Shown: positions 1 to 64,000 of the stretch, one piece after another
Numbering within the stretch: position 1 is the stretch's first letter
Layout of the letters: the number at the start of each line of letters is the position of its first letter
Assembly: GCA_963706325.1 (NCBI GenBank)
Contig: CAVPLT010000004.1
Location: forward strand, 640,001-704,000
Direction of reading: 5' to 3'
DNA: 64,000 nucleotides
Source: an uncultured Nitrospiraceae bacterium
GTDB taxonomy: Bacteria; Nitrospirota; Nitrospiria; Nitrospirales; Nitrospiraceae
The notes under the pieces: generated by a model
Database searches by the model: none
What the model saw: the letters and a program-made list of their open reading frames with translations, nothing else
Told to the model about the DNA's origin: nothing
Made by a program: the position numbers and the translations under genes

Positions 1-94
1 GGCTAGGCCGAATCTGTTAAAATGCGGGGCATTTCATCCGGCAATTTGAGCGGTCAGTGGAGTGAGTCTCGGGCATTCCTTGGAAAGGAGCGCT

Positions 95-442
95 ATGGAG
101 CGGCGTGCGGCGTCTCATACGGAAGAAGAAGAAATGAATCAGCGGCGGCGGCTATTGGGCTTGGCCCGTAAGGGTGATCCAAAAGCTATCAGCAAGCTGT
201 TCGAATTGTATCAAGTGCGTGTCTTGAACGGTGACATGCTGAGTAAACTCAACAAGTCTTATTACAAAGCGGCAGCCGCGCAGGAACAGAAAGAGGCTCA
301 CGGGAGTACCAAGGCGACGAAGCCACAAAAATCTTCGCATGGCAGTCCGAAGGGCAACCAAAAACCTGCGACGGCCTCAGCCGCACCGGCTGGAAAGCCG
401 AAAAGCACCAAGCCGGCGCCTCCGAAAAAGCGAGGGAAATAA
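95..442 (+). CDS. hypothetical protein with Lys/Pro/Ala-rich basic tail
   Basis: ORF with AAGGAG RBS before ATG 95; low-complexity basic C-terminus. Confidence 0.7.
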   Translation: MERRAASHTEEEEMNQRRRLLGLARKGDPKAISKLFELYQVRVLNGDMLSKLNKSYYKAAAAQEQKEAHGSTKATKPQKSSHGSPKGNQKPATASAAPAGKPKSTKPAPPKKRGK

Positions 443-498
443 GCGTGGTCTGCGTCGATATGATCGGCGCAGACCTCGTGCCCACGCTCTTCTCAATC

Positions 499-792
499 TC
501 ATTGGACACCGACGCGTAACCCTCCCCCTGCCAGTTTCTTTCCTATCTCTTCTGCGAGTTTTCGTGCACCGGTGTAGACGGTGGCTTGGCCTTCATGATC
601 GATGCGCCATGCCAGTTCAAAGGCCCGTGATGAATTCATGCCCGGGATGCTCTTGCACAACAGCGCGATGACCTGCTGATACGTATGGCAGTCGCAGTTG
701 AATACGATCACCCGGGCTTCCAGGTCATCGCCGGTGCCCACGTCGGTGGTGTCGAGGGCTTCAGGGGTGAAGACTGGACTCAGAGTGCTCAT
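499..792 (-). CDS. clpS: ATP-dependent Clp protease adaptor ClpS-like protein
   Basis: VIVFNCDCHTYQQV...AFELAWRIDHEGQATV matches the ClpS pattern (V.l.NDD.hT...A..l...vH..G.a.V). Confidence 0.8.
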   Translation of the reverse strand: MSTLSPVFTPEALDTTDVGTGDDLEARVIVFNCDCHTYQQVIALLCKSIPGMNSSRAFELAWRIDHEGQATVYTGARKLAEEIGKKLAGGGLRVGVQ

Positions 793-1505
793 GCGGCCGT
801 CTCGTCGGGTGAAGGCTGTCTCGAGTGCACGGTTGGCATGCCGACGTATTCGTTGGCAAGGTCGAGGCCTTCGCGCGCCAGGGTGTGGCTTAGAAGAGAA
901 AAGTGGCTGAGAGAGTCCGTCACCGGCAGGAGATCGTGTTGCCTGGCAAGACGGAGGGTATAGACTTGCGCGGCGGCGGTTTTCAGCAGTGCGAGGCCAT
1001 ATTCGAACTCATAGGCCTCTTCCAGCGTCAGGGTTGGTCTGGCGAGACCTTGCACCCGGGCGACGGCGCAGGGACGTTCAGCGCGGTTCGCTTCTAGGAG
1101 ACGCAGTAATGCCGCCGGACCCGGCACGAGTGCCTGGCCTATGCGCATTGCATGGGTGAGATCGAACAGACCGCGTTGAAACCGCCGATCGTGTTGGATG
1201 GCGTTATGGAACTGAGCGCGCCATCCGATATCCTCGAGATCGCGGTTGATGGCTGCCGTCGCAGCTTGGTCGAGCGGACCACTGACATTATAGCCTTGCA
1301 CCAGCCGCCCGGTTGTCAGCAGGGTTGGGTGATCGTCTCCCATACGGTCCTGATACGCCATGGTGCCCATCAAGGGCGTAAGGCGAAACGCCATGTAATC
1401 ACGAAAATGTATTGAATGGTAGCGGTCCAGCAACGCCTCCAGGGTTCGTGAAGCACAGAGATGAAACGGATAAAATAAGGCGTTGCGTGAGGGTGTGGGG
1501 TTCAT
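789..1505 (-). CDS. hypothetical protein
   Basis: 238-aa ORF with ATGA overlap to clpS. Confidence 0.75.
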   Translation of the reverse strand: MNPTPSRNALFYPFHLCASRTLEALLDRYHSIHFRDYMAFRLTPLMGTMAYQDRMGDDHPTLLTTGRLVQGYNVSGPLDQAATAAINRDLEDIGWRAQFHNAIQHDRRFQRGLFDLTHAMRIGQALVPGPAALLRLLEANRAERPCAVARVQGLARPTLTLEEAYEFEYGLALLKTAAAQVYTLRLARQHDLLPVTDSLSHFSLLSHTLAREGLDLANEYVGMPTVHSRQPSPDETAA

Positions 1506-1552
1506 GCAGTGTACAATTACCAGGCGAGAGGCGAGTCGCTGTGGGGCACTAT

Positions 1553-1753
1553 CTACCAGGTGTCCATATCGATGACTTCCGTCGCATCCCAGAGGTTCTT
1601 CAGCTCGGCGTCGGCAATGGCTTTCTCGCGATCCGCGTCGGTGTCTTCTCCAAACCGTTTCGGTTTAGCAGCTTCTTCCGCACCCTCCGACGCATCGGGC
1701 TGTTCGATCGATTGACGTCGGCGACGTTTGTTGGGATCCATATTGACTGGCAT
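1553..1753 (-). CDS. small hypothetical protein
   Basis: AGGAGG RBS before MPVNMDPNKRRRR; co-oriented in the hemW-clpS run. Confidence 0.6.
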   Translation of the reverse strand: MPVNMDPNKRRRRQSIEQPDASEGAEEAAKPKRFGEDTDADREKAIADAELKNLWDATEVIDMDTW

Positions 1754-1827
1754 GGGTGTTCCTCCTGTCAGGCAACAAGTCTCCCCTCTGCCGGGGCCGG
1801 AAGTCAATGGGAAGGGGCTTGCGGGAA

Positions 1828-2979
1828 TCAGTTTTCGAGACTAGCGAGGAGGGCAACTGCAACACTGTCCGCATAGCGTCGGCCGCGCGCGGTCAGCCGT
1901 ACCCGTTGGCCCCTGCGCTCCAGGATTTCGTCGATAATCAACTCGTCCACCTTGTGAACAAGCCCTGAAAAAGCTAGAGCTCCCGTGTCCTCCAGTGAGA
2001 CGCCGTCGGTCAGGCGGAGGCCAAACACCAGCCGTTCGCAGCTGTCCTCCGCCGGCGTGAGCAGTTCGTATTCCGACAACGGCAGCGCGCCGCTCAGCAG
2101 GGCCTGATTGTAAGCGGCCAGATTGCTCACGTTCCCAAAGCGCCTCTCATCGACATAGGATTGGGCGCTTGGGCCCAGTCCCAAATATCGGCCACCGGTC
2201 CAGTGGAGGCTGTTATGCCGGCTCGCATACCCGGGGCGGCAGTAGTTCGAAATCTCATATCTGATATAGCCTGCCCGCTCCAGCATCTCCTCGGCCAGGT
2301 CCTCCATCTCGTTCTGGAGCGTTTCGTCAGGGGCTGAGACGGCGCCCCGTTGAATGGCCGCGCGGAGTATGGTGCCCTCTTCAATCGTCAAGGCATAGCA
2401 GGAGAGGTGTGTTGGGTCGAGGGCGATTGTTCGTTGGAGCGAGGCCGCCCAACTCTCGATCGTTTGTCCGGGCAGTCCATACATCAGATCGAGATTGAGA
2501 TTGATAAAACCAGCCTCACGCGCCGCGGCGCACACTCCGACGGTCTTTAGGACGGATCCCGCACGGCCGACCTGATGCAGTTCCTCCTGATCCATGGATT
2601 CTGCTCCAAAGCTGATCCGGGTAAAACCGGCTTCTCTCAGAAGCGACAGCTCCTCGAACGTGGCCGATTCCGGATGCGCTTCAATCGTAATCTCCACCTC
2701 GTGGGTGATCCCGAACGTCTCCTTAGCCGCAGACAACACCGCGCTCAATTGCTGGGGCGTGAGTGTAGTGGGCGTTCCGCCACCGAAGTAGATTGAATCC
2801 AACGGCTTCTCCCCAAAGGCACTTTGTTGACCATAGAGATGTATTTCGGTCACAAGCGACGATACAAATGTGTCGGCGGCGCGCGCATGATGAATTTCAA
2901 GGTAGAAAGCGCAGAAGTGACAGCGCTGATGACAGAAGGGAATATGCAAGTAGAGGCCGTGACGGGATGCCTGTCTCAT
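1828..2979 (-). CDS. hemW: radical SAM heme chaperone HemW (HemN-like)
   Basis: LYLHIPFC, CxxxCxxC (CHQRCHFC), YFGGGTP, DLMYGLPGQT, YEISNY, YLGLGPSA. Confidence 0.9.
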   Translation of the reverse strand: MRQASRHGLYLHIPFCHQRCHFCAFYLEIHHARAADTFVSSLVTEIHLYGQQSAFGEKPLDSIYFGGGTPTTLTPQQLSAVLSAAKETFGITHEVEITIEAHPESATFEELSLLREAGFTRISFGAESMDQEELHQVGRAGSVLKTVGVCAAAREAGFINLNLDLMYGLPGQTIESWAASLQRTIALDPTHLSCYALTIEEGTILRAAIQRGAVSAPDETLQNEMEDLAEEMLERAGYIRYEISNYCRPGYASRHNSLHWTGGRYLGLGPSAQSYVDERRFGNVSNLAAYNQALLSGALPLSEYELLTPAEDSCERLVFGLRLTDGVSLEDTGALAFSGLVHKVDELIIDEILERRGQRVRLTARGRRYADSVAVALLASLEN

Positions 2980-2985
2980 CTATGC

Positions 2986-3249
2986 TCAGCCTTGTTGTGA
3001 CGGGCCAGAAAACTCTCGGACCATCGCGACTTCAATTTCGTCCGCGGCAGATATGCCACGGTTTCTGACGTGAGCCTTCCAAGCTGGATATTCGCGCAGA
3101 GTCTCGAACAGATGTTTGATCATCGCCGGTTTGATCTGCAGTTCCCACTCGCGGAGCCACGCGTTCTCGTCGTGAGGCCCCTCATAGTCGTCGGGGAACT
3201 GAGCTTCGAGACTGATACGAAACAGGAAGGATTTATCTTCTGTCCGCAT
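2986..3249 (-). CDS. hypothetical protein
   Basis: GGAG RBS before MRTEDKSFLF; immediately upstream of hemW. Confidence 0.65.
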   Translation of the reverse strand: MRTEDKSFLFRISLEAQFPDDYEGPHDENAWLREWELQIKPAMIKHLFETLREYPAWKAHVRNRGISAADEIEVAMVREFSGPSQQG

Positions 3250-3330
3250 GTATGGACTCCCATCGGCCGATGATTGCGAAGTGGAACCGACCTTACTTAT
3301 AATAATCCAAATTTCACGGAGTACAGCCCA

Positions 3331-3558
3331 ATGCCCATCTTCGAGTACGTGTGTCAGGAATGCAACCATCGTTTTGAGCTCATCGTCCAGGGCAAGACAG
3401 TGCCGGCCTGTCCGGCCTGCCAGACGACGGCAGTGAACAAACAATTTTCCGCCTTTGGGGTGGGAGCGACCGGCGGCTGGCCTGTGACATCGGGAGCGGG
3501 CGGCGCCTGCGGATCCTGTGGAGATCCAGGCGGTCCCGGCTCCTGTTCTACGAATTGA
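3331..3558 (+). CDS. FmdB-family zinc ribbon protein
   Basis: MPIFEYVCQECNHRFE...CPAC motif. Confidence 0.85.
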   Translation: MPIFEYVCQECNHRFELIVQGKTVPACPACQTTAVNKQFSAFGVGATGGWPVTSGAGGACGSCGDPGGPGSCSTN

Positions 3559-3574
3559 GCTCTTCTGTAGACTC

Positions 3575-3898
3575 ATGATGGAAGAACTTGAAGACCAGGC
3601 TCGCCGTGCAATCGGGACGCTCATGCAGTCAGATCCACTCATCAAGCTGCTGCAAGAAGTCAGGATAGGGCGAATGAAGGCGAGTGATCTCGGCTTGCGG
3701 GCGGTTACCGAGTCCTGGATTGGGGTCTATACGCAGGTCTTGAAGTCCCAGCCGTTTCATCCTTCGGTGTTGGCTCGGCTGAATCCTGTGCCTCGGCTTG
3801 AAGTACTCGTTGAGACAGGCGTGTTGTCATGGGATCATGCCGGCACCAGGGACCTACGCGAGTTGTTTCGACAGTTGGTCGTCCCGCTTGCGCCTTAA
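3575..3898 (+). CDS. hypothetical protein
   Basis: ORF in operon-like run after the zinc-ribbon gene. Confidence 0.65.
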   Translation: MMEELEDQARRAIGTLMQSDPLIKLLQEVRIGRMKASDLGLRAVTESWIGVYTQVLKSQPFHPSVLARLNPVPRLEVLVETGVLSWDHAGTRDLRELFRQLVVPLAP

Positions 3899-3902
3899 CA
3901 GG

Positions 3903-4577
3903 ATGCGGTTCTGGATCGGCTCGCTCTGCTTATTGCTGGTCTGGTGCAGGCCTACGATAAGCTTGGCAGAAACCCCGTCCGGCGTCCGGCCCTTGCACAA
4001 GGGACTGGAAGCCGCACTGACAAGTCTTCCCTCGCATACCAATCTGCTTCTCGATCAGGCAGCGATCGAACAATTTCTAGTGGAGTTGGATGACGAGCCG
4101 CCAGATTGGCCCAGGGTCCATGGACAGGGGCATCATGATCCCGACCATGATGGGCGTCTGTTTGCCTTGAACCGCGAACGTGATGCCAGACGCGAGGGTA
4201 GAGCCCCCTTGCAGTGGCTGATCACATTTGTCTGGGTCGGGGAGCTGTCCCAATTCGACGATCAGCGCGAGGGTTTTCCCATCGCCTTGGGGCCGAAATT
4301 CAACCGGACTTCCTGGGGTGATGTGCGCTTCAAGCACGAAGACGTCCCTGCGCCGCTTCTGGCGCTCGCGGCCGAGGAAACGCCTCGTCTCCGAAATCGG
4401 CTGCGCCAGGGGGAGCGAGTGGAGGTCGACGTCCTCATGACAGGCCGTCTCATTCAAGAGGAGTCCCTGGTGTATGACTTTTCGCACGAAGAAGAGGGCC
4501 GGGGTCTCATTATGCCGGTAGTGCGAGTTGAATTCGTGGAATTTGCCTTAAAGGGTGGGCCGGACAGGCGAGAGTAG
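3903..4577 (+). CDS. hypothetical exported protein
   Basis: signal-peptide-like MRFWIGSLCLLLVW...ISLA. Confidence 0.65.
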   Translation: MRFWIGSLCLLLVWCRPTISLAETPSGVRPLHKGLEAALTSLPSHTNLLLDQAAIEQFLVELDDEPPDWPRVHGQGHHDPDHDGRLFALNRERDARREGRAPLQWLITFVWVGELSQFDDQREGFPIALGPKFNRTSWGDVRFKHEDVPAPLLALAAEETPRLRNRLRQGERVEVDVLMTGRLIQEESLVYDFSHEEEGRGLIMPVVRVEFVEFALKGGPDRRE

Positions 4578-4607
4578 TCGTCACCTCGCCAACACAATGC
4601 AAGATTG

Positions 4608-5252
4608 TTACGGAGCCTGCTTCAGATGGGGATAGGCTTGATGCATGCAGGAATCGCAGACGGCTTCGGTCACTTTTGATCGAGCCTGGCGGCGCAGGTA
4701 GTCTTCGATGCGTTGCCAATAGGGCCCGTCGGCTTTCACGCGTTTACATTTGGCGCAAATGTGGATCGTACCATGGAGCGCGGTGATCTGAGCGAATGCG
4801 TGGTCAAGTTCCTTGGTGCGTTCGGTCAATTCCTGTTCACGAATCTTCCTGGCATCGACTTCCTGTTTCAGGCTGAGCGCGTTGGCAGCGCGCGCAATCA
4901 ACTCCGCCGGAATGACGGGTTTGCGAATGTAGTCTGTCGCGCCTGCGGTGTAGGCCGCTTGAATGTCTTCCGCCCCGGTATGCGCCGTGATGACAATGAT
5001 CGGCAGGCCTTGTAGCTGCTCTTCCGTACGAATCTGTCGGCAGGCCTCCAATCCATCGAGCTCGGGCATTTCCAGATCCATCAATACCAGATCGATGCCG
5101 CTCGTCAGCTTGCCTCGTTTGCCTATGCCCAATATCTTGAGCCCTTCTCGAGCTGTCCCGACCGGCAGGAGGGGACCGAATCCGGCGCTATGAAGAATCG
5201 TCTGGAGCAGGTCTCGTGCTTCCTGAAAATCGTCGATGATGAGAATACTCAT
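4608..5252 (-). CDS. response regulator (REC + coiled coil + small Cys-containing C-terminal domain)
   Basis: ILIIDD, VLMDLEMPELDG, DYIRKP; C-terminal ICAKCK...CDSC. Confidence 0.9.
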   Translation of the reverse strand: MSILIIDDFQEARDLLQTILHSAGFGPLLPVGTAREGLKILGIGKRGKLTSGIDLVLMDLEMPELDGLEACRQIRTEEQLQGLPIIVITAHTGAEDIQAAYTAGATDYIRKPVIPAELIARAANALSLKQEVDARKIREQELTERTKELDHAFAQITALHGTIHICAKCKRVKADGPYWQRIEDYLRRQARSKVTEAVCDSCMHQAYPHLKQAP

Positions 5253-5294
5253 GTCCGCCGCGCTCCTTCTTCGCGTTTCGATATCATCAAAGAT

Positions 5295-7538
5295 CTAGGC
5301 CGCTTGGTCCAATTGATGGAGGATGGCGGCTAGTTGGGCGATCTCGCCCTGAATGGCGATGAGATCGCGCGAACGCGCCGACTCCTCCAGCCGCTGTCCG
5401 ACTGCCCCGATGTCGGGGAACCCGTAGGATCCCGCCACGCCCTTTATGCGATGCCCCATCGTCCGGATCGCCTCATAGTCCTGTTCCGCGAGGGCCTCTT
5501 GCATCGCGCCAAGATCCTTGCGGCGATGCTGTAGGAACTGAGGACGACGTTGCAGGATTTCCTGGGCGATGCGATCTGCAACGTCGAGTGCCTTTTCGAA
5601 CCTCGGGGGCTCCGAATCGGTTTGCGGCATCGGGCGGTGATAGGTGGCCAAGGCGTCGAGCAACTGCGGCCTGCTGATCGGCTTAGTCAAGAACCCGGTG
5701 CAGCCCGCGGCCAGACACTGTTCCTCCGCCTCACGAAAGGCATTGGCGGTGAGCGCCACGATAGGAGTTGGCGGACGTTGGTGCGCAGATTCCCAAGCCC
5801 GAATCAATCGCGTGGCTGTGAAGCCGTCCATCCCGGGCATTTGCAAGTCAATAAGGACGATATCGAATCGATTGCCCCGAAAAGCCGCGATGGCCTGTTC
5901 GCCGTCCGACACGATCGTGACCCGATAGGGGGTGCCCTGAAAATAAAACCGCATCAATTCTTGTGATTCCGGAGAGTCTTCGGCCAACAACACATGCAGT
6001 TTCACTGCTGCCGGAAAGGAGGATGCCACAGGCACCGCGGCCTGCGACGAACGAGTCGCACCGATCCGTTCATGGAGACGTTCGGACAGAGCGGCAATCG
6101 TGAGGGGAAGGTCCACGATAAACGTGCTGCCGATTTCGGCCACGCTCTCGGCCCAGATACGTCCGCCCATGAGCCCTACCAGGCGCTTGCAGATAGCCAG
6201 ACCGAGACCGACCCCTCCATGCTGACGGCTGGACGCGCTGTTGACTTGGGTGAAACGGTCAAAGATTCGGTCGAGCTGATCGGCAGGGATGCCGATGCCG
6301 CTGTCAATGACCGAGAACCGAATGCGAGAGGGTTCCGACCCGGCATACGTCACGGCGGCCCGCACCGTAACATGCCCCTGCTCCGTAAACTTGAGCGCAT
6401 TGCTAATAAGATTCAGCAGAACTTGATGCAGCCGAAAGGCATCGCCTTCGAGACATGGCGGCACATCCGGGTCGAGATGAAACGTGAGGGTGAGACCTTT
6501 CTCTTCTGCGCGGTGGCATAAGAGTTGAGTGGTGCGGTCGATGAGCTGGCGTACGTCATAGGGAGCCTGCTCAAGTTGCGTCTGCCCGGCCTCGATGCGT
6601 GAAAAGTCGAGCAGATCCGTGACGAGTCCCAGCAGCGTGTGGCTGGCTTTGGCGCACATCTCTGCATATCGACGTTGCGGGGGGGTGAGGGCGGTGGTGA
6701 GCAGCAGATCGGTCGTGCCGCAAATGGCGTTCAAGGGTGTCCTGATTTCGTGACTGATGTTGGCGAGGAAATCGCTCTTGGCCTGGCTGGCTCCTTCGGC
6801 GGATTCCTGCGCTCGGCGGAGCGTCGATTCCAGCTGTTTGCGTTCGGTAATATCCCTGGCGAAGGCGCAGAAGCTGATGGATCGTTTCATGCGGAGCGGC
6901 ATGACGGTCAATTCGATGGGAAACTCACGACCGTTCTTGTGAACGGCGATGACTTCAATTCGGCGGTTCAGGATCGGCCCTTCCCCCTTCGTCACAAAAC
7001 GTTCCACGCCCTTGAGATGGGCTTCACGAAATGACGGGGGAATGATGAGGTCGGGGAGCTGAGCTCCTAACGCCTCATCCGGCCTGTACCCAAATGTCTG
7101 CTCGGCCTGAGGGTTCCAGGTCGTGATAATGCTTTGCGCATCGATGGTGATGACTGCATCCAAGGCACCGTGAAGCATGGTTCGTACCCGTTGTTCGTCC
7201 TCATCGCGGAGCCGTCCCAATTGCCGGTGTTGATAGAGAAGATAGGCGGTAATCCATAAGCCGACGATACCGAAGGTGCGATTGAAGAGGTCGGTGCTCA
7301 CATCGTAGCTCGGAAGATGGGCCCAGACCTTAGCCGCGATCAGCAGAGTCCATCCCCCGACGGCGCCCAGGAACACCAGCCGTGAATAGAGCGCCGAGAC
7401 AGGCACAGCGAGCAAAAAATAGGGCAGCCAGGTGGCGAAACCGAACTCAAATTGAAGGTCTGCAAAGAAGGTGAGTCCCGTCAGAATGACGAGGATGAGT
7501 GAGGTGGTGGAACGGCCGAGCTGCTGTTCTTTCAACAT
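5295..7538 (-). CDS. membrane hybrid sensor histidine kinase (TM-PAS-HisKA-HATPase-REC-HPt)
   Basis: SHEIRTPLN, NLISNALKFT, DSGIG, GVGLGL, REC DLQMP, HPt HRIKGVAG. Confidence 0.95.
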   Translation of the reverse strand: MLKEQQLGRSTTSLILVILTGLTFFADLQFEFGFATWLPYFLLAVPVSALYSRLVFLGAVGGWTLLIAAKVWAHLPSYDVSTDLFNRTFGIVGLWITAYLLYQHRQLGRLRDEDEQRVRTMLHGALDAVITIDAQSIITTWNPQAEQTFGYRPDEALGAQLPDLIIPPSFREAHLKGVERFVTKGEGPILNRRIEVIAVHKNGREFPIELTVMPLRMKRSISFCAFARDITERKQLESTLRRAQESAEGASQAKSDFLANISHEIRTPLNAICGTTDLLLTTALTPPQRRYAEMCAKASHTLLGLVTDLLDFSRIEAGQTQLEQAPYDVRQLIDRTTQLLCHRAEEKGLTLTFHLDPDVPPCLEGDAFRLHQVLLNLISNALKFTEQGHVTVRAAVTYAGSEPSRIRFSVIDSGIGIPADQLDRIFDRFTQVNSASSRQHGGVGLGLAICKRLVGLMGGRIWAESVAEIGSTFIVDLPLTIAALSERLHERIGATRSSQAAVPVASSFPAAVKLHVLLAEDSPESQELMRFYFQGTPYRVTIVSDGEQAIAAFRGNRFDIVLIDLQMPGMDGFTATRLIRAWESAHQRPPTPIVALTANAFREAEEQCLAAGCTGFLTKPISRPQLLDALATYHRPMPQTDSEPPRFEKALDVADRIAQEILQRRPQFLQHRRKDLGAMQEALAEQDYEAIRTMGHRIKGVAGSYGFPDIGAVGQRLEESARSRDLIAIQGEIAQLAAILHQLDQAA

Positions 7539-7726
7539 GAGCCTGTACGGTGCGCGTAGTGGTACCCAAGCGATGGGTAGGGCTTACTTTGAGTATAGCG
7601 GCCAGTGTGCGGGGCACCTAGTATCTCGTGGATTTCTACCGGAGCAATGTCAGGCAAGTCACGATGGGCGCCTCGCGAGGAGAAGTATCATAAGCGAGTC
7701 TCGATGAGCTGCGCGAGTGGTTGCCA

Positions 7727-8629
7727 CTAGTAAGCATCGCGTGCGCATCGGAAGCCGGTCCCGGACGGACGGCTGTCCATCGTGCCCCAGTCGCGATCGG
7801 TCGCACGTAGGCTGATGGCAGGTTTGAGCCAAGAACCTCCGCGCATGGCCTTAATTGCACCACGTTCCGGGCCCTGAGGGTCGCTGACCGATGCGTTGCG
7901 GTAGTAGTTGGGATTATACCAATCCTGCACCCATTCAGCGGCGTTGCCGGCCATGTCCAACGCTCCATAAGGACTCGCGCCGGATAGAAAACTGCCGACC
8001 GGCAGGGTCAATATCTCACCGTTGACACCCTTCTCTTTCGAAATAGCCTCTCCTGCTCCTTTGATCCAGAATGCTTCCCATTCGGTACTGTTGGCAAACT
8101 CCACAGTTCGTTTGGCCCAGAAACTCGCGCTATTGGCTTTATCGAAGTCCCACCCGTTGCCCCAGGGGTAGGTGCGCGCATCGGGACCTCGCGCCGCCTT
8201 CTCCCATTCTGCTTCGGTCGGTAGTCGTTTGCCGGCCCAGCGGCAGAATGCAACGGCATCCAACCAACTCACATTGACCACGGGATGTTGTTCGATGCCG
8301 GGCAGCGGAAGGTTGTGTTCCCACAAGGTCGAAGCCGCGGAGGCATTGGCAGGCGCTTGGTAGCCGGTCGTCCGCACGTACTGTTCGTAGAGGGCGTTCG
8401 TCGTTTCATGTCGATCGATCCAGAACGCACTGAGATAGACCAAGCGGAGCGGTTGCTCATCCGGCAGGCCATCGCTGTCGGCCGAAGTGCCCATCGTAAA
8501 TTCGCCTGCCGGGATCAGGACCATGTCCTCAGGAGGGGGCGCGGCGTGAGCGGAGATCTGATAACCGATGACCAGCAGGAGACAGAGCTGAATAAGAAGC
8601 AGCAGACGCACCGATCTCATATCGGTCAC
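7727..8629 (-). CDS. formylglycine-generating enzyme (SUMF1/FGE-sulfatase) family exported protein
   Basis: IPAGEFTMG, HPVVNVSW, RLPTEAEWEKAARG, DMAGNAAEW, RGGSW, GFRCA. Confidence 0.9.
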   Translation of the reverse strand: MTDMRSVRLLLLIQLCLLLVIGYQISAHAAPPPEDMVLIPAGEFTMGTSADSDGLPDEQPLRLVYLSAFWIDRHETTNALYEQYVRTTGYQAPANASAASTLWEHNLPLPGIEQHPVVNVSWLDAVAFCRWAGKRLPTEAEWEKAARGPDARTYPWGNGWDFDKANSASFWAKRTVEFANSTEWEAFWIKGAGEAISKEKGVNGEILTLPVGSFLSGASPYGALDMAGNAAEWVQDWYNPNYYRNASVSDPQGPERGAIKAMRGGSWLKPAISLRATDRDWGTMDSRPSGTGFRCARDAY

Positions 8630-9378
8630 GGCCTTTTCAAGTTACAAGCTTTGGCGACGCTGTCACGGTATTTCATCCACAACGTGAGTCCCTGTGCGAC
8701 ACAAGTCAGGACGGCATTCTGTTGACTCCTGGTTTCGGCATGGTTGACCATCATCGTGTAGGCGTCTTGGCGGTGTCCGGCCTCTACCTTTTGGTGTGCG
8801 CGAATCAAATCCATGTGCCGCCGGTCGATGCCGTGGTGACGAATGAGCGGATGGGCGTCGAGATAGGCGTCGATCTCCGCCTCGGTTTTTGGTTTGGATG
8901 GTTCGAGGATCTCCTGACGATCTTTGATACTGCCTTCAACAAACACGGCCAACGCAGCTGCGCCTACGATCCAATCGCGGCCGGCCGTGACCTTCTCCAG
9001 CCACCTCCGGTACCTTGCACTCGCAGGAAGGAGTTTCACGGTGGAAAAGGTGTCACTGTCGAAGCCCAAGCCACGCATCATCTCATTGAACAATTCAGGA
9101 TGAGAGCGGCCGAAGGAAAGGCCGCCGGTATCTTCCTCGTAAATATTCTCGGCCAACATCCGTCGGACGTCCGAAGGCGGGTTCTGGCCGTGCACGCGGG
9201 CTAAGAACACGGGAAAGTCCCGTATGTAGACGAGAAATTCCTGTTGGTAGTGCAGTTTTAATTGGGCCTTCGTGATGCCGGGGCCCATGATGATCGGCCA
9301 AGCCCAGTGATGCTTGCGATCCATGACGGCCAACAGGCGCTCGAGAAACTGAGTTCGGGTGAATCTCTTCTGTGCCAT
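8626..9378 (-). CDS. heme-oxygenase-like diiron enzyme (PqqC/TenA/CADD-like)
   Basis: ENIYEEDTG...SHPELF and HQKVEAGH metal-ligand motifs. Confidence 0.75.
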   Translation of the reverse strand: MAQKRFTRTQFLERLLAVMDRKHHWAWPIIMGPGITKAQLKLHYQQEFLVYIRDFPVFLARVHGQNPPSDVRRMLAENIYEEDTGGLSFGRSHPELFNEMMRGLGFDSDTFSTVKLLPASARYRRWLEKVTAGRDWIVGAAALAVFVEGSIKDRQEILEPSKPKTEAEIDAYLDAHPLIRHHGIDRRHMDLIRAHQKVEAGHRQDAYTMMVNHAETRSQQNAVLTCVAQGLTLWMKYRDSVAKACNLKRP

Positions 9379-9424
9379 GTCTTGCCTTCCTTCTTTCTCA
9401 CTGGCTACAATCAGCCCGGATCAT

Positions 9425-9709
9425 ATGAAACCCATTACCATTCAGGACTCGGAGCAGATTCTCAACTTCCTTGCCGAAGTGGCGTTGCGTGGCAAGGGGT
9501 TTACGACCGACTGCCTGCTGGACTACGTGTTGGACGAAGGTTTTACGGAACCGATCCATCTCAATGCCTCGGGTGAGGATCCGGACGCGTTCTACAAGGA
9601 TCAGCCTCAGGCTTGGGCCATCTATCAGGTGCGCGAGTGGAAGCGGGTCCTGACCGTGTCCGGCGGACCTGGTAAGGACCGGCGCGTGCAGATCACTGAG
9701 ACCCCCTAG
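9425..9709 (+). CDS. hypothetical protein
   Basis: clean ORF divergent from the diiron-enzyme gene. Confidence 0.7.
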   Translation: MKPITIQDSEQILNFLAEVALRGKGFTTDCLLDYVLDEGFTEPIHLNASGEDPDAFYKDQPQAWAIYQVREWKRVLTVSGGPGKDRRVQITETP

Positions 9710-9974
9710 TCCCTCGAGTGTAGCCTTACGGCGCTGCCAGTAAGCGTAGGTTGTGATTTGATCGCTTCGCACTTACGACAGGTCTTTTGCATTCAACGCG
9801 GCGCATGTCTCAGGCAAACGCTTCCCCAGGCGTGGCGGTGTGCTTCTCTCGCTCAGTGTATTAACCATCCGACCTAATTGCAATGAATCGTGCGCTGTCC
9901 ACCGTCAGACAGTCCGGTTTTCGACAGGCTGGCCTATCAGGCACGATGACCCGTTCCGCGGGAGGGCGACAGTG

Positions 9975-10241
9975 ATGCCGCGAACGACCGGCCCGAGTTC
10001 TGCGAAGCTGGTGACCTTGTGCGAGCCAGCGGATGTCGGGGAGCTGGCTCTCATCAAGAGCCTGCTCGACGGCAACGGTATCTTATATATCGTGCATCAT
10101 GAGCACATCGGGGCTCTCTACCCGGGAGTGTCCTTGTTATGCAGCCGTGTAATGGTGGCGGAGGGAGATAAGCGGCGGGCCGAAATTCTTTTAAGCCGCC
10201 TCGCGCTTCAGATTCGTGATGCGACTGAGGAGACGGAATGA
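9975..10241 (+). CDS. DUF2007-like putative signal-transducing protein
   Basis: ELALIKSLLDGNGI...RVMVAEGDKRRAEILL pattern. Confidence 0.7.
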   Translation: MPRTTGPSSAKLVTLCEPADVGELALIKSLLDGNGILYIVHHEHIGALYPGVSLLCSRVMVAEGDKRRAEILLSRLALQIRDATEETE

Positions 10242-10321
10242 GCGCTAGGATGTCGCTACAGACTATTTGTCAGCCAGGTTGCTTAGGGCGGTAGGTCTGA
10301 TTGCGATATCTGAGGTCTTTG

Positions 10322-10443
10322 CAGGGCGTTCAAAAAGGCCGGCCAGCGAGGCCGCAGCAAATGAAGGCTTGAGGCGTACCCTTGCGGTACGTTGAGGGCT
10401 TGAATGATGCGAGAACGTTGCTGGCGGTTTTTTTAACGCCCTG
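10322..10443. repeat. MITE/REP-like intergenic element with terminal inverted repeats
   Basis: ends CAGGGCGTTCAAAAAGGCCGGCCAGC / GCTGGCGGTTTTTTTAACGCCCTG, internal hairpin CGTACC-CTTGC-GGTACG; sits between convergent genes. Confidence 0.8.
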
Positions 10444-10896
10444 TTACGGGTGGCCCTTCGGCTTGACCATCTCAGGTGTCGCAGGAAGCGGCAAGCGCAC
10501 ATCCGATCCCGAAAAATGTCCACCGATCAGCTTCCCTTCCTCAAAATACAGATAGCGGTGTTTGACCACCGCCGGACTTTCCCAATCCTCGAAAATCCAT
10601 TCTTCACGCCGCAAGCCGTCGCTGGTGTGCGTGACATTCATCGTATTTGGGGAGCCCCAGGCCTCCAGAACCTGTTTGCGATCCATCCCTACCATCACGC
10701 GATGGCTTTCGATGTGTTTGGAAAAGTCGGGGTCCAGCCAGCCGGGCACGAAGCGAAAGGCGATCAGGCTGACGAGAAAGAGTGCCAGGAACGCGTAGAT
10801 AATGATCCGCACCGGCCGTTGACGGATAAAGGGCGTGGGTTCCGCATTCGGAGGCAGGGGGGCGATGGGAGTGACAGTGGTGGTCTGATCAGTCAC
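10444..10896 (-). CDS. membrane-anchored hypothetical protein (SmpA/BamE-like motif)
   Basis: one TM segment then VGMDRKQVLEAWGSP...EEWIF...YLYFEEGKL. Confidence 0.7.
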   Translation of the reverse strand: MTDQTTTVTPIAPLPPNAEPTPFIRQRPVRIIIYAFLALFLVSLIAFRFVPGWLDPDFSKHIESHRVMVGMDRKQVLEAWGSPNTMNVTHTSDGLRREEWIFEDWESPAVVKHRYLYFEEGKLIGGHFSGSDVRLPLPATPEMVKPKGHP

Positions 10897-11069
10897 AAAT
10901 ATCCTTCCGTCAGGCAGCTGTCGAGGAGAGCATGCACCGGCTTGCATGCTAAACAATCGTTTTTCAGTCCGTCAAGGGACCCAAATTGCTCGCCGCGCAA
11001 GCATTTGATGAATCTGGACTGGTGGTCAGACCTGCTATGCTTAAGCGAGCATGGGTGACGGGGGTGCCT

Positions 11070-11720
11070 ATGGAACAGACAATGCGTAATAAGGGACGAC
11101 GCGCGACTTGGTTCATGGCTGGTTTCTGGTTGATATGGTATGCCGGGATTGTCGTAGAGGCAGGAAGCCTGTACGTCTACACGGATGCGCAGGGACAAGC
11201 CGTACTGACCGATAATGTGCAGCAGGTGCCGGTTGAATTTCGGGGGCGACTCAGGACAGTGACCAGCGGGGAGGCGCCGGCAGCCAGTGTAATGACATCG
11301 GCCTCCGAATTAACGCTGAGCGGCCCCTTGCCCGCCTTGAGTGCGTTGGAACGAATTCTTCACGCCATTGCTCAGAGGGTCCATCCAATTGGAGGGCTCA
11401 CCGCCCATCAAACCGCCGTGGTCATCATGACGGGGGCCTGTTGGATGGGGTTGCTGGCGTTGATGTTTCTCAGCGCTAATCCGGCCCTCCGAATTCTCGC
11501 CAAGTGCTCACTGGTTTTGGTCAGCTTGGCGGCTGTCTACCAACTCACTATCGGGGACGTTTCACAAGCTCGAACGGTTGCCGGATCCGCTCCGCAGGCG
11601 TCCGGGCAAGCGATGGACACCATCATGGGCCAGATGAAAACGAAGACCGAGCAGAATTATCGCCTACAAGACGAACGAAACACCCGCCAGCTGGACCAAG
11701 CTGAACCGCTGACCCCATAA
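11070..11720 (+). CDS. DUF4124-like membrane protein
   Basis: signal peptide, LYVYTDAQGQAVLTD motif, two TM segments. Confidence 0.65.
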   Translation: MEQTMRNKGRRATWFMAGFWLIWYAGIVVEAGSLYVYTDAQGQAVLTDNVQQVPVEFRGRLRTVTSGEAPAASVMTSASELTLSGPLPALSALERILHAIAQRVHPIGGLTAHQTAVVIMTGACWMGLLALMFLSANPALRILAKCSLVLVSLAAVYQLTIGDVSQARTVAGSAPQASGQAMDTIMGQMKTKTEQNYRLQDERNTRQLDQAEPLTP

Positions 11721-11726
11721 CGTGGA

Positions 11727-12506
11727 CTAGTCTGCGTATTTGGGAACCGGGATTTTTTTAATTGCCGGCGGAGGTGGAGCTTGTTGCGCAAAGGCTTTCG
11801 AATAGGGGTTAAGGATGGGGTCATGCGTATTGCGTTGGCGCATCTTGACGAGCGGGAGACTCTGGGTGCTGATCTCCATTCGATCGATGAGCGCCTTCGA
11901 CGTCAATGGATCTGGTAACCCCTGTAGCGTGAACATCTGAAACGCGAGCGACCAGTCGAGCGCCTCTTTCCCCTTTTCCCTCACAATAAAGCGTGCATCT
12001 GCAGAGGGAGTTCCGGTAAAGAATAACAACATGATGTTGGATCGAAAGACCGGCGCAGCATCGTCCTCGGACGGCTTGAATTCCGGGACGAAGTCGGGAA
12101 CCTTGCTCAGCGGCACCGAAGGTGTGAATTCGACGTCTACGAGACGAACGAAGAGGGGACGTTGCTCGCTTTGGTCGTTCCGATCGAACGTGTAGCTGAA
12201 GGAATACCGCACATCGACGCCGTCACGTTTAAAGGTATAGACATCTTCCCCGTTTTCAGGCGAAACCACCTTCTTGAAGTACTGATCCCAATCTCCGATC
12301 GGGTAGTACGTGAAGACCCGCAGGGCGGCCTTGCGGTCTCGCACAGCCTGTGGGAGACCAAGTTTTTCGTGCAATTCCGTTTGCGTCAGTCCGAGATACC
12401 CATCGTCAAAATAGGGTCCGGCCCAGGTGAGATCACTCCCAGCCCGCAAGAAGCTCGCGCAAAGACACATCGCTAGGAGGAGGCGGGTGACTGTCTGATA
12501 CGCCAT
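11727..12506 (-). CDS. hypothetical exported protein
   Basis: long ORF with signal-peptide-like start MAYQTVTRLLLAMCLCA. Confidence 0.75.
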   Translation of the reverse strand: MAYQTVTRLLLAMCLCASFLRAGSDLTWAGPYFDDGYLGLTQTELHEKLGLPQAVRDRKAALRVFTYYPIGDWDQYFKKVVSPENGEDVYTFKRDGVDVRYSFSYTFDRNDQSEQRPLFVRLVDVEFTPSVPLSKVPDFVPEFKPSEDDAAPVFRSNIMLLFFTGTPSADARFIVREKGKEALDWSLAFQMFTLQGLPDPLTSKALIDRMEISTQSLPLVKMRQRNTHDPILNPYSKAFAQQAPPPPAIKKIPVPKYAD

Positions 12507-12695
12507 AGGTATCCACTCACGCTCAAGCCAGACACAATGGGCATCGTATCGGCCAGGGTAGTCGATGTCAAGGCACGGAACCAGCAAAGGCTTGCTGTAA
12601 AAAGTCCCTTCCCGATATGATGGCCGCTTGCTTGTGAATCATGGAAGCAGTACGCCCTAGACCTGACACTCGGTAACAGAAAGACATAGGTAATC

Positions 12696-15600
12696 ATGCC
12701 GGAAGCACATATTCGCGACTTACTTCGAGAGCGGATTCTGATGTTAGATGGGGCCATGGGCACCATGATCCAGCGGTATAAGCTGGATGAGGCCGCGTTT
12801 CGCGGAGAACGCTTCAAAGATTGGACGAAGGATCTTAAGGGCCATAACGATCTCTTGAACGTCACCCAACCCGCCGTCATCGAAGAGATCCATCGGCAGT
12901 ATTTCGAGGCCGGAGCGGATATCGTCGAGACCAATACGTTCAACTCTCAATCCGTGTCGCTGGCTGACTACGGTATGGACGACCTCGGGTACGAGCTCTC
13001 CAAAGCCGGGGCCGAATGCGCTCGGCGCGCCATGGCGCAAGTGTTGGCAAAACAGCCGGCACGACGTTGCTTTGTCGCCGGTGCGATCGGCCCGACGACC
13101 AAGACTGCCTCTGTGTCGACAGATTCCAATGACGCGGCGTCCCGTGGCACGACCTATCCCGAATTGGTCCGTGCCTATAGCGACCAGGTGCGCGGTCTGC
13201 TCGACGGTGGCGTCGATCTCCTGCTCGTCGAGACCATCTTCGATACCTTGAACGCCAAGGCGGCATTTTTTGCGATTCAACAACTGTTCGCCGAAGGAGC
13301 GCGGCAGGTGCCGATCATGGCCTCCGTGACCTTCATCCAGGCCGGCAGCAATCGCGGCTTTTCCGGGCAGACGGTCGAAGGATTCTGGAATTCCATTTCG
13401 CATGTCCCCTTGCTCAGCGTGGGGATGAACTGCGCACTGGGGCCCAAGGAAATGCGGCCATTGATCGAAGAGCTCTCGAAGATTGCGCCGATTTATGTGA
13501 GCAGCCATCCGAATGCCGGATTGCCCAATCCATTGTTACCAACCGGTTTTCCTGAGACGCCCGAGTCGCTGGCGCCGCAGTTGCGCGAGTGGGCCGACAA
13601 CGGGTGGTTGAACATTGTCGGCGGTTGTTGCGGAACGACACCGGACCATATCCGGGCGATTGCCGACGCGGTGCGAGGGCTGACTCCACGGCAATCTTCC
13701 ACAGTTGAACCATTCTTGCGACTGAGCGGTCTCGAAGCGTTGACTGTGCGGCCTGAGTCCAATTTCGTGAACATCGGTGAACGGACCAACATCACCGGAT
13801 CGCCTGCCTTTTCGAAGCTGATCCTGGCCGGCGATTACGACAAGGCCTTGACCGTGGCCCGTCAGCAGGCCGAAGGCGGGGCACAAATTATTGACATCAA
13901 CATGGATGAAGGGATGCTGGATTCCAAGGCGGCCATGGAAAAGTTCCTGCGCCTCCTGGCGGCCGAGTCGGACATTGCCCGCGTACCGATCATGGTGGAC
14001 AGTTCGAAATGGGAGGTTATCGAAACCGGCCTCCAGAATCTGCAAGGCAAGGGGATCGTCAACTCGATCAGTCTGAAGGAAGGTGTGGCGAAGTTTCTCG
14101 AGCAGGCGCGACTCATTCGCCGTTACGGGGCAGCCATGGTGGTCATGGCGTTCGATGAGCGCGGACAGGCCGATTCGGTCGCTCGACGCATCGAGATCTG
14201 CGAGCGCTCATACCGCCTGCTCATCGACCAAGTCGGCGTGCCGCCGCAGGACATCATTTTCGATCCGAACATCCTGACTGTCGCAACCGGACTCGAGGAG
14301 CACAATAATTACGCGGTCGACTTTATTGAAGCGACGAGGTGGATCAAGCAGCATTTGCCGTTGGCCAAGGTCAGCGGCGGTGTCAGCAATATCTCCTTCT
14401 CGTTCCGCGGCAATAATGTCGTGCGTGAAGCCATGCATGCGGCGTTTCTGTACCACGCGATTCAGGCGGGCCTCGACATGGGTATCGTCAATGCCGGGCA
14501 GTTGGCCGTCTACGAAGAAGTCCCCAAGGATCTGCTGGCGCTCGTTGAGGATGTGCTGTTGAACCGCCGACCGGATGCCACCGAACGGCTGGTCACTTTT
14601 GCCGAAACGGTTAAGCAGAAGGGGAAGGCGGTCATTAAAGACGACGAATGGCGGACTCGACCGGTGGAGGAACGCCTGGCGCACGCGCTCGTGAAGGGAT
14701 TGACGGATTATATCGATCAGGATGTGGAGGAGGCGAGACAGAAGACGGCCAGACCGCTCGACGTCATCGAGGGTCCCCTGATGGCTGGAATGAATGTAGT
14801 CGGCGATCTGTTCGGATCGGGAAAGATGTTTTTGCCTCAAGTGGTGAAGAGCGCCAGAGTGATGAAGAAGGCCGTGGCGTACCTCATGCCGTTCATGGAA
14901 GCCGAGAAGCAGCGCTTGGGCACCTCCCGCGCGAATGGAAAGGTCCTGCTCGCAACCGTCAAGGGTGATGTGCACGATATCGGCAAGAACATCGTGGGGG
15001 TCGTGCTGGGATGCAACAATTATGATGTGATCGATCTTGGCGTCATGGTGTCGTGCGAGAAAATCCTGGCCACGGCCCGCGAGCAACAGGTGGACATCGT
15101 CGGATTGAGCGGATTGATCACTCCCTCGTTGGACGAGATGGTCCATGTAGCCAAGGAGATGACGCGGCAGGGATTCGAGCTTCCCCTGTTGATCGGCGGC
15201 GCGACGACCAGCAAGGCCCACACCGCCGTTAAAATCGCGCCCTCCTATCGCCACGCCACCGTGCATGTGCTGGACGCATCACGCGCCGTCGGTGTCGTCG
15301 GCAGTCTGATCAACGAGCAGCAGCGGGAGAGCTTTGCCGACACCGTCCGCGCCGATTACGATCGGGTCCGCCAGGCGCATCAAGACCGTGGGCCGAAAAT
15401 CCTCCGCAGCCTGGAAGAATCACGGAAGCATCGGCTGTCCACCGACTGGGCGACCGTCGATATTCCCACCCCCTCGTTTACAGGCGTACGTACCATCGAT
15501 CGGCTGCCATTGCGTGAGTTGGTGCCGTACATCGATTGGTCGCCCTTCTTCCACACTTGGGAACTACGGGGCCGTTATCCCGGCATTTTTGAGGACGCCA

Positions 15601-16379
15601 CGGTGGGGCCAAAGGCCAAGGAACTGTTCGAGGACGCGCAGGCGTTGCTGGAGGAGATCATCCGTGGCGAGTTGTTGACCGCGCGCGGGGTGTACGGATT
15701 CTTTCCGGCCAATAGCGTGGGGGATGATATCGAATTGTACCGCGGTCAAGAACGTCGGGACGTCCAGGCGCGGTTCCATACGCTTCGGCAGCAGATGGAG
15801 AAGCCTGCCGACCAATACAACTTAGCCCTGGCGGATTTCATCGCACCGAAGGAGTCTCGCCGAGCAGATTATATCGGGGCGTTTGCGGTCACGGCCGGTA
15901 TTGGTGTTGAGGCGCTGTGTGCGAAGTACGAGAAGGATCACGACGACTACAACTCTATTATGACCAAGGCGCTGGCGGACCGGCTGGCGGAAGCGTTTGC
16001 CGAATGGCTACACAAACAGGTTCGAGGTGAGTGGGGGTATGGAACGACCGAAACGCTCACGCTGGAGGACATGATCCGGGAACGGTATCGCGGTATTCGG
16101 CCGGCTCCCGGTTATCCAGCTTGTCCGGATCACACTGAGAAGCGGACGCTGTTCGATTTATTGGGCGCCGAGGCAGCATCCGGGGTGACGTTGACGGAAT
16201 CATTCGCGATGTTGCCGGCGGCGTCTGTTAGTGGACTCTATTTCGCACATCCGCAGGCGAGGTATTTTGCGGTGGGGAAGATCAATCGTGACCAGGTGGA
16301 GGAGTATGCGACCCGTAAGCAATTGCCTGTGAGCGAAATCGAGCGGTGGCTGGCGCCTAACCTGAATTACGACACATAG
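12696..16379 (+). CDS. metH: B12-dependent methionine synthase
   Basis: [28 protein letters not shown] cobalamin motif, [12 protein letters not shown]; 1227 aa. Confidence 0.99.
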
Positions 16380-16474
16380 GTTTCGAGTGTCGCTGGTGAG
16401 CCTGTCATGGCTGCGTCCTGTTGAACGAGAAGATTACGAGCGATGGTGGAGGAGCCTTGATTTAATCGAAACCG

Positions 16475-16972
16475 TCAATTCTTAACGGCTTCGAGGGCTA
16501 CAGGAATGTCAGGGATGGTGGCTCCTGAGAGAACGTTCGCGAGCGAAGATTTGATCCGGCTGTAACGTTCTTCCGCCCAGACATTGAATGCATCCGAGTT
16601 CTCAAACACCAACTCCCAGGCCTTGGCCGCATCCAATAGTAAGAGTTGATGCGGCTGATTCTTGTCGGGGATATACACGACCAGCACGGCGGAGTTGCCG
16701 GTGAGGCTGATGTCGGTGAAGACATGGATCATGGCTGCCGAGGGAAGGGCCGTGTCACGTGTGGCTGCCTCGACGAGCGGTTTGTAGAGACAATGAAGCA
16801 AATGCGCCGTGTCTTCGTGGGGACTCCCGGTTCGTAACAGACGGGGATTGGGCTTGTCTCCGAATAGATTGTCCGTGAGATAGGTTGCCGCTTCCCAGGT
16901 GGGCATCAGGCCGGATGAGGCGAGATTTTCACAGAGATACGCAATCCAATTCCGTGAACGATGTGCCTTCAT
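16475..16972 (-). CDS. hypothetical protein
   Basis: ATGA-coupled to the HD-GYP regulator. Confidence 0.7.
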   Translation of the reverse strand: MKAHRSRNWIAYLCENLASSGLMPTWEAATYLTDNLFGDKPNPRLLRTGSPHEDTAHLLHCLYKPLVEAATRDTALPSAAMIHVFTDISLTGNSAVLVVYIPDKNQPHQLLLLDAAKAWELVFENSDAFNVWAEERYSRIKSSLANVLSGATIPDIPVALEAVKN

Positions 16973-18144
16973 AACTCATTCAATTCCTGAGTTGACTGAC
17001 GGGCCCGAGTGGAGGAATACCACTTTGGGTCTGCAAATTGGTCATAAATACGTTTGATATCGTCCATCGAATTGAAGAATATATCAAGAAGGTCGGGGTC
17101 GAAATGCTTGCCGCGTTCTCTCAGCATCAGATCTTTGGCATGGTCGAACTCATACGCCGGCTTGTAGACCCGCTGAGTCGTGAGAGCATCGAAATTGTCG
17201 GCAATGGCGGTGATCCGTCCTTCTAGTGGAATGGCTTCTCCAGCCAATCCGCGTGGGTAGCCTGTTCCATCATAACGTTCATGGTGGGTCCAGGCGATGA
17301 CGGCGGCCACTTTCAACAGCTCCGAATCAGAACCAGCCAAAATACGATAGCCGATTTCCGTATGCTGGGTGATCACCTTGAACTCCTCCGGCGTAAATTT
17401 CCCGGGCTTCAAGAGCACATGGTCCGGAGTGCCGATTTTGCCGATGTCGTGCATGGGGCTGGCCGTGCGGATCAAATCGCAACGATCGGGCGCCAAGCCG
17501 TAGCGACGGGCGAGGAGTTCACAATAGTGGCTCATCCGTTGGATGTGCTGTGCCGTCGAGCTGTCCCGATATTCCGCGGCGATGGCGAGGCGCTGAATGG
17601 TTTCTTCGCGCGAGAGGCGCAATTCTTTTTCACTGCGTTCCAGCCATTCGAGTGCCTGTTGCAGGGCAATCGTTCTGGTCCGGACAACTTCTTCGAGATT
17701 CTCCCGATGCATGGCATTTTCAATTTCCAGCTTGCGCCGTCGTAACGCATTGGCCACGTTGATGAGGACCTCGTTGGCCTCGAAGGGCTTGATCACATAG
17801 CCGAAGGCCCCCATGTCCAGGGCCGCATTGGCGAGAACAGGGCTATCCAGCCCCGTGACCATGATGACAGCCGTGGTGGGGTACTGAACGAGAATGTGGC
17901 GCACGAGGTCCATGCCGGACTCGCCCGGCATATTCACGTCGCACAAAACGAGGGCGTAGGATCCTTTTTCCATTCGCTGGCGAGCTTCGCGGGATTCACC
18001 GGCCAAGGTGACATGGTACCCATGGGGTTCGAGCAGATAGCCCAGCAGGCGACGAATGGGCTCTTCATCGTCTACGATCAAGATATTGCGGTTGTCGAGC
18101 AACGACGGTTGGCTGGTTTCCTCTGTGACAGACTGGATACTCAT
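16969..18144 (-). CDS. response regulator with HD-GYP c-di-GMP phosphodiesterase domain (RpfG-like)
   Basis: REC domain; HDIGKIG, HHERYDGTGYP, ADNFDAL. Confidence 0.93.
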   Translation of the reverse strand: MSIQSVTEETSQPSLLDNRNILIVDDEEPIRRLLGYLLEPHGYHVTLAGESREARQRMEKGSYALVLCDVNMPGESGMDLVRHILVQYPTTAVIMVTGLDSPVLANAALDMGAFGYVIKPFEANEVLINVANALRRRKLEIENAMHRENLEEVVRTRTIALQQALEWLERSEKELRLSREETIQRLAIAAEYRDSSTAQHIQRMSHYCELLARRYGLAPDRCDLIRTASPMHDIGKIGTPDHVLLKPGKFTPEEFKVITQHTEIGYRILAGSDSELLKVAAVIAWTHHERYDGTGYPRGLAGEAIPLEGRITAIADNFDALTTQRVYKPAYEFDHAKDLMLRERGKHFDPDLLDIFFNSMDDIKRIYDQFADPKWYSSTRARQSTQELNEL

Positions 18145-18537
18145 AGAAAGTCGCCCATTAGGTTTAACTGCTCAGATGGCATAAGGCTAGGATCAGTATC
18201 GGCCACATGGGTAAAAGTCTGAAGCATATCGTGGAGCCGTCGAGGAGTGCACCTTCTATGCCATTCTTTTGTCGTCTCGGGGGCCTGTGGGCTTTCCTTG
18301 CGCGCCCCAATGATGCTGAAACGCCGTTGATTTGACTAGATTCTGTTAGCACCAGGTCGGCCGGTTTCTGGGCTTAGGGCCCGGCTGGGTCGTCAACTCT
18401 GACGCTCATCCCGTTGAGCGTCAGAGTTAGGGGGGTGTAGGGCATCACTCATCTCAATGATGGATTATACATTGGTAGCCGGTGAAGGCCAGTCGAAACG
18501 CAGCTTCTGAAATCGTGCCGAAACTGTCTCATGTGAT

Positions 18538-18566
18538 TTGCTCTTTGCAGCCCCGTTTACTATAAT
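18538..18566 (+). promoter_or_regulatory. sigma70 promoter of the rph-rdgB-(tRNA) operon
   Basis: TTGCTC-17 nt-TATAAT. Confidence 0.7.
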
Positions 18567-18607
18567 CCGCTCCTTTAGATTTAATGTCGAGGAAGGGGTG
18601 CGACTTA

Positions 18608-19351
18608 ATGGCGAGTGGAGCGGGGTTGGGTCGGATCGATGGGCGACGGCGGGATCAAATCCGGCCGGTCAAGGTGACACGAAATTTTACGAAACATGCC
18701 GAAGGATCCGTCTTGATCGAAATGGGGGACACGAAGGTCATCTGCACGGCTTCCGTTGAAGAAAAGGTTCCCCCTTTTCTGAAAGGGAAGGGGAGCGGGT
18801 GGGTCACGGCTGAATATGCCATGCTGCCACGGGCCACACATGATCGCTCGCCACGGGAAGCAGTCAAGGGCAAGCAGGGCGGGCGAACATTGGAGATTCA
18901 ACGTCTGGTCGGACGTGCCTTACGCGCGGTCATCGACACGACGCGGCTGGGGGAGCGGACCATATGGATCGATTGCGACGTCATTCAAGCTGACGGTGGT
19001 ACCCGTACGGCTTCAATTACCGGAGCTTTTATTGCTTTGGCGGATGCGATGACTGTCTTGAAAAAGAAAGACCTTGTGAAGAAGAATCCCCTCACCGAAT
19101 ACCTGGCGGCAATCAGTATTGGAAAAGTCGGCGGTCAAGTATTGGTAGACTTGGCGTATGAGGAAGACTCGCACGCTGAGGTGGACTTGAATCTGGTGAT
19201 GACCGGCGCGGGACAGTATGTCGAGGTGCAGGGTACGGCTGAGCGGACTCCCTTCAATAAGCGGGACATGGATGAGTTTCTCGACCTCGGGTGGGGGGCA
19301 ATCCGCGAACTGGTCGAGTTGCAGAAATCATTGATTGGCTCACTTGGCTGA
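18608..19351 (+). CDS. rph: ribonuclease PH
   Basis: [43 protein letters not shown]. Confidence 0.98.
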
Positions 19352-19968
19352 TGACGCAGATTGTGCTCGCTACCAGAAATCATCATAAGAAGCAGGAGCT
19401 TGTCGCACTGCTTCAGGATGTAAGCGTCCCTATTCGAACGCTGGATGATTTCCCCGGGGCGCCGGATGTCGTGGAGGATGGCGACACCTGTGAAGCGAAC
19501 GCCATGAAAAAAGCCGTAGAGATTGCACGCTACACGGGATTGCCGGCGGTCGCGGATGATACCGGCCTGGAAGTCGATGCGCTAGATGGACGACCTGGGG
19601 CCTTTGCGGCTCGGTACGCGGGGGAACATGCTAGTTATGAGGACAATTGCCGAAAACTGCTCCAGGAGCTTCGTGGGATTCCGGCAACAAAGCGCAGCGC
19701 TCGATTCGTAACGGTTGCGGCCATCGCATTTCCTGCCGGCGAGACCGCATCGGTACGAGGTGTCTTGGAAGGATCGATTGCCGAAGAGGCTGCCGGTTCT
19801 CATGGGTTTGGGTATGATCCGATTTTCATCGTACCGGAATATCAGCAAACGTTGGCTCAACTGCCGCCTGACGTGAAAAACAGTATCAGTCACCGTGCCC
19901 GTGCCTTTAGCGAGGTGAAGAGACTATTGACGCAGATGATGGCAGAACGGAGCTCAGTCGGGGCGTAG
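19351..19968 (+). CDS. rdgB: non-canonical purine NTP pyrophosphatase (dITP/XTP, Ham1 family)
   Basis: LATRN..K, ADDTGLEV, GFGYDPIF, KNSISHR. Confidence 0.96.
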   Translation: MTQIVLATRNHHKKQELVALLQDVSVPIRTLDDFPGAPDVVEDGDTCEANAMKKAVEIARYTGLPAVADDTGLEVDALDGRPGAFAARYAGEHASYEDNCRKLLQELRGIPATKRSARFVTVAAIAFPAGETASVRGVLEGSIAEEAAGSHGFGYDPIFIVPEYQQTLAQLPPDVKNSISHRARAFSEVKRLLTQMMAERSSVGA

Positions 19969-19997
19969 CGCAACTCGGTAGCGCGCCTGCTTTGGGA
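19954..19997 (+). repeat. displaced 5' half of tRNA-Pro (left junction of island A)
   Basis: 44-bp copy of 27825-27868 with 2 mismatches; no tRNA 3' half follows. Confidence 0.9.
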
Positions 19998-20260
19998 TCA
20001 CAGGAGACGGGGGTTACTCAAGTCACTGACGACTCGGGTAATCCCCGCGCTAGTCTTGTAGATTTGCTTCGTGGTCCTCTCAGTTCTCTCTGTTGCTCTC
20101 CTCTTGCTTTCCACCCACTTTGTCCCTCTTCCTAACACTGTAATAACACCTGTTAACACGCCCCCCGGGGGTACCCTTGGGACAATGGGCGGGGGCGTCG
20201 CCTGTGGCGGGTACCAGTACCGTGTAATCCGGTCTTATCAAAAAGCCGAGTATGCAGCTT

Positions 20261-21427
20261 TCATTGCAATGGGCACGTACCGACGCACGGAACGCTCCAA
20301 CCGTTCCTACTAAGGAACACGTCTGCTGGATTTATCTTTAGGGGTCCATTTGCAGGGTCGGGGCACTCGGCTTGCCCCGTCGGGCAGTCTTTGAAGAGGA
20401 AGTCAAACGCCTCCGTCGATGGACCGTTGCATTGGGTATCGTAGCATGTGTCCCCAATCCAGGCGGGGCCACAGCCGAAATTATTGCTCACGGGATAGTT
20501 GATGGCAGGGTTGGGGTAGCCTCTAACCATTTTGAAATAACAGCCCTCAAGATCGTTCCTTATCAGCGGAACGACGATATGCCATCGCGTTGGAGAGAGG
20601 GTCTGCCACAACCACACCGCATAGCTCATCTCCCCAGCGGTACGCATCGCCTTCTGCTGCTCATCCGTCGGCGCAGTGCCTACGATGGACGCGGCAAACG
20701 CGTTCAATTGTGACCAATCGGTGACGACCTGGTGGTGAGTATCATTGTTGCCGTTCAGCGCCGTGTTGTACATGATCGCGAGCTTGCCTTTCACTTCGCC
20801 GACCGCCAGGTTCGGGTCCGAAGGAAAGCCACCGTGCTTACCAATATAGTTCGAGACTTGGTTAAAGACATTTGAAAACACGGGCGGAAGACCGACGACC
20901 GCGCCACCGATGGCTAATCCGACCCCGAGGAACAACTGCGTCAGATTTGCGGCTATTTGGCCGGCAGGGTCCACATTCTGCAATTTGGCGGAGACCGAAT
21001 CGACATCGAAATCCGTCTCTGCAAAGATTTGCGTCAGCAGCGTCTGGCTGCCCGTGGGACCCAGTAGCCAATCATTGGCGGTTTGGACATAGCTCAGCTC
21101 GGTCCTGATTTGTGCTGCGACCGGGGTCCAGTTGGCAGCGATGCACGTCGGTGGAGGCGACAGGGCACGCAAGTTCCCTTGCAGGGTCGCAATAAGGCCG
21201 GAATCAGTCAGTTCGTCGTAGTGGCTGCGGAGGTCTGTGCCATAGGTGCCCGGCGACGTGCTGATGTTCGTGCTGAGGTACTGATAGCAGGCATTCTGAT
21301 CGCCGGGAAACGGCGGGAAACTGGGCTGGCCGGCGTGAGCGTGTCCGCCAAGCACGGTCGCAAGCATCATCACCCCTGGGAGCAGCTTCCATGTCCAGGC
21401 GCTATGTTGTCCTGAGCGCATAAGCAT
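20261..21427 (-). CDS. secreted Cys-containing hypothetical protein
   Basis: 388-aa ORF, signal peptide ending AHA, central hydrophobic Gly-rich stretch, Cys-rich C-terminus. Confidence 0.75.
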   Translation of the reverse strand: MLMRSGQHSAWTWKLLPGVMMLATVLGGHAHAGQPSFPPFPGDQNACYQYLSTNISTSPGTYGTDLRSHYDELTDSGLIATLQGNLRALSPPPTCIAANWTPVAAQIRTELSYVQTANDWLLGPTGSQTLLTQIFAETDFDVDSVSAKLQNVDPAGQIAANLTQLFLGVGLAIGGAVVGLPPVFSNVFNQVSNYIGKHGGFPSDPNLAVGEVKGKLAIMYNTALNGNNDTHHQVVTDWSQLNAFAASIVGTAPTDEQQKAMRTAGEMSYAVWLWQTLSPTRWHIVVPLIRNDLEGCYFKMVRGYPNPAINYPVSNNFGCGPAWIGDTCYDTQCNGPSTEAFDFLFKDCPTGQAECPDPANGPLKINPADVFLSRNGWSVPCVGTCPLQ

Positions 21428-22198
21428 TTTTACAAAGACCCCTTTTGGGCGGGAAGATATAACTCTTCCTGTTAGCTGCCAGTCGCGACGTATACGTACT
21501 CACAGATCATTGTGGGGAGAGCAAGAATACGCAATCGACCTATAGGTAGTCAACTACGCGAGACGCCGGTCCGGGATCGGGATTTTGAGGCGATTCATCG
21601 GTCTGACCCGCCCGGATGCGGGGTTTTTACCGGACTACTGCGAGGCGGCCTTTTGACGTGTTACACCGGTATGCGAATGGGCGACGTGTTCTATCATCTT
21701 GACTGAAAGCAGGTAAAACCTCATTCAGGGAAAGCTGGTATTGCCCTGAATTGCATAAGGCGACGCTTCTGCGCTTGCGGGGGGCGCATCCAGGGCACAC
21801 CTGACTGTCCTTACAGCATGTGCAAAACACGTTGACGCCCCCCGGGATACCCTTGGGACGATGGCAGGGGCGTCGCCTGTGCGGGTACCGCGTAACCCGG
21901 TCCCAGCAAAAGAGCCGGGGGGTGCCCCTTGTTTGACCTCCTTCAACGGTCTGACTGGCATAATTGTTAGAAATTGAGTATGTGACTAGTCTGGTGATGC
22001 CATGCGCATCTGCCACCGGCGGTTTACAAAAAACCAGGTCAGCCGGAGGTACCAAAACCCCAACTCCGTACGCCAATGCGGGAAGGCAAAGAGTAGCGCG
22101 ACAAGCATCTGTCCAAACTTTAGACAGCGAGATAAGCGGTACTGATTACCGGCGTGTCGTACCTTTTTCTTATCCATTACGGTTCTCGGGGCGGCGAA

Positions 22199-22711
22199 CT
22201 AGCGTGTGTGCGCAAGATGAGCCAAAACCGGCTGGTTCCTCATCGTCTCTTGTAGAGACCTAATGAATGCGACCGACGAGGTTTCGCCCGCGTCCATGAG
22301 CCCTCGATAGTGTTCTTGGGCCAGCGCAAAAAACGCCGGGTGCTTGTCGGCTGGTACGCCCATCATAGTGGCCAAGACAGCCAGATGCTCTCCGCCGCCT
22401 TGTGCCATATCCTGGGATAGGGTATCAAACGCGCTCGCGACGAACATATTCGCCGTCTGTTCTGCCATCACCTTCCCATCGTTCGTGCAGCCGGAGGTGC
22501 CAAAGCTGATGCCAAAGGTTTGACTGCCGAACGTACCGTTGGTGGTGGCCATCATCACTTGGGGGGCGATGTTCTTGGGAGTTTTATATTCTCCCCAGGC
22601 CAGTTTCCCCAATCCGCACCCAGGCCCATTGTCAGGAATCCCCGCGACGCTCACAGTGACATCAAGCATGAGCAGCACACCTGCGAGTAGAGTGACCGAT
22701 AATGTTTTCAT
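22199..22711 (-). CDS. DUF3015 family protein
   Basis: signal peptide, GPGCGLG, TTNGTFGSQTFGISFGTSGC. Confidence 0.85.
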   Translation of the reverse strand: MKTLSVTLLAGVLLMLDVTVSVAGIPDNGPGCGLGKLAWGEYKTPKNIAPQVMMATTNGTFGSQTFGISFGTSGCTNDGKVMAEQTANMFVASAFDTLSQDMAQGGGEHLAVLATMMGVPADKHPAFFALAQEHYRGLMDAGETSSVAFIRSLQETMRNQPVLAHLAHTR

Positions 22712-22794
22712 AGCGCCTCCCGTGAGATGGTGATTAATCGACATCCTAACTTACGTCTCTTTCCGTGACTGTCAATCGGAAAACCATTTGTCGA

Positions 22795-22980
22795 TCACAC
22801 CACTCCCAGACAGAGACTCACCGCAATTCCCAACACCATGACTGAGACGAGGAATTGAATGGTCCGATATGTCATTTTCTCGACCAGATAACTTCCCGTC
22901 AATGTTCCGGCCAAGGCTGATGCCATGGCAGCGAAAACAGTGAAGCGTTGCGCATGCATCGTCGCCGTCGGTAATTTCAC
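22795..22980 (-). pseudogene. C-terminal fragment of a TSUP/TauE-like membrane transporter
   Basis: two TM helices resembling a TSUP C-terminus; no N-terminal part. Confidence 0.4.
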
Positions 22981-23184
22981 CCCGTAAGCCGTGAGCCGCG
23001 ACGATCGCCAGCTTCAAAACTGGATAGCTAAAGGGAATCGGTGTCGATAAATAAATTGCACATGTGAATAGCCTGCCATCAATCCTCACACCTCTCTAAC
23101 AGGCACGACTGTAATAATTTGCCTCTGCTTCCGTCTTAGTTGGCGAAGGCGCAATTACGCTTCTCATCTACTATAGGAGGCCCG

Positions 23185-23673
23185 ATGAATGCCACGACGC
23201 ATGCACACCATCACCATTCTGTCGCCCACGTCCCTTCCCTCAATCAATTATCCGTGTCTGCCACAGTGCATTGCTTGACCGGCTGCGGCATCGGTGAAGT
23301 ATTGGGCATGGTGATTTCGACTATGCTGGGCTGGGGGACGGTAGCTTCCATCGGCATTTCGGTCGCGTTGGCCTTTACGATTGGCTACGCCTTTACGCTC
23401 GTTCCGCTCCTACGCGGAGGAATGGGCTGGGGGATGGCGGCCTCCCTCGCATTGGCCTCCGATACCGTATCAATGACGGTCATGGAAATCGCGGACAATG
23501 CGATCATGCTGTTGATTCCTGGGGCGATGGACGCCGGGTTAACGGATGTCCTGTTCTGGGGAAGTTTGGCTCTCTCGTTGGGAGTCGCGTTTGTGGCTGC
23601 GGTGCCGGTGAATAGATGGCTGATCGCCCGAGGCAAGGGGCATGCGGTCATTCACGAACATCATTGCCACTGA
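23185..23673 (+). CDS. DUF4396 family membrane protein with His-rich termini
   Basis: ATVHCLTGCGIGEVLG, DTVSMTVMEIADN, PVNRWLI. Confidence 0.85.
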   Translation: MNATTHAHHHHSVAHVPSLNQLSVSATVHCLTGCGIGEVLGMVISTMLGWGTVASIGISVALAFTIGYAFTLVPLLRGGMGWGMAASLALASDTVSMTVMEIADNAIMLLIPGAMDAGLTDVLFWGSLALSLGVAFVAAVPVNRWLIARGKGHAVIHEHHCH

Positions 23674-23976
23674 GATTGTAGTCTGGGGGGGAGTTCCAAT
23701 CTTACGAAATCTGGGCCGGTGCGGCCGCTCGGCATTGATGGCGACTGCCGTATTTCGGCTGCGTTCTAACCTGTGGGGGGGAGCCCTTGCGCGGCCTTCT
23801 GCCCCCACCGAATAGGCATACATGGGACCCGCGTGATAGGGACGCCATTTGGTTCATAAAAAATAAAAGAGGCCGGTAGCGTCAGAACATTCTGCATGCT
23901 AATGCAGTACGGCAGCAATACATGCCGGTGACTTTTCCACCTTGAATGGGATGAACGCTAGGAGTGAGGCGTACGA

Positions 23977-24162
23977 CTATACTCTTACATACTCAGAGGC
24001 AGAGCATCGTCCCCTGGTATGGTCAGTCACCGAGCTGGAAGCCAAGCGTGTGACGAAACCAGCCCCTTTTGTTGAATCGTCTTTTGAAAAGGCCAGCGCG
24101 AGCACAAAGCACCACAGCAACGCGGCAGCACCGAGGAGCAATCCTAACGTGACAAACAACAT
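23977..24162 (-). CDS. small single-TM protein
   Basis: hydrophobic N-terminus, AGGAAGG RBS-like sequence. Confidence 0.4.
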   Translation of the reverse strand: MLFVTLGLLLGAAALLWCFVLALAFSKDDSTKGAGFVTRLASSSVTDHTRGRCSASEYVRV

Positions 24163-24829
24163 AGCGGCTTTTAAATCCCTTCCTGTCTACCCAATGTTAT
24201 GTGAATAAGGGAGGTCTGTGGCGAATGGCAACCCTACCGGCCCAGCGACCACTCGCAAAGTGTTTTCTTAAAAAGAGGGCGGGGTAGTGATCCAGTCTAG
24301 CGTTTACTGGTCGAAGGCCGTGGTTCTACGGTGGCGGAATAATACAACGATAGGACCCATGTTATTACAAATCTCACGTTCTCGCTCCTTGAGAGAGACA
24401 TCCTGGCACCTTCCTCATCTGAGTGTAGCCCAAGGTAGAAAAGAGCGTGCGTAGAATTGGAAATCTCGCAAAGTCCAAAAATTCATTAACATCTATTGGG
24501 ATACTCAACTGCATAGAACCTAAGCTGTATGCTGCGAGCAATTGGGGAGCGAAAGAACAGACCGAAAAATTGCTGACTTTTTCGCTGTGGCTTTAGCAGT
24601 CGGGAAGCTATTGCACGCTAAAACACCCTTGAGTGCTATTCAGCGAGACTGTCTAGTTAAATGCCATTGGTGAGGTTCAGACATTCTTCGACGCATGGGA
24701 GACTCAATCAGCTCATCACTGGGAATATTTCCAAAATGATGGAGCCTAAAACGGTTGAGCCTCAGTAGCGTGCACACCAAGGAATCCAGCTAGTTGTCGC
24801 CATGCAGTCTCTTGCCTAAAGTCACGAAC

Positions 24830-25215
24830 ATGAAGCTAAATCAACTGATCACCTGATCGCGGATGTACTCTCGATGGCCATGGACATTCGACAGCATGTC
24901 GAAGATCGGCGGAGGGGTCTGACCCCCTTGCAGATGGATGGACTGTCAAATGCCGTCCTTGCGATCCATAATTACCTCCGTTCCTGGAAGGCTCACGAAC
25001 TGGGGCTCAGAGAAGCTTCGTTAATCCGCGCCTCCACCGCTCCCGCCAGTCCCCGCACAAAGGAATCATGCCATGCTGAAAATCCCATCAGAGAAATCGT
25101 TGAAGCTCATCTGAGTGCTGATGCGGATTGTCCACAGCCATCCATCAATGAGTCATCTAAAGGTAGTGGCCGCTTATGGAATGCGGGCGGGGAGTGTAAG
25201 AACAGGTTTCGGTGA
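24830..25215 (+). pseudogene. frameshifted paralog of 59059-59346
   Basis: near-identical peptide IRQH.EDRRR.LTPLQM; ATG 24830 is out of frame with the body. Confidence 0.6.
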
Positions 25216-25395
25216 GGTTACTGTGTAATGTGCGCAGTGTTTGCAGAGGACGGAAAAATAAAAGTCGGGGTCATAGCGTTCGTGGATGTGCTCTTTGGGA
25301 GTCTCAGGTAGCGGACTTAGTTTAGAGAGCCCAATCACGATCTTCCCCCTGCATGCTGGATTCTCACACTTCACGACCTTCTGCCTTTTCGTCAT
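25174..25395 (-). CDS. small zinc-finger-like protein
   Basis: CENPAC...CKHC; GGGGAG RBS. Confidence 0.5.
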   Translation of the reverse strand: MTKRQKVVKCENPACRGKIVIGLSKLSPLPETPKEHIHERYDPDFYFSVLCKHCAHYTVTSPKPVLTLPARIP

Positions 25396-25478
25396 GGAAC
25401 TCCCCCCCAGGCCATTCTCCGTTGTGGGCTTCCCTCTGTTCCATTCTCAATAATGAGAATTGATTCCTGCGTGGCACA

Positions 25479-25727
25479 TCAGGTTGTCAATGAAGGGAAC
25501 TGGGAATCAATCCATTCAATGGCCAGCTTTTTAGCCACCGTATCCGCAGCCTCTTGGGTGGGCAAGAGATCCTTAGGGTTCCCGGCAATAGTGTGCTCCG
25601 TTCCATTTCCCTCGGAACGCTTCACCGTAACCTTCGGAATCCACCCGATCTTGCGTCGGTACGATCGCAATTCTATCAGCCAGGTTTTATGGAGAAGTGG
25701 TGGCAGATCAGTCATTTCAGTGTTCAC
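25479..25727 (-). CDS. small hypothetical protein (paralog of 49685-49924)
   Basis: shared GW.P...V...AGN....LPT..EA...A motif. Confidence 0.55.
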   Translation of the reverse strand: MNTEMTDLPPLLHKTWLIELRSYRRKIGWIPKVTVKRSEGNGTEHTIAGNPKDLLPTQEAADTVAKKLAIEWIDSQFPSLTT

Positions 25728-25829
25728 CTGCCCCCCACGCCCTGGGCGAGTTAGAGGTCCTGTTGCGTGGTACCGAGCCGTCCTGTCGCTGGCAGTCGGG
25801 ATTCACTCGATACGGTCAACGCACCCAGC

Positions 25830-26264
25830 TTATTTATCGGCATAACCCCATGCTTGGGCAGAGAAGGACAATGTCCCTGTGTTTGCCTTCCATTGAATCT
25901 GAAAGCATAGCTTCTCACCAGCTTGTATTGGAATCGGCCCCTGCACAGTCCCAACAAATATCCCAGAGCCATCCGCATGCACGCGAGCGGACGGAAAAAT
26001 TGGTATCGAGATATTAGCCTTGGGTGTGGGACTGTCGTCTCGCACTACCATCCATGCCGACAGATTCTCGATTGGCCCTTCCTCCTGGATCCAAACGCTG
26101 GCCATTTGCAGCATGAACGCTTTCTTGTCCCCAAGATCCACAACTTTCAGTTCCGCATGAGCGTTATTTCCCCCGCTCGACACCGAACTTGCGAGTCGAA
26201 TGATCTCCTTAGGAACGCTAAAGAATTTCTCCGACATAAATCTCCTCTCGTTTTTGACCGCCAC
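25830..26264 (-). CDS. hypothetical protein
   Basis: 144-aa ORF. Confidence 0.5.
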   Translation of the reverse strand: MAVKNERRFMSEKFFSVPKEIIRLASSVSSGGNNAHAELKVVDLGDKKAFMLQMASVWIQEEGPIENLSAWMVVRDDSPTPKANISIPIFPSARVHADGSGIFVGTVQGPIPIQAGEKLCFQIQWKANTGTLSFSAQAWGYADK

Positions 26265-26503
26265 CTTTACGTGAGCAGCGATCAGATGGGCAAGCTAGCA
26301 CGATTTGCTAGGCCATGAAAACAAAAGGCGGTGAGAACCCGGGGGCAGGGTCACGGAAACGGGATTGGGGGTTTGTGCATGGCGCCCGCTGGCACGGACG
26401 GACCATGACAGTGCATCCAGAATTCGACTTGCCTTCACAGCATCTTTGACCCCGATTCCCGATTTTGTTATACATTGTGAATGTTTCATTACAGGGGAGT
26501 TAC

Positions 26504-26827
26504 ATGATGCAGCCGTCGCGAGAGAATGAGAAAGCAAAGAAGAAAACATCAAAGGTGGAAGCCAAGAAGACCGCTAGCTCGAAGCCCAAGGATTCACTAC
26601 GCCAGCGGCCCACCACTTCTTCACCTCCGCCTCCACTCTCAGCCGTTCCGGAACCTCCTTCAACAGGACCAGTGTTGACACAAGAGGAATATCGGGCGCG
26701 TGTCGCCCGGAAAGCGTTTGAGCTATTCCAGAAGCGGCAGGCTCTTACAGAGGTGGACGATTGGGTAGAGGCAGAACGCTTGGTCAAGCTGCAACTGCTA
26801 GATGAGCAACAGGGGGCATCCGTCTAA
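26504..26827 (+). CDS. DUF2934-like protein
   Basis: RVARKAFELFQKR...DDWVEAER motif; GGGGAG RBS. Confidence 0.7.
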   Translation: MMQPSRENEKAKKKTSKVEAKKTASSKPKDSLRQRPTTSSPPPPLSAVPEPPSTGPVLTQEEYRARVARKAFELFQKRQALTEVDDWVEAERLVKLQLLDEQQGASV

Positions 26828-26875
26828 ATTTCGGTGCTCGGTACTTCTCAACGGCGATTGCCTAAAGAACTACCT

Positions 26876-27073
26876 ATGTCACTTCCAGATATTCTTCGAT
26901 GCCCATGTGGGTTTGCGATTGCCACAAGCGCGTATGAAATGGAGTGGCCGGATGCAGCCGTTGACGCTGGGAAGATTGTGGAGGAACCCAACCCAAAGTA
27001 CCGGGAATATAGTTATGCTTGTGTTGAGTGTGGACGGTTCATAGTCAATCGCCAACCCCCAAAGCCGAAATGA
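26876..27073 (+). CDS. small zinc-finger-like protein
   Basis: CPCG...CVECG. Confidence 0.45.
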   Translation: MSLPDILRCPCGFAIATSAYEMEWPDAAVDAGKIVEEPNPKYREYSYACVECGRFIVNRQPPKPK

Positions 27074-27191
27074 CCCGCCTTCCACTAGTGGGTGAGACCA
27101 ACTCATATTTGCAGTGACCCACCGAGCTGACCACAACGCCAAGGCGGCGCGGAAGTTGGCGACGATGGGGGTGGGCATGCACTACAAATGA

Positions 27192-27829
27192 ATGTCAACT
27201 TTCCTGAGCCGTATATGGTCTCTTCGGATTGCTACTTCCGAAGAATGGGAACGGCTTCAAGCTGTGGCTGCCCCCCATTTGAAACGATTTCTGACAATAG
27301 CCTACGTTGTGGGGCCTCGGCGAGGGGAGTTGCTCAAGTTGGAATGGCCTGATGTCGATATGAAGAGTAAGGAATTTACGTTGCGGCACACGAAAAACGG
27401 GGAGACACGGACTGTGCCTATGACCCCGATCGTGTATCAAGTATTCCTTGAACTGTGGACGGAACGTCGCCTAGACACTCATCGTGTGTTCCTGTATAAA
27501 GGAAAGCCATGGAAGAATCCCCGAACTGCCTTCGCCGCTGCGTGTCGCCGAGCTGGGATCAAGTGCGGACGACAGGGAGGGGGACTAACTCAGCATGACT
27601 TTCGGCATACCGCCAGTACGAATCTGAGGCGAGCCGGTGTCGATACCATGACCGCCATGAAGATTGTGGGACATAAGAGCGAGCAGATGCATCGACGGTA
27701 TAACACGATCGAGCCAGCAGACCTCCATGAAGCTGCCGCGAAGCTCCATCGGTACGCGGCTAACACGCTAATAACACCTCCCGATTCTGGTGCGGCTCAG
27801 TCACCTGCAAGTGCTGGAAATCATTCAGT

Positions 27830-27839
<10 letters not shown>
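27192..27839 (+). pseudogene. tyrosine integrase, catalytic domain only (N-terminus missing)
   Basis: GPRRGELL, TKNG, HDFRH, VGHKS, RRYN catalytic residues; stop codon lies inside tRNA-Pro. Confidence 0.9.
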
Positions 27840-27907
<68 letters not shown>

Positions 27908-27912
27908 CAATT

Positions 27913-29097
27913 TCAACCACTTGCGTCGTCTTCGCGGTTCTCTCCATCCCCCTCCGTTCCGGTTCCTGTCACGGTTAGACTTGAATTCTCTCTCGCCTCT
28001 GTCCGTTCCAGGTCCGGCCTGATCCGTCCACTGCTTGTCCTTCCCAAACCCTGACACGCCCTCAAGCGCACCGTGTAGATGAGTGGGGGAGAGGTGGGCG
28101 TATCGTGCAACCAAGTCTGTTCCGCTATGTCGAAGGAGCGCGGCAATGGTACTAGGAGCCTGTCCGTTCATGGCGAGCCGTGAGGCGAACGTATGCCGCA
28201 ACGTGTGCCAGGTGACGCCATCCAGCTCGGCGCCTTCAGGGCCGTCATATAGATCCGACCATAGAAGTTATCGGGGTCGAGGTGAGTCTTGGGGTTCTGA
28301 CTGGGGAACACCCAGACGGATGTATTCCCGGGGATGAGGCTTCTCAGAATCTCCTTGGCCTCTTTCACCAAGTGCACGTATTGCACCATCTTTGACTTGG
28401 TCTGAGGGAGGGTAATCAACCCTCGGTCTAGATCAATGTCGGCCCATCGTAGGCTGAACTGCTCAGACTTCCTCAAGCCCGTGAGAATGGCTAGCCGGAT
28501 CCAGGCATCATACGGGTGACCGATCGCCTGACACAGCTTTGTCTCTTCCTCAATGGAGAGGAAGCGAGTTTTGCCCGCTCGTACCGTGGGCAGCTTGACG
28601 CTGCTGAAAGGGCTTTTCTCAATCATGCCTCGCCCGATGGCCCACCGAAACACATGCCGAAGGAACTTAAGATAATGCACAATGGTTTGGGGCGTGTAGA
28701 GCTTCGCGGCCAGGTCTGCCATGGCTTGATCGAGCATGGTCGCCGTGACGGCGTGTAGGGCCTTCCCTGTGAGACGGTCTGTCCACCAGCGCCCATAAAA
28801 GGTCTCATCCGCAATGGTGGACGGCTTCTTTCCACTGGTGGGGAGTGTGGCGAGATACGCGGCAATCACCGATGAGGCTGATTCCTTCCCGCCATGCCGA
28901 TAGCGCTCCGGGAAAAACCGTCCGTCCTTCTGGTCTTGCTTCGACTTCTCATAGAAGTTTCGGGCTGCCGTTTTCGTCGAGAAACTGCCGAATCGCCGCT
29001 CCTTCCCTTCGTGATAGAGCCGCACATTCCATACTGTCTTACCCGTCGAATCTTTCCTTGCCAGCAAGCCCCGATCTTTTCTCCCTGCTCGTGCCAT
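27913..29097 (-). pseudogene. tyrosine integrase of island B, frameshifted
   Basis: LTGLRKSE and TKS in ORF 28168-29097; HTLRHTFASRL, LRHS, RYAH continue in another frame. Confidence 0.9.
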
Positions 29098-29239
29098 ACC
29101 TCACCGTCCTTTCTGTAAATCCTGAACCACCAGATGAACGAATGTAGCCGGATATCGTGAAGCCCTTGAGCCGCAAGGCATCGAGCTGCGCCTTGAGCGT
29201 CACGGGCAGTTGAATCAGGATCTTGGTCTGTTTCATCAT
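29039..29239 (-). CDS. small ribbon-helix-helix-like protein upstream of int (3' end uncertain)
   Basis: KILIQLPVTLKAQLDAL...TISGYIR pattern; GGAGG RBS. Confidence 0.5.
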   Translation of the reverse strand: MMKQTKILIQLPVTLKAQLDALRLKGFTISGYIRSSGGSGFTERTVRYGTSREKRSGLAGKERFDG

Positions 29240-29341
29240 GCCTCCAAGCTGAGTAGCGTGATAGCAGTCTATCAATCTATATATACGACAATCAATCTAG
29301 ACTGTTGACGAGCTAGCAATCTGTCCTGTACCGTTCGCCGC

Positions 29342-29509
29342 ATGGCACGAGAAAAAGCAGAAGGGAAGAAGGCGTATGGATTGCGCCTCGACCAGGCACT
29401 GATGCGCGAGCTGTCGCACCTGGGAGTGGATGAAGACCGCTGGCTGAATGAATTGGTCGAGGAGGCGGTTCGGGACCTGTTGAAGAAATATAAAGAGAAG
29501 CGAAAATAA
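29342..29509 (+). CDS. ribbon-helix-helix regulator (55 aa, below ORF-track cutoff)
   Basis: hand translation MAREKAEGKKAYGLRLDQALMRELSHLGVDEDRWLNELVEEAVRDLLKKYKEKRK. Confidence 0.7.
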   Translation: MAREKAEGKKAYGLRLDQALMRELSHLGVDEDRWLNELVEEAVRDLLKKYKEKRK

Positions 29510-29517
29510 GACCGCGC

Positions 29518-29836
29518 CTATCCATGGTTGGATGAGTCATCCGGCAGAGCTGCCTGCGCATTGATGACTGTGGCCGATTCACCGCCATTTCTTTGAATAA
29601 TGACCCGGATCGTTTTATCGGTGGCGATTTCTGTCTTCGGCTTTCCGTAGGCATAGAAATGCATGAGGATTTCCAGCTGTGGCGAGCGCCCATTGAGCAT
29701 GCGCCTCTTCAGGCTGGCCTGATAGTCAGGATCCTCCACCAGACCTAGGGCGATCTCTTTAATGGTCACTGTGGCCCGGTTCTGGCACTCCTGGTTGCCT
29801 TCCTCCGGTCTTGGGTTTCCCTTTTTGAAATCTCAT
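29518..29836 (-). pseudogene. terminase small subunit-like protein, frameshifted
   Basis: MRFQKGKPKTGGRQPG..NRAT start (frameshift near 29785) joined to ORF ending ...YAYGKPK. Confidence 0.55.
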
Positions 29837-30151
29837 GCTCGTTCTCTATTGCCTCTCTGTTTTGGAGGATCGGGACACTCAGGAATCACCGTCACATGTT
29901 TCGTATTCACGGCCGCCTGATAGCCTGGCCAGGACACATAGGCCCACGTCACGCCGTCCTCGTCGGTATGGACAAACTCGACGGGAAAGGGACCGTCGCA
30001 CCTGACCGTCTCCCGAGAGCCAGGTGATGAGGGTGCCAGCCTGAATAGGTGTAGACGTTTGCCCGTGAGGCTTTTGAGTCTCAGGGGGAGTGTTGCCCAC
30101 GTTCGGCGCTTCGTCGCGTAGGCGTTTGGCACGCTGCATCCAATACCCCAT
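29833..30151 (-). pseudogene. hypothetical phage-like gene split by a frameshift
   Basis: overlapping ORFs 29879-30151 and 29833-30132 join near 29995; GAGG RBS. Confidence 0.45.
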
Positions 30152-30172
30152 GGCGTTCCTCTCCTAACCCCC

Positions 30173-30364
30173 TACCGACAACCGACAACTGACGGAAACA
30201 TCGCTGCAGTGCAGCTGGTTTGAGCGTCGGTAACCCCGCAACAGACAGACTACCGACAGGGTGGAACGTCTCGGGGAAGTGTCGGTACGTGTCGGTCTGG
30301 CTCGTACCGACGAGGACAGCCAGCGCGGGGACTCGCTTTTCGGTCCACCTGTCGGTTGTCGGTA
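30173..30364. repeat. iteron-like ACCGACA cluster (putative replication origin)
   Basis: 7 exact ACCGACA/TGTCGGT copies plus variants; outer perfect 15-bp inverted repeat. Confidence 0.75.
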
Positions 30365-30396
30365 CGACATTCGAGTAGTTCACGCGCGACCGCCTT

Positions 30397-31916
30397 TCAG
30401 TCGGATACACCTGACGGTGCGTGTCGCGTCGGGTCTCTGACAATCGCCCCTTGGTCTAAAAGAGACTTCCACACCTGATTGAACAGCAGTCCGTCGGCAT
30501 TGCCGTGGCGTTGGATGGTGCGTCGGCTCAGGCATCGTCCCTGGGCGAGGGCGCGTCTGATACTCTGTTCGCAGCGACCGGCCGGGGTTCGGGCATGACC
30601 GGCCAGCAGCGGCGCGACACGTTGCGCTTGAGTCTTGAAATATTCGACGAGTTCCAAGGCCGCCCCGAGGGATTCCTCCTCAACCTGGGTCGCCTGGGGT
30701 TGGATGCCACGGCATGAATCAGCGCGAACCGCGGGGCATACCCTTTCAGCTTGGCGTAGGCACCGCGCACGATCGCAGGAAGGGCATGGTTTTCTTGTTC
30801 TCGACAATGCTGATCATGCCACTCGATGAACAAGGCTTTGGCGGTTGGACTGAGCGGGAGGACGATCGAGCTGCCGTCCGGATGAGCGGGCAGGCTATAG
30901 AGGCGTGCGACCAGTTCAGCGTACGCGTCTTTGACTGTGCTTCGTAGGATGGCCGACGGCCAGCGCACCGGTACGGGATTAGGAAACGCAAAAAGGAGGC
31001 GATGGAGAAAGCCGTCCTCGCGATTGTCTTCATCTAGGTCAGGCAACACATCCGGGGGTACACAGCCGAGGACGGACAGGAATGGTTTCGAGACCAAGAT
31101 AGGATCTTTGCCTTTTCGGTCGACCGCCAGCGGTTCCGAACTCCAGGCAGAGAGAAAAAACTGCTTATCAGAGCCATTCCCGTTTCGATATTGATTGAAG
31201 CCTTTAATCCACGCCGACAGCTCATCTCGTAATATGAGGATGCCTTGGGGATTCTCGCCCAGCATCCCACCCAAAGCTTCCGTGGTGACGTCGGCCGTCC
31301 ACGTGCGTTGAAAGACGGGCTTCTCGGGCTTGGCGGGCACCTCATCCGTTTCCCGCTTCTTGTGCGCATCGAGATCGCGATGATATCGGGCGATGCGTTC
31401 GTCATAGTCCGCCAGTGCGAGGCTGTACGCGTCTTTATATCGGTCCTGTTGGCGGTAGATAGGCGAGGCGACGAGGTTCAGGGCAGGCGTTTTCAGGGAT
31501 CCGGGATCCGCAATACACGCGAGATAGAGGGAGGCTCCAGCCGTCCAATCCGGTTTGAGCTGAATGGCCCGACGAGTGCCAATGGCGGCCCCAAGACACA
31601 CCAGGACTGGCGCAGCAATCAGATCCACCGGGACCGGCAGAGACGCCGCGGCCTCACGGACAAAGTCTTGGACCGGTTCCGGTAACGCTTCGACGGGAAA
31701 CGAGGGAGCGCCCACCTCTGCCTCATTCATGTCGGCTGATTCTTCCGCCGTACCGACACCGACAACCGACACAGGGGTGTGGGTCGTTGTAACGGCAAGC
31801 GCTTGCGGAGGCCCAGAGATCATTGAGGAGAGCCCGTCGAGAAAGTGATCCTGGACCCGTTGCGTGTCCGTCTTCGCGAATCGTTCGGCTTGTTGAAGGA
31901 ATGCCGTGTCACGCAT
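30397..31916 (-). pseudogene. DUF3987/YfjI-like replication helicase-type protein, frameshifted near 30697
   Basis: FPVEALP, IADPGSLKTP (Walker A-like), DVTTEAL, RDELSAW, DGFLHRLLF. Confidence 0.85.
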
Positions 31917-32367
31917 GTTGCAGGCCCTCCGCTTCGAGTAATTGCCAAGCATGGCCGACCGAATCGAGCGCCCTGTCCAGTTCGTCATTCGTCCAGGTGT
32001 CGATGGAGAGGCCTTGAGCCGACTGGACCAAGCGCTCCGCCTCTCGAAGTGCGTCCGACTGGCGGCCCTTTGCCAGCGCAGCCGCCTGCTGGGTGGCTCG
32101 TGCTCGGGCTCGTTGCTTTATTGCTTGTCGACGATCTGGCGAGTCAGGAATGTCGCGGTCGTAGAAGAGGTCTACGACGCGCAAACCGAGTGCTCGGGTG
32201 ATGTCTCCAAGGGAGCAGCCACTCCAGCACCGTACCAACAAGCCGCGATCTCCTTCCTTTACGCTGAGGCTTGGAGAATGGTCGTCATGGCTGGGACATC
32301 GCGATTGCCAGCCTCGGGGCGTCTGTTTCGCACCGTCCACAAGTTGAAGGAAACTGTCGATGGTCAT
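31909..32367 (-). CDS. primase zinc-binding domain protein
   Basis: WQSRCPSHDDHSPSLSV...LVRCWSGC. Confidence 0.8.
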   Translation of the reverse strand: MTIDSFLQLVDGAKQTPRGWQSRCPSHDDHSPSLSVKEGDRGLLVRCWSGCSLGDITRALGLRVVDLFYDRDIPDSPDRRQAIKQRARARATQQAAALAKGRQSDALREAERLVQSAQGLSIDTWTNDELDRALDSVGHAWQLLEAEGLQHA

Positions 32368-32570
32368 GATGCGGCGACTCCCTTCTCCTGGGAGTCCAAC
32401 AAGCCGGCTATCGCCCGGTGAGCTTGTCGGATCAACTCCTTCTGTTCCGTAGTCCAAGGCTGCCGCCGCCACTCTCGTTCCAACCATTCAACAATTAAGC
32501 GAAGGGCACGAGAGACATTGAGAGAGATGGGTATCTTGTGACTGGACTGCAGTTCACGTATAGTTTCCAT
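32364..32570 (-). CDS. small hypothetical protein
   Basis: AAAGGA RBS; ATGA-coupled to the primase-domain gene. Confidence 0.55.
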   Translation of the reverse strand: METIRELQSSHKIPISLNVSRALRLIVEWLEREWRRQPWTTEQKELIRQAHRAIAGLLDSQEKGVAAS

Positions 32571-32654
32571 TGTTCGGGGGGTCCTTTCAGTTTTGAACCG
32601 CCGCGGAGGTCGCACTCTTCGGCGGTTTTCCTTTTACTGGATCGTGTCATTGCT

Positions 32655-32861
32655 CTATTGGCCCGCAGTCACGCCATTCCTCAGCGCCTGACGGACCTCC
32701 GCGATCGAGAAGCGTAGGCCGCGGCCCTTGACTCCTATCTTGTAGAAGGGGACCTTCCCCGCCTGCACCATTTTGTAAAAGGTGGACCTCGACAAGCCTT
32801 GCGCAGCCGCGCACGCGTCGATGGGCACCAAGGGCTCCTTATTAACTTGCTCTGTCTCCAT
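32655..32861 (-). CDS. AlpA/excisionase-like HTH protein
   Basis: AAAQGLSRSTFYKMVQAGKVPFYKIG...LRFS; CAGGAGG RBS. Confidence 0.85.
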   Translation of the reverse strand: METEQVNKEPLVPIDACAAAQGLSRSTFYKMVQAGKVPFYKIGVKGRGLRFSIAEVRQALRNGVTAGQ

Positions 32862-33047
32862 AGAATGGCCTCCTGTTATCCGTGCGATTCACCGTGAAGC
32901 GCACATACGCCAGATGTATCAGGTGAAAGCAGGGTACGTAAGATGGAGTATTACGGTTCGACTGTCGTAACGTGAAATTACATGGTGGAGGATTGCTCAG
33001 GGGAGCGTAGGGAGAGAAATTACACTGGCGGGTACGACAGCTTAGAG

Positions 33048-33839
33048 CTACGGACGGCTACCAACTCGCAACGAGTCGGGCGTTCCGGCAAAGCGGGAGT
33101 TCCAGGCACTTAACAGTCGATGAAGCACCTTTGCAGCGCTCTTACGGGAATACGGCGGACGGGCTTGCATGAGCAGTTGCATGAGTTGTCGTCTCGCCTC
33201 TTTAACACGAGGGCTTTTTTTGCTGCTATGCATGGCCCTCGCATTTTTCAGAATCGTGTCTACCTCACTCACCTTCTTCAGGCCAGCTAGTAGCGCCTGT
33301 ATGTTGTCTATGTAAACATTATCCAACTGTGCGCGTAGCTTCTCGGGAAGGGGCGTAAGCCTGAGAGATTCCATGCTCTGGTTCATACACTCCCAGTTCT
33401 GACGGTCTTCCTTAATTAGTCTGCGCTGGGCGTCATTCATTCGTTGCAACGATTCGATGCCCTTTGCGTGCGTCTCGTCGAGCTGAGCCAACGCCTTCCA
33501 AACATCACGAGCCGCGATGCCCCGTGGAACAAATTCCTGCGTGATCACGTTCCTCGTAATGGTGTCATTCACTTGCATGAGCCGCAGCTCCGCGAGATAC
33601 ATGAGTCGCCTTTCCTCGAGAACGGATTGCTCCTCTGGCACAATGCGCGGCGGTCCTTGCGGTTTAAGCCGGAGGCTTATCTTCCGCCAAAGCCGGCCGA
33701 CTTGCACCAGGATGTCTCCCGGAGAATCCTTAGCAAACGATGGGGAAGGAGCGACCTTGCTCGGAGGAGGCGTATTAGTCTTCCTAGGCTTGGAAACGGT
33801 CGCCAAGCTATTGCTGCTGAGCTTACTTTTCCTCGGCAT
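33048..33839 (-). CDS. hypothetical basic protein
   Basis: 263-aa ORF with CAGGAGG RBS, downstream of a structured leader. Confidence 0.7.
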   Translation of the reverse strand: MPRKSKLSSNSLATVSKPRKTNTPPPSKVAPSPSFAKDSPGDILVQVGRLWRKISLRLKPQGPPRIVPEEQSVLEERRLMYLAELRLMQVNDTITRNVITQEFVPRGIAARDVWKALAQLDETHAKGIESLQRMNDAQRRLIKEDRQNWECMNQSMESLRLTPLPEKLRAQLDNVYIDNIQALLAGLKKVSEVDTILKNARAMHSSKKSPRVKEARRQLMQLLMQARPPYSRKSAAKVLHRLLSAWNSRFAGTPDSLRVGSRP

Positions 33840-33870
33840 GTTCCCTCCTGACGGGCTCCTGGAAAGGGGA

Positions 33871-33929
33871 GGGCAGCGCCAGCACCAGGAATGCTGGCCG
33901 GACGGGGATCAGCTCGCCGTTTGCTGCCC
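33871..33929 (-). ncRNA. C4/CI-like structured antisense or leader RNA (candidate)
   Basis: closing stem GGGCAGC/GCTGCCC enclosing two hairpins; one 7-nt loop (UUCCUGG) is complementary to downstream CCAGGAG and to the RBS. Confidence 0.6.
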
Positions 33930-33934
33930 GCTAG

Positions 33935-33963
33935 AGTGTAGCGTCAGGGAATCACGATGTGAA
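33935..33963 (-). promoter_or_regulatory. sigma70 promoter for the structured RNA and leftward operon
   Basis: minus strand TTCACA-17 nt-TACACT; predicted start coincides with the RNA 5' stem. Confidence 0.65.
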
Positions 33964-34113
33964 GGTTCGCTTCCTCTTACTCCTCGTTTCACAACGCTGT
34001 TCACGACAGTCCATAGTAAGTACTGCATTGCCCGCCTTGCCCTTCCTACTCCACAAAGGTACCATCGCCTTTTAACTAGGATTAAGCATTGGCAATAGAC
34101 GCCACTGAGGAAC

Positions 34114-34395
34114 ATGACCCAACGAGAAGATCAACTCCTGCGCGATGTCGTGAATGCGTTGTCCACCGCCATGGTGACAATCGTACGGGCCCTAGTGGTC
34201 CAGTCGGAGAAATCCGGGCATCCGATTAACGCGCATTCCATCGTTGCGGCGTTGAAACAGGCCGGGAGCTCGTCGCCCAATTTCTCTCATGACACTGAAA
34301 CCCGCACAATGCAGCTCACCATTCTGAAGAATATTGCCGACCAGTTGGAAAACGAGCACGCGAGAACAGAGCCGATTCCTCTGCCACCTGGCTAG
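34114..34395 (+). CDS. hypothetical protein
   Basis: GAGGA RBS, clean ORF. Confidence 0.55.
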   Translation: MTQREDQLLRDVVNALSTAMVTIVRALVVQSEKSGHPINAHSIVAALKQAGSSSPNFSHDTETRTMQLTILKNIADQLENEHARTEPIPLPPG

Positions 34396-34420
34396 CGTTA
34401 CTCGTACCTGAAGGATTGAA

Positions 34421-34570
34421 ATGGAACCACTCCTGTTAGAACATCGTCCGCTGGCGTTCAGTGAGCTGGCGGCCATGCTGGTGCGGTATGCGCACGATGC
34501 ACAGGTGACGCAGGTCATCGAAGAGGCCTTGAGACGGCGCTTGTCCGATGCACCCCAAGGAGCCGCCTAA
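34421..34570 (+). CDS. 49-aa protein, paralog of 56647-56829
   Basis: hand translation MEPLLLEHRPLAFSELAAMLVRYAHDAQVTQVIEEALRRRLSDAPQGAA; AAGGA RBS. Confidence 0.55.
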   Translation: MEPLLLEHRPLAFSELAAMLVRYAHDAQVTQVIEEALRRRLSDAPQGAA

Positions 34571-34948
34571 CTCGGTGAGCGCTTCATTCGCGAGCGGGTG
34601 CCGCTTCAGGCCCAATTGGCGAAACCAGGGCGCAATCATCATGCGCGTGACGGCATTCGGATCCAGGTCCTCCAGCTCGCCGAAGTACCGTCGCAACCGA
34701 GCCGCGCGGTTCGTGCCATCCTTCATCGTCGCCAGATGATACCGACGAAAGATCTCAAACCATTCCCGTAACCGCCAGGCCGACCGGCAGCGCTCCTGCA
34801 TGACGGTATCCGTCACCACAGGGAACCGCCGGCCAGCCAAGACAGTCGGCTTCATACTGCGCACGATCGACCTTGGGATCGGTCGTCGAGGGACCAGGGA
34901 GTGTGCGTCGTGCGTACATTCGAATAGCCTTACTTGCCGACGCCTCAC
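34570..34948 (-). pseudogene. N-terminal (core-binding/SAM-like) fragment of a second integrase
   Basis: EWFEIFRRYHL...RLRRYFGEL...VTRMMIAPWF...ANEALTEL; no catalytic domain follows. Confidence 0.5.
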
Positions 34949-35175
34949 CCTCGGCTTGCTCTTCCTCTTCGAGTACAGCGCGTCATCACCACTTTGACCA
35001 GGTAGGTATTCGGATTGGTTTCGCGCAGGCCCTTCAATTGCTCCACCGCGTCCGCTTTGTCCTCCGTCATCAACCCAGTGGGATTAAACGGCCCGCCATG
35101 CTCATCATTGCAGCATTCCCACATCACGTGGGTGTCTTGTGCTTGAACGGTCTCTTCGCTTTGCGTCGTTATCAT
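34945..35175 (-). CDS. hypothetical protein
   Basis: AAGGAG RBS, co-oriented run. Confidence 0.5.
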   Translation of the reverse strand: MITTQSEETVQAQDTHVMWECCNDEHGGPFNPTGLMTEDKADAVEQLKGLRETNPNTYLVKVVMTRCTRRGRASRG

Positions 35176-35178
35176 GGT

Positions 35179-35665
35179 CTAGCTCCTTGTGTGGGTAGAG
35201 AGTTTCGAGGCACATGAATGCACCCGATTGTGTGAACCGATGGGCTGAGCACGAAGAAACGCTTCCAGTTCGTCGAGCGTCGGGCTGCGGTCCGGAGTGA
35301 CTGTCACTGGCGTCGTTGGATCGCTCTTCCGAAAGAGTTGATACTCGCCGGAGTGTTTAGAGAAGAGTCTCGGCCGGGACTTTCGCACGACATAGCCACG
35401 TTCGGCGGCCAGCTGCCGCACGATGTTGTCGTGCAGTTCTGCAGGCGTCTTTTCCGGATTCCGCTCCCGCTTCAGGTAGATCTCAATCTCCGTCTAGCGT
35501 TGCCTCGAACTCGTCGCCCAGTAACACCCGATTGTTGACGAGATCGAGCAACCGATAGGCACCGCGATCGACGAGATCCTCTGGTTTGGGTCGTGAGACC
35601 CGACAGCCGCAACGTCTTGCCATTAGTGCCAGACGGCCCCGGTGGCGTTGTTCAATGGTGCTCAC
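35179..35665 (-). pseudogene. phage-like two-repeat hypothetical protein, frameshifted
   Basis: two ORFs share the pattern R.lA...G..V.ksRP....G.Y.L...TLDE. Confidence 0.45.
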
Positions 35666-35964
35666 TTGAGTTCCCTCCTTTCCTTTGCGGCCCTCAGTCC
35701 GAAATGTTGATTGAGGAGATGTCGAATGATCCCAGACGCGCTGGTGCCAGTCGCGCGAAGGGCATCCAACTTGGATTTAATGCGGGTGGGAATCTGTATG
35801 ACGAGTCTGGACATTTTCATCGTGCCCTCCAGTTCATATGAGATAGCGTATAGTTAATGCTATCTTAATGTCTACAATGCTGTCAAGTGATATGCAATTG
35901 AACATTCACTAGCTATCAGGTACCTTCTGTGGCTTGTTCAGTGACCGACTTGGAAGGATGTGCT

Positions 35965-36144
35965 GTGGCTAGACCGAAATCACCTTTTGTGCGAAGACTC
36001 TTCGCTTTACGATTGAGAGAGGAATTGTTGATTGAGCTGCGACACATAGCCCTAGATCGAAAACAGCCGGCCAATCAGCTTTTGGAATCGGCGATAGAAG
36101 ATTTTCTGAAGAAGCATCGAGAGAAGAAAAAGACTTCTGTCTGA
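35965..36144 (+). CDS. ribbon-helix-helix regulator (paralog of 29342-29509)
   Basis: FALRLREELLIELRHIALD...NQLLESAIEDFLKK. Confidence 0.7.
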   Translation: MARPKSPFVRRLFALRLREELLIELRHIALDRKQPANQLLESAIEDFLKKHREKKKTSV

Positions 36145-36538
36145 CATGGCACTGAACAAGTTTGCTCTTATCCTGATACATCCTCAGCTCGTCGATTTGC
36201 ATCTTTGGGAAGCGCATACCTGTGTCGTGGAGAGGGACATTTCAAAACCAGGGACTGTCACGTCCTTCGCTCTTTCCCACCAATGAAAAAGTGGGAGGAA
36301 AACGGCTGGCCATTGAGGAAGCGTGCACAGGAGTCATGGCGGTATTGGAAAGTGAAGGCAGCGCGTTGGATTTAATTCAGCTTCAGGTGTGGAATGAGGA
36401 GATTCGGCAGTATGGACCTAACGTCCAAAACGGGTCCGAATAAACACTCCGAGAGTCAGCGATGCAGGACCGCTTGAAGAAGCAGAGCGGGAAGAAGAAA
36501 ACCTAATAGCATCCTCATGCTTCTGCGGGACAGCAACC

Positions 36539-37020
36539 ATGCAGTACCGGCTGGAACAACGAATTCATACGCTGGCACGGAACCAAGCAGGAGAGCAATG
36601 GCCACGCCCCGAGTTCACAGTAGATGAAGTTCGCTTCTTATCTTGGAATTCCAGCGGATCTCATGTCGGGCAGGAGGGACAGTATTGGTTGGCGACTACA
36701 ACTCTGGTCGCGGATACTCTCTTCAAGGCTTGGGACGCATTCTCGGAAGAACTGTCAACACTCGTCCCGAAAATTGCCACTGTCAGCCAATGTTATACGG
36801 AATATGCCGACCAGCCTGTCCTCATACTAAAGGAAGGGTACCGACACGGCATTCTTACGCTATACCGAAGAGCGCCGGGTTGTCGGGATTAACCTTCGAC
36901 AATACAGAACTGAAGGGCCCTCACACACTTACTTCAATCGTCCCAAATTCCTAAAGAATTCTATTGGTATTGGAGTGATGCAATAAACTGCACCGGCTAT
37001 ACATCCAAACTAGTCTTGGC
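36539..37020 (+). pseudogene. broken hypothetical gene
   Basis: ORF 36539-36892 appears to continue in other frames and then truncates. Confidence 0.4.
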
Positions 37021-37158
37021 ACTGGCGGTCAGCCGGGCGCGAGATCTGGACCTGTGCGCGCTGCAAAAATGAGAAGGTGAAGAGGCGGGAGTAGTCTCGC
37101 CGGCACACACCAGTGCAGTCGTCCTTGGTCATTCACCTCCTAAATTTTGAAGGCGCGA

Positions 37159-37380
37159 ATGTTCCCTCCAAGCTTCGATCTCCATGTTGGGTTTCCGTCC
37201 TTGGTCGTCGGCGTTGCATTGTATTTTCTTCCTACCATCATTGCGTGGATGCGGGCTCACTACAATCGTCTAGCGATCTTGGCGCTGAACCTCCTACTGG
37301 GATGGACAGTCGTGGGATGGATCGTATCTCTAGTCTGGTCCTTTACTAATCCCCCACCGAGCACCAATCACCAGGCATGA
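37159..37380 (+). CDS. superinfection immunity (T4 Imm-like) membrane protein
   Basis: LYFLPTIIA..R.H.N..AI..LNLLLGWT..GW...LVW signature. Confidence 0.85.
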   Translation: MFPPSFDLHVGFPSLVVGVALYFLPTIIAWMRAHYNRLAILALNLLLGWTVVGWIVSLVWSFTNPPPSTNHQA

Positions 37381-37820
37381 CGGTCTTCAAGCTCGGCTTA
37401 CTCCTATTCTGGACGCTCTGGCTACTAGTCGTGTTTCTCACCAATGTGTTTGAGGGGCTCAAATTGCTCCGAATTGTGCCGCCGTATTGGAAGTTTGCCT
37501 CTCAGAATTTTCAAGCCATTGCGCAAGCGACTGGCACCTATCAGGCTCCCCCATGGATCCCGAAGATGCTATTTCTCGGGGTGCTCCTGTGGCAGTGCGT
37601 GGCACTCATCCTGTTTGGGCGAGCCGTCGTCTCAAGCTGGGCCAACTGGTCGTTGTCGATAGCTCCTGTGCACGAGGCATTCGGCGTCAGTCTTGGCCTC
37701 CTCGCAGCCTTCATGGTTGCCGATGAGATCTTTAAGCAGTACGAGGTCGAGCGCGCCCATGTCTTGTTCTTCGCTGCTCAGTTGGTCACTCTGCTAGCGT
37801 TCTACATCCTACCGGCCTAG
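37377..37820 (+). CDS. 4-TM membrane protein
   Basis: four hydrophobic segments; ATGA-coupled to the Imm-like gene. Confidence 0.75.
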   Translation: MTVFKLGLLLFWTLWLLVVFLTNVFEGLKLLRIVPPYWKFASQNFQAIAQATGTYQAPPWIPKMLFLGVLLWQCVALILFGRAVVSSWANWSLSIAPVHEAFGVSLGLLAAFMVADEIFKQYEVERAHVLFFAAQLVTLLAFYILPA

Positions 37821-37848
37821 TAAACTCTGGAGAGACATTACATCTGTC

Positions 37849-38440
37849 ATGCTCCGTTTCCAGAACAAACCAGATGAGATATTTATGATTCTCCTCAACG
37901 AGGCGATAGAGGACATGATTTGCTATGTCGAAATGGATGACGATGTGGATGAACGGCAGGATGCGCTCAGAGCCTCCATGCCACGAAGCTCAGAATTATT
38001 CGATGCCAGAGGAGCCATGGATCAGCTTCGAGCACTTCGGGAATGCTGAACAGCGACACGCTCTACAAACCAACTGACTATCATTGGCTGCTGTTATACG
38101 AATGCCTGAGGTCGTATTGTGACTATTTTAACGACGAGCGCATCGGTGATCTTTACAAGCTGCATCAGATCGAGTCTATCGACTTCGGGGGACTGATAGA
38201 ATGCTATTTCTGGGACACCGACTTTCTTAACGATGACATTCCGAACGTGTCGCTTGAAGTACGGCAAATGATGGGTGTTTCGTCCGAAACGTTCGGCCTC
38301 ACGGCTGGAATGAAGCCCCATCCCGACGAGCTTACGCTGGCAGTGTGTAATGTGGAGATGGTGGATGAGTTCAAAGAGCACCGAGACACGATTTTCATCC
38401 CTGGCTCGAAACTGTATCCGATCTTTCTCGGATCCCCAGG
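37849..38440 (+). pseudogene. acidic hypothetical protein split by frameshift(s)
   Basis: ORFs 37849-38049 and 38043- read as one gene; 3' end approximate. Confidence 0.5.
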
Positions 38441-38476
38441 AAAACTAGCTTCAGCCCAAAATGGTGGCCACGTACG

Positions 38477-38665
38477 ATGCAATCACCGTCCTACTGCAAA
38501 GCCTGTTTTGCCGCCATCGCGGCCGAAGAGTTGCCTGAAGATGCGGCACGATTGCACGAGCTCGACCACTACTGGGCGATGCGCCAAGACCTCAAGCACT
38601 CACAGGGGCGATGCGCTCGCTGTGGGAAAGAGGGTGACGTGGTCTATCACGAGGCGATTGGTTGA
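38477..38665 (+). CDS. small zinc-finger-like protein
   Basis: CKAC...CARC. Confidence 0.5.
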   Translation: MQSPSYCKACFAAIAAEELPEDAARLHELDHYWAMRQDLKHSQGRCARCGKEGDVVYHEAIG

Positions 38666-38729
38666 GGTGGAAAGCGGTGTCCGTAAACGTGGTCACACTA
38701 TGGCCCATTGCTTTAAGTCCTGGTATTAA

Positions 38730-38969
38730 TCACACCTTCAGCATCCCATAGCGTCGCGCGGCCTGAATCATCTCAGCTGCACTGGACACCCCTAATCGGC
38801 GCCTGAGGCTCTGGCGATGGCTGGAAACGGTGCCCGGGCCCACCTTGAGGCGCTGAGCAATCTGAGGGGTCGTGAGCCCAGCCACGATGGCGTTCAGCAC
38901 CTGCCGCTCACGTGCGGGGAGTTTCAATGGCTTCGTCGCGGGTATCGCGCTCTTCTTTCTCATGAACAC
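38730..38969 (-). CDS. stand-alone LuxR/GerE-type HTH protein
   Basis: LPARERQVL...GLTTPQIAQRLKVGPGTVSSHRQSLRRRLGV. Confidence 0.85.
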   Translation of the reverse strand: MFMRKKSAIPATKPLKLPARERQVLNAIVAGLTTPQIAQRLKVGPGTVSSHRQSLRRRLGVSSAAEMIQAARRYGMLKV

Positions 38970-39122
38970 CCCAGATTTGCAGGAATGATCAATGGCATGA
39001 TCTTAGGCGTCTTTTCCATCTCTTTTCACTCGTCATGTTCTACGCAAAAACCCTATACATTTCCGACGCCACTCTATATAATCATATTGACTCCCCACTT
39101 CTATAGAAAGGTAGGTGCCCCC

Positions 39123-40003
39123 ATGTGTAGCCCCTCACCACCAGCCACTCCCGACTTCAAAGGCGCAGCTCAGGAACAGGGAAGTGCCAACGTCGACGCC
39201 GCCCGCGCACAGGGCAAGCTCAACAATCCCAACGTCTACAGCCCTTACGGCTCGCAAACCGTCTCCTATGACGGCGATCAGCCGACCATCACGCAATCCT
39301 TCTCGCCTGAACAGCAGGCCATCTACGACCAGGGCAACGCGACGAAGCTCCAGCTCTCTCAACTGAGCGGGCAAGGGGCGCAAGCGCTGCAAGGCGTGGT
39401 CGGCAAGCAAGTGGACTTCGGCGGGGCACCATCAGCCCCCGGCGATTACTCGTCCATGCGCAACCAGACCATCGACGCCATGATGGCGCGTCCGAAAGAG
39501 GACTACGCCAGGGCCACCGATCAAGCGCAATCCGACCTCGTGGCGGCGGGCATTCGCCCCGGCACCAAAGCCTACGACGACAAGATGCAGCTGCTCCAGC
39601 GCGGGCTGAACGACGCGAACACGCAGGCCGCAGGCAACGCCGGGATCCTGACCTCGCAGGCCTACCAGATGGATATGGACCGCCGGAAGCAGGCCATTAC
39701 CGAACAGCTCGCACAACGCCAAGTGCCGCTCAACGAAATCACCGCGCTCATGTCAGGATCGCAAGTCAGCAACCCCTTCTCCACACCAGGCTTTGCCCAG
39801 AACGCGCAAGTCGGGGCCGCGCCGGTCTTTGCCGCGCAGCAGGCTGAGCAGCCAGTGGGGATCGAGACAATAACAACGCCGATAGAGCCGCCATGGGGAA
39901 CCTCCAGAACGGCATGTTCGCATTGGGCGCGGCCGGTATCAGTGCAATGGGTGGCGGGGGGGAGGCGGCAAGGGCGGGACCACGAACAACTACTATTAGG
40001 TTA
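39123..40003 (+). pseudogene. phage virion (internal/ejection-like) protein, 3' frameshifted
   Basis: PPATPDFKGAAQEQG.AN..AA..QGKLNNPN..SPYGS N-terminus; Gln/Ala-rich; frame breaks near 39860; end approximate. Confidence 0.55.
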
Positions 40004-40283
40004 CCGCGAAGGAGTGCGGATTTCCTTCCGCCTGGTCCAATCGTGGCCGTGTTCGGTGAGGGAGTTTAAGCCTATCGGTCTTTATACTGGAGGCCCTGGC
40101 GGTGGGTCATTGGAGTCTCTGCTCATCCTTGCGAGCATTGCAGTGATCTAGTAAGGACGACGCATAGTATTTGACGACGGCCAATTCCACGATGTTCATC
40201 GCTGGTCTGTCGTGCAAGGCCGGAGACAGTAGTGTCTCGCACAGTCGCGCGAAGTCTTGGATTTCTTGACGGGCGGTTTACAC

Positions 40284-40373
40284 TTACCACACCAGCCACG
40301 TGAGCACTACAACCCAAAACAACGAGCCCACCACAGCCATTTCCCAAATCAACAAGTAATCAGTGTCATGCAT
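40284..40373 (-). CDS. 29-aa single-TM peptide
   Basis: hand translation MHDTDYLLIWEMAVVGSLFWVVVLTWLVW. Confidence 0.35.
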   Translation of the reverse strand: MHDTDYLLIWEMAVVGSLFWVVVLTWLVW

Positions 40374-40727
40374 CCCTGTGCCGCGTCCTTCCATGAGGAT
40401 GAGGTCAAACGGCACAGTGGAACACGGCAGGGTTGGACGTGTCGATGTGTCGAATCAGGAGGTGCTAGAAGTACGTAAAAGGAAGCCATGGCCTGAGATG
40501 CGACAGGAGACCGTAAGCTTGAGGAAGCAGGGCATTGCCGGCAAACATCGCGCCTATCTGCTGATCAACAATCGATCGGAAGGCAATGCGCCGCTGACGA
40601 TGGGTTCAATGAGATCAGCGGATCGGCTTACGCGAAGAATTCAACGTCTATCGATAATGTGAAGAGAATATAAAAGCTAGGGTTTCTAGCAGCCCACCCT
40701 CGAGACGATGCCTGGTAGACTCAGGGA

Positions 40728-41234
40728 ATGTCCAATACAAAGAAGTTACCGGACGAACGCGCTTCACGCGCCTCACAGAACGTCCAAGGGTCCCCCCGCT
40801 TCCCCGCAAGAGTGACAATCCTCGTGATCGACGATGAGGAGACGGTGCGCGGCCTCTTCCGGGCGATTCTCGAGCCGGTGGGGTATGCCGTCGTGGAGGC
40901 CGAAAATGGTCAGCAGGGTATTCGTTGTTTTCGAGAGTCGCCGACAGATGTCGTGATCACCGATATGTATATGCCGCAGGGAGACGGCTTGGAAGTGATC
41001 CGCCAGCTACGACCGGCCTATCCCGCGCTCAAGATTCTCGCGGTGTCCGGCTCGGGAGGCACAGAAAACCTGCTCAGCAAGGCACGTGGATTCGGTGCGG
41101 ATGCGATTCTGTCCAAACCCGTCGGCGTAGAAGAACTGCGCGCGACCATGGCAAACCTCCTGGATCACACTGGATTGAATGGGCTTCCGCCCCTCACGCC
41201 CAGGCTACACGGCTCTAGAGATCTTCCTAGCTGA
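40728..41234 (+). CDS. single-domain response regulator
   Basis: ILVIDD, VITDMYMP, LSKP. Confidence 0.88.
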   Translation: MSNTKKLPDERASRASQNVQGSPRFPARVTILVIDDEETVRGLFRAILEPVGYAVVEAENGQQGIRCFRESPTDVVITDMYMPQGDGLEVIRQLRPAYPALKILAVSGSGGTENLLSKARGFGADAILSKPVGVEELRATMANLLDHTGLNGLPPLTPRLHGSRDLPS

Positions 41235-41342
41235 CGATCGCAAAGCGAGTGGTAGGGTGCTACACTCCATGGCACTTTGCAGTCAGCTTTCCTTACACTT
41301 TGCGCGCGTAATACCCGTCGCCGCCCATCGCATGAGGACACC

Positions 41343-41924
41343 ATGCCCCGTTTAAGTTCGACCCTGTCTCACCCCCTACCGTGGGGCAGTCACCTCTGTG
41401 CGTTCTACCGGTCTGGCGCTGACCTCCAGACGTTGGCAGGCTCCTTTATCGAGGCCGGGCTAGAGGACCATGAAGGCTGTCTCTGGATTCTTCCCGTCTG
41501 GCTCAGCGCATGGGATGCGACGACGGCCTTGCAACGCCCCATTCCACAAATTCATGACTACATGAGGACGGGGCAACTGGAACTCGTCTCCTCGAATCAG
41601 TGGTACCGGCCGGAGGCCCCATTAGACGCCGAGGCAATCTTCGCGGACTGCATGCGGAGGGCAGTCCAGATGGCACCACGTTTTGCGGGGCTACGGGTGA
41701 CGGGTGATACGTCGTGGCTGCAGTCCCCTGACCAGCGCGCCCAATTCCTCGACTATGAACACAAAGTGGGTCAGGCCACCGACAAGGCGAACATTGTGGC
41801 TTTATGTACCTACCCGGCCGCCAGTTGGGGTCCGACTGACATGCTCAAGGTGCTTGAATGCCATGACTCCCTCCTCCTGTCCGGCCAGCGTGGATGGCAG
41901 ATCGTTGAGAGAGACGGCGACTGA
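41343..41924 (+). CDS. stand-alone MEDS-domain sensory protein
   Basis: LPWGSHLCAFY, GLRVTGDTSW, FLDYE, ALCTY. Confidence 0.85.
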   Translation: MPRLSSTLSHPLPWGSHLCAFYRSGADLQTLAGSFIEAGLEDHEGCLWILPVWLSAWDATTALQRPIPQIHDYMRTGQLELVSSNQWYRPEAPLDAEAIFADCMRRAVQMAPRFAGLRVTGDTSWLQSPDQRAQFLDYEHKVGQATDKANIVALCTYPAASWGPTDMLKVLECHDSLLLSGQRGWQIVERDGD

Positions 41925-42344
41925 GAGTGTCTAGCGCCCAGCCGTGAGTTCTCCCAGTATGCTACTCAGTCATGACGTGTCTGGAGTCGCTTCAGAATAG
42001 GAGTGCGGTTCTTCGGTTCGCCACAGCGCGCAGAGTATCCTCGCCGCTGGATGAGCTGGCCATCAGGGGTCCAGGTAAGCGTCCGATGGGGACACATTCC
42101 GGATCGTCGGGAAAAAATATCTCCATGCCGCGACTCTACGGAAGCCGCCGTGGTGAAGGACATTCCACGGAGGATGGGAACGGCTGTCCGAGTGGTGAAG
42201 GCGAGGCGAGCGATCGTTGGCCTACCATGGGACCTTCCTCGACTTAACCCTACTGAAGTCCCCCTGGTACAGTCTCAGCCTGCAATGGGCTGGGCGGGTA
42301 CGGGGCTTCCCCTAGTGGTGGGGTCTTATCGTGTGCTGTAGCAT

Positions 42345-42576
42345 GGCACCTATGTTGGCGAAGTTCTTCAAAGCTTTCCTGGAGAAGTACACCTGTGCAG
42401 TATGCCGTCGATATCAGGCGACGCATGGGCTCCTGTGCGTCGAATGCCACTTAGACGAACGGCTATCGCTACGCGCTGGTGTCAGGTCTTCCCAGTCCAT
42501 CAACGGTGAGATGGACGGGGTCCTACCGACATTCGACTTGCCTACCAGCCACTCCACATTTGTTCAGAGCCACTGA
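42345..42576 (+). CDS. small zinc-finger-like protein
   Basis: CAVC...LCVEC. Confidence 0.4.
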
Positions 42577-42641
42577 TTTGCCAGGGTGTCTCCCCGTAGC
42601 GTCGAACCCTTCCGCTGCCCTCCGTAAGAGAAGGCTTAACC

Positions 42642-43049
42642 ATGCTGGGGTCTCACTACCCAACAAAACTGCTCATCATTGATGACGGCCCCGATGTCCG
42701 CAAACTACTTCGGATCATCCAGGGAGGAACCGATCTCGTCTGCACGGCTACGCCGGATACGGTCTTGGCCAGTAAAATCGCGGTGTGCGACCCGCCCCAT
42801 CTCATTCTGATGGATACAGCGTTGCGGACAGGGGATGGATTGCTCCTGCTCGACTGGTTATGTGCCAACATGCATACGAAGGATATTCCGATTATCGTCG
42901 CGACGGCACAAACGACTCCAGGATTCGATGCCTGGGTCCATGCGAAGAATAGCGTGAAAGTTCTTCAAAAGCCCTGCGCGAAGGACGTCTTGCTCGATCT
43001 GCTCCAGCAAGTGCTGGAAAAACAGGTCCGGATTAGCGGCGCATCCTAG
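42642..43049 (+). CDS. single-domain response regulator
   Basis: LLIIDD, ILMD, DIPIIVATA, LQKP. Confidence 0.82.
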   Translation: MLGSHYPTKLLIIDDGPDVRKLLRIIQGGTDLVCTATPDTVLASKIAVCDPPHLILMDTALRTGDGLLLLDWLCANMHTKDIPIIVATAQTTPGFDAWVHAKNSVKVLQKPCAKDVLLDLLQQVLEKQVRISGAS

Positions 43050-43484
43050 TGTGTTGTCCGCTATTTTGACGGGCCATCGATCTGCTGCCCGGCTACGAAC
43101 TCACGCGGGGGTTCCGGCGGACGGCATGACTATTTGTCCCTTCTCCCAGCCACAAGGTGATGGTTATTCCGCTCTTCGGCCATTCATGTCGTTTAAGTCG
43201 CCACTCCCGTTCAGCAGATGTGGGGAAGACTCAACCGCGCCACTGATTCGCCGACTTCTCTCGTCTCATTCGTTTCTTTCGTAAAGAGGAGCGGGACAGG
43301 CGGCCGGGGGATCCGACCGCCGAGGATCTCGAAGGGACCTCTAGCCGCGTCAGCTTTAGGTCGGTCACTGCCGGCGACGAATGACTAGCACTTCTTGCAT
43401 AACGGGGATCAGGGATATCCGGAGTAGACCCGCTTCCGGCGCTGGATGGTGACATGCCAACAGTGCGTATGCGAGGCGTCGTGG

Positions 43485-43868
43485 TCAACGCGGCGGATAT
43501 TGAGCATGGGCAGCCTCGCTGATTGTTTGGGTGACATACCGCTCCAAATGCGCCGCTTCGCCCGGCTGGACGAGGACCAGACGCAGGCCACACTCGAGCC
43601 CTCGCGTCCAACAGACCGAGGCCACCTTGACGAGTATCGCGCTGCTTAACCCCGGCAAGACGATCAGAAGTTCCACCACGGTCCCCCGCTGCAGAACCAC
43701 GTTCGCATCGATCCGACAGCCGTCGCGGGACAGATTCCAGAGATGCCCCGTACCCAGCAGCTGATCATTGTGAAAATAGACGGCACACTGCACTGGCAGT
43801 CGCTGATAGGTCCGAAGCTGAAAGGTTGAGGGGCGCATGGTCGGCCAGGTTGCGTGGGCGTGCGTCAT
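43485..43868 (-). CDS. PilZ domain protein
   Basis: RTYQR (RxxxR) and NLSRDG (D/NxSxxG) motifs. Confidence 0.85.
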   Translation of the reverse strand: MTHAHATWPTMRPSTFQLRTYQRLPVQCAVYFHNDQLLGTGHLWNLSRDGCRIDANVVLQRGTVVELLIVLPGLSSAILVKVASVCWTRGLECGLRLVLVQPGEAAHLERYVTQTISEAAHAQYPPR

Positions 43869-43919
43869 AGGACATCCTCCTAGAGAGAGGCAGCGGGTCG
43901 TGCGTGCTGCCCAGGCGCA

Positions 43920-44267
43920 TCACCCGCTTTCGACCATGCGGTTTGGTAGATGGAGCCATGCGGCCATGTGATGCTGCCAGTTGGCACGGGTGAGATGGTA
44001 CCGATGACATTCCTGAAGGACCGTGGGGATGTCCAGACGATTCAAGAGCGTCGCAACTTCATGGACAGTGGGATTGCGATCTACGAGCAAGGCCTGCTCG
44101 ATCTGGATCTCTTTTTCAGGAGTTTCGTCATAGGGCATGATGGTGAAGAGATGGTCCTTCCCCTCGACTTGGCGAGACAGAATGGCGGCATGTGGGAATC
44201 GCCTCACCAAATGCCAGATGACGGCTTTCACTTTGGCCTCAACACGCCTGGCTGTCTCGTGTTCCAT
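43920..44267 (-). CDS. hypothetical protein
   Basis: GAGGAGG RBS; lies between PilZ genes. Confidence 0.6.
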   Translation of the reverse strand: MEHETARRVEAKVKAVIWHLVRRFPHAAILSRQVEGKDHLFTIMPYDETPEKEIQIEQALLVDRNPTVHEVATLLNRLDIPTVLQECHRYHLTRANWQHHMAAWLHLPNRMVESG

Positions 44268-44332
44268 TTCTCGTCGTCCTCCTCAGTGGACACATGTACC
44301 TGCACGACGATCGGACTCTCGATCCCAGGGGC

Positions 44333-44689
44333 CTAAAAACCTACGCACAGCGGCGTTTCCCCCCAACTGGAACTGAGCCGCGCTCGCTTCTCAATATGAC
44401 CAACATAAAAACGAAGCCTCAGTTGATCGTCCCCAGCCATGCGGATGAATTCAATACCCGCCTTGCCATCCTGGGCCCATCGCACAATTCCAAGGTCGAT
44501 GCGCATGGGCCGGTGCTTGTCCAGGTACACCCGAAGTTGGACGGGTTGCCCGCTTTCCAACAGGACTGCCGTCTCTATCAGACAACCGGGTACCGTCAAA
44601 TCTAAAATCTGCCCTTCTCCAACGCGTGCGCCGCAGGACAGCGTTGCCTTACACGTCGTCTTCTTCCGATCACTGTAGCGTGTCTTCAC
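44333..44689 (-). CDS. PilZ domain protein
   Basis: RYSDR, DLTVPG, VRW...AGIEF. Confidence 0.85.
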   Translation of the reverse strand: MKTRYSDRKKTTCKATLSCGARVGEGQILDLTVPGCLIETAVLLESGQPVQLRVYLDKHRPMRIDLGIVRWAQDGKAGIEFIRMAGDDQLRLRFYVGHIEKRARLSSSWGETPLCVGF

Positions 44690-44829
44690 ACAGGCCTCCT
44701 TGTGTCGGTGTCGTGTGGTGCATGTTTTAAGCGTAGCCGGGGAAGGCTGGTCTGCCTATGCCACGGAGGACGGAGGGCGAGGGACTACGGAGGGAGGGGG
44801 AGGAGTGCCGAGCACTTTCGGATAAAGGT

Positions 44830-44991
44830 TCAGCGGGTGGCTTGATCCTCCTGCTGATCGAGCTGTCCAAGCCCTCGATCGACTGCACTCCACCGCGTGC
44901 TCAGCGGATGGGGGGTACGAACCCAGACCGCCAAGACGAACACCATGGCCACCATGATGCCGAGCAAGAGCGCACTGCCCAGGTGTCTCAT
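44830..44991 (-). CDS. 53-aa single-TM peptide
   Basis: hand translation MRHLGSALLLGIMVAMVFVLAVWV...; ATGA-coupled to the upstream PilZ-like gene. Confidence 0.45.
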   Translation of the reverse strand: MRHLGSALLLGIMVAMVFVLAVWVRTPHPLSTRWSAVDRGLGQLDQQEDQATR

Positions 44992-45287
44992 AGGTTCACC
45001 CTTTCTTCATTCATGGAGAGAGCATGGTGGATGAGTTCAACCCCGAACTCCGACTCACGAGCCCACGTGACGAGGCCCTCCATTCGATTCCGTGTCGTGC
45101 TGGGCACCTGCAGAGACAGCACCACCACCATGCCGGGACTCGCAAGAAGATGGCTTTGGACGAGGCACCGGCTGGGAGAGAGCTCCCACACCCAGCCGGA
45201 TGCGATCACGCCCTCCTGGCACAGACAGACCGTGCAGGAGATGGGAAGATCGGTCAGATCTGTTGGGCAATAATGTGAAGTTTGCAT
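44988..45287 (-). CDS. degenerate PilZ-like protein
   Basis: GWVWELSPSRC...VTWARESEFGVEL; lacks RxxxR. Confidence 0.65.
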   Translation of the reverse strand: MQTSHYCPTDLTDLPISCTVCLCQEGVIASGWVWELSPSRCLVQSHLLASPGMVVVLSLQVPSTTRNRMEGLVTWARESEFGVELIHHALSMNEERVNL

Positions 45288-45505
45288 GCCGCGACTCTAC
45301 GAGCGCCGCCCTCGAAAAGGACATTCCACGGAGGATGGGAACATGGGTACGAGTGGGAGGCGAACCGCTCAACTCATCAGCGAAAGCGCGCTGCGTCTCC
45401 TGGCGAAAGGCGGTTGGGATGGAGCGGAGGCCCCAGAGGCGAACGGCCAGGGTCATAATAGAGCTGGCCGCTAGACACGGTTCCCGGTATACCGTCCACG
45501 CGCGT

Positions 45506-45898
45506 ATGGTGCACATTTTACTCATTGAGGATACTGAGGCCGTGCGGGGGCTATTTCGTGCGATCTTGGAACAGGCCGGCTATGTGGTGCGTGAAGCGTC
45601 AACGGGGTCAGAGGGAATTCGTCACTTTCATGAGAATCCGTCGGATGTCGTGATCACTGATATGTACATGCCGAACGGCGACGGCTTCGACGTCATAGGC
45701 GCCTTGCGACGTGAAGACCCTGCGCCGAAAATCATCGTGATGTCTGGGCAATCGAGCAAGGGGGAGATACTCAGCGCGGCCAAGCTGATGGGGGCCGACC
45801 TGATCTTAGCCAAGCCGGTGCCCATGGACGAGCTGTTGAACGCGGTCGAGACGGTCTTGGGGCAGGTTCAGGCGAGAAGACCTTCTATCGGTGAATGA
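45506..45898 (+). CDS. single-domain response regulator (paralog of 40728-41234)
   Basis: VRGLFRAILE, DVVITDMYMP.GDG shared. Confidence 0.88.
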   Translation: MVHILLIEDTEAVRGLFRAILEQAGYVVREASTGSEGIRHFHENPSDVVITDMYMPNGDGFDVIGALRREDPAPKIIVMSGQSSKGEILSAAKLMGADLILAKPVPMDELLNAVETVLGQVQARRPSIGE

Positions 45899-46543
45899 GA
45901 GGGAGTCGTCGGCACAGTGTCTGTCAGGCGACGGGCCGGCCACGGATCCGGACGGGATGGGGGATTTCAATATGCGAAGGCCGGGGGCCTTTTTATACCC
46001 ACACGGCAGACCGAGTTCTTTCGTTTAATTCGTTTATTTCGTAAGGAGGAGCAGGACCGCCGGCCGGGGGATCCGGACTGACGAGCAAGTCGACAGGCGA
46101 AGGCCGGGGGTCTGAATCGTACATAGGTCGTATATGTCGTTTATGTCGTCTACCCATTGGCAGAATGGGAGAACGCCTCCCGAGCTTTCGAGACGAAGGT
46201 CAGGGGGGCTTATTTCGCTAATTCGCTTTTTTCGCCAGTAGACGCAGCACACGAGGTTGCCGTGGAGATGTGTGTAGCTAGGCCAGGGGTTCCCTTTTTG
46301 CCATGGTGGCCCCGCCGACAAACCGGGGGGTCTTTCCTGCCAGGGAGAGCCGAAAATCTCCCCTCCATCGTTCCGGTTTTCGTCACGGTTGCGGCTAGGG
46401 GATTCCCTGGTTTCTGCTCACGCAGCTCCCCCCGGTGTCATGCTGTAGTCTCCTGTATCCGATCGTCACTATAACCACTGGAATCACTGGCCTCTAGGTA
46501 CGTGGCGTGTCGCCCTGTATCTCATGGCTGAATATTCTAATGG

Positions 46544-46592
<49 letters not shown>

Positions 46593-46755
46593 CTACTTGA
46601 CAGACTGCATGAAATGCATGTGATAGTCGTGAGTACATACCTCACACCACCTCTGACCCTTTCTCCATCATGACTTTTCCCAAGCTCCGGCATGGCTTGC
46701 GCGGGTGTGAAGAGTCTCTTCCTACCTATCCAATATTTTTCCCCAAGCCATGTTA

Positions 46756-46800
46756 GTGGGCCCAATAGCGTCGACGGAGCCTCCTATGCTTAAGATGAGG
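46756..46800 (+). repeat. heavily decayed 5' half of tRNA-Arg (candidate left junction of island C)
   Basis: GTGGGCCC-ATAGC-GTCG-GAGC-TAAGATGAGG colinear with GTGCGCCC-GTAGC-GTCG-GAGC-TAAGCTGAGG. Confidence 0.45.
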
Positions 46801-47288
46801 TGCCCTCTCACCGATGAATTTCCGTCCGTTGGATGAAATTCAGCGGTACTTTCACTACCCCTCTATTCCGCTTCGAGTCAGTCATCTCGCCTACTGTTTT
46901 CCGGCGAGGGTGGGAACTGCCAAGGCTGGCTTTGCACGATGGTGGCCACGTGCAAAGCCAGAGAATGATCCCATTGGCTTTTTCCCAATCTGCTGCGCTG
47001 ATCAAGCACCTCATAATGGTTGTGTTAATAGGAAGTGTTCGCGGCCCTAGGTCTTCTCCTAGGATCGAGGAATGTTCCAAGACGATACAATGTCACTCGC
47101 CGATGCGCAGACCTACAATGGTGTGCCTGTGCGCTTTCGGAACAAAGAGCATTTAAGATCACGTATCAATGGGACGGGCACTATTTAAAGGGGGACTATG
47201 GGAATGGACATGATTGCTCTGAGAGGAACTCCTTGCCAGGGGACTGCGAAAAAAAAAACGTCTCTCTATCCGAGCCATCACGGTTCAC

Positions 47289-48020
47289 TTGGCCCTATGT
47301 ACCCTCCTATTCGGGAGCATTGCTCCATGGGTGTCGGCTGCGGGTGAGGACGATGTGCGAGAGTCGGCCCGCCTGTTGGCGGTATTATTGGATTCTGGCC
47401 GGGTGGCGATTGGCCAAAACCAGGAATTGATCAATGACCCCGGAAAAGGGGACAAAGGTTTCACCCCAGAAGTGTTTGCGGAACAGACGATCGCCTTATT
47501 TAAAAATCGAACCGGGCATGATTTGAAAAATCTTCAGACCGCTCACATACCCACCATGGCTAAGCCATTGCTCAAAAGGCTCTTGGAGGAAAGTAAGCAA
47601 ACCGTGGCGACGTATCAAACCGTCATCAACATGAAAGGAATCAAGTACAAAGGATTGATACCAGCGACGTTCGGTACCGAGACAGGAGCCCGATTCCAAC
47701 TCTGGTCCGGCCTTTACCTCAAGCAGACCGCACCCGATCATCTTCTTCGTAACAGTAAGAACAAAGCGGATGAGTTTGAGCTAGCCGCAATGCACCGAGT
47801 GGGAAATTCAGAGTTTTCTGGCGAGGGAGATCAGATCTTAAGCGAAGTAGCGGAAGGTGGAAAGTCTCTACGTGTTCTTCTCCCTTTGTTTTATAACAAA
47901 GCCTGTTTGAGCTGCCATGGTGAGCCCAAGGGCGAGCGAGATGTGACCGGGTATCCCAGGGAAGGCGCGCAAGAAGGAAACTTGGGAGGGGCCATTAGCG
48001 TGAAACTTCCTTTGCCATGA
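47289..48020 (+). CDS. Tll0287/DUF3365-like periplasmic c-type heme protein
   Basis: CLSCHG heme motif, LRNSKNKADEFE, GNLGGAISV; true start may be ATG 47198 across an A10 tract. Confidence 0.85.
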   Translation: MALCTLLFGSIAPWVSAAGEDDVRESARLLAVLLDSGRVAIGQNQELINDPGKGDKGFTPEVFAEQTIALFKNRTGHDLKNLQTAHIPTMAKPLLKRLLEESKQTVATYQTVINMKGIKYKGLIPATFGTETGARFQLWSGLYLKQTAPDHLLRNSKNKADEFELAAMHRVGNSEFSGEGDQILSEVAEGGKSLRVLLPLFYNKACLSCHGEPKGERDVTGYPREGAQEGNLGGAISVKLPLP

Positions 48021-48114
48021 GGCGAGCAGAATGAACCACCCGGCGTTTAACCTGCCTGCGTCCGTAGCGCACAGTGCTAATGCGCCTGCCATGCCTCGAG
48101 CCCTGTGAACTGCA

Positions 48115-48306
48115 TTATTGCAGTGCCTCATCAAAATAGTCAGGAGCGAAGGTCGTCCCACAACTATTGCAATGCCACTCGGGGCCTCGTGGAGTGACTC
48201 TATGCCCAGGGATTTGGGGAATAATCAAGCGTCTTTCGGGCACAACCTGCTTGTGGCAATGGGGACAATAATATGGCGGCACGGGTGTAGGGCCTTGTCG
48301 TACCAT
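48115..48306 (-). CDS. small zinc-ribbon protein
   Basis: CPHC...WHCNSCGTTF; AAGGAG RBS. Confidence 0.55.
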   Translation of the reverse strand: MVRQGPTPVPPYYCPHCHKQVVPERRLIIPQIPGHRVTPRGPEWHCNSCGTTFAPDYFDEALQ

Positions 48307-48734
48307 CTGATTACGGCCGCTCCTTCCAGACGAGATTACCGAACTGACTATCTCGCCGTCCTTTTTCTACGTCCAGAAAATTCTTGAAACAGGAATGGGC
48401 TGCATCATATCCCATGCGCTACTCTCGTCAGCGCAAGTCCCGCTTGGGCCAATGAAAGACTCAACAGTCCTGAGTTGGAACAATGAGCAACAGCCCTGCA
48501 GCTGCAAAGTGATCCACGCTTTGGACAGGAAGACCACCAACGTGCCCAGAGTCATGAGACCTATCGTCACGATAAGCGCACGGCGTCTGCATACGCGCAG
48601 TCTTGCCACAACGCACGTTTTCACGTATAAAGGCCGACCGCTAGAGCGGGAGAGCAGGTCCTTTGAGAGGGAAGAGGGGAAATGAGAAGGGAGTAAAAAG
48701 GACGAGAAAGTATGAGTTGTGTATGATAGGTCGT

Positions 48735-49298
48735 ATGACCAGAGCAGCGCCAACGCAGTCTCCGCAGGATGAAAAACTACGCGAACTTATTGTTTATATT
48801 TCATGGCGCAGTAGGAAGGACCCGAACTTCGGCGCAATAAAACTTAATAAATTACTGTTTTTTGCAGACACGGCAGCCTATCGAGAATTGGGTAAATCTA
48901 TTACGGGAAGCGAATATCAACATCTGCCGGAAGGTCCATGCCCTCGGCGCATCCTGCCAGCAAGAGAACACTTGCTGAGTCAGACACCACGAGCTATCGA
49001 GTTGGCTTATCAGCAAACAGCTATCGGCAACCGACTGCACCGCATCATTCCTAAGCGAAAGCCCTATAGCATTTTTTCAAGGCCAGAAAGAGACATTGTT
49101 GACCGAATTGTAAAACACTTTGAAAGCTACACTGGCACACAACTCAGCGATCTATCGCACAAGGAACTTGGCTGGAGATTTACCACCGATTATCAAACTA
49201 TCCATCTTCGGACGTCTTGGCTGTCTCCTGAGCCTTTGACTGAAGAGCAGATACAGGTAGGCCAGCAATTAGCTCGAAAGCATGGACGTACCGTCTAA
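48735..49298 (+). CDS. Panacea/DUF4065 (SocA/GepA-like) antitoxin
   Basis: KLNKLLFFAD...GKSITGSEY..LPEGP...LSDLSH...W. Confidence 0.85.
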   Translation: MTRAAPTQSPQDEKLRELIVYISWRSRKDPNFGAIKLNKLLFFADTAAYRELGKSITGSEYQHLPEGPCPRRILPAREHLLSQTPRAIELAYQQTAIGNRLHRIIPKRKPYSIFSRPERDIVDRIVKHFESYTGTQLSDLSHKELGWRFTTDYQTIHLRTSWLSPEPLTEEQIQVGQQLARKHGRTV

Positions 49299-49542
49299 AT
49301 CGTATCAGCTCATCGACTCAAAAGAGTATTGCAAGGCGGCGAGGCAGCTTTATTCGCCTTTCAAGATTCGAGATGATATTCATGACCTATTCCTGCGGGA
49401 TTTTTCGGGCAATCTCAGTGAATGCCAGCAGGTGCCAGGAACCTCACTGTATGCTATTCCATTGCGGACTGTGTCACCGCTGACGATATACTTTACAATG
49501 AACGGGAATATCATCGAATTGATAGACGTGGAGCCGATTTAG
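49282..49542 (+). CDS. putative RelE-like toxin
   Basis: 86 aa, overlaps antitoxin 3' end; RelE-like layout (helix pair, VPGT loop, C-terminal strands IYF...IELIDV). Confidence 0.5.
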   Translation: MDVPSKSYQLIDSKEYCKAARQLYSPFKIRDDIHDLFLRDFSGNLSECQQVPGTSLYAIPLRTVSPLTIYFTMNGNIIELIDVEPI

Positions 49543-49684
49543 TGAAGGAATAAGCATCGCAAATTCTACACCCTAGCTTGATAGACACATCCGTTCCGAA
49601 GTCAGCCATCACTAACCCTTCCCTTAAGCCTACTAAAAAGGGAAAGAAGCAGAATGCCTTTCATCCACGTTAAAGACTTTTATA

Positions 49685-49924
49685 TCAACGTGGATCTGCC
49701 CCTTGTTTGTCCACATATTTAAGGTTCGTCGCTCTCGCCACTTCCTCGGCCTCTGCTTTAGTGGGCAGTGTGCGATTGGAATTGCCCGCCGTGGGATGCA
49801 CGATCTCTCTTTCAGCGACCGACACCGTCACCTTGCCATGGGGCACCCATCCACCTTCGGCTCGCTCCGTAGCCCAAACTTGGGCTCGATAACCTTTATA
49901 CCGGAAAGGGGTCTGTGCGCTCAT
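49685..49924 (-). CDS. small hypothetical protein (paralog of 25479-25727)
   Basis: GGAGG RBS before MSAQTPFRYKGY. Confidence 0.6.
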   Translation of the reverse strand: MSAQTPFRYKGYRAQVWATERAEGGWVPHGKVTVSVAEREIVHPTAGNSNRTLPTKAEAEEVARATNLKYVDKQGADPR

Positions 49925-50260
49925 TGGGGCACCTCCACTGACATTGGCTGGCCTAGGTTTCTCCTGGCCCCTCGATACCAGTCGCCAACTTGTTTGCATT
50001 AGATTGTCGACTGTCCACCTACCTCAGAACACCCGGCACGACGAAGGAGCAGCAAAAGGGGAAGATCCGTGATGACTAAGCTCATCACGGGTCATGGAGT
50101 GTCAGGCCATTAAGGCACCAGCTTGGCACCATGTGCCAAACTGAGCGCTAGCGTCCTCCTTTAGTCGCCGCGTCGGCATGCAAGACAGTCATCGCTCATC
50201 GCCCGCTGAGGGACTGCTTTTCTCGGAGCCTATGGAGCTGCACGCCGAGGCGCACGGCAT

Positions 50261-50608
50261 TCAGCAATCGCTACTTTGACACCGGCTTGATGAGATAGTC
50301 GCAGACGCCTGGTTTGCGAGAATTTCGTTGAGGAGACAATCCGAGTCGGCCGTCAGGATTAGGAAAGGGATGGTGGGGTAGTGGGTTCGAAGGTGCGCGA
50401 TCACCTCTGCTCCGTTGATTTTCGGCATTTGGAGGTCACAGATGATCGTCGCAATGTCCGCCGTCGGGCCGGAGCTCTTCATCCTGGCAATAGCGTCCTC
50501 ACCATCGGAAGCCTCCACGACGCGATACCCGGCCTTCGTCAGCATGAAGTGAACCGCATTCCGGATGTCGGGATCGTCATCGACGATCATCACCGTCGCG
50601 GCTTCCAT
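50261..50608 (-). pseudogene. response regulator with frameshifted C-terminus
   Basis: MIVDDD, ICDLQMP; DYLIKP motif falls in another frame. Confidence 0.75.
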
Positions 50609-50741
50609 CAGATATACCTCTTTACAAACGGCTTTGTTGATTCGTCGTCATACCCTCCGATCCGTTCGCGTCGCTCTTCGGTTGTTGTCACCTAGTCTCC
50701 TAACGAGGCACTGATGCCCGCCTTTCAGTATGCCGGTCGGT

Positions 50742-51041
50742 TTAGGGGTGCGTGATAAATGCCAATGTTCTCGTGTCTTTTTGCGGCGATATCGCCCCTT
50801 TTGTGCTGGAGTCCTTTTGTTTCTGCGAAAGCTTCCGCTCACACTCGCGAATCACTTCACTCACCTGTATCTTTTTCCTCAAGGAGAGTTTTTCAAAGTT
50901 CGTGGGCGTGAACACTTCGCAAGGATTGCCTACTGAGAATGCTGACTGCGCATCCATCGCTAGTATCACGCTAAAGATAAGGAAAGGTTTTATGGAGATC
51001 CAATGAAGGTGTCGTTGAGAGGTAGTCATAATGACCTCCAA
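50742..51041 (-). CDS. small exported hypothetical protein
   Basis: GGAGG RBS, hydrophobic N-terminal segment. Confidence 0.4.
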   Translation of the reverse strand: MEVIMTTSQRHLHWISIKPFLIFSVILAMDAQSAFSVGNPCEVFTPTNFEKLSLRKKIQVSEVIRECERKLSQKQKDSSTKGAISPQKDTRTLAFITHP

Positions 51042-51634
51042 GAGATGCCTAAATGAGAGGGACTAAGTTCATCAGATGTTCAAAATTTATGCATCGGCAT
51101 GGCCGATGATCGATTTCTTGAGCCCGGCTGTAGGGAAGAGGGATACGAAGGGGGAACTTCCGACTGACGCTCGTCCGTTCGCAGTGGCGGTGGCTTACTC
51201 GATCGACACGATCACGGAGGCACTTCCCAATGTGTCGTGTGACTGAACCCACACGCATGAGCGACATCTCCTCTTAGCGATTCGTGATCGAGAGCGCCGT
51301 GCACCATAGACGCATGCACGTTGGGAAAGTAACAGAAGCAAACGATCACCATAAGTAGACTCTACCCACTGCTTTACATGACGACCTGATCATCTCGATA
51401 CGTGCAAGTTAGCGACCTGCCGCGAACTCTCCAGGCGGGATCAGATAGAAAAGCATGAGATCGTTGAGAATCCTGCCCCCTATATAGAAAATACGGCACC
51501 GGACTCACGTGAATCTAAAAAGATACTTCTCGTATCTCATCAGATACCAAACTCCTGATGAGGAAGGCAGCAAGATTCACGGCAGGGCGAGCTAAGCCTG
51601 TGCTGAGTGTAGGTTCCGATTTAAGCGTGCCGCA

Positions 51635-51650
51635 TGGTACAGGGTTTGCT
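51635..51650 (+). promoter_or_regulatory. sigma54 (-24/-12) promoter
   Basis: TGGTAC-N5-TTGCT. Confidence 0.55.
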
Positions 51651-51690
51651 TTGTACCTATCGCATCAGTCAATGCGAAAGGAAGAATGAA

Positions 51691-51768
51691 ATGCATGCCA
51701 TGGTGACCGTTTCACTCGTGACCCTGCTAGTCAGTGGGCTCGCCATCATGAACGTCTGGAGGTCCTGA
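51691..51768 (+). CDS. 25-aa single-TM peptide
   Basis: hand translation MHAMVTVSLVTLLVSGLAIMNVWRS; AAGGA RBS; follows the sigma54 site. Confidence 0.35.
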   Translation: MHAMVTVSLVTLLVSGLAIMNVWRS

Positions 51769-51875
51769 GACCGTTCGATACGTTCCAGGCCAACCGGTTC
51801 TCCTGCGATTCGCCACGCCAACCCTGAAGGAGGAGCGGTCCATGTCTCACCGAGGCGTCTGCCACACAACGTACC

Positions 51876-52250
51876 ATGCCGCGACTCTTAGTCGTCGAAG
51901 ATGATCCCGATCAATCTCGGATGCTCTGTGACCGTCTGAAGCTGTACGGCTATGCCGTGGGTTGTGCGAACGACGGCCCGGTAGCCTTGGAGATGCTTCA
52001 GACTGATTCCTTTAACGGTCTCCTGCTCGACCTGAACCTTCCCACCATGCCAGGACACCGTGTGCTGGGACAGGCCCGGCATGCCCGTCCCGATCTTCCC
52101 GTCCTCATCATGTCCGCTTCGCTGGGTAGGATTTGCACGCTGAAGGAAGCAGGGCCCACCGCGTGTACCTATCTCGTGAAGCCCTATAACAGTAGCGAAC
52201 TCAAACAAGCCTTGGTGAAGTCCTTCGGTCCGCGCCCGGAGGCGATATAA
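51876..52250 (+). CDS. single-domain response regulator
   Basis: LLVVEDD, LLDLNLP, YLVKP. Confidence 0.88.
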   Translation: MPRLLVVEDDPDQSRMLCDRLKLYGYAVGCANDGPVALEMLQTDSFNGLLLDLNLPTMPGHRVLGQARHARPDLPVLIMSASLGRICTLKEAGPTACTYLVKPYNSSELKQALVKSFGPRPEAI

Positions 52251-52283
52251 CATTGAACACCAATGCTTGGAAGAAAAGGCGAT

Positions 52284-53450
52284 ATGACTGATGAGGACCA
52301 GCACCTGCCTGCCCCGGACCTGCACGGCAAACTAAAAGAAGGGGAGGAGTATTTTCTTCGCGTGCTGGAGGGCGTGCAAGATTATGCCATCCTCATGCTC
52401 AGTCCCGAGGGCCGGATCTTGACCTGGAACGCAGGCGCCCAAGCGATGAAAGGGTACCGGGCACAGGACATCATCGGCCAGTCGTTCTCGCGCTTTTATA
52501 CCGAGGCCGATCTGCAGGCCCAAAAGCCCAGTAAGCTACTAAAGGTCGCGGCACGAGACGGCCGGGTATCCGATGAAGGCTGGCGAGTGCGCAAAGACGG
52601 ATCGCGCTTCTGGGCCTTTGTGGTGATTACCGCGTTCTATGACGAGACTGCCACAGTGCAGGGCTATGCGAAGATCACCCGCAATATGACCGAACCCCAC
52701 GAGACCATGCAACGCTTGGAAACGGCGAATCAGCGGCTGCGCGAGCTCGACGAGGCCAAATCGCTCACCATCTCCGTTGCCTCGCACGAGCTGCGTTCCC
52801 CCTTAACGTCGATCAAAGGATATGTGGAGAACCTCCTCGAAGGGGTCGCCGGGCCGTTGCCCGACAGGGTCCTGTACTATTTGACGCGCATCGATCACAA
52901 CGTCGATCGCGTGATCCGCATGACGAACATGTTGTTGGATCTCTCTCGGATTGAGTTGGGTCAGATGCCTGTGCAACTCGGCACGGTCTGTACGAAAGAG
53001 GTCATCACCAACGTGCTCCAAGATTTAAAGCCGCTCGCGGAAAAAAAGGCCATTACGGTGCAAGCGGAGGATCTGGTAGACGTGCCCGTGAGAGCCGACC
53101 GGCATAAATTAGAGCAGATCGTCTGTAACCTGGTTCATAACGCACTCAAATTCACCCCAGAGCGAGGGCACCTCATCATTCGATCCAATGTGACGACCGA
53201 CCACCGTCTCACGATTACCGTCGAGGATACCGGCTGTGGGATTCCACGCGAGTATCACGAAAAAGTCTTTGAGAAATTTCATCGCGCCCCCTCGCCGGTT
53301 CAAGAAGGCTCTGGCCTCGGCCTCGCGATTACCCGGAAGCTGGTCGAACTCCAAGGCGGCACCATCTCGCTCGAAAGCGAGCCGGGCCGCGGGAGCCGGT
53401 TCTGTGTGTCACTGCCTCAAGCCGTAGCGCAGCCTCACGCTCCCCACTAA
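52284..53450 (+). CDS. cytoplasmic PAS sensor histidine kinase
   Basis: PAS (WNAGA, GWRVRKDGSRFW), SHELRSPL, NALKFT, DTGCG, GSGLGL. Confidence 0.93.
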   Translation: MTDEDQHLPAPDLHGKLKEGEEYFLRVLEGVQDYAILMLSPEGRILTWNAGAQAMKGYRAQDIIGQSFSRFYTEADLQAQKPSKLLKVAARDGRVSDEGWRVRKDGSRFWAFVVITAFYDETATVQGYAKITRNMTEPHETMQRLETANQRLRELDEAKSLTISVASHELRSPLTSIKGYVENLLEGVAGPLPDRVLYYLTRIDHNVDRVIRMTNMLLDLSRIELGQMPVQLGTVCTKEVITNVLQDLKPLAEKKAITVQAEDLVDVPVRADRHKLEQIVCNLVHNALKFTPERGHLIIRSNVTTDHRLTITVEDTGCGIPREYHEKVFEKFHRAPSPVQEGSGLGLAITRKLVELQGGTISLESEPGRGSRFCVSLPQAVAQPHAPH

Positions 53451-54139
53451 ACGTCCACTCTCCCATTCCATCATCGCGAACGACTACAGTGATCGGCTTC
53501 TCGTCTGGCGCAATGCACTCTGCTGACTGGCAATTTGCTGCGGCGGATGTTACGGGGAAGATGCAAGGAGCTTGTGTCTGTATGGCACATGGTTGGAGAG
53601 GCTCCTAGACCGCTGATTGCCTATCAAGCACCAGCCTCAGAACGCGTGGCCAACGCAGCGATCTTTAGGTCTGGTGCAAGGTGGTGCCAGCTAATGGCTC
53701 GACCTGTGATTGGACAATTTGAAGGCAAAATAGGTAATCCAGGGGTTCACGACTGGGCACTCGCGCCACTACACCGGCTAGAGCCAAGGTTAGCCCTTCA
53801 CATCTCGGTGGCAGCATCGTACCAATCCCATTCTTTCTATCCCTATTTCCTAACACTAGGCTAACACCTACCCCCCTCATGGTCACTCCCTGCCACCCGC
53901 CATTGGTTTTGGTACCATCTGGGAAATGCGCGGTGAAAACAAAAGGGCGGGACGTTTCCAGCTTTGCCGCCGGTGGTTACTGCCTCGGGTGCCTGACATG
54001 CTCATGACAGGGAACATCCAGGCCCGTTGCGTCCTGCTTCCAACCGGGGGAGGTCCGGAAGTGCCCTGTGAAAACCTGCGCTTTTGGCCTTACCGAATGG
54101 GTAAGCGTTCAAAAGGGATGAGTGAGAGCGAGGCTAGCC

Positions 54140-54343
54140 ATGAATGAGCAGATATCCATGAGAAAGCTGTTAGGCGTTGCGGAAGGCGCACAGTACACAG
54201 GCCTCTCTATTCACACCGTCTATGCGATGGTAAGCCAGCGGCGTATCCCTTACGTGACGGTGGGGAGGCTGGTGAAGTTTGATGTACCCATGCTGGATGC
54301 CTGGATACAGAAGAACACGGTCATGCCGATGCCGCCTAGATGA
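54140..54343 (+). CDS. excisionase-like HTH protein
   Basis: GAQYTGLSIHTVYAMVSQRRIPYVTVGRLVKF. Confidence 0.85.
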   Translation: MNEQISMRKLLGVAEGAQYTGLSIHTVYAMVSQRRIPYVTVGRLVKFDVPMLDAWIQKNTVMPMPPR

Positions 54344-54414
54344 GCCTAGGAGTGGGGAAGTGGAAGTAGGCGGGGGGCCCCCTCGCCACCCATCCCTTCT
54401 CAATTCACATCAGG

Positions 54415-54543
54415 CTATTGCAGGAGATAAAAGGCCAAGACACACAGGGCAAAAACGAGGCTCGCAACCGCAAGCTTGAGGTACCAGAGGTTATTGTAGT
54501 CGGTCTTATTGAATGTATTGGTGTAGCGGTTGCGTTGGTTCAT
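54415..54543 (-). CDS. 42-aa C-terminally hydrophobic peptide
   Basis: hand translation MNQRNRYTNTFNKTDYNNLWYLKLAVASLVFALCVLAFYLLQ; AGGAG RBS. Confidence 0.4.
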   Translation of the reverse strand: MNQRNRYTNTFNKTDYNNLWYLKLAVASLVFALCVLAFYLLQ

Positions 54544-54633
54544 CCCATTGCACTCCTAGGACCATTGTACCGGACCGCTAGGCATAAGAGAAAGCCTCTG
54601 CCAGAGTGGTAGACGTAACGCTACCATCCTATT

Positions 54634-54847
54634 ATTCACACACACCTAAAGGAGTGGCGCGAGAAGCGGGGGTTGTCCGTTCGCAAGCTGGGCGAACTGG
54701 CAGGCGTGCATTACGTCTCGATCGTCCGTATGGAATCCGGGAGACTTGACCGCCAGCTCACAACCGTTCCTCAAGCTGTGTGAGGCATTAGGCGTTACGC
54801 CCAATCAACTTTTAGGGGTGGCCACTAAGCCACGGAAAGGAAGGTAG
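54634..54847 (+). pseudogene. XRE/Cro-like HTH regulator, start lost and frameshifted
   Basis: LKEWREKRGLSVRKLGELAGV...RMESG then LKLCEALGV in a shifted frame. Confidence 0.7.
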
Positions 54848-54851
54848 TCCG

Positions 54852-55810
54852 ATGGGACTGACAAAACACAGGGACAGCTACTATGTGGAGTTTCCCGTGG
54901 ATGATGGCAAACTTTATCCCTTGCTATTGGCGGTGGGGGCGGACTCAAACGCTGGAAGGTCGGTTGTGTCAATAAGACGATGGCAAAGCAGCAGGAGGCG
55001 ATCATTAAGACGCAACTCCTGACTGCTCAACTCACAAGCCCTGCGAAGGCTCGTGCGGAATCGACCACCTTTAGGCAATGGGCACACCAGTATTTCCAAC
55101 TAGCCGAGGTAAAAAAATCAAAAGCTACCGCATGCGATGTGATTACGTTCGCAACTTGGTCAGTTTTTTTGGGCAATAATTCCCTTGGAGCCATTACGCC
55201 ACAAGACGTGCGCCTGTATCGGCAACAGCGTGTAGGGCCCAATGGTAGGCCCTTGGCGGTTCAAACCATCAACCACGATCACACTGCCTTAGTGCACATG
55301 CTCAATGTGGCCAAAAGCCCGCAATTTAGTCTGATTAAAGATAGTGGCCCGACGTAGACATGTCACGCAAGGAGTTTACGTTGCGGCACACGAAGAATGG
55401 AGAGACACGTACGCTGCCTATGACCCCAGATGTGTATAGAATCTTCACGGATCTATGGCAGGAGCGGAGACTAGACACTCAACGTGTCTTCCTGTACAAC
55501 GAAAAGCCGATCCGGGATGTGAAGACCGCCTTTCAGAAGGCGTGCCGTCGGGCGGGAATCACCAATTTCCGGCTTCACGATCTCCGGCACACGGCGAGTA
55601 CCAGTCTGAGGCGGCAGGGGTGGACGCAATGACTGCAATGAAGATCGTTGGGCACAAGTCAGAGCACATGCATAGGCGGTACAATACTGTGCAGCCTGAG
55701 GACCTTCGCCGGGCCGTCTCGCACTCGGCTTCGTATCAAACTAACACGGTAATAACACCAGGCTCGTTGTCGTATGGTGCTGAAAACCCAAGTGCTTGTT
55801 TTTCTAACGT

Positions 55811-55820
<10 letters not shown>
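54852..55820 (+). pseudogene. tyrosine integrase of island C (frameshifts and internal deletion)
   Basis: fragments MGLTKHRDSYYVEF, KEFTLRHTKNGETR, HDLRH, VGHKS, RRYN; stop codon inside tRNA-Arg. Confidence 0.9.
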
Positions 55821-55887
<67 letters not shown>

Positions 55888-56646
55888 AGTACTGAACATG
55901 TTACGAGGCAAACCGATCGAGTGGAATCGCCTGTGTAGAATCAGTGTAGAAAAGTCCGGGAGGGCGAATAGAAATGTCTAATGGCGAAGACACTCTGCGG
56001 GACATCATCGGTACATTTTCAGTAGTGATCGTGGATTAGCGAAGTATCTAGAGAGGAGCGGTGACAATTCACGCGCAGGCAGTTTGCTACCGTCCTAAGG
56101 GCTGGAAAAGCGCAAACAAATCACCGGACGGTCTAATGATACAAGCGATTCTTGAAAACATTGCTATAGACATGGGTGGTGAAAACGTCTCCTCATCGGA
56201 CAATTGACTTTTCCACCAGCACCCATCCTCCACGATCTGGTTCTATGAGCTGATCACAAACGTGGCAAAGGCCCGAACTATTCCGCCCACCTCTCATCGA
56301 TGTTCTGAATCTCTTCCACAGTAGGGCCTAATCGATCACAGGCGTCCTTAAATGCCTGTCCCGCTAGCTCAAGCGCTCGACGCTTGTGCGGTGCGGCCAG
56401 GGCTTGGATCACCGGCATGCCTGCCCCATGGCATCCGTCGCGGTCGTCATCTTTTCTGTCCCTTCTTGCAAGCCTAGGATGAGGGCTGGATTTGATCGGT
56501 TGAATCGCTCATAATCTCCTTTCTTGAGATAGGTAGTTACTCTGCCTAGTCACTCCATCGTGCCTCTCACCCCCCCTCACTTCCCTGCCTGCAAACTAGG
56601 GGTTGCCGTAGGTCACAATGCACCCCCATGAGCGCCAGAGTATCGA

Positions 56647-56829
56647 ATGCAACATGAACCGGTCACCACTCCGCCGCTGACGTTGCCTGAGCTCGAAGAC
56701 ATGTTGACCCGGTATGCCGAGAATGCCGACGTGTCTAAGGTCATTAGGGATGCCATGGAAAAGCGTCTCTCGGGTGTGAGGCCTGATGAGCACTATCCCA
56801 GTCACTCCATCCCCTCATGCGATGAATAA
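56647..56829 (+). CDS. small protein, paralog of 34421-34570
   Basis: PLTLPELEDMLTRYAENADVSKVIRDAMEKRLS. Confidence 0.55.
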   Translation: MQHEPVTTPPLTLPELEDMLTRYAENADVSKVIRDAMEKRLSGVRPDEHYPSHSIPSCDE

Positions 56830-57297
56830 TGATAGGCATGCTAGCTCTTTTATGTCCCTGCTTCTCCATCGTCGCTCATCTTTTGTCTGACTGGTCCCGT
56901 CTGGATAGCAGCGACCTGAAGGGACCGTCCGATTTCCACGAAACCTTGAGACCTCGTGTTTTCGGGATCGAGCAATTACACACGCACACAGGCGTCGGCG
57001 AGCTGGCGCACCGCGGTACGAATCTCCTTACACACAGTTTGCATGTCCGCAATTAAGACCGGCGACACGTGCTCTTCGTCACCCTTTGATGTTGGTAAGT
57101 CACGCAATAGGCTCCTTACTGGTTGTGGGAAACACCCCCTCATAGGGGCCTGCAGGTGGACCTGCACGCGGTCATGGCTTTACGTTGTCAATCGGCGACA
57201 TGCTCAGAATAATCTCTTGATAAGGAGCACAACTTGAGGCCGGGAAAAGTTGAGAATTCCCACATAGAAAACCCACAAACTTTTCAAGCCTTTTCGA

Positions 57298-57800
57298 GTG
57301 CCCTGGACGTCTCGCAGAAGCCGCAGCGGCCAGCTGGGGCTTGCTGCCGAACCAATGACTGAAACTGCGTGGCTACGCAGATCTGCTGGTCAAGGCTCAC
57401 CCAAAGCACAGAGCCTTCTCGGCATTGCGTATGAGCAAGGCGCTGGTACGGAGCAAAGCGATGCAGAATCTCTTGCCTGGTACATGAAAGCTGTGAATGG
57501 CGGTAATGCCGACGCGCAAGGCAATGTTGGACGAATGTTTCCCCTCGTTTAGGTGCAGCAAGGCACGAAAAAAAGTGATTGAGCGGAACAAAAAGCAGCA
57601 GTGAACGGCAGCCTAATCGCGACACCTTACGAAATCTTCATTGCGAGCGGAAAGTGTCGAGCAAAACGATGCCGAGACCTACAAGTGGTTCTCAAAGCGC
57701 CTGATGAAATTAATTACGACTTCGAGGGGAGAGGAGTCGAAAACAACTACGCCAGGGCAGGGGAGCATACGATTCTTATCTGCTACGCTGTTGTATTTAG
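57298..57800 (+). pseudogene. Sel1/TPR-repeat protein remnant
   Basis: WLRRSAGQG...AQSLLGIAYEQGAG...WYMKA..GNADAQ; stop and frameshifts downstream. Confidence 0.7.
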
Positions 57801-57843
57801 TTAGCTGGTATTTTAGCGATACACTTTACTATGCCCTTTGATT

Positions 57844-58743
57844 TCAGCCCGAAGTTTCCAATCGTTTTAATAACTGGCGCGAATTTTTAAGAGCATACCC
57901 CTCCCGATCATTGTTGAAATAAGCCCATACGTGCTTAGCTTTGCTCTGACGAATTTTCTTAGCCCACTCCTCCAATTCTTCATCGCGGTAGTCGTGGCGA
58001 TACCACTGCTTGGTACCATGAAACCGAACATAGATATCATCGGCTGTTTTGATTAAATCGTCAGGCAATCGAGGGCCGCTACAAGAGCAAAAGATTATAT
58101 TGTGTTCACGAAAGGCTTGATAAGCCTTTTCATTCCACCAGCTTTTATGACGAAATTCGACCACGTTCCGGCGAGTAGGGTCCAGCTGGCGCACAATCGA
58201 TTTCAAGCGTGCTGGAGTGTACTTAAAACTTGGAGGGAGCTGGAACAGGAAGCACCCCATGCGGGGGCCCAGAAGATCCGCTATCAACCCAAAATCACGG
58301 ATTAATTCCTGAGTGCCCTTGAAGCGTTTGATATGGGTAATGAGTTCACAAACTTTGACGGTGTAAGCAAAATTATTGTCGGCGGCTTGTCTTTCCCATA
58401 TTTTCACGGTCGCCAGCGTGGGCCAGGAGTAAAAGGGCGCATTAAGTTCAACGGTTTTGAACGTTCTCGCATAGTGTGAAAACCAAGCAGTTGTCGGAAG
58501 GTCTTGCGGATAAAATACTCTTCGCCAATGCCAATAAAACCAGCCTGAACATCCTATAAAGGATTTTTGGCCTCTTAATTGGGGCTTTTTATAGGCGATT
58601 TTATTGGCTTCATCATAAGCAACTCTCAACTCATGCATATTTGCAGCGTGTTTTATATTTGCAACACGTTGTTTTTCACGTCGCAATTCCCGCTTGGCTC
58701 TTCGTTCTTCTTTGGTGAGGACTGATTTTGTTTTGGTAGGCAC
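57844..58743 (-). CDS. DUF72 family protein
   Basis: IGCSGWFY.HW...FYP, TVELNAPFY, LFQLPPSF, VEFRH.SW, YVRFHG, YFNND. Confidence 0.92.
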   Translation of the reverse strand: MPTKTKSVLTKEERRAKRELRREKQRVANIKHAANMHELRVAYDEANKIAYKKPQLRGQKSFIGCSGWFYWHWRRVFYPQDLPTTAWFSHYARTFKTVELNAPFYSWPTLATVKIWERQAADNNFAYTVKVCELITHIKRFKGTQELIRDFGLIADLLGPRMGCFLFQLPPSFKYTPARLKSIVRQLDPTRRNVVEFRHKSWWNEKAYQAFREHNIIFCSCSGPRLPDDLIKTADDIYVRFHGTKQWYRHDYRDEELEEWAKKIRQSKAKHVWAYFNNDREGYALKNSRQLLKRLETSG

Positions 58744-59058
58744 GCTTCACCCTGTGTTAGCCAGTTTTCTTCGCTTCCATCCCAGGTTTCATAACAACCT
58801 TCATACAGGCATCATTTTATCTCAGAAAGTTCTGTACATCTCAGCTCCCTTCCGTGCTCACTGTACGAGCAATTACAAACGACGGATCAATTGCATGTCC
58901 TGTTTCCTGTCCATTGAAACCAACAAACTCAGCGCCCTTGCAGCCCCTGCATTCCGGTACGTTTCGCATCGAGCCCTCACCGCCGGTGGACCCTAGTCAG
59001 AGAACTAGGGCCTCAGCTAGCTTGCCGCCATCGACCATCCTCCTCTAAGGTCAACAAT

Positions 59059-59346
59059 ATGAAACCTCAATCGACTGATCATCTCATTGCGGATACGCTC
59101 GCCATAGGAATGGAGATTCGACAGCATCTCGAAGATCGGCGCAGGCGACTGACGCCTTTGCAGATGGAGGCTTTAACGAATGCCGTCACTGCCATCCACA
59201 ATTATTTCATGTCCTGGAAGGCGCACGAATTAGCCTGTCGGGACACCATGTTGCTTCCCGACTCCACCGTTTCGCGAAGTGCCCATAGGGAAAATCCACG
59301 CGGTTCTGCGAGCTCTCCTCGAAAGCGCCGTTTAAAAGCTTTGTGA
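59059..59346 (+). CDS. small hypothetical protein (intact copy of the 24830 family)
   Basis: paralogy to 24830-25215 including upstream sequence. Confidence 0.65.
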   Translation: MKPQSTDHLIADTLAIGMEIRQHLEDRRRRLTPLQMEALTNAVTAIHNYFMSWKAHELACRDTMLLPDSTVSRSAHRENPRGSASSPRKRRLKAL

Positions 59347-60076
59347 AGCTGGAGTTGTAGCGAGATCCGTTGCCAGAGAGAGGCAATTCCGGATCAGGAA
59401 GATAGTGCTGAGGGGTGTATTATTCAGAAAGCCACTAATGGACGTTGACGAGAGGAGCCTCGCACACGATCCGAGGCGCGCTTCTGCCCACAGCGGAGGA
59501 AAAACCAACGCTCAAACTCCTGTTGAGCAAACATGGTGGCAGGCTTCGGTGCTGCCATTTGAAAGTCAGCGCTTTCATGGCGACTGCAGTCACTCCTCAC
59601 CGAGTGCTAGGAGACGATGGCAGGTGCTTGATATTCTAACTTTTTTTGTTCCACTCCAATCCTCTCATCGACTCACATCCGGATCTAACCCACCGTCCAA
59701 GGATCCATCCGCCTATAGCGCCAATCACCGCGCCCACTCCCACACCCACCCCAAAACCTAAAATAAGATTGGAGTGATCCACTCATAACCTCCTTGAAGG
59801 TACGTGCACGGCAATCAATGCTGTCTTTGCCGTGCAGGATAATTACAGGCAAACAGCGCAGCGGCTTCAGATTTCACGGGCTCGCGGCACCCACCCTCCG
59901 CGCACATCTAAAATAATGCCCCTCCCGGTCCTTGCCTAGCTAGGACATATCCTGGACATCATGGCGTGAAAAGCGTTGGAAAATAGGTGGGGAGAAGGTC
60001 ATTTCGGCACGTGGAGCGACTCCACCAAGGTAAAGCATTCGTTCGTCCTTTCAATGCAAGAAATCACTTGCTAAAT

Positions 60077-60565
60077 TTATGAACCGCGAACTGCCGCCTC
60101 GATTGCAGCGATGTCGATCTTTCCCATTTGCATCATCGCATCGAAAGAGCGTTTGGCGACGGCGGGATCGGAACTGGTGACCGCTTTTGTCAGCGCCACC
60201 GGCGTAATCTGCCAGGACAGTCCCCATTTGTCTTGGCACCAGCCGCACTCACTCTCCTCACCGCCATTCCCTACAATCGCGTTCCAGTAACGATCGGTTT
60301 CGGCTTGGTCGGTAGTTGCGATCTGAAATGAGAATGCTTGGTTATGCTTGAAGGCGGGTCCGCCATTGAGCCCGAGGCAGGGAATCCCCATCACGATAAA
60401 CTCGACCGTGAGTACATCCCCTTGCTTGCCGGAAGGGAAGTCTCCCGGTGCCGTATGTATCGCGCCAACAGATGAATCGGGAAAGGTCTCAGCATAAAAC
60501 CGCGCCGCGTCAACGGCGTCGCGATCATACCAGAGGCAAATCGTGTTCTTTGCTGGATTGGTCAT
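60077..60565 (-). CDS. VOC/PhnB-like (3-demethylubiquinone-9 3-methyltransferase family) protein
   Basis: ICLWYD..A..AARFY, LNGGP.F, CGWCQDKWGLSWQI; GGAGG RBS. Confidence 0.92.
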   Translation of the reverse strand: MTNPAKNTICLWYDRDAVDAARFYAETFPDSSVGAIHTAPGDFPSGKQGDVLTVEFIVMGIPCLGLNGGPAFKHNQAFSFQIATTDQAETDRYWNAIVGNGGEESECGWCQDKWGLSWQITPVALTKAVTSSDPAVAKRSFDAMMQMGKIDIAAIEAAVRGS

Positions 60566-60661
60566 ATTATTCCTCCTTTGGGTCCGCGAATGAACGTGAA
60601 TCAAGGCCAAATGATAGGGGGCAGTGACCCCTCAGATGCAATGCTAAGTAAGCACTCTCAA

Positions 60662-61069
60662 TCAACCATCTTTCTTTGTCGCCGCCGGAATGTCCGCGGG
60701 AAAATCCGACATTTCAAAGACCTGTCGAATCTCAATCACGTCGCCGTTCTGTGCCGGGCAGCGCTTCATCCAATCGACGACCTGTTGCTTCGATGCGGCT
60801 TGCAGCATCCAATAGCCGCCGACCACTTCCTTGGCTTCGACAAACGGGCCGTCCGTCACAGTGGACTTTCCTCCAGAAAATGCCAAGCGCGCACCGGTCG
60901 TCAGCGGTTGCAATCCGTCCAGCGAAAGGAGCGCGCCGGCCTTCTCCAGCTCATCGTTAAATGTGCCGATCTTCGCCATCATCTCTGCATCCGGCGTGAA
61001 ATGCGGATCCGTTTTCTGGCCGTTTTTCGGCTGGTACACCGCTGGAATCATAAAAACTAAGAATCGCAT
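60662..61069 (-). CDS. YciI/DGPF-domain protein
   Basis: VTDGPFVEAKEVVGGYW, IEIRQV. Confidence 0.92.
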   Translation of the reverse strand: MRFLVFMIPAVYQPKNGQKTDPHFTPDAEMMAKIGTFNDELEKAGALLSLDGLQPLTTGARLAFSGGKSTVTDGPFVEAKEVVGGYWMLQAASKQQVVDWMKRCPAQNGDVIEIRQVFEMSDFPADIPAATKKDG

Positions 61070-61110
61070 ATGGTTTATCCTTTTGTTGGATTGTTGGAAT
61101 TTACCTATTA

Positions 61111-61136
61111 GTCGATGGAGGGCGCTGAAATCGACA
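61111..61136 (-). promoter_or_regulatory. ECF42-type sigma factor promoter
   Basis: minus strand TGTCGA-16 nt-CGAC upstream of the DGPF gene. Confidence 0.65.
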
Positions 61137-61698
61137 TTGCGCAGACTAACGGAAAATTGGGAGGTTTCTACGGGGAGAGCAGGTTTCCGGGAGCATGAGA
61201 CCGTCTATCCCTAAGGGGATGTCATTGCTCAGTTCACAGCTGATCGAGCTTAAATAGAAGTATGACGTCAACTGCCGACTTTACTCCGCTTGACTCCCAA
61301 TTTTGCTCCCGATTCCCATTTATACGCAATCTCAATCAGATGCCCAGGCAGGACCAGTCTGATAATTCCGGCTATCGTCTTCGCAAAAGAACTCGCTGAG
61401 GATCGACGGTAGAGCGGGTGGTGCCTCGAGGATCGGCTGTTGAAGTGATGTAGTGCAGATGCGATGCAGGAGGTTCATGAAGTTCGTGCCCACGATTCCC
61501 CGCGATATGTCGGTGTGATATGGCACGGATGGGAATGATCAACTAGGGCAAACTCCAGATTGTCAGACCGTCCTACTCACCCTATAAGTACCAATAGTTA
61601 TCGGGATGTAGGACGACCAGGCATCGGTTGCGTCTATTTCTTTCTTCCTATTCTCAGCAGCGTCCAGCCAGAACCAATTGGCTTGTTTATCATCCAGC

Positions 61699-61902
61699 TC
61701 ATTGGGGCGGATTAATTGGCCCGCACCACTCCCCATCCCACGCGGATCCTTCGTGGTTGGTGCTACCCGGTCGAAATACAGATTGCACCTCGAATCTCGT
61801 GCCGTCCCGGGACAAACCGACGTGAACGGCCTCAGGCTCCATATTTCTCTCTCGGAACCAATACCAACCTTCGAGTGTTGGCTTTTGTAGAGTCCATTTC
61901 AT
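61699..61902 (-). CDS. small phage-like Trp-rich protein
   Basis: MKWTLQKPTLEGWYW...EWCGPINPP. Confidence 0.6.
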   Translation of the reverse strand: MKWTLQKPTLEGWYWFRERNMEPEAVHVGLSRDGTRFEVQSVFRPGSTNHEGSAWDGEWCGPINPPQ

Positions 61903-62026
61903 GCGGGCATGCTACCGTGAGCGGTGCATGAGGACAAGCAGACAATCCCTACGTAGCACCCTGGCGTGAAAAGGTTGTGAAATGAGTGAGGAAGAAGGGG
62001 GCGGAGTAGCCAACGCGTCCTCGTCT

Positions 62027-62215
62027 TTAACGTTTGGCGCTCGTCTCTCGAGGATCGTCGGGATAGGTGTGCGGGTTTTCCCGCTTTGTGCAGGTCAGCG
62101 TCTCTGTTTCAGAGAGGACGTTACCAACACCCTTAGGTGGAAGATGGCGTGTCAAAATTCCCGGTGGTTCGACACCTTCTTCTATGCATCCTGGGCAGAC
62201 ATCTTTTTCTTTCAT
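62027..62215 (-). CDS. small Cys-containing hypothetical protein
   Basis: AAGGAAGG RBS; CPGC...C....H. Confidence 0.4.
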   Translation of the reverse strand: MKEKDVCPGCIEEGVEPPGILTRHLPPKGVGNVLSETETLTCTKRENPHTYPDDPRETSAKR

Positions 62216-62559
62216 AATCGCCCTTCCTTTATTAGGTTCATGCAGGTGCCAACTTCAACGGGGCGGCCCCACAGTCCCTCGGACGGCTCTACCGATGCGC
62301 GTCTCGAGAGGCCAGGAGTTCGTGTGGTCCGTAGCGACATGTGCTTGGTAGTCCAACCTTGGGAATGATAACCAGGGTCATCCATACAAGATTGCATCCC
62401 CAACCCGTTAACAGTTGACTCCCATCTGCTACCGTGGCCTATCTACGTTAATCCCACCCTAGCACACATCAACGCCCGGTATCCCCTTGTTCTAAGCCAC
62501 TTTTGCCGTTATCATTCTCACTCGTTCTTAATCACGGTGTCGTCCGAACGGTGTTTTAG

Positions 62560-62596
62560 GCTGAGGGTCGTTGGTTCGATTCCACCGGACGCACCA
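62560..62596 (+). repeat. displaced 3' half of tRNA-Arg (right att of island D)
   Basis: GCTGAGGGTCGTTGGTTCGATTCCACCGGACGCACCA. Confidence 0.9.
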
Positions 62597-62615
62597 TCAT
62601 CATCCTTTGCTAGCC

Positions 62616-64000
62616 ATGCCGCTTCTTGTGCGATATCGAACCATCTTGATTGTCGTGTGCGGAGTCCTCGGATTCTACGCGCTGCTCGGCTTTGTCGGCG
62701 TGCCCTATGCGGTGAAAGCCTATGGAGTGCCGGCGCTGTCCGAGCGTCTGCGTCACCCCGTCCTGTTAGGCGATATTCGGTTCAATCCATTCACGTTTGC
62801 TCTCGTGGTGTCGTCATTCGAGATTCAGGAACCAGATCACACGCCGATGCTGGCTTTTCAAGAATTGTTCGTGAATTTTGAGGGGACTTCACTGGTTCGC
62901 TCGGCGTACCTGTTCGATGAAATCCGACTCACCCGTCCGTTAGGCCTTGTGCACATTCGATCCGACGGCAAACTGAACTTACTGGAGCTTTTTCCTCCGA
63001 GCACGGAGACGCAGGTTGTGACGGCAGACGAACCGACACCGGGAGCAAACGCGAAGGCAGAACGGTTGCCGCCGGTAGACATTAGTCGCATGAGTATACG
63101 GCAAGGAGTGATCGAGTTTCGGGACGATACCAAACGGAAACCGGTCTCAATCGATATTGTACCTATTGAAATTACGCTGCAGAATTTCAGCACCAGGCCC
63201 GGCGATGAGAATGCCTATGCTTTTTCAGCCGAATTTAGCGAAGGGGAGGTCCTTTCTTGGGAAGGGAGTATTCATCTGGACCCATTGGAATCGAGCGGGC
63301 GCTTCTCGCTTGCCAATGTCAAATTGAATACCTTCTGGCCAAGCCTTCGTGATCGATTCCGTTTCGATATCCTCAGCGGGGCGGTCATGCTCGAGGCGCG
63401 GTATCACTTTGATACGTCGGCGGCGCCGATCAACCTGCAACTGTCCGACGGCAAAATCATGCTGTCTGATTTCCGATTGGCCGCAAGTGGGGAACGGCAT
63501 CCGATCGTAAACGTTCCGTCGTTGACGCTGGAGGCTATTCGGCTGGACCTTCCCAAGCAAGAGCTGGAGATGCAGACGATCAGTCTCACCGGCGCAGACG
63601 TGCGAATCTGGATGGCGGCTGATGGAGTGATCTATCCCGTGCCGCTGTTCGATCCGGTGGCGGAGGATTCTGCCCCTACTCGGCAGGCGCCCGGCCCTGC
63701 GCGGCCGTGGACGGTGGATGTGCACAAGGTTGCCGTCACGAACACCCACGTGTCATTCGAGGATCGTCGCCTGAAAACACCTGCGATGCTGATTATCGAC
63801 GATTTGACCGTGACCGTCGACGATCTCCATGTGCCCTTCAAACGACCGCTGCCGATCGCCGCCAAACTTCGTCTGAATTCGCAGGGGACGATTGAGAGCA
63901 AGGGCACAGTACAGCTCGATCCACTGCAGGCCGATCTCACGATGGCCCTGTCCCAGATCGGCCTCCGCCATTTTCAGCCCTACGTTGATCGGTCGGCGCA
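62616..64000 (+). CDS. DUF748 (AsmA-like) protein, runs off the window
   Basis: hand translation MPLLVRYRTILIVVCGVLGFYALLGF...IRFNPFTF...FQELFVNF...DGKLNL; absent from the ORF track, consistent with no stop before the window end. Confidence 0.85.
   Translation, partial: MPLLVRYRTILIVVCGVLGFYALLGFVGVPYAVKAYGVPALSERLRHPVLLGDIRFNPFTFALVVSSFEIQEPDHTPMLAFQELFVNFEGTSLVRSAYLFDEIRLTRPLGLVHIRSDGKLNLLELFPPSTETQVVTADEPTPGANAKAERLPPVDISRMSIRQGVIEFRDDTKRKPVSIDIVPIEITLQNFSTRPGDENAYAFSAEFSEGEVLSWEGSIHLDPLESSGRFSLANVKLNTFWPSLRDRFRFDILSGAVMLEARYHFDTSAAPINLQLSDGKIMLSDFRLAASGERHPIVNVPSLTLEAIRLDLPKQELEMQTISLTGADVRIWMAADGVIYPVPLFDPVAEDSAPTRQAPGPARPWTVDVHKVAVTNTHVSFEDRRLKTPAMLIIDDLTVTVDDLHVPFKRPLPIAAKLRLNSQGTIESKGTVQLDPLQADLTMALSQIGLRHFQPYVDRSA

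Follow-up and report, generated by a model that had tools for sequence, protein, structure and literature searches.

Among described mobile elements, those closest to the locus analyzed here are islands inserted at tRNA genes. In Islander, 5'-fragment islands account for 159 of 3919, and some integrase genes extend across attP (PMC4383910). An arrangement in which the integrase is followed by the tRNA (SIT) is rare; SIT and OD together make up under 8% of 1273 pairs (PMC2951348). Extension of the integrase gene across attP is also known from Myxococcus phage Mx8 and the SSV type (as cited in PMC4383910 and PMC4701971). In Mx8 the crossover lies inside int, and integration exchanges the C-terminus of the protein, 112 residues for 13 (PMC4701971). 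The E. coli genes secG and leuU are 14 nt apart without overlapping; a single RNase P cut separates them, after which secG mRNA has a half-life of <30 s (PMC2241853). Additionally, int is controlled by promoter switching in ICEKp1, where the tRNA lies upstream of int (PMC13023037), and the lambda sib site is distal to int (described in PMC2951348). An overlap between a phage tRNA and an opposite-strand gene has also been reported (PMC10865867). Full-text literature searches found no account of a sense-strand stop inside a tRNA for integrases or rdgB; the pair table of PMC2951348 may contain such overlaps.

Here we describe integrase genes, and the host gene rdgB, whose reading frames end in sense orientation inside a tRNA. 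This overlap is real and extends across a clade, and it is apparently undescribed. A sense-strand overlap between coding sequence and tRNA means that one RNA must serve as both message and tRNA precursor. We consider the stop inside the tRNA to be, more likely than not, a tolerated by-product of attachment-site layout rather than a selected off-switch.

Stacked islands and integrase frames in the window

The window, the whole 64,000-nucleotide stretch of DNA analyzed, belongs to a genome of 4.2 Mb, and relatives of its integrases are found almost entirely within Nitrospira-type genomes. Stacked islands break up the native gene order rph-rdgB-tRNA-Pro-tRNA-Arg, with the following features:

18584..19351 (+): rph (RNase PH; PF01138 and PF03725), host gene 5' of rdgB
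19351..19968 (+): rdgB, Ham1-family pyrophosphatase (PF01725), translation ending ...SSVGA-stop
19966-19968 (+): rdgB stop TAG, nt 8-10 of the tRNA-Pro 5' half
19959..19997 (+): nt 1-39 of tRNA-Pro(tgg), a displaced 5' fragment at island A's left junction (repeat D7)
20008..20047 (+): GC-rich hairpin on the island side of left junction A (z = -3.2), putatively terminator-like
20133..20150 (+): TAACAC direct repeat close to island A's left end (repeat D6), putative arm-type Int site
27192..27839 (+): intA, catalytic-half remnant of a tyrosine integrase (PF00589, E 4.7e-27)
27761..27778 (+): TAACAC-n3-TAATAACAC repeat within the intA coding tail (reads NTLIT), putative arm-type site
27808..27818 (+): CAAGTGCTGGA, degenerate copy of the conserved YAAGTNNTTGA motif in the intA tail, which we take to be IHF-like
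27830..27906 (+): tRNA-Pro(tgg), the genome's sole tgg call
28168..29097 (-): intB, convergent integrase belonging to island B, which is of the 3' type (PF00589)
46544..46590 (+): nt 31-77 of tRNA-Pro, a displaced 3' fragment at island B's right end (repeat D3)
53851..53869 (+): TAACAC repeat close to element C's left end (sequence repeat)
54140..54343 (+): HTH_17 (excisionase-like) gene of element C (PF12728)
54908..55820 (+): intC pseudogene, three frames and an internal deletion (tblastn against a homolog)
55742..55759 (+): TAACAC-n3-TAATAACAC repeat within the intC tail (sequence repeat)
55789..55799 (+): CAAGTGCTTGT motif in the intC tail, with TGT where the sister clade has TGA
55811..55887 (+): tRNA-Arg(tct) (tRNA call)
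62554..62596 (+): tRNA-Arg 3' fragment, displaced and with slight damage, at the right end of another 3'-type island (repeat D12)

Island A fits the Islander definition of a 5'-fragment island: the tRNA at 27830-27906 and the same-strand fragment at 19959-19997 lie 7.9 kb apart (criterion 2-200 kb), and the interval holds a tyrosine integrase (PF00589), here a remnant and in locus L009 an intact example of 368 aa. The displaced fragment stops at the 3' side or edge of the anticodon loop (nt 39). The tRNA-Pro(tgg) now present is likely a composite, with a 5' half given by island A and a 3' half by island B, both probably island-borne. Element C falls outside the displaced-fragment definition of Islander, as no tRNA-Arg(tct) 5' fragment was found in 46500-55800 (best 22/39) or genome-wide. 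By homology, it appears to behave as a 5'-fragment island whose left junction has been lost. Viral contigs gave no close relatives (best 34% identity) and all phage records matched at <60%, too distant to mark the elements as prophages. Cargo includes a 388-aa ORF without a Pfam match at 20261-21427(-), a DUF3987 protein at 30528-31988(-) and a protein with a SocA/Panacea antitoxin domain at 48663-49298(+). Diverged direct repeats (77-86% identity) occur within or between islands at 24833-24999 and 59063-59229, 42124-42195 and 45285-45356, and 43251-43315 and 46011-46075.

The first-pass annotation had placed the stop codons of intA and intC on the TAG at tRNA nt 8-10 and the end of rdgB over the displaced copy, and these positions are exact; rdgB, too, stops at nt 8-10. 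The intA frame, 27192-27839(+), ends ...NHSVGA-stop, its TAG (27837-27839) covering nt 8-10 of tRNA-Pro(tgg). In intC, the final frame reads ...FSNVRP-stop, and its TAG (55818-55820) covers nt 8-10 of tRNA-Arg(tct). The two integrases of the window survive as remnants: intA is the catalytic half only, aligned to residues 203-388 of a 400-aa homolog, whereas intC is broken. Their tails are equal in length, with 131 nt from the catalytic tyrosine to the tRNA. On identity and spacing the two appear to form one integrase group (intC being too broken for the tree), and thus the two overlaps are not independent observations.

TAG occupies nt 8-10 in 29 of 51 ARAGORN calls of the window genome (counted by eye), so any frame entering a tRNA in the matching register stops there. 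The endings VGA and RP are set by the tRNA sequence together with a GT leader. We dropped a C-terminal degron (V-x-A) as an explanation because Arg and Gly targets end in VRP and VES; the ends differ by target (VGA, VRP, VES, VSH) and have no common degron, which supports the by-product reading. A PDB search with the integrase returned only XerA/XerC-like matches, which stop short of the tail. Two further integrase remnants of the window genome enter tRNAs in frame, with other stop positions:

G000:C4:596450-596809 (-): remnant into Arg(acg), stop at nt 21
G000:C2:103712-104257 (-): remnant into Ser(tga), no stop within the tRNA, reading through the whole of it

Three more long frames in this genome end at nt 8 (Val-cac, Met and Val-tac); judged by eye, they are not protein-like.

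Stop positions among integrase homologs and host rdgB genes

Genome and metagenome searches yielded 214 distinct integrase 3' ends; of these, 164 run in the same direction as a tRNA (co-oriented), 32 are convergent and 18 lack a tRNA call. The sample comprised 30 plus 60 loci from one list of 131 matches and the best 80 of 488 from another; exact duplicates were dropped and close kin kept, so the counts are not independent. The first-pass annotation had suggested testing whether homologous integrases stop at tRNA positions 8-10. They do so in part: 60 of the 164 sampled co-oriented ends stop at nt 8, and the remainder at nt 27 (24), at nt 21 (1) or upstream of the tRNA (79). For Pro(tgg) targets (n=62), 45 stops fall at nt 8, one at nt 21 (frameshifted) and 16 upstream; for Gly(ccc) targets (n=42), 24 fall at nt 27, one at nt 8 and 17 upstream. 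Arg(tct) targets have 10 stops at nt 8 and 19 upstream, and all 25 ends at Arg(cct), Thr and Leu targets are upstream. The catalytic tyrosine lies 131 nt from tRNA nt 1 in 56 of 62 Pro(tgg) homologs, and this fixed spacing indicates that the reading frame is inherited. Related integrases placed mirror-wise at tRNA 3' ends have 124-128 nt from the tyrosine to the tRNA end. Some near-identical genes differ in having their stop shortly upstream or shortly downstream of the RNase P site (e.g. L180 compared with L176/L179). Additionally, integrases reading into the tRNA occur in hosts whose displaced fragment has no long entering ORF (L009, L011 and L111), again in support of the by-product reading.

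Other placements were seen during this census. A distant integrase group (L064, L066, L068, L227, L233 and L342) runs 48 nt into the antisense strand of tRNA-Arg(tct) and ends ...MVRPxGIEPxTLSLEG-stop. Also common, in Nitrospira and Bryobacterales, are single tRNA genes with an integrase facing each end, where a 5'-type and a 3'-type island adjoin (L063, L067, L070, L071, L074, L039, L042, L211, L219 and L228). Junctions of integrase and half tRNA in L030 and L343 may be tandem arrays.

We built a FastTree tree from those first-set sequences that had a tRNA call and 100 or more open codons (n=109). Nearly all cases that read into the tRNA fall in one clade of 46 sequences (support 1.00), and its sister clade (51) contains one. 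The claim that the tRNA 5' half lies within the int reading frame is therefore supported for one clade: of the 48 read-in-type genes whose open frame spans 320 codons or more, 32 stop inside the tRNA and 16 have their own stop, compared to 1 of 35 non-read-in-type genes of that length stopping inside. Own stops arise on at least four separate branches of the read-in clade, whose backbone is weakly supported (0.62 and 0.00). In the sister clade, 34 of 35 co-oriented tree members stop upstream.

To ask whether the overlap is selected, we used parsimony to compare stop-creating substitutions with a neutral expectation, a crude method of modest power with small expected counts. In the last 7-8 codons there were 4 against 3.1 expected in 42 intact genes, and 9 against 8.7 in a looser set of 81 genes (100 or more open codons); at this modest power, the latter counts give no sign of purifying selection on stopping inside the tRNA. 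Two regions were depleted of stop-creating substitutions: the catalytic core, with 0 where about 10.5 were expected (intact sets), and the Pro spacer, with 0 against 3.4. Selection for the overlap is not supported, given own stops regained repeatedly, in intact genes as well, at a roughly neutral rate, and given the sister clade, which is widespread, of the 5' type and mostly ends upstream. A special role for T8-A9-G10 is likewise not supported, since Gly(ccc) members stop at nt 27, a single Pro member does so at nt 21, and remnants stop at nt 21 or read through. Neutral stop gain and varied stop positions indicate that T8-A9-G10 is a default stop and not a conserved signal. From these comparisons the tail looks retained, but ending just before the tRNA or inside it seems free; a weak preference would be missed. 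DNA-level selection for TTGA would make the neutral expectation too low, and could hide such a weak preference.

The spacer between core and tRNA is also informative. Convergent members keep it free of stops to the same degree (P = 0.005 in either group), and because they cannot be RNase P substrates, their open spacer argues for the by-product reading. Entropy across codon positions is nearly flat in the spacer (1.09/1.00/1.33) compared to the core (0.42/0.28/1.05), suggesting that spacer amino acids are barely constrained. The by-product reading gives no reason for the spacer staying open, and this counts against it. In another reading, translation would be kept to within ~30 nt of the tRNA so that transcription starting inside the island reaches the essential tRNA, a protection from Rho-type termination that leaves the stop free inside this zone. 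Intact co-oriented Nitrospirales members do have stops from -31 to +27 (the exception, L196 at -70, has a tail out of register), the spacer is stop-free, tRNA-Pro(tgg) has a single call in the genome, and no consensus plus-strand promoter was found in the int tail. However, convergent 3'-type members keep an equally long open tail and do not transcribe the tRNA, and many islands, including those of the window, have a truncated or frameshifted integrase yet an intact tRNA. We regard this explanation as quite improbable.

Host rdgB shows the same architecture. It stops inside tRNA-Pro in all 24 loci of the window genus, 23 at nt 8 (in one case a decayed fragment, read by eye) and one at nt 21, and in all 10 loci of a second family, 7 at nt 8 and 3 at nt 21; in neither group is the third, open frame used. 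Other genera of the window family (n=19) include 4 overlaps, 14 own stops and one locus with no tRNA nearby, and in a third family rdgB stops at -4/-5 (3/3). No overlap was found in 33 hand-picked loci from other orders and classes, and 2 of 30 loci in the phylum of a Binatia genome have one (L268 and L270). This sporadic appearance in another phylum argues for a by-product; the persistence in the window genus (24/24) and second family (10/10) argues against. Two under-powered tests of selection on the rdgB tail were not significant, one on the frame (P = 0.30) and one on stop gains (0 against 1.7 expected, P = 0.18; overlap-type spacings only). The rdgB overlap is independent of the island and older, a separate compaction of the rph-rdgB-tRNA-Pro locus, and the state looks old with several losses.

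Because intA and rdgB have TCAGT before the tRNA in common and both end SVGA-stop, an island might have captured the rdgB end along with the tRNA half, so that intA mimics or inherits the host overlap. This is largely refuted and now very hard to credit: among homologs only the last two leader bases are common, the tails align with Gly- and Arg-targeting and convergent integrases rather than with rdgB, and reading into the tRNA also occurs at Gly and Arg tRNAs.

Putative attachment-site DNA and the predicted fate of the integrase message

The int tails carry conserved DNA elements. TAACAC repeats occur at both ends of island A and of element C, with one member of each pair inside the int tail, and the third codon positions of the TAACAC-n3-TAATAACAC repeat in the intA tail are invariant in 23 homologs. 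The YAAGTNNTTGA motif, 11 nt before the tRNA, is conserved at the DNA level. From consensus and DNA conservation at both island ends, we take this motif to be a putative IHF-like site and the TAACAC repeats to be putative arm-type Int sites. The identity of the 5' fragment ends at nt 39, in the anticodon loop, as it does in L009, L011, L037, L080, L082 and L111, placing the probable recombination crossover within that loop.

Of 51 sister-clade members, 48 retain the TGA of the motif, as do 29 of the 32 in which it is out of frame or lies beyond the stop; this retention counts against the by-product reading. All 16 convergent sister members use it as their stop, and outgroup rows mostly keep TTGA. 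In contrast, only 11 of 102 read-in-type sequences have it; TGT replaces it in Pro and Arg sets and CGA or CGT in Gly sets, and in the window the last codon of CAAGTGCTGGA is GGA. These different replacement codons could reflect two independent losses of the in-frame stop. Loss of the motif stop where it is in frame is the best point for the first-pass idea of integrase silencing.

These elements suggest how the by-product would arise. The A and C islands of the window are of the rare kind that carries a 5' tRNA half, located directly behind the integrase gene, and the coding tail probably overlaps attachment-site DNA, with the spacing held constant. If such a tail lacks a stop of its own, it ends at whichever in-frame stop comes first. 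As the motif codon is now usually sense in the read-in clade, translation continues to tRNA nt 8, 21 or 27, as the frame dictates. The island is presumed to restore the tRNA and to have to supply its transcription; in the integrated state, the int mRNA would then be a tRNA precursor cut by RNase P. This cut would destabilize int mRNA whether the stop lies just before or just after it, and non-stop fragments with tmRNA tagging in read-in members would be a side effect. A message ending inside the tRNA necessarily contains an RNase P site in the integrated state, as had been claimed, and the window genome encodes RNase P RNA, SmpB and tmRNA. Since secG mRNA decays after an RNase P cut without any overlap, destabilization of integrated-state int mRNA is plausible for all co-oriented members, with non-stop decay as an add-on.

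A promoter scan found no plus-strand sigma-70 site in 26700-28200 and one weak site in rph. TGTAAT, found 8 nt before the tRNA in many Pro homologs, was rejected as a promoter because the -10 adenine is missing. Decayed islands (L032, L040, L041, L043, L044 and L212) keep ~40 open codons before the catalytic tyrosine, plus the tail; such int ends might be expected if the int 3' end holds the tRNA promoter. Four RNA runs, all shallow (7-26% of words), gave scattered short contigs over 18400-20300, none bridging rdgB and the tRNA fragment.

The element downstream of int differs by state. In our models, the integrated junction has a full tRNA by ARAGORN and a cloverleaf, whereas the circle junction has neither, and int is instead followed by a half tRNA and the hairpin. 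The hairpin at 20008-20047 is located about 10 nt beyond the half tRNA and carries a second YAAGTNNTTGA copy in its loop. By pattern, similar GC-rich hairpins occur at 10 of 21 displaced fragments, and hairpins were found at L009, L011, L013, L037, L080, L082, L108 and L111 and at the Arg-acg island of G000 C4. They were not seen at six Arg junctions of the other type (L029, L031, L093, L110, L303 and L306). In the alignment 83% of cells are paired, with weak covariation (9 rows; 20 of 500 shuffles reach the score) and a weak RNAalifold consensus (-2.2 kcal/mol, partly from misalignment). U-runs follow the hairpin in L108, L111 and L009; the window copy has no U-run and was not called as a terminator.

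Extending the first-pass idea, the two states could form a selected switch in which RNase P and the circle terminator set the Int level. In the integrated state, RNase P would cut 7 nt before the int stop, leaving a non-stop mRNA and tmRNA-tagged Int for degradation; in the circle, the stop would be followed by the half tRNA and terminator hairpin, giving an intact message from which Int accumulates for integration. The geometry fits, the modelled junctions differ as such a switch requires, the conserved hairpin has U-runs at three loci and was not seen at the other-type Arg junctions, the motif TGA is lost specifically in the read-in clade, and the machinery is encoded. Against it stand the neutral regain of own stops, the sister clade without overlap, the window hairpin without a U-run and the weak covariation, and we consider the switch unlikely. 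Similarly doubtful is its broadest form, with RNase P as a retroregulator: integration would complete a tRNA over the int end, so that the stop is cut off and Int goes to tmRNA tagging, the circle would keep a hairpin-capped message, and the same cut would hold down host RdgB in Nitrospira until an island displaces the tRNA half.

If true, the state switch would be a new route of integrase control. The present evidence describes mainly an architectural quirk, and is a caution for annotation filters that reject overlaps between coding sequences and tRNAs. Near-identical natural variants such as L180 and L176/L179 offer a clean in vivo test of RNase P-generated non-stop mRNAs as tmRNA substrates.

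Comparison with described systems

The window has much in common with Islander and SIT islands: a PF00589 integrase by the restored tRNA, a 5' fragment displaced upstream, a junction in the anticodon loop and tandem islands at one tRNA. It differs in that an int frame ending inside the tRNA sense strand is not described in the excerpted text of PMC4383910 and PMC2951348. As in Mx8 and the SSV type, int coding sequence overlaps attachment-site DNA. However, window-type integrases do not have the crossover inside int: their stops (nt 8, 21 and 27) precede the loop at nt 33-39, which leaves the protein identical in both states and changes the RNA context alone.

The secG-leuU pair resembles the predicted window case in placing an mRNA and a tRNA in one precursor, which RNase P cuts once, where the tRNA begins, with fast decay of the mRNA afterwards, but secG has its own stop and a 14-nt spacer, whereas the cut in int would precede the stop codon. 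With ICEKp1 and lambda sib the window has in common an int flank that differs between the integrated and excised states and could set the Int level. ICEKp1, whose tRNA lies 5' of int, acts via promoters, and sib is a site distal to int.
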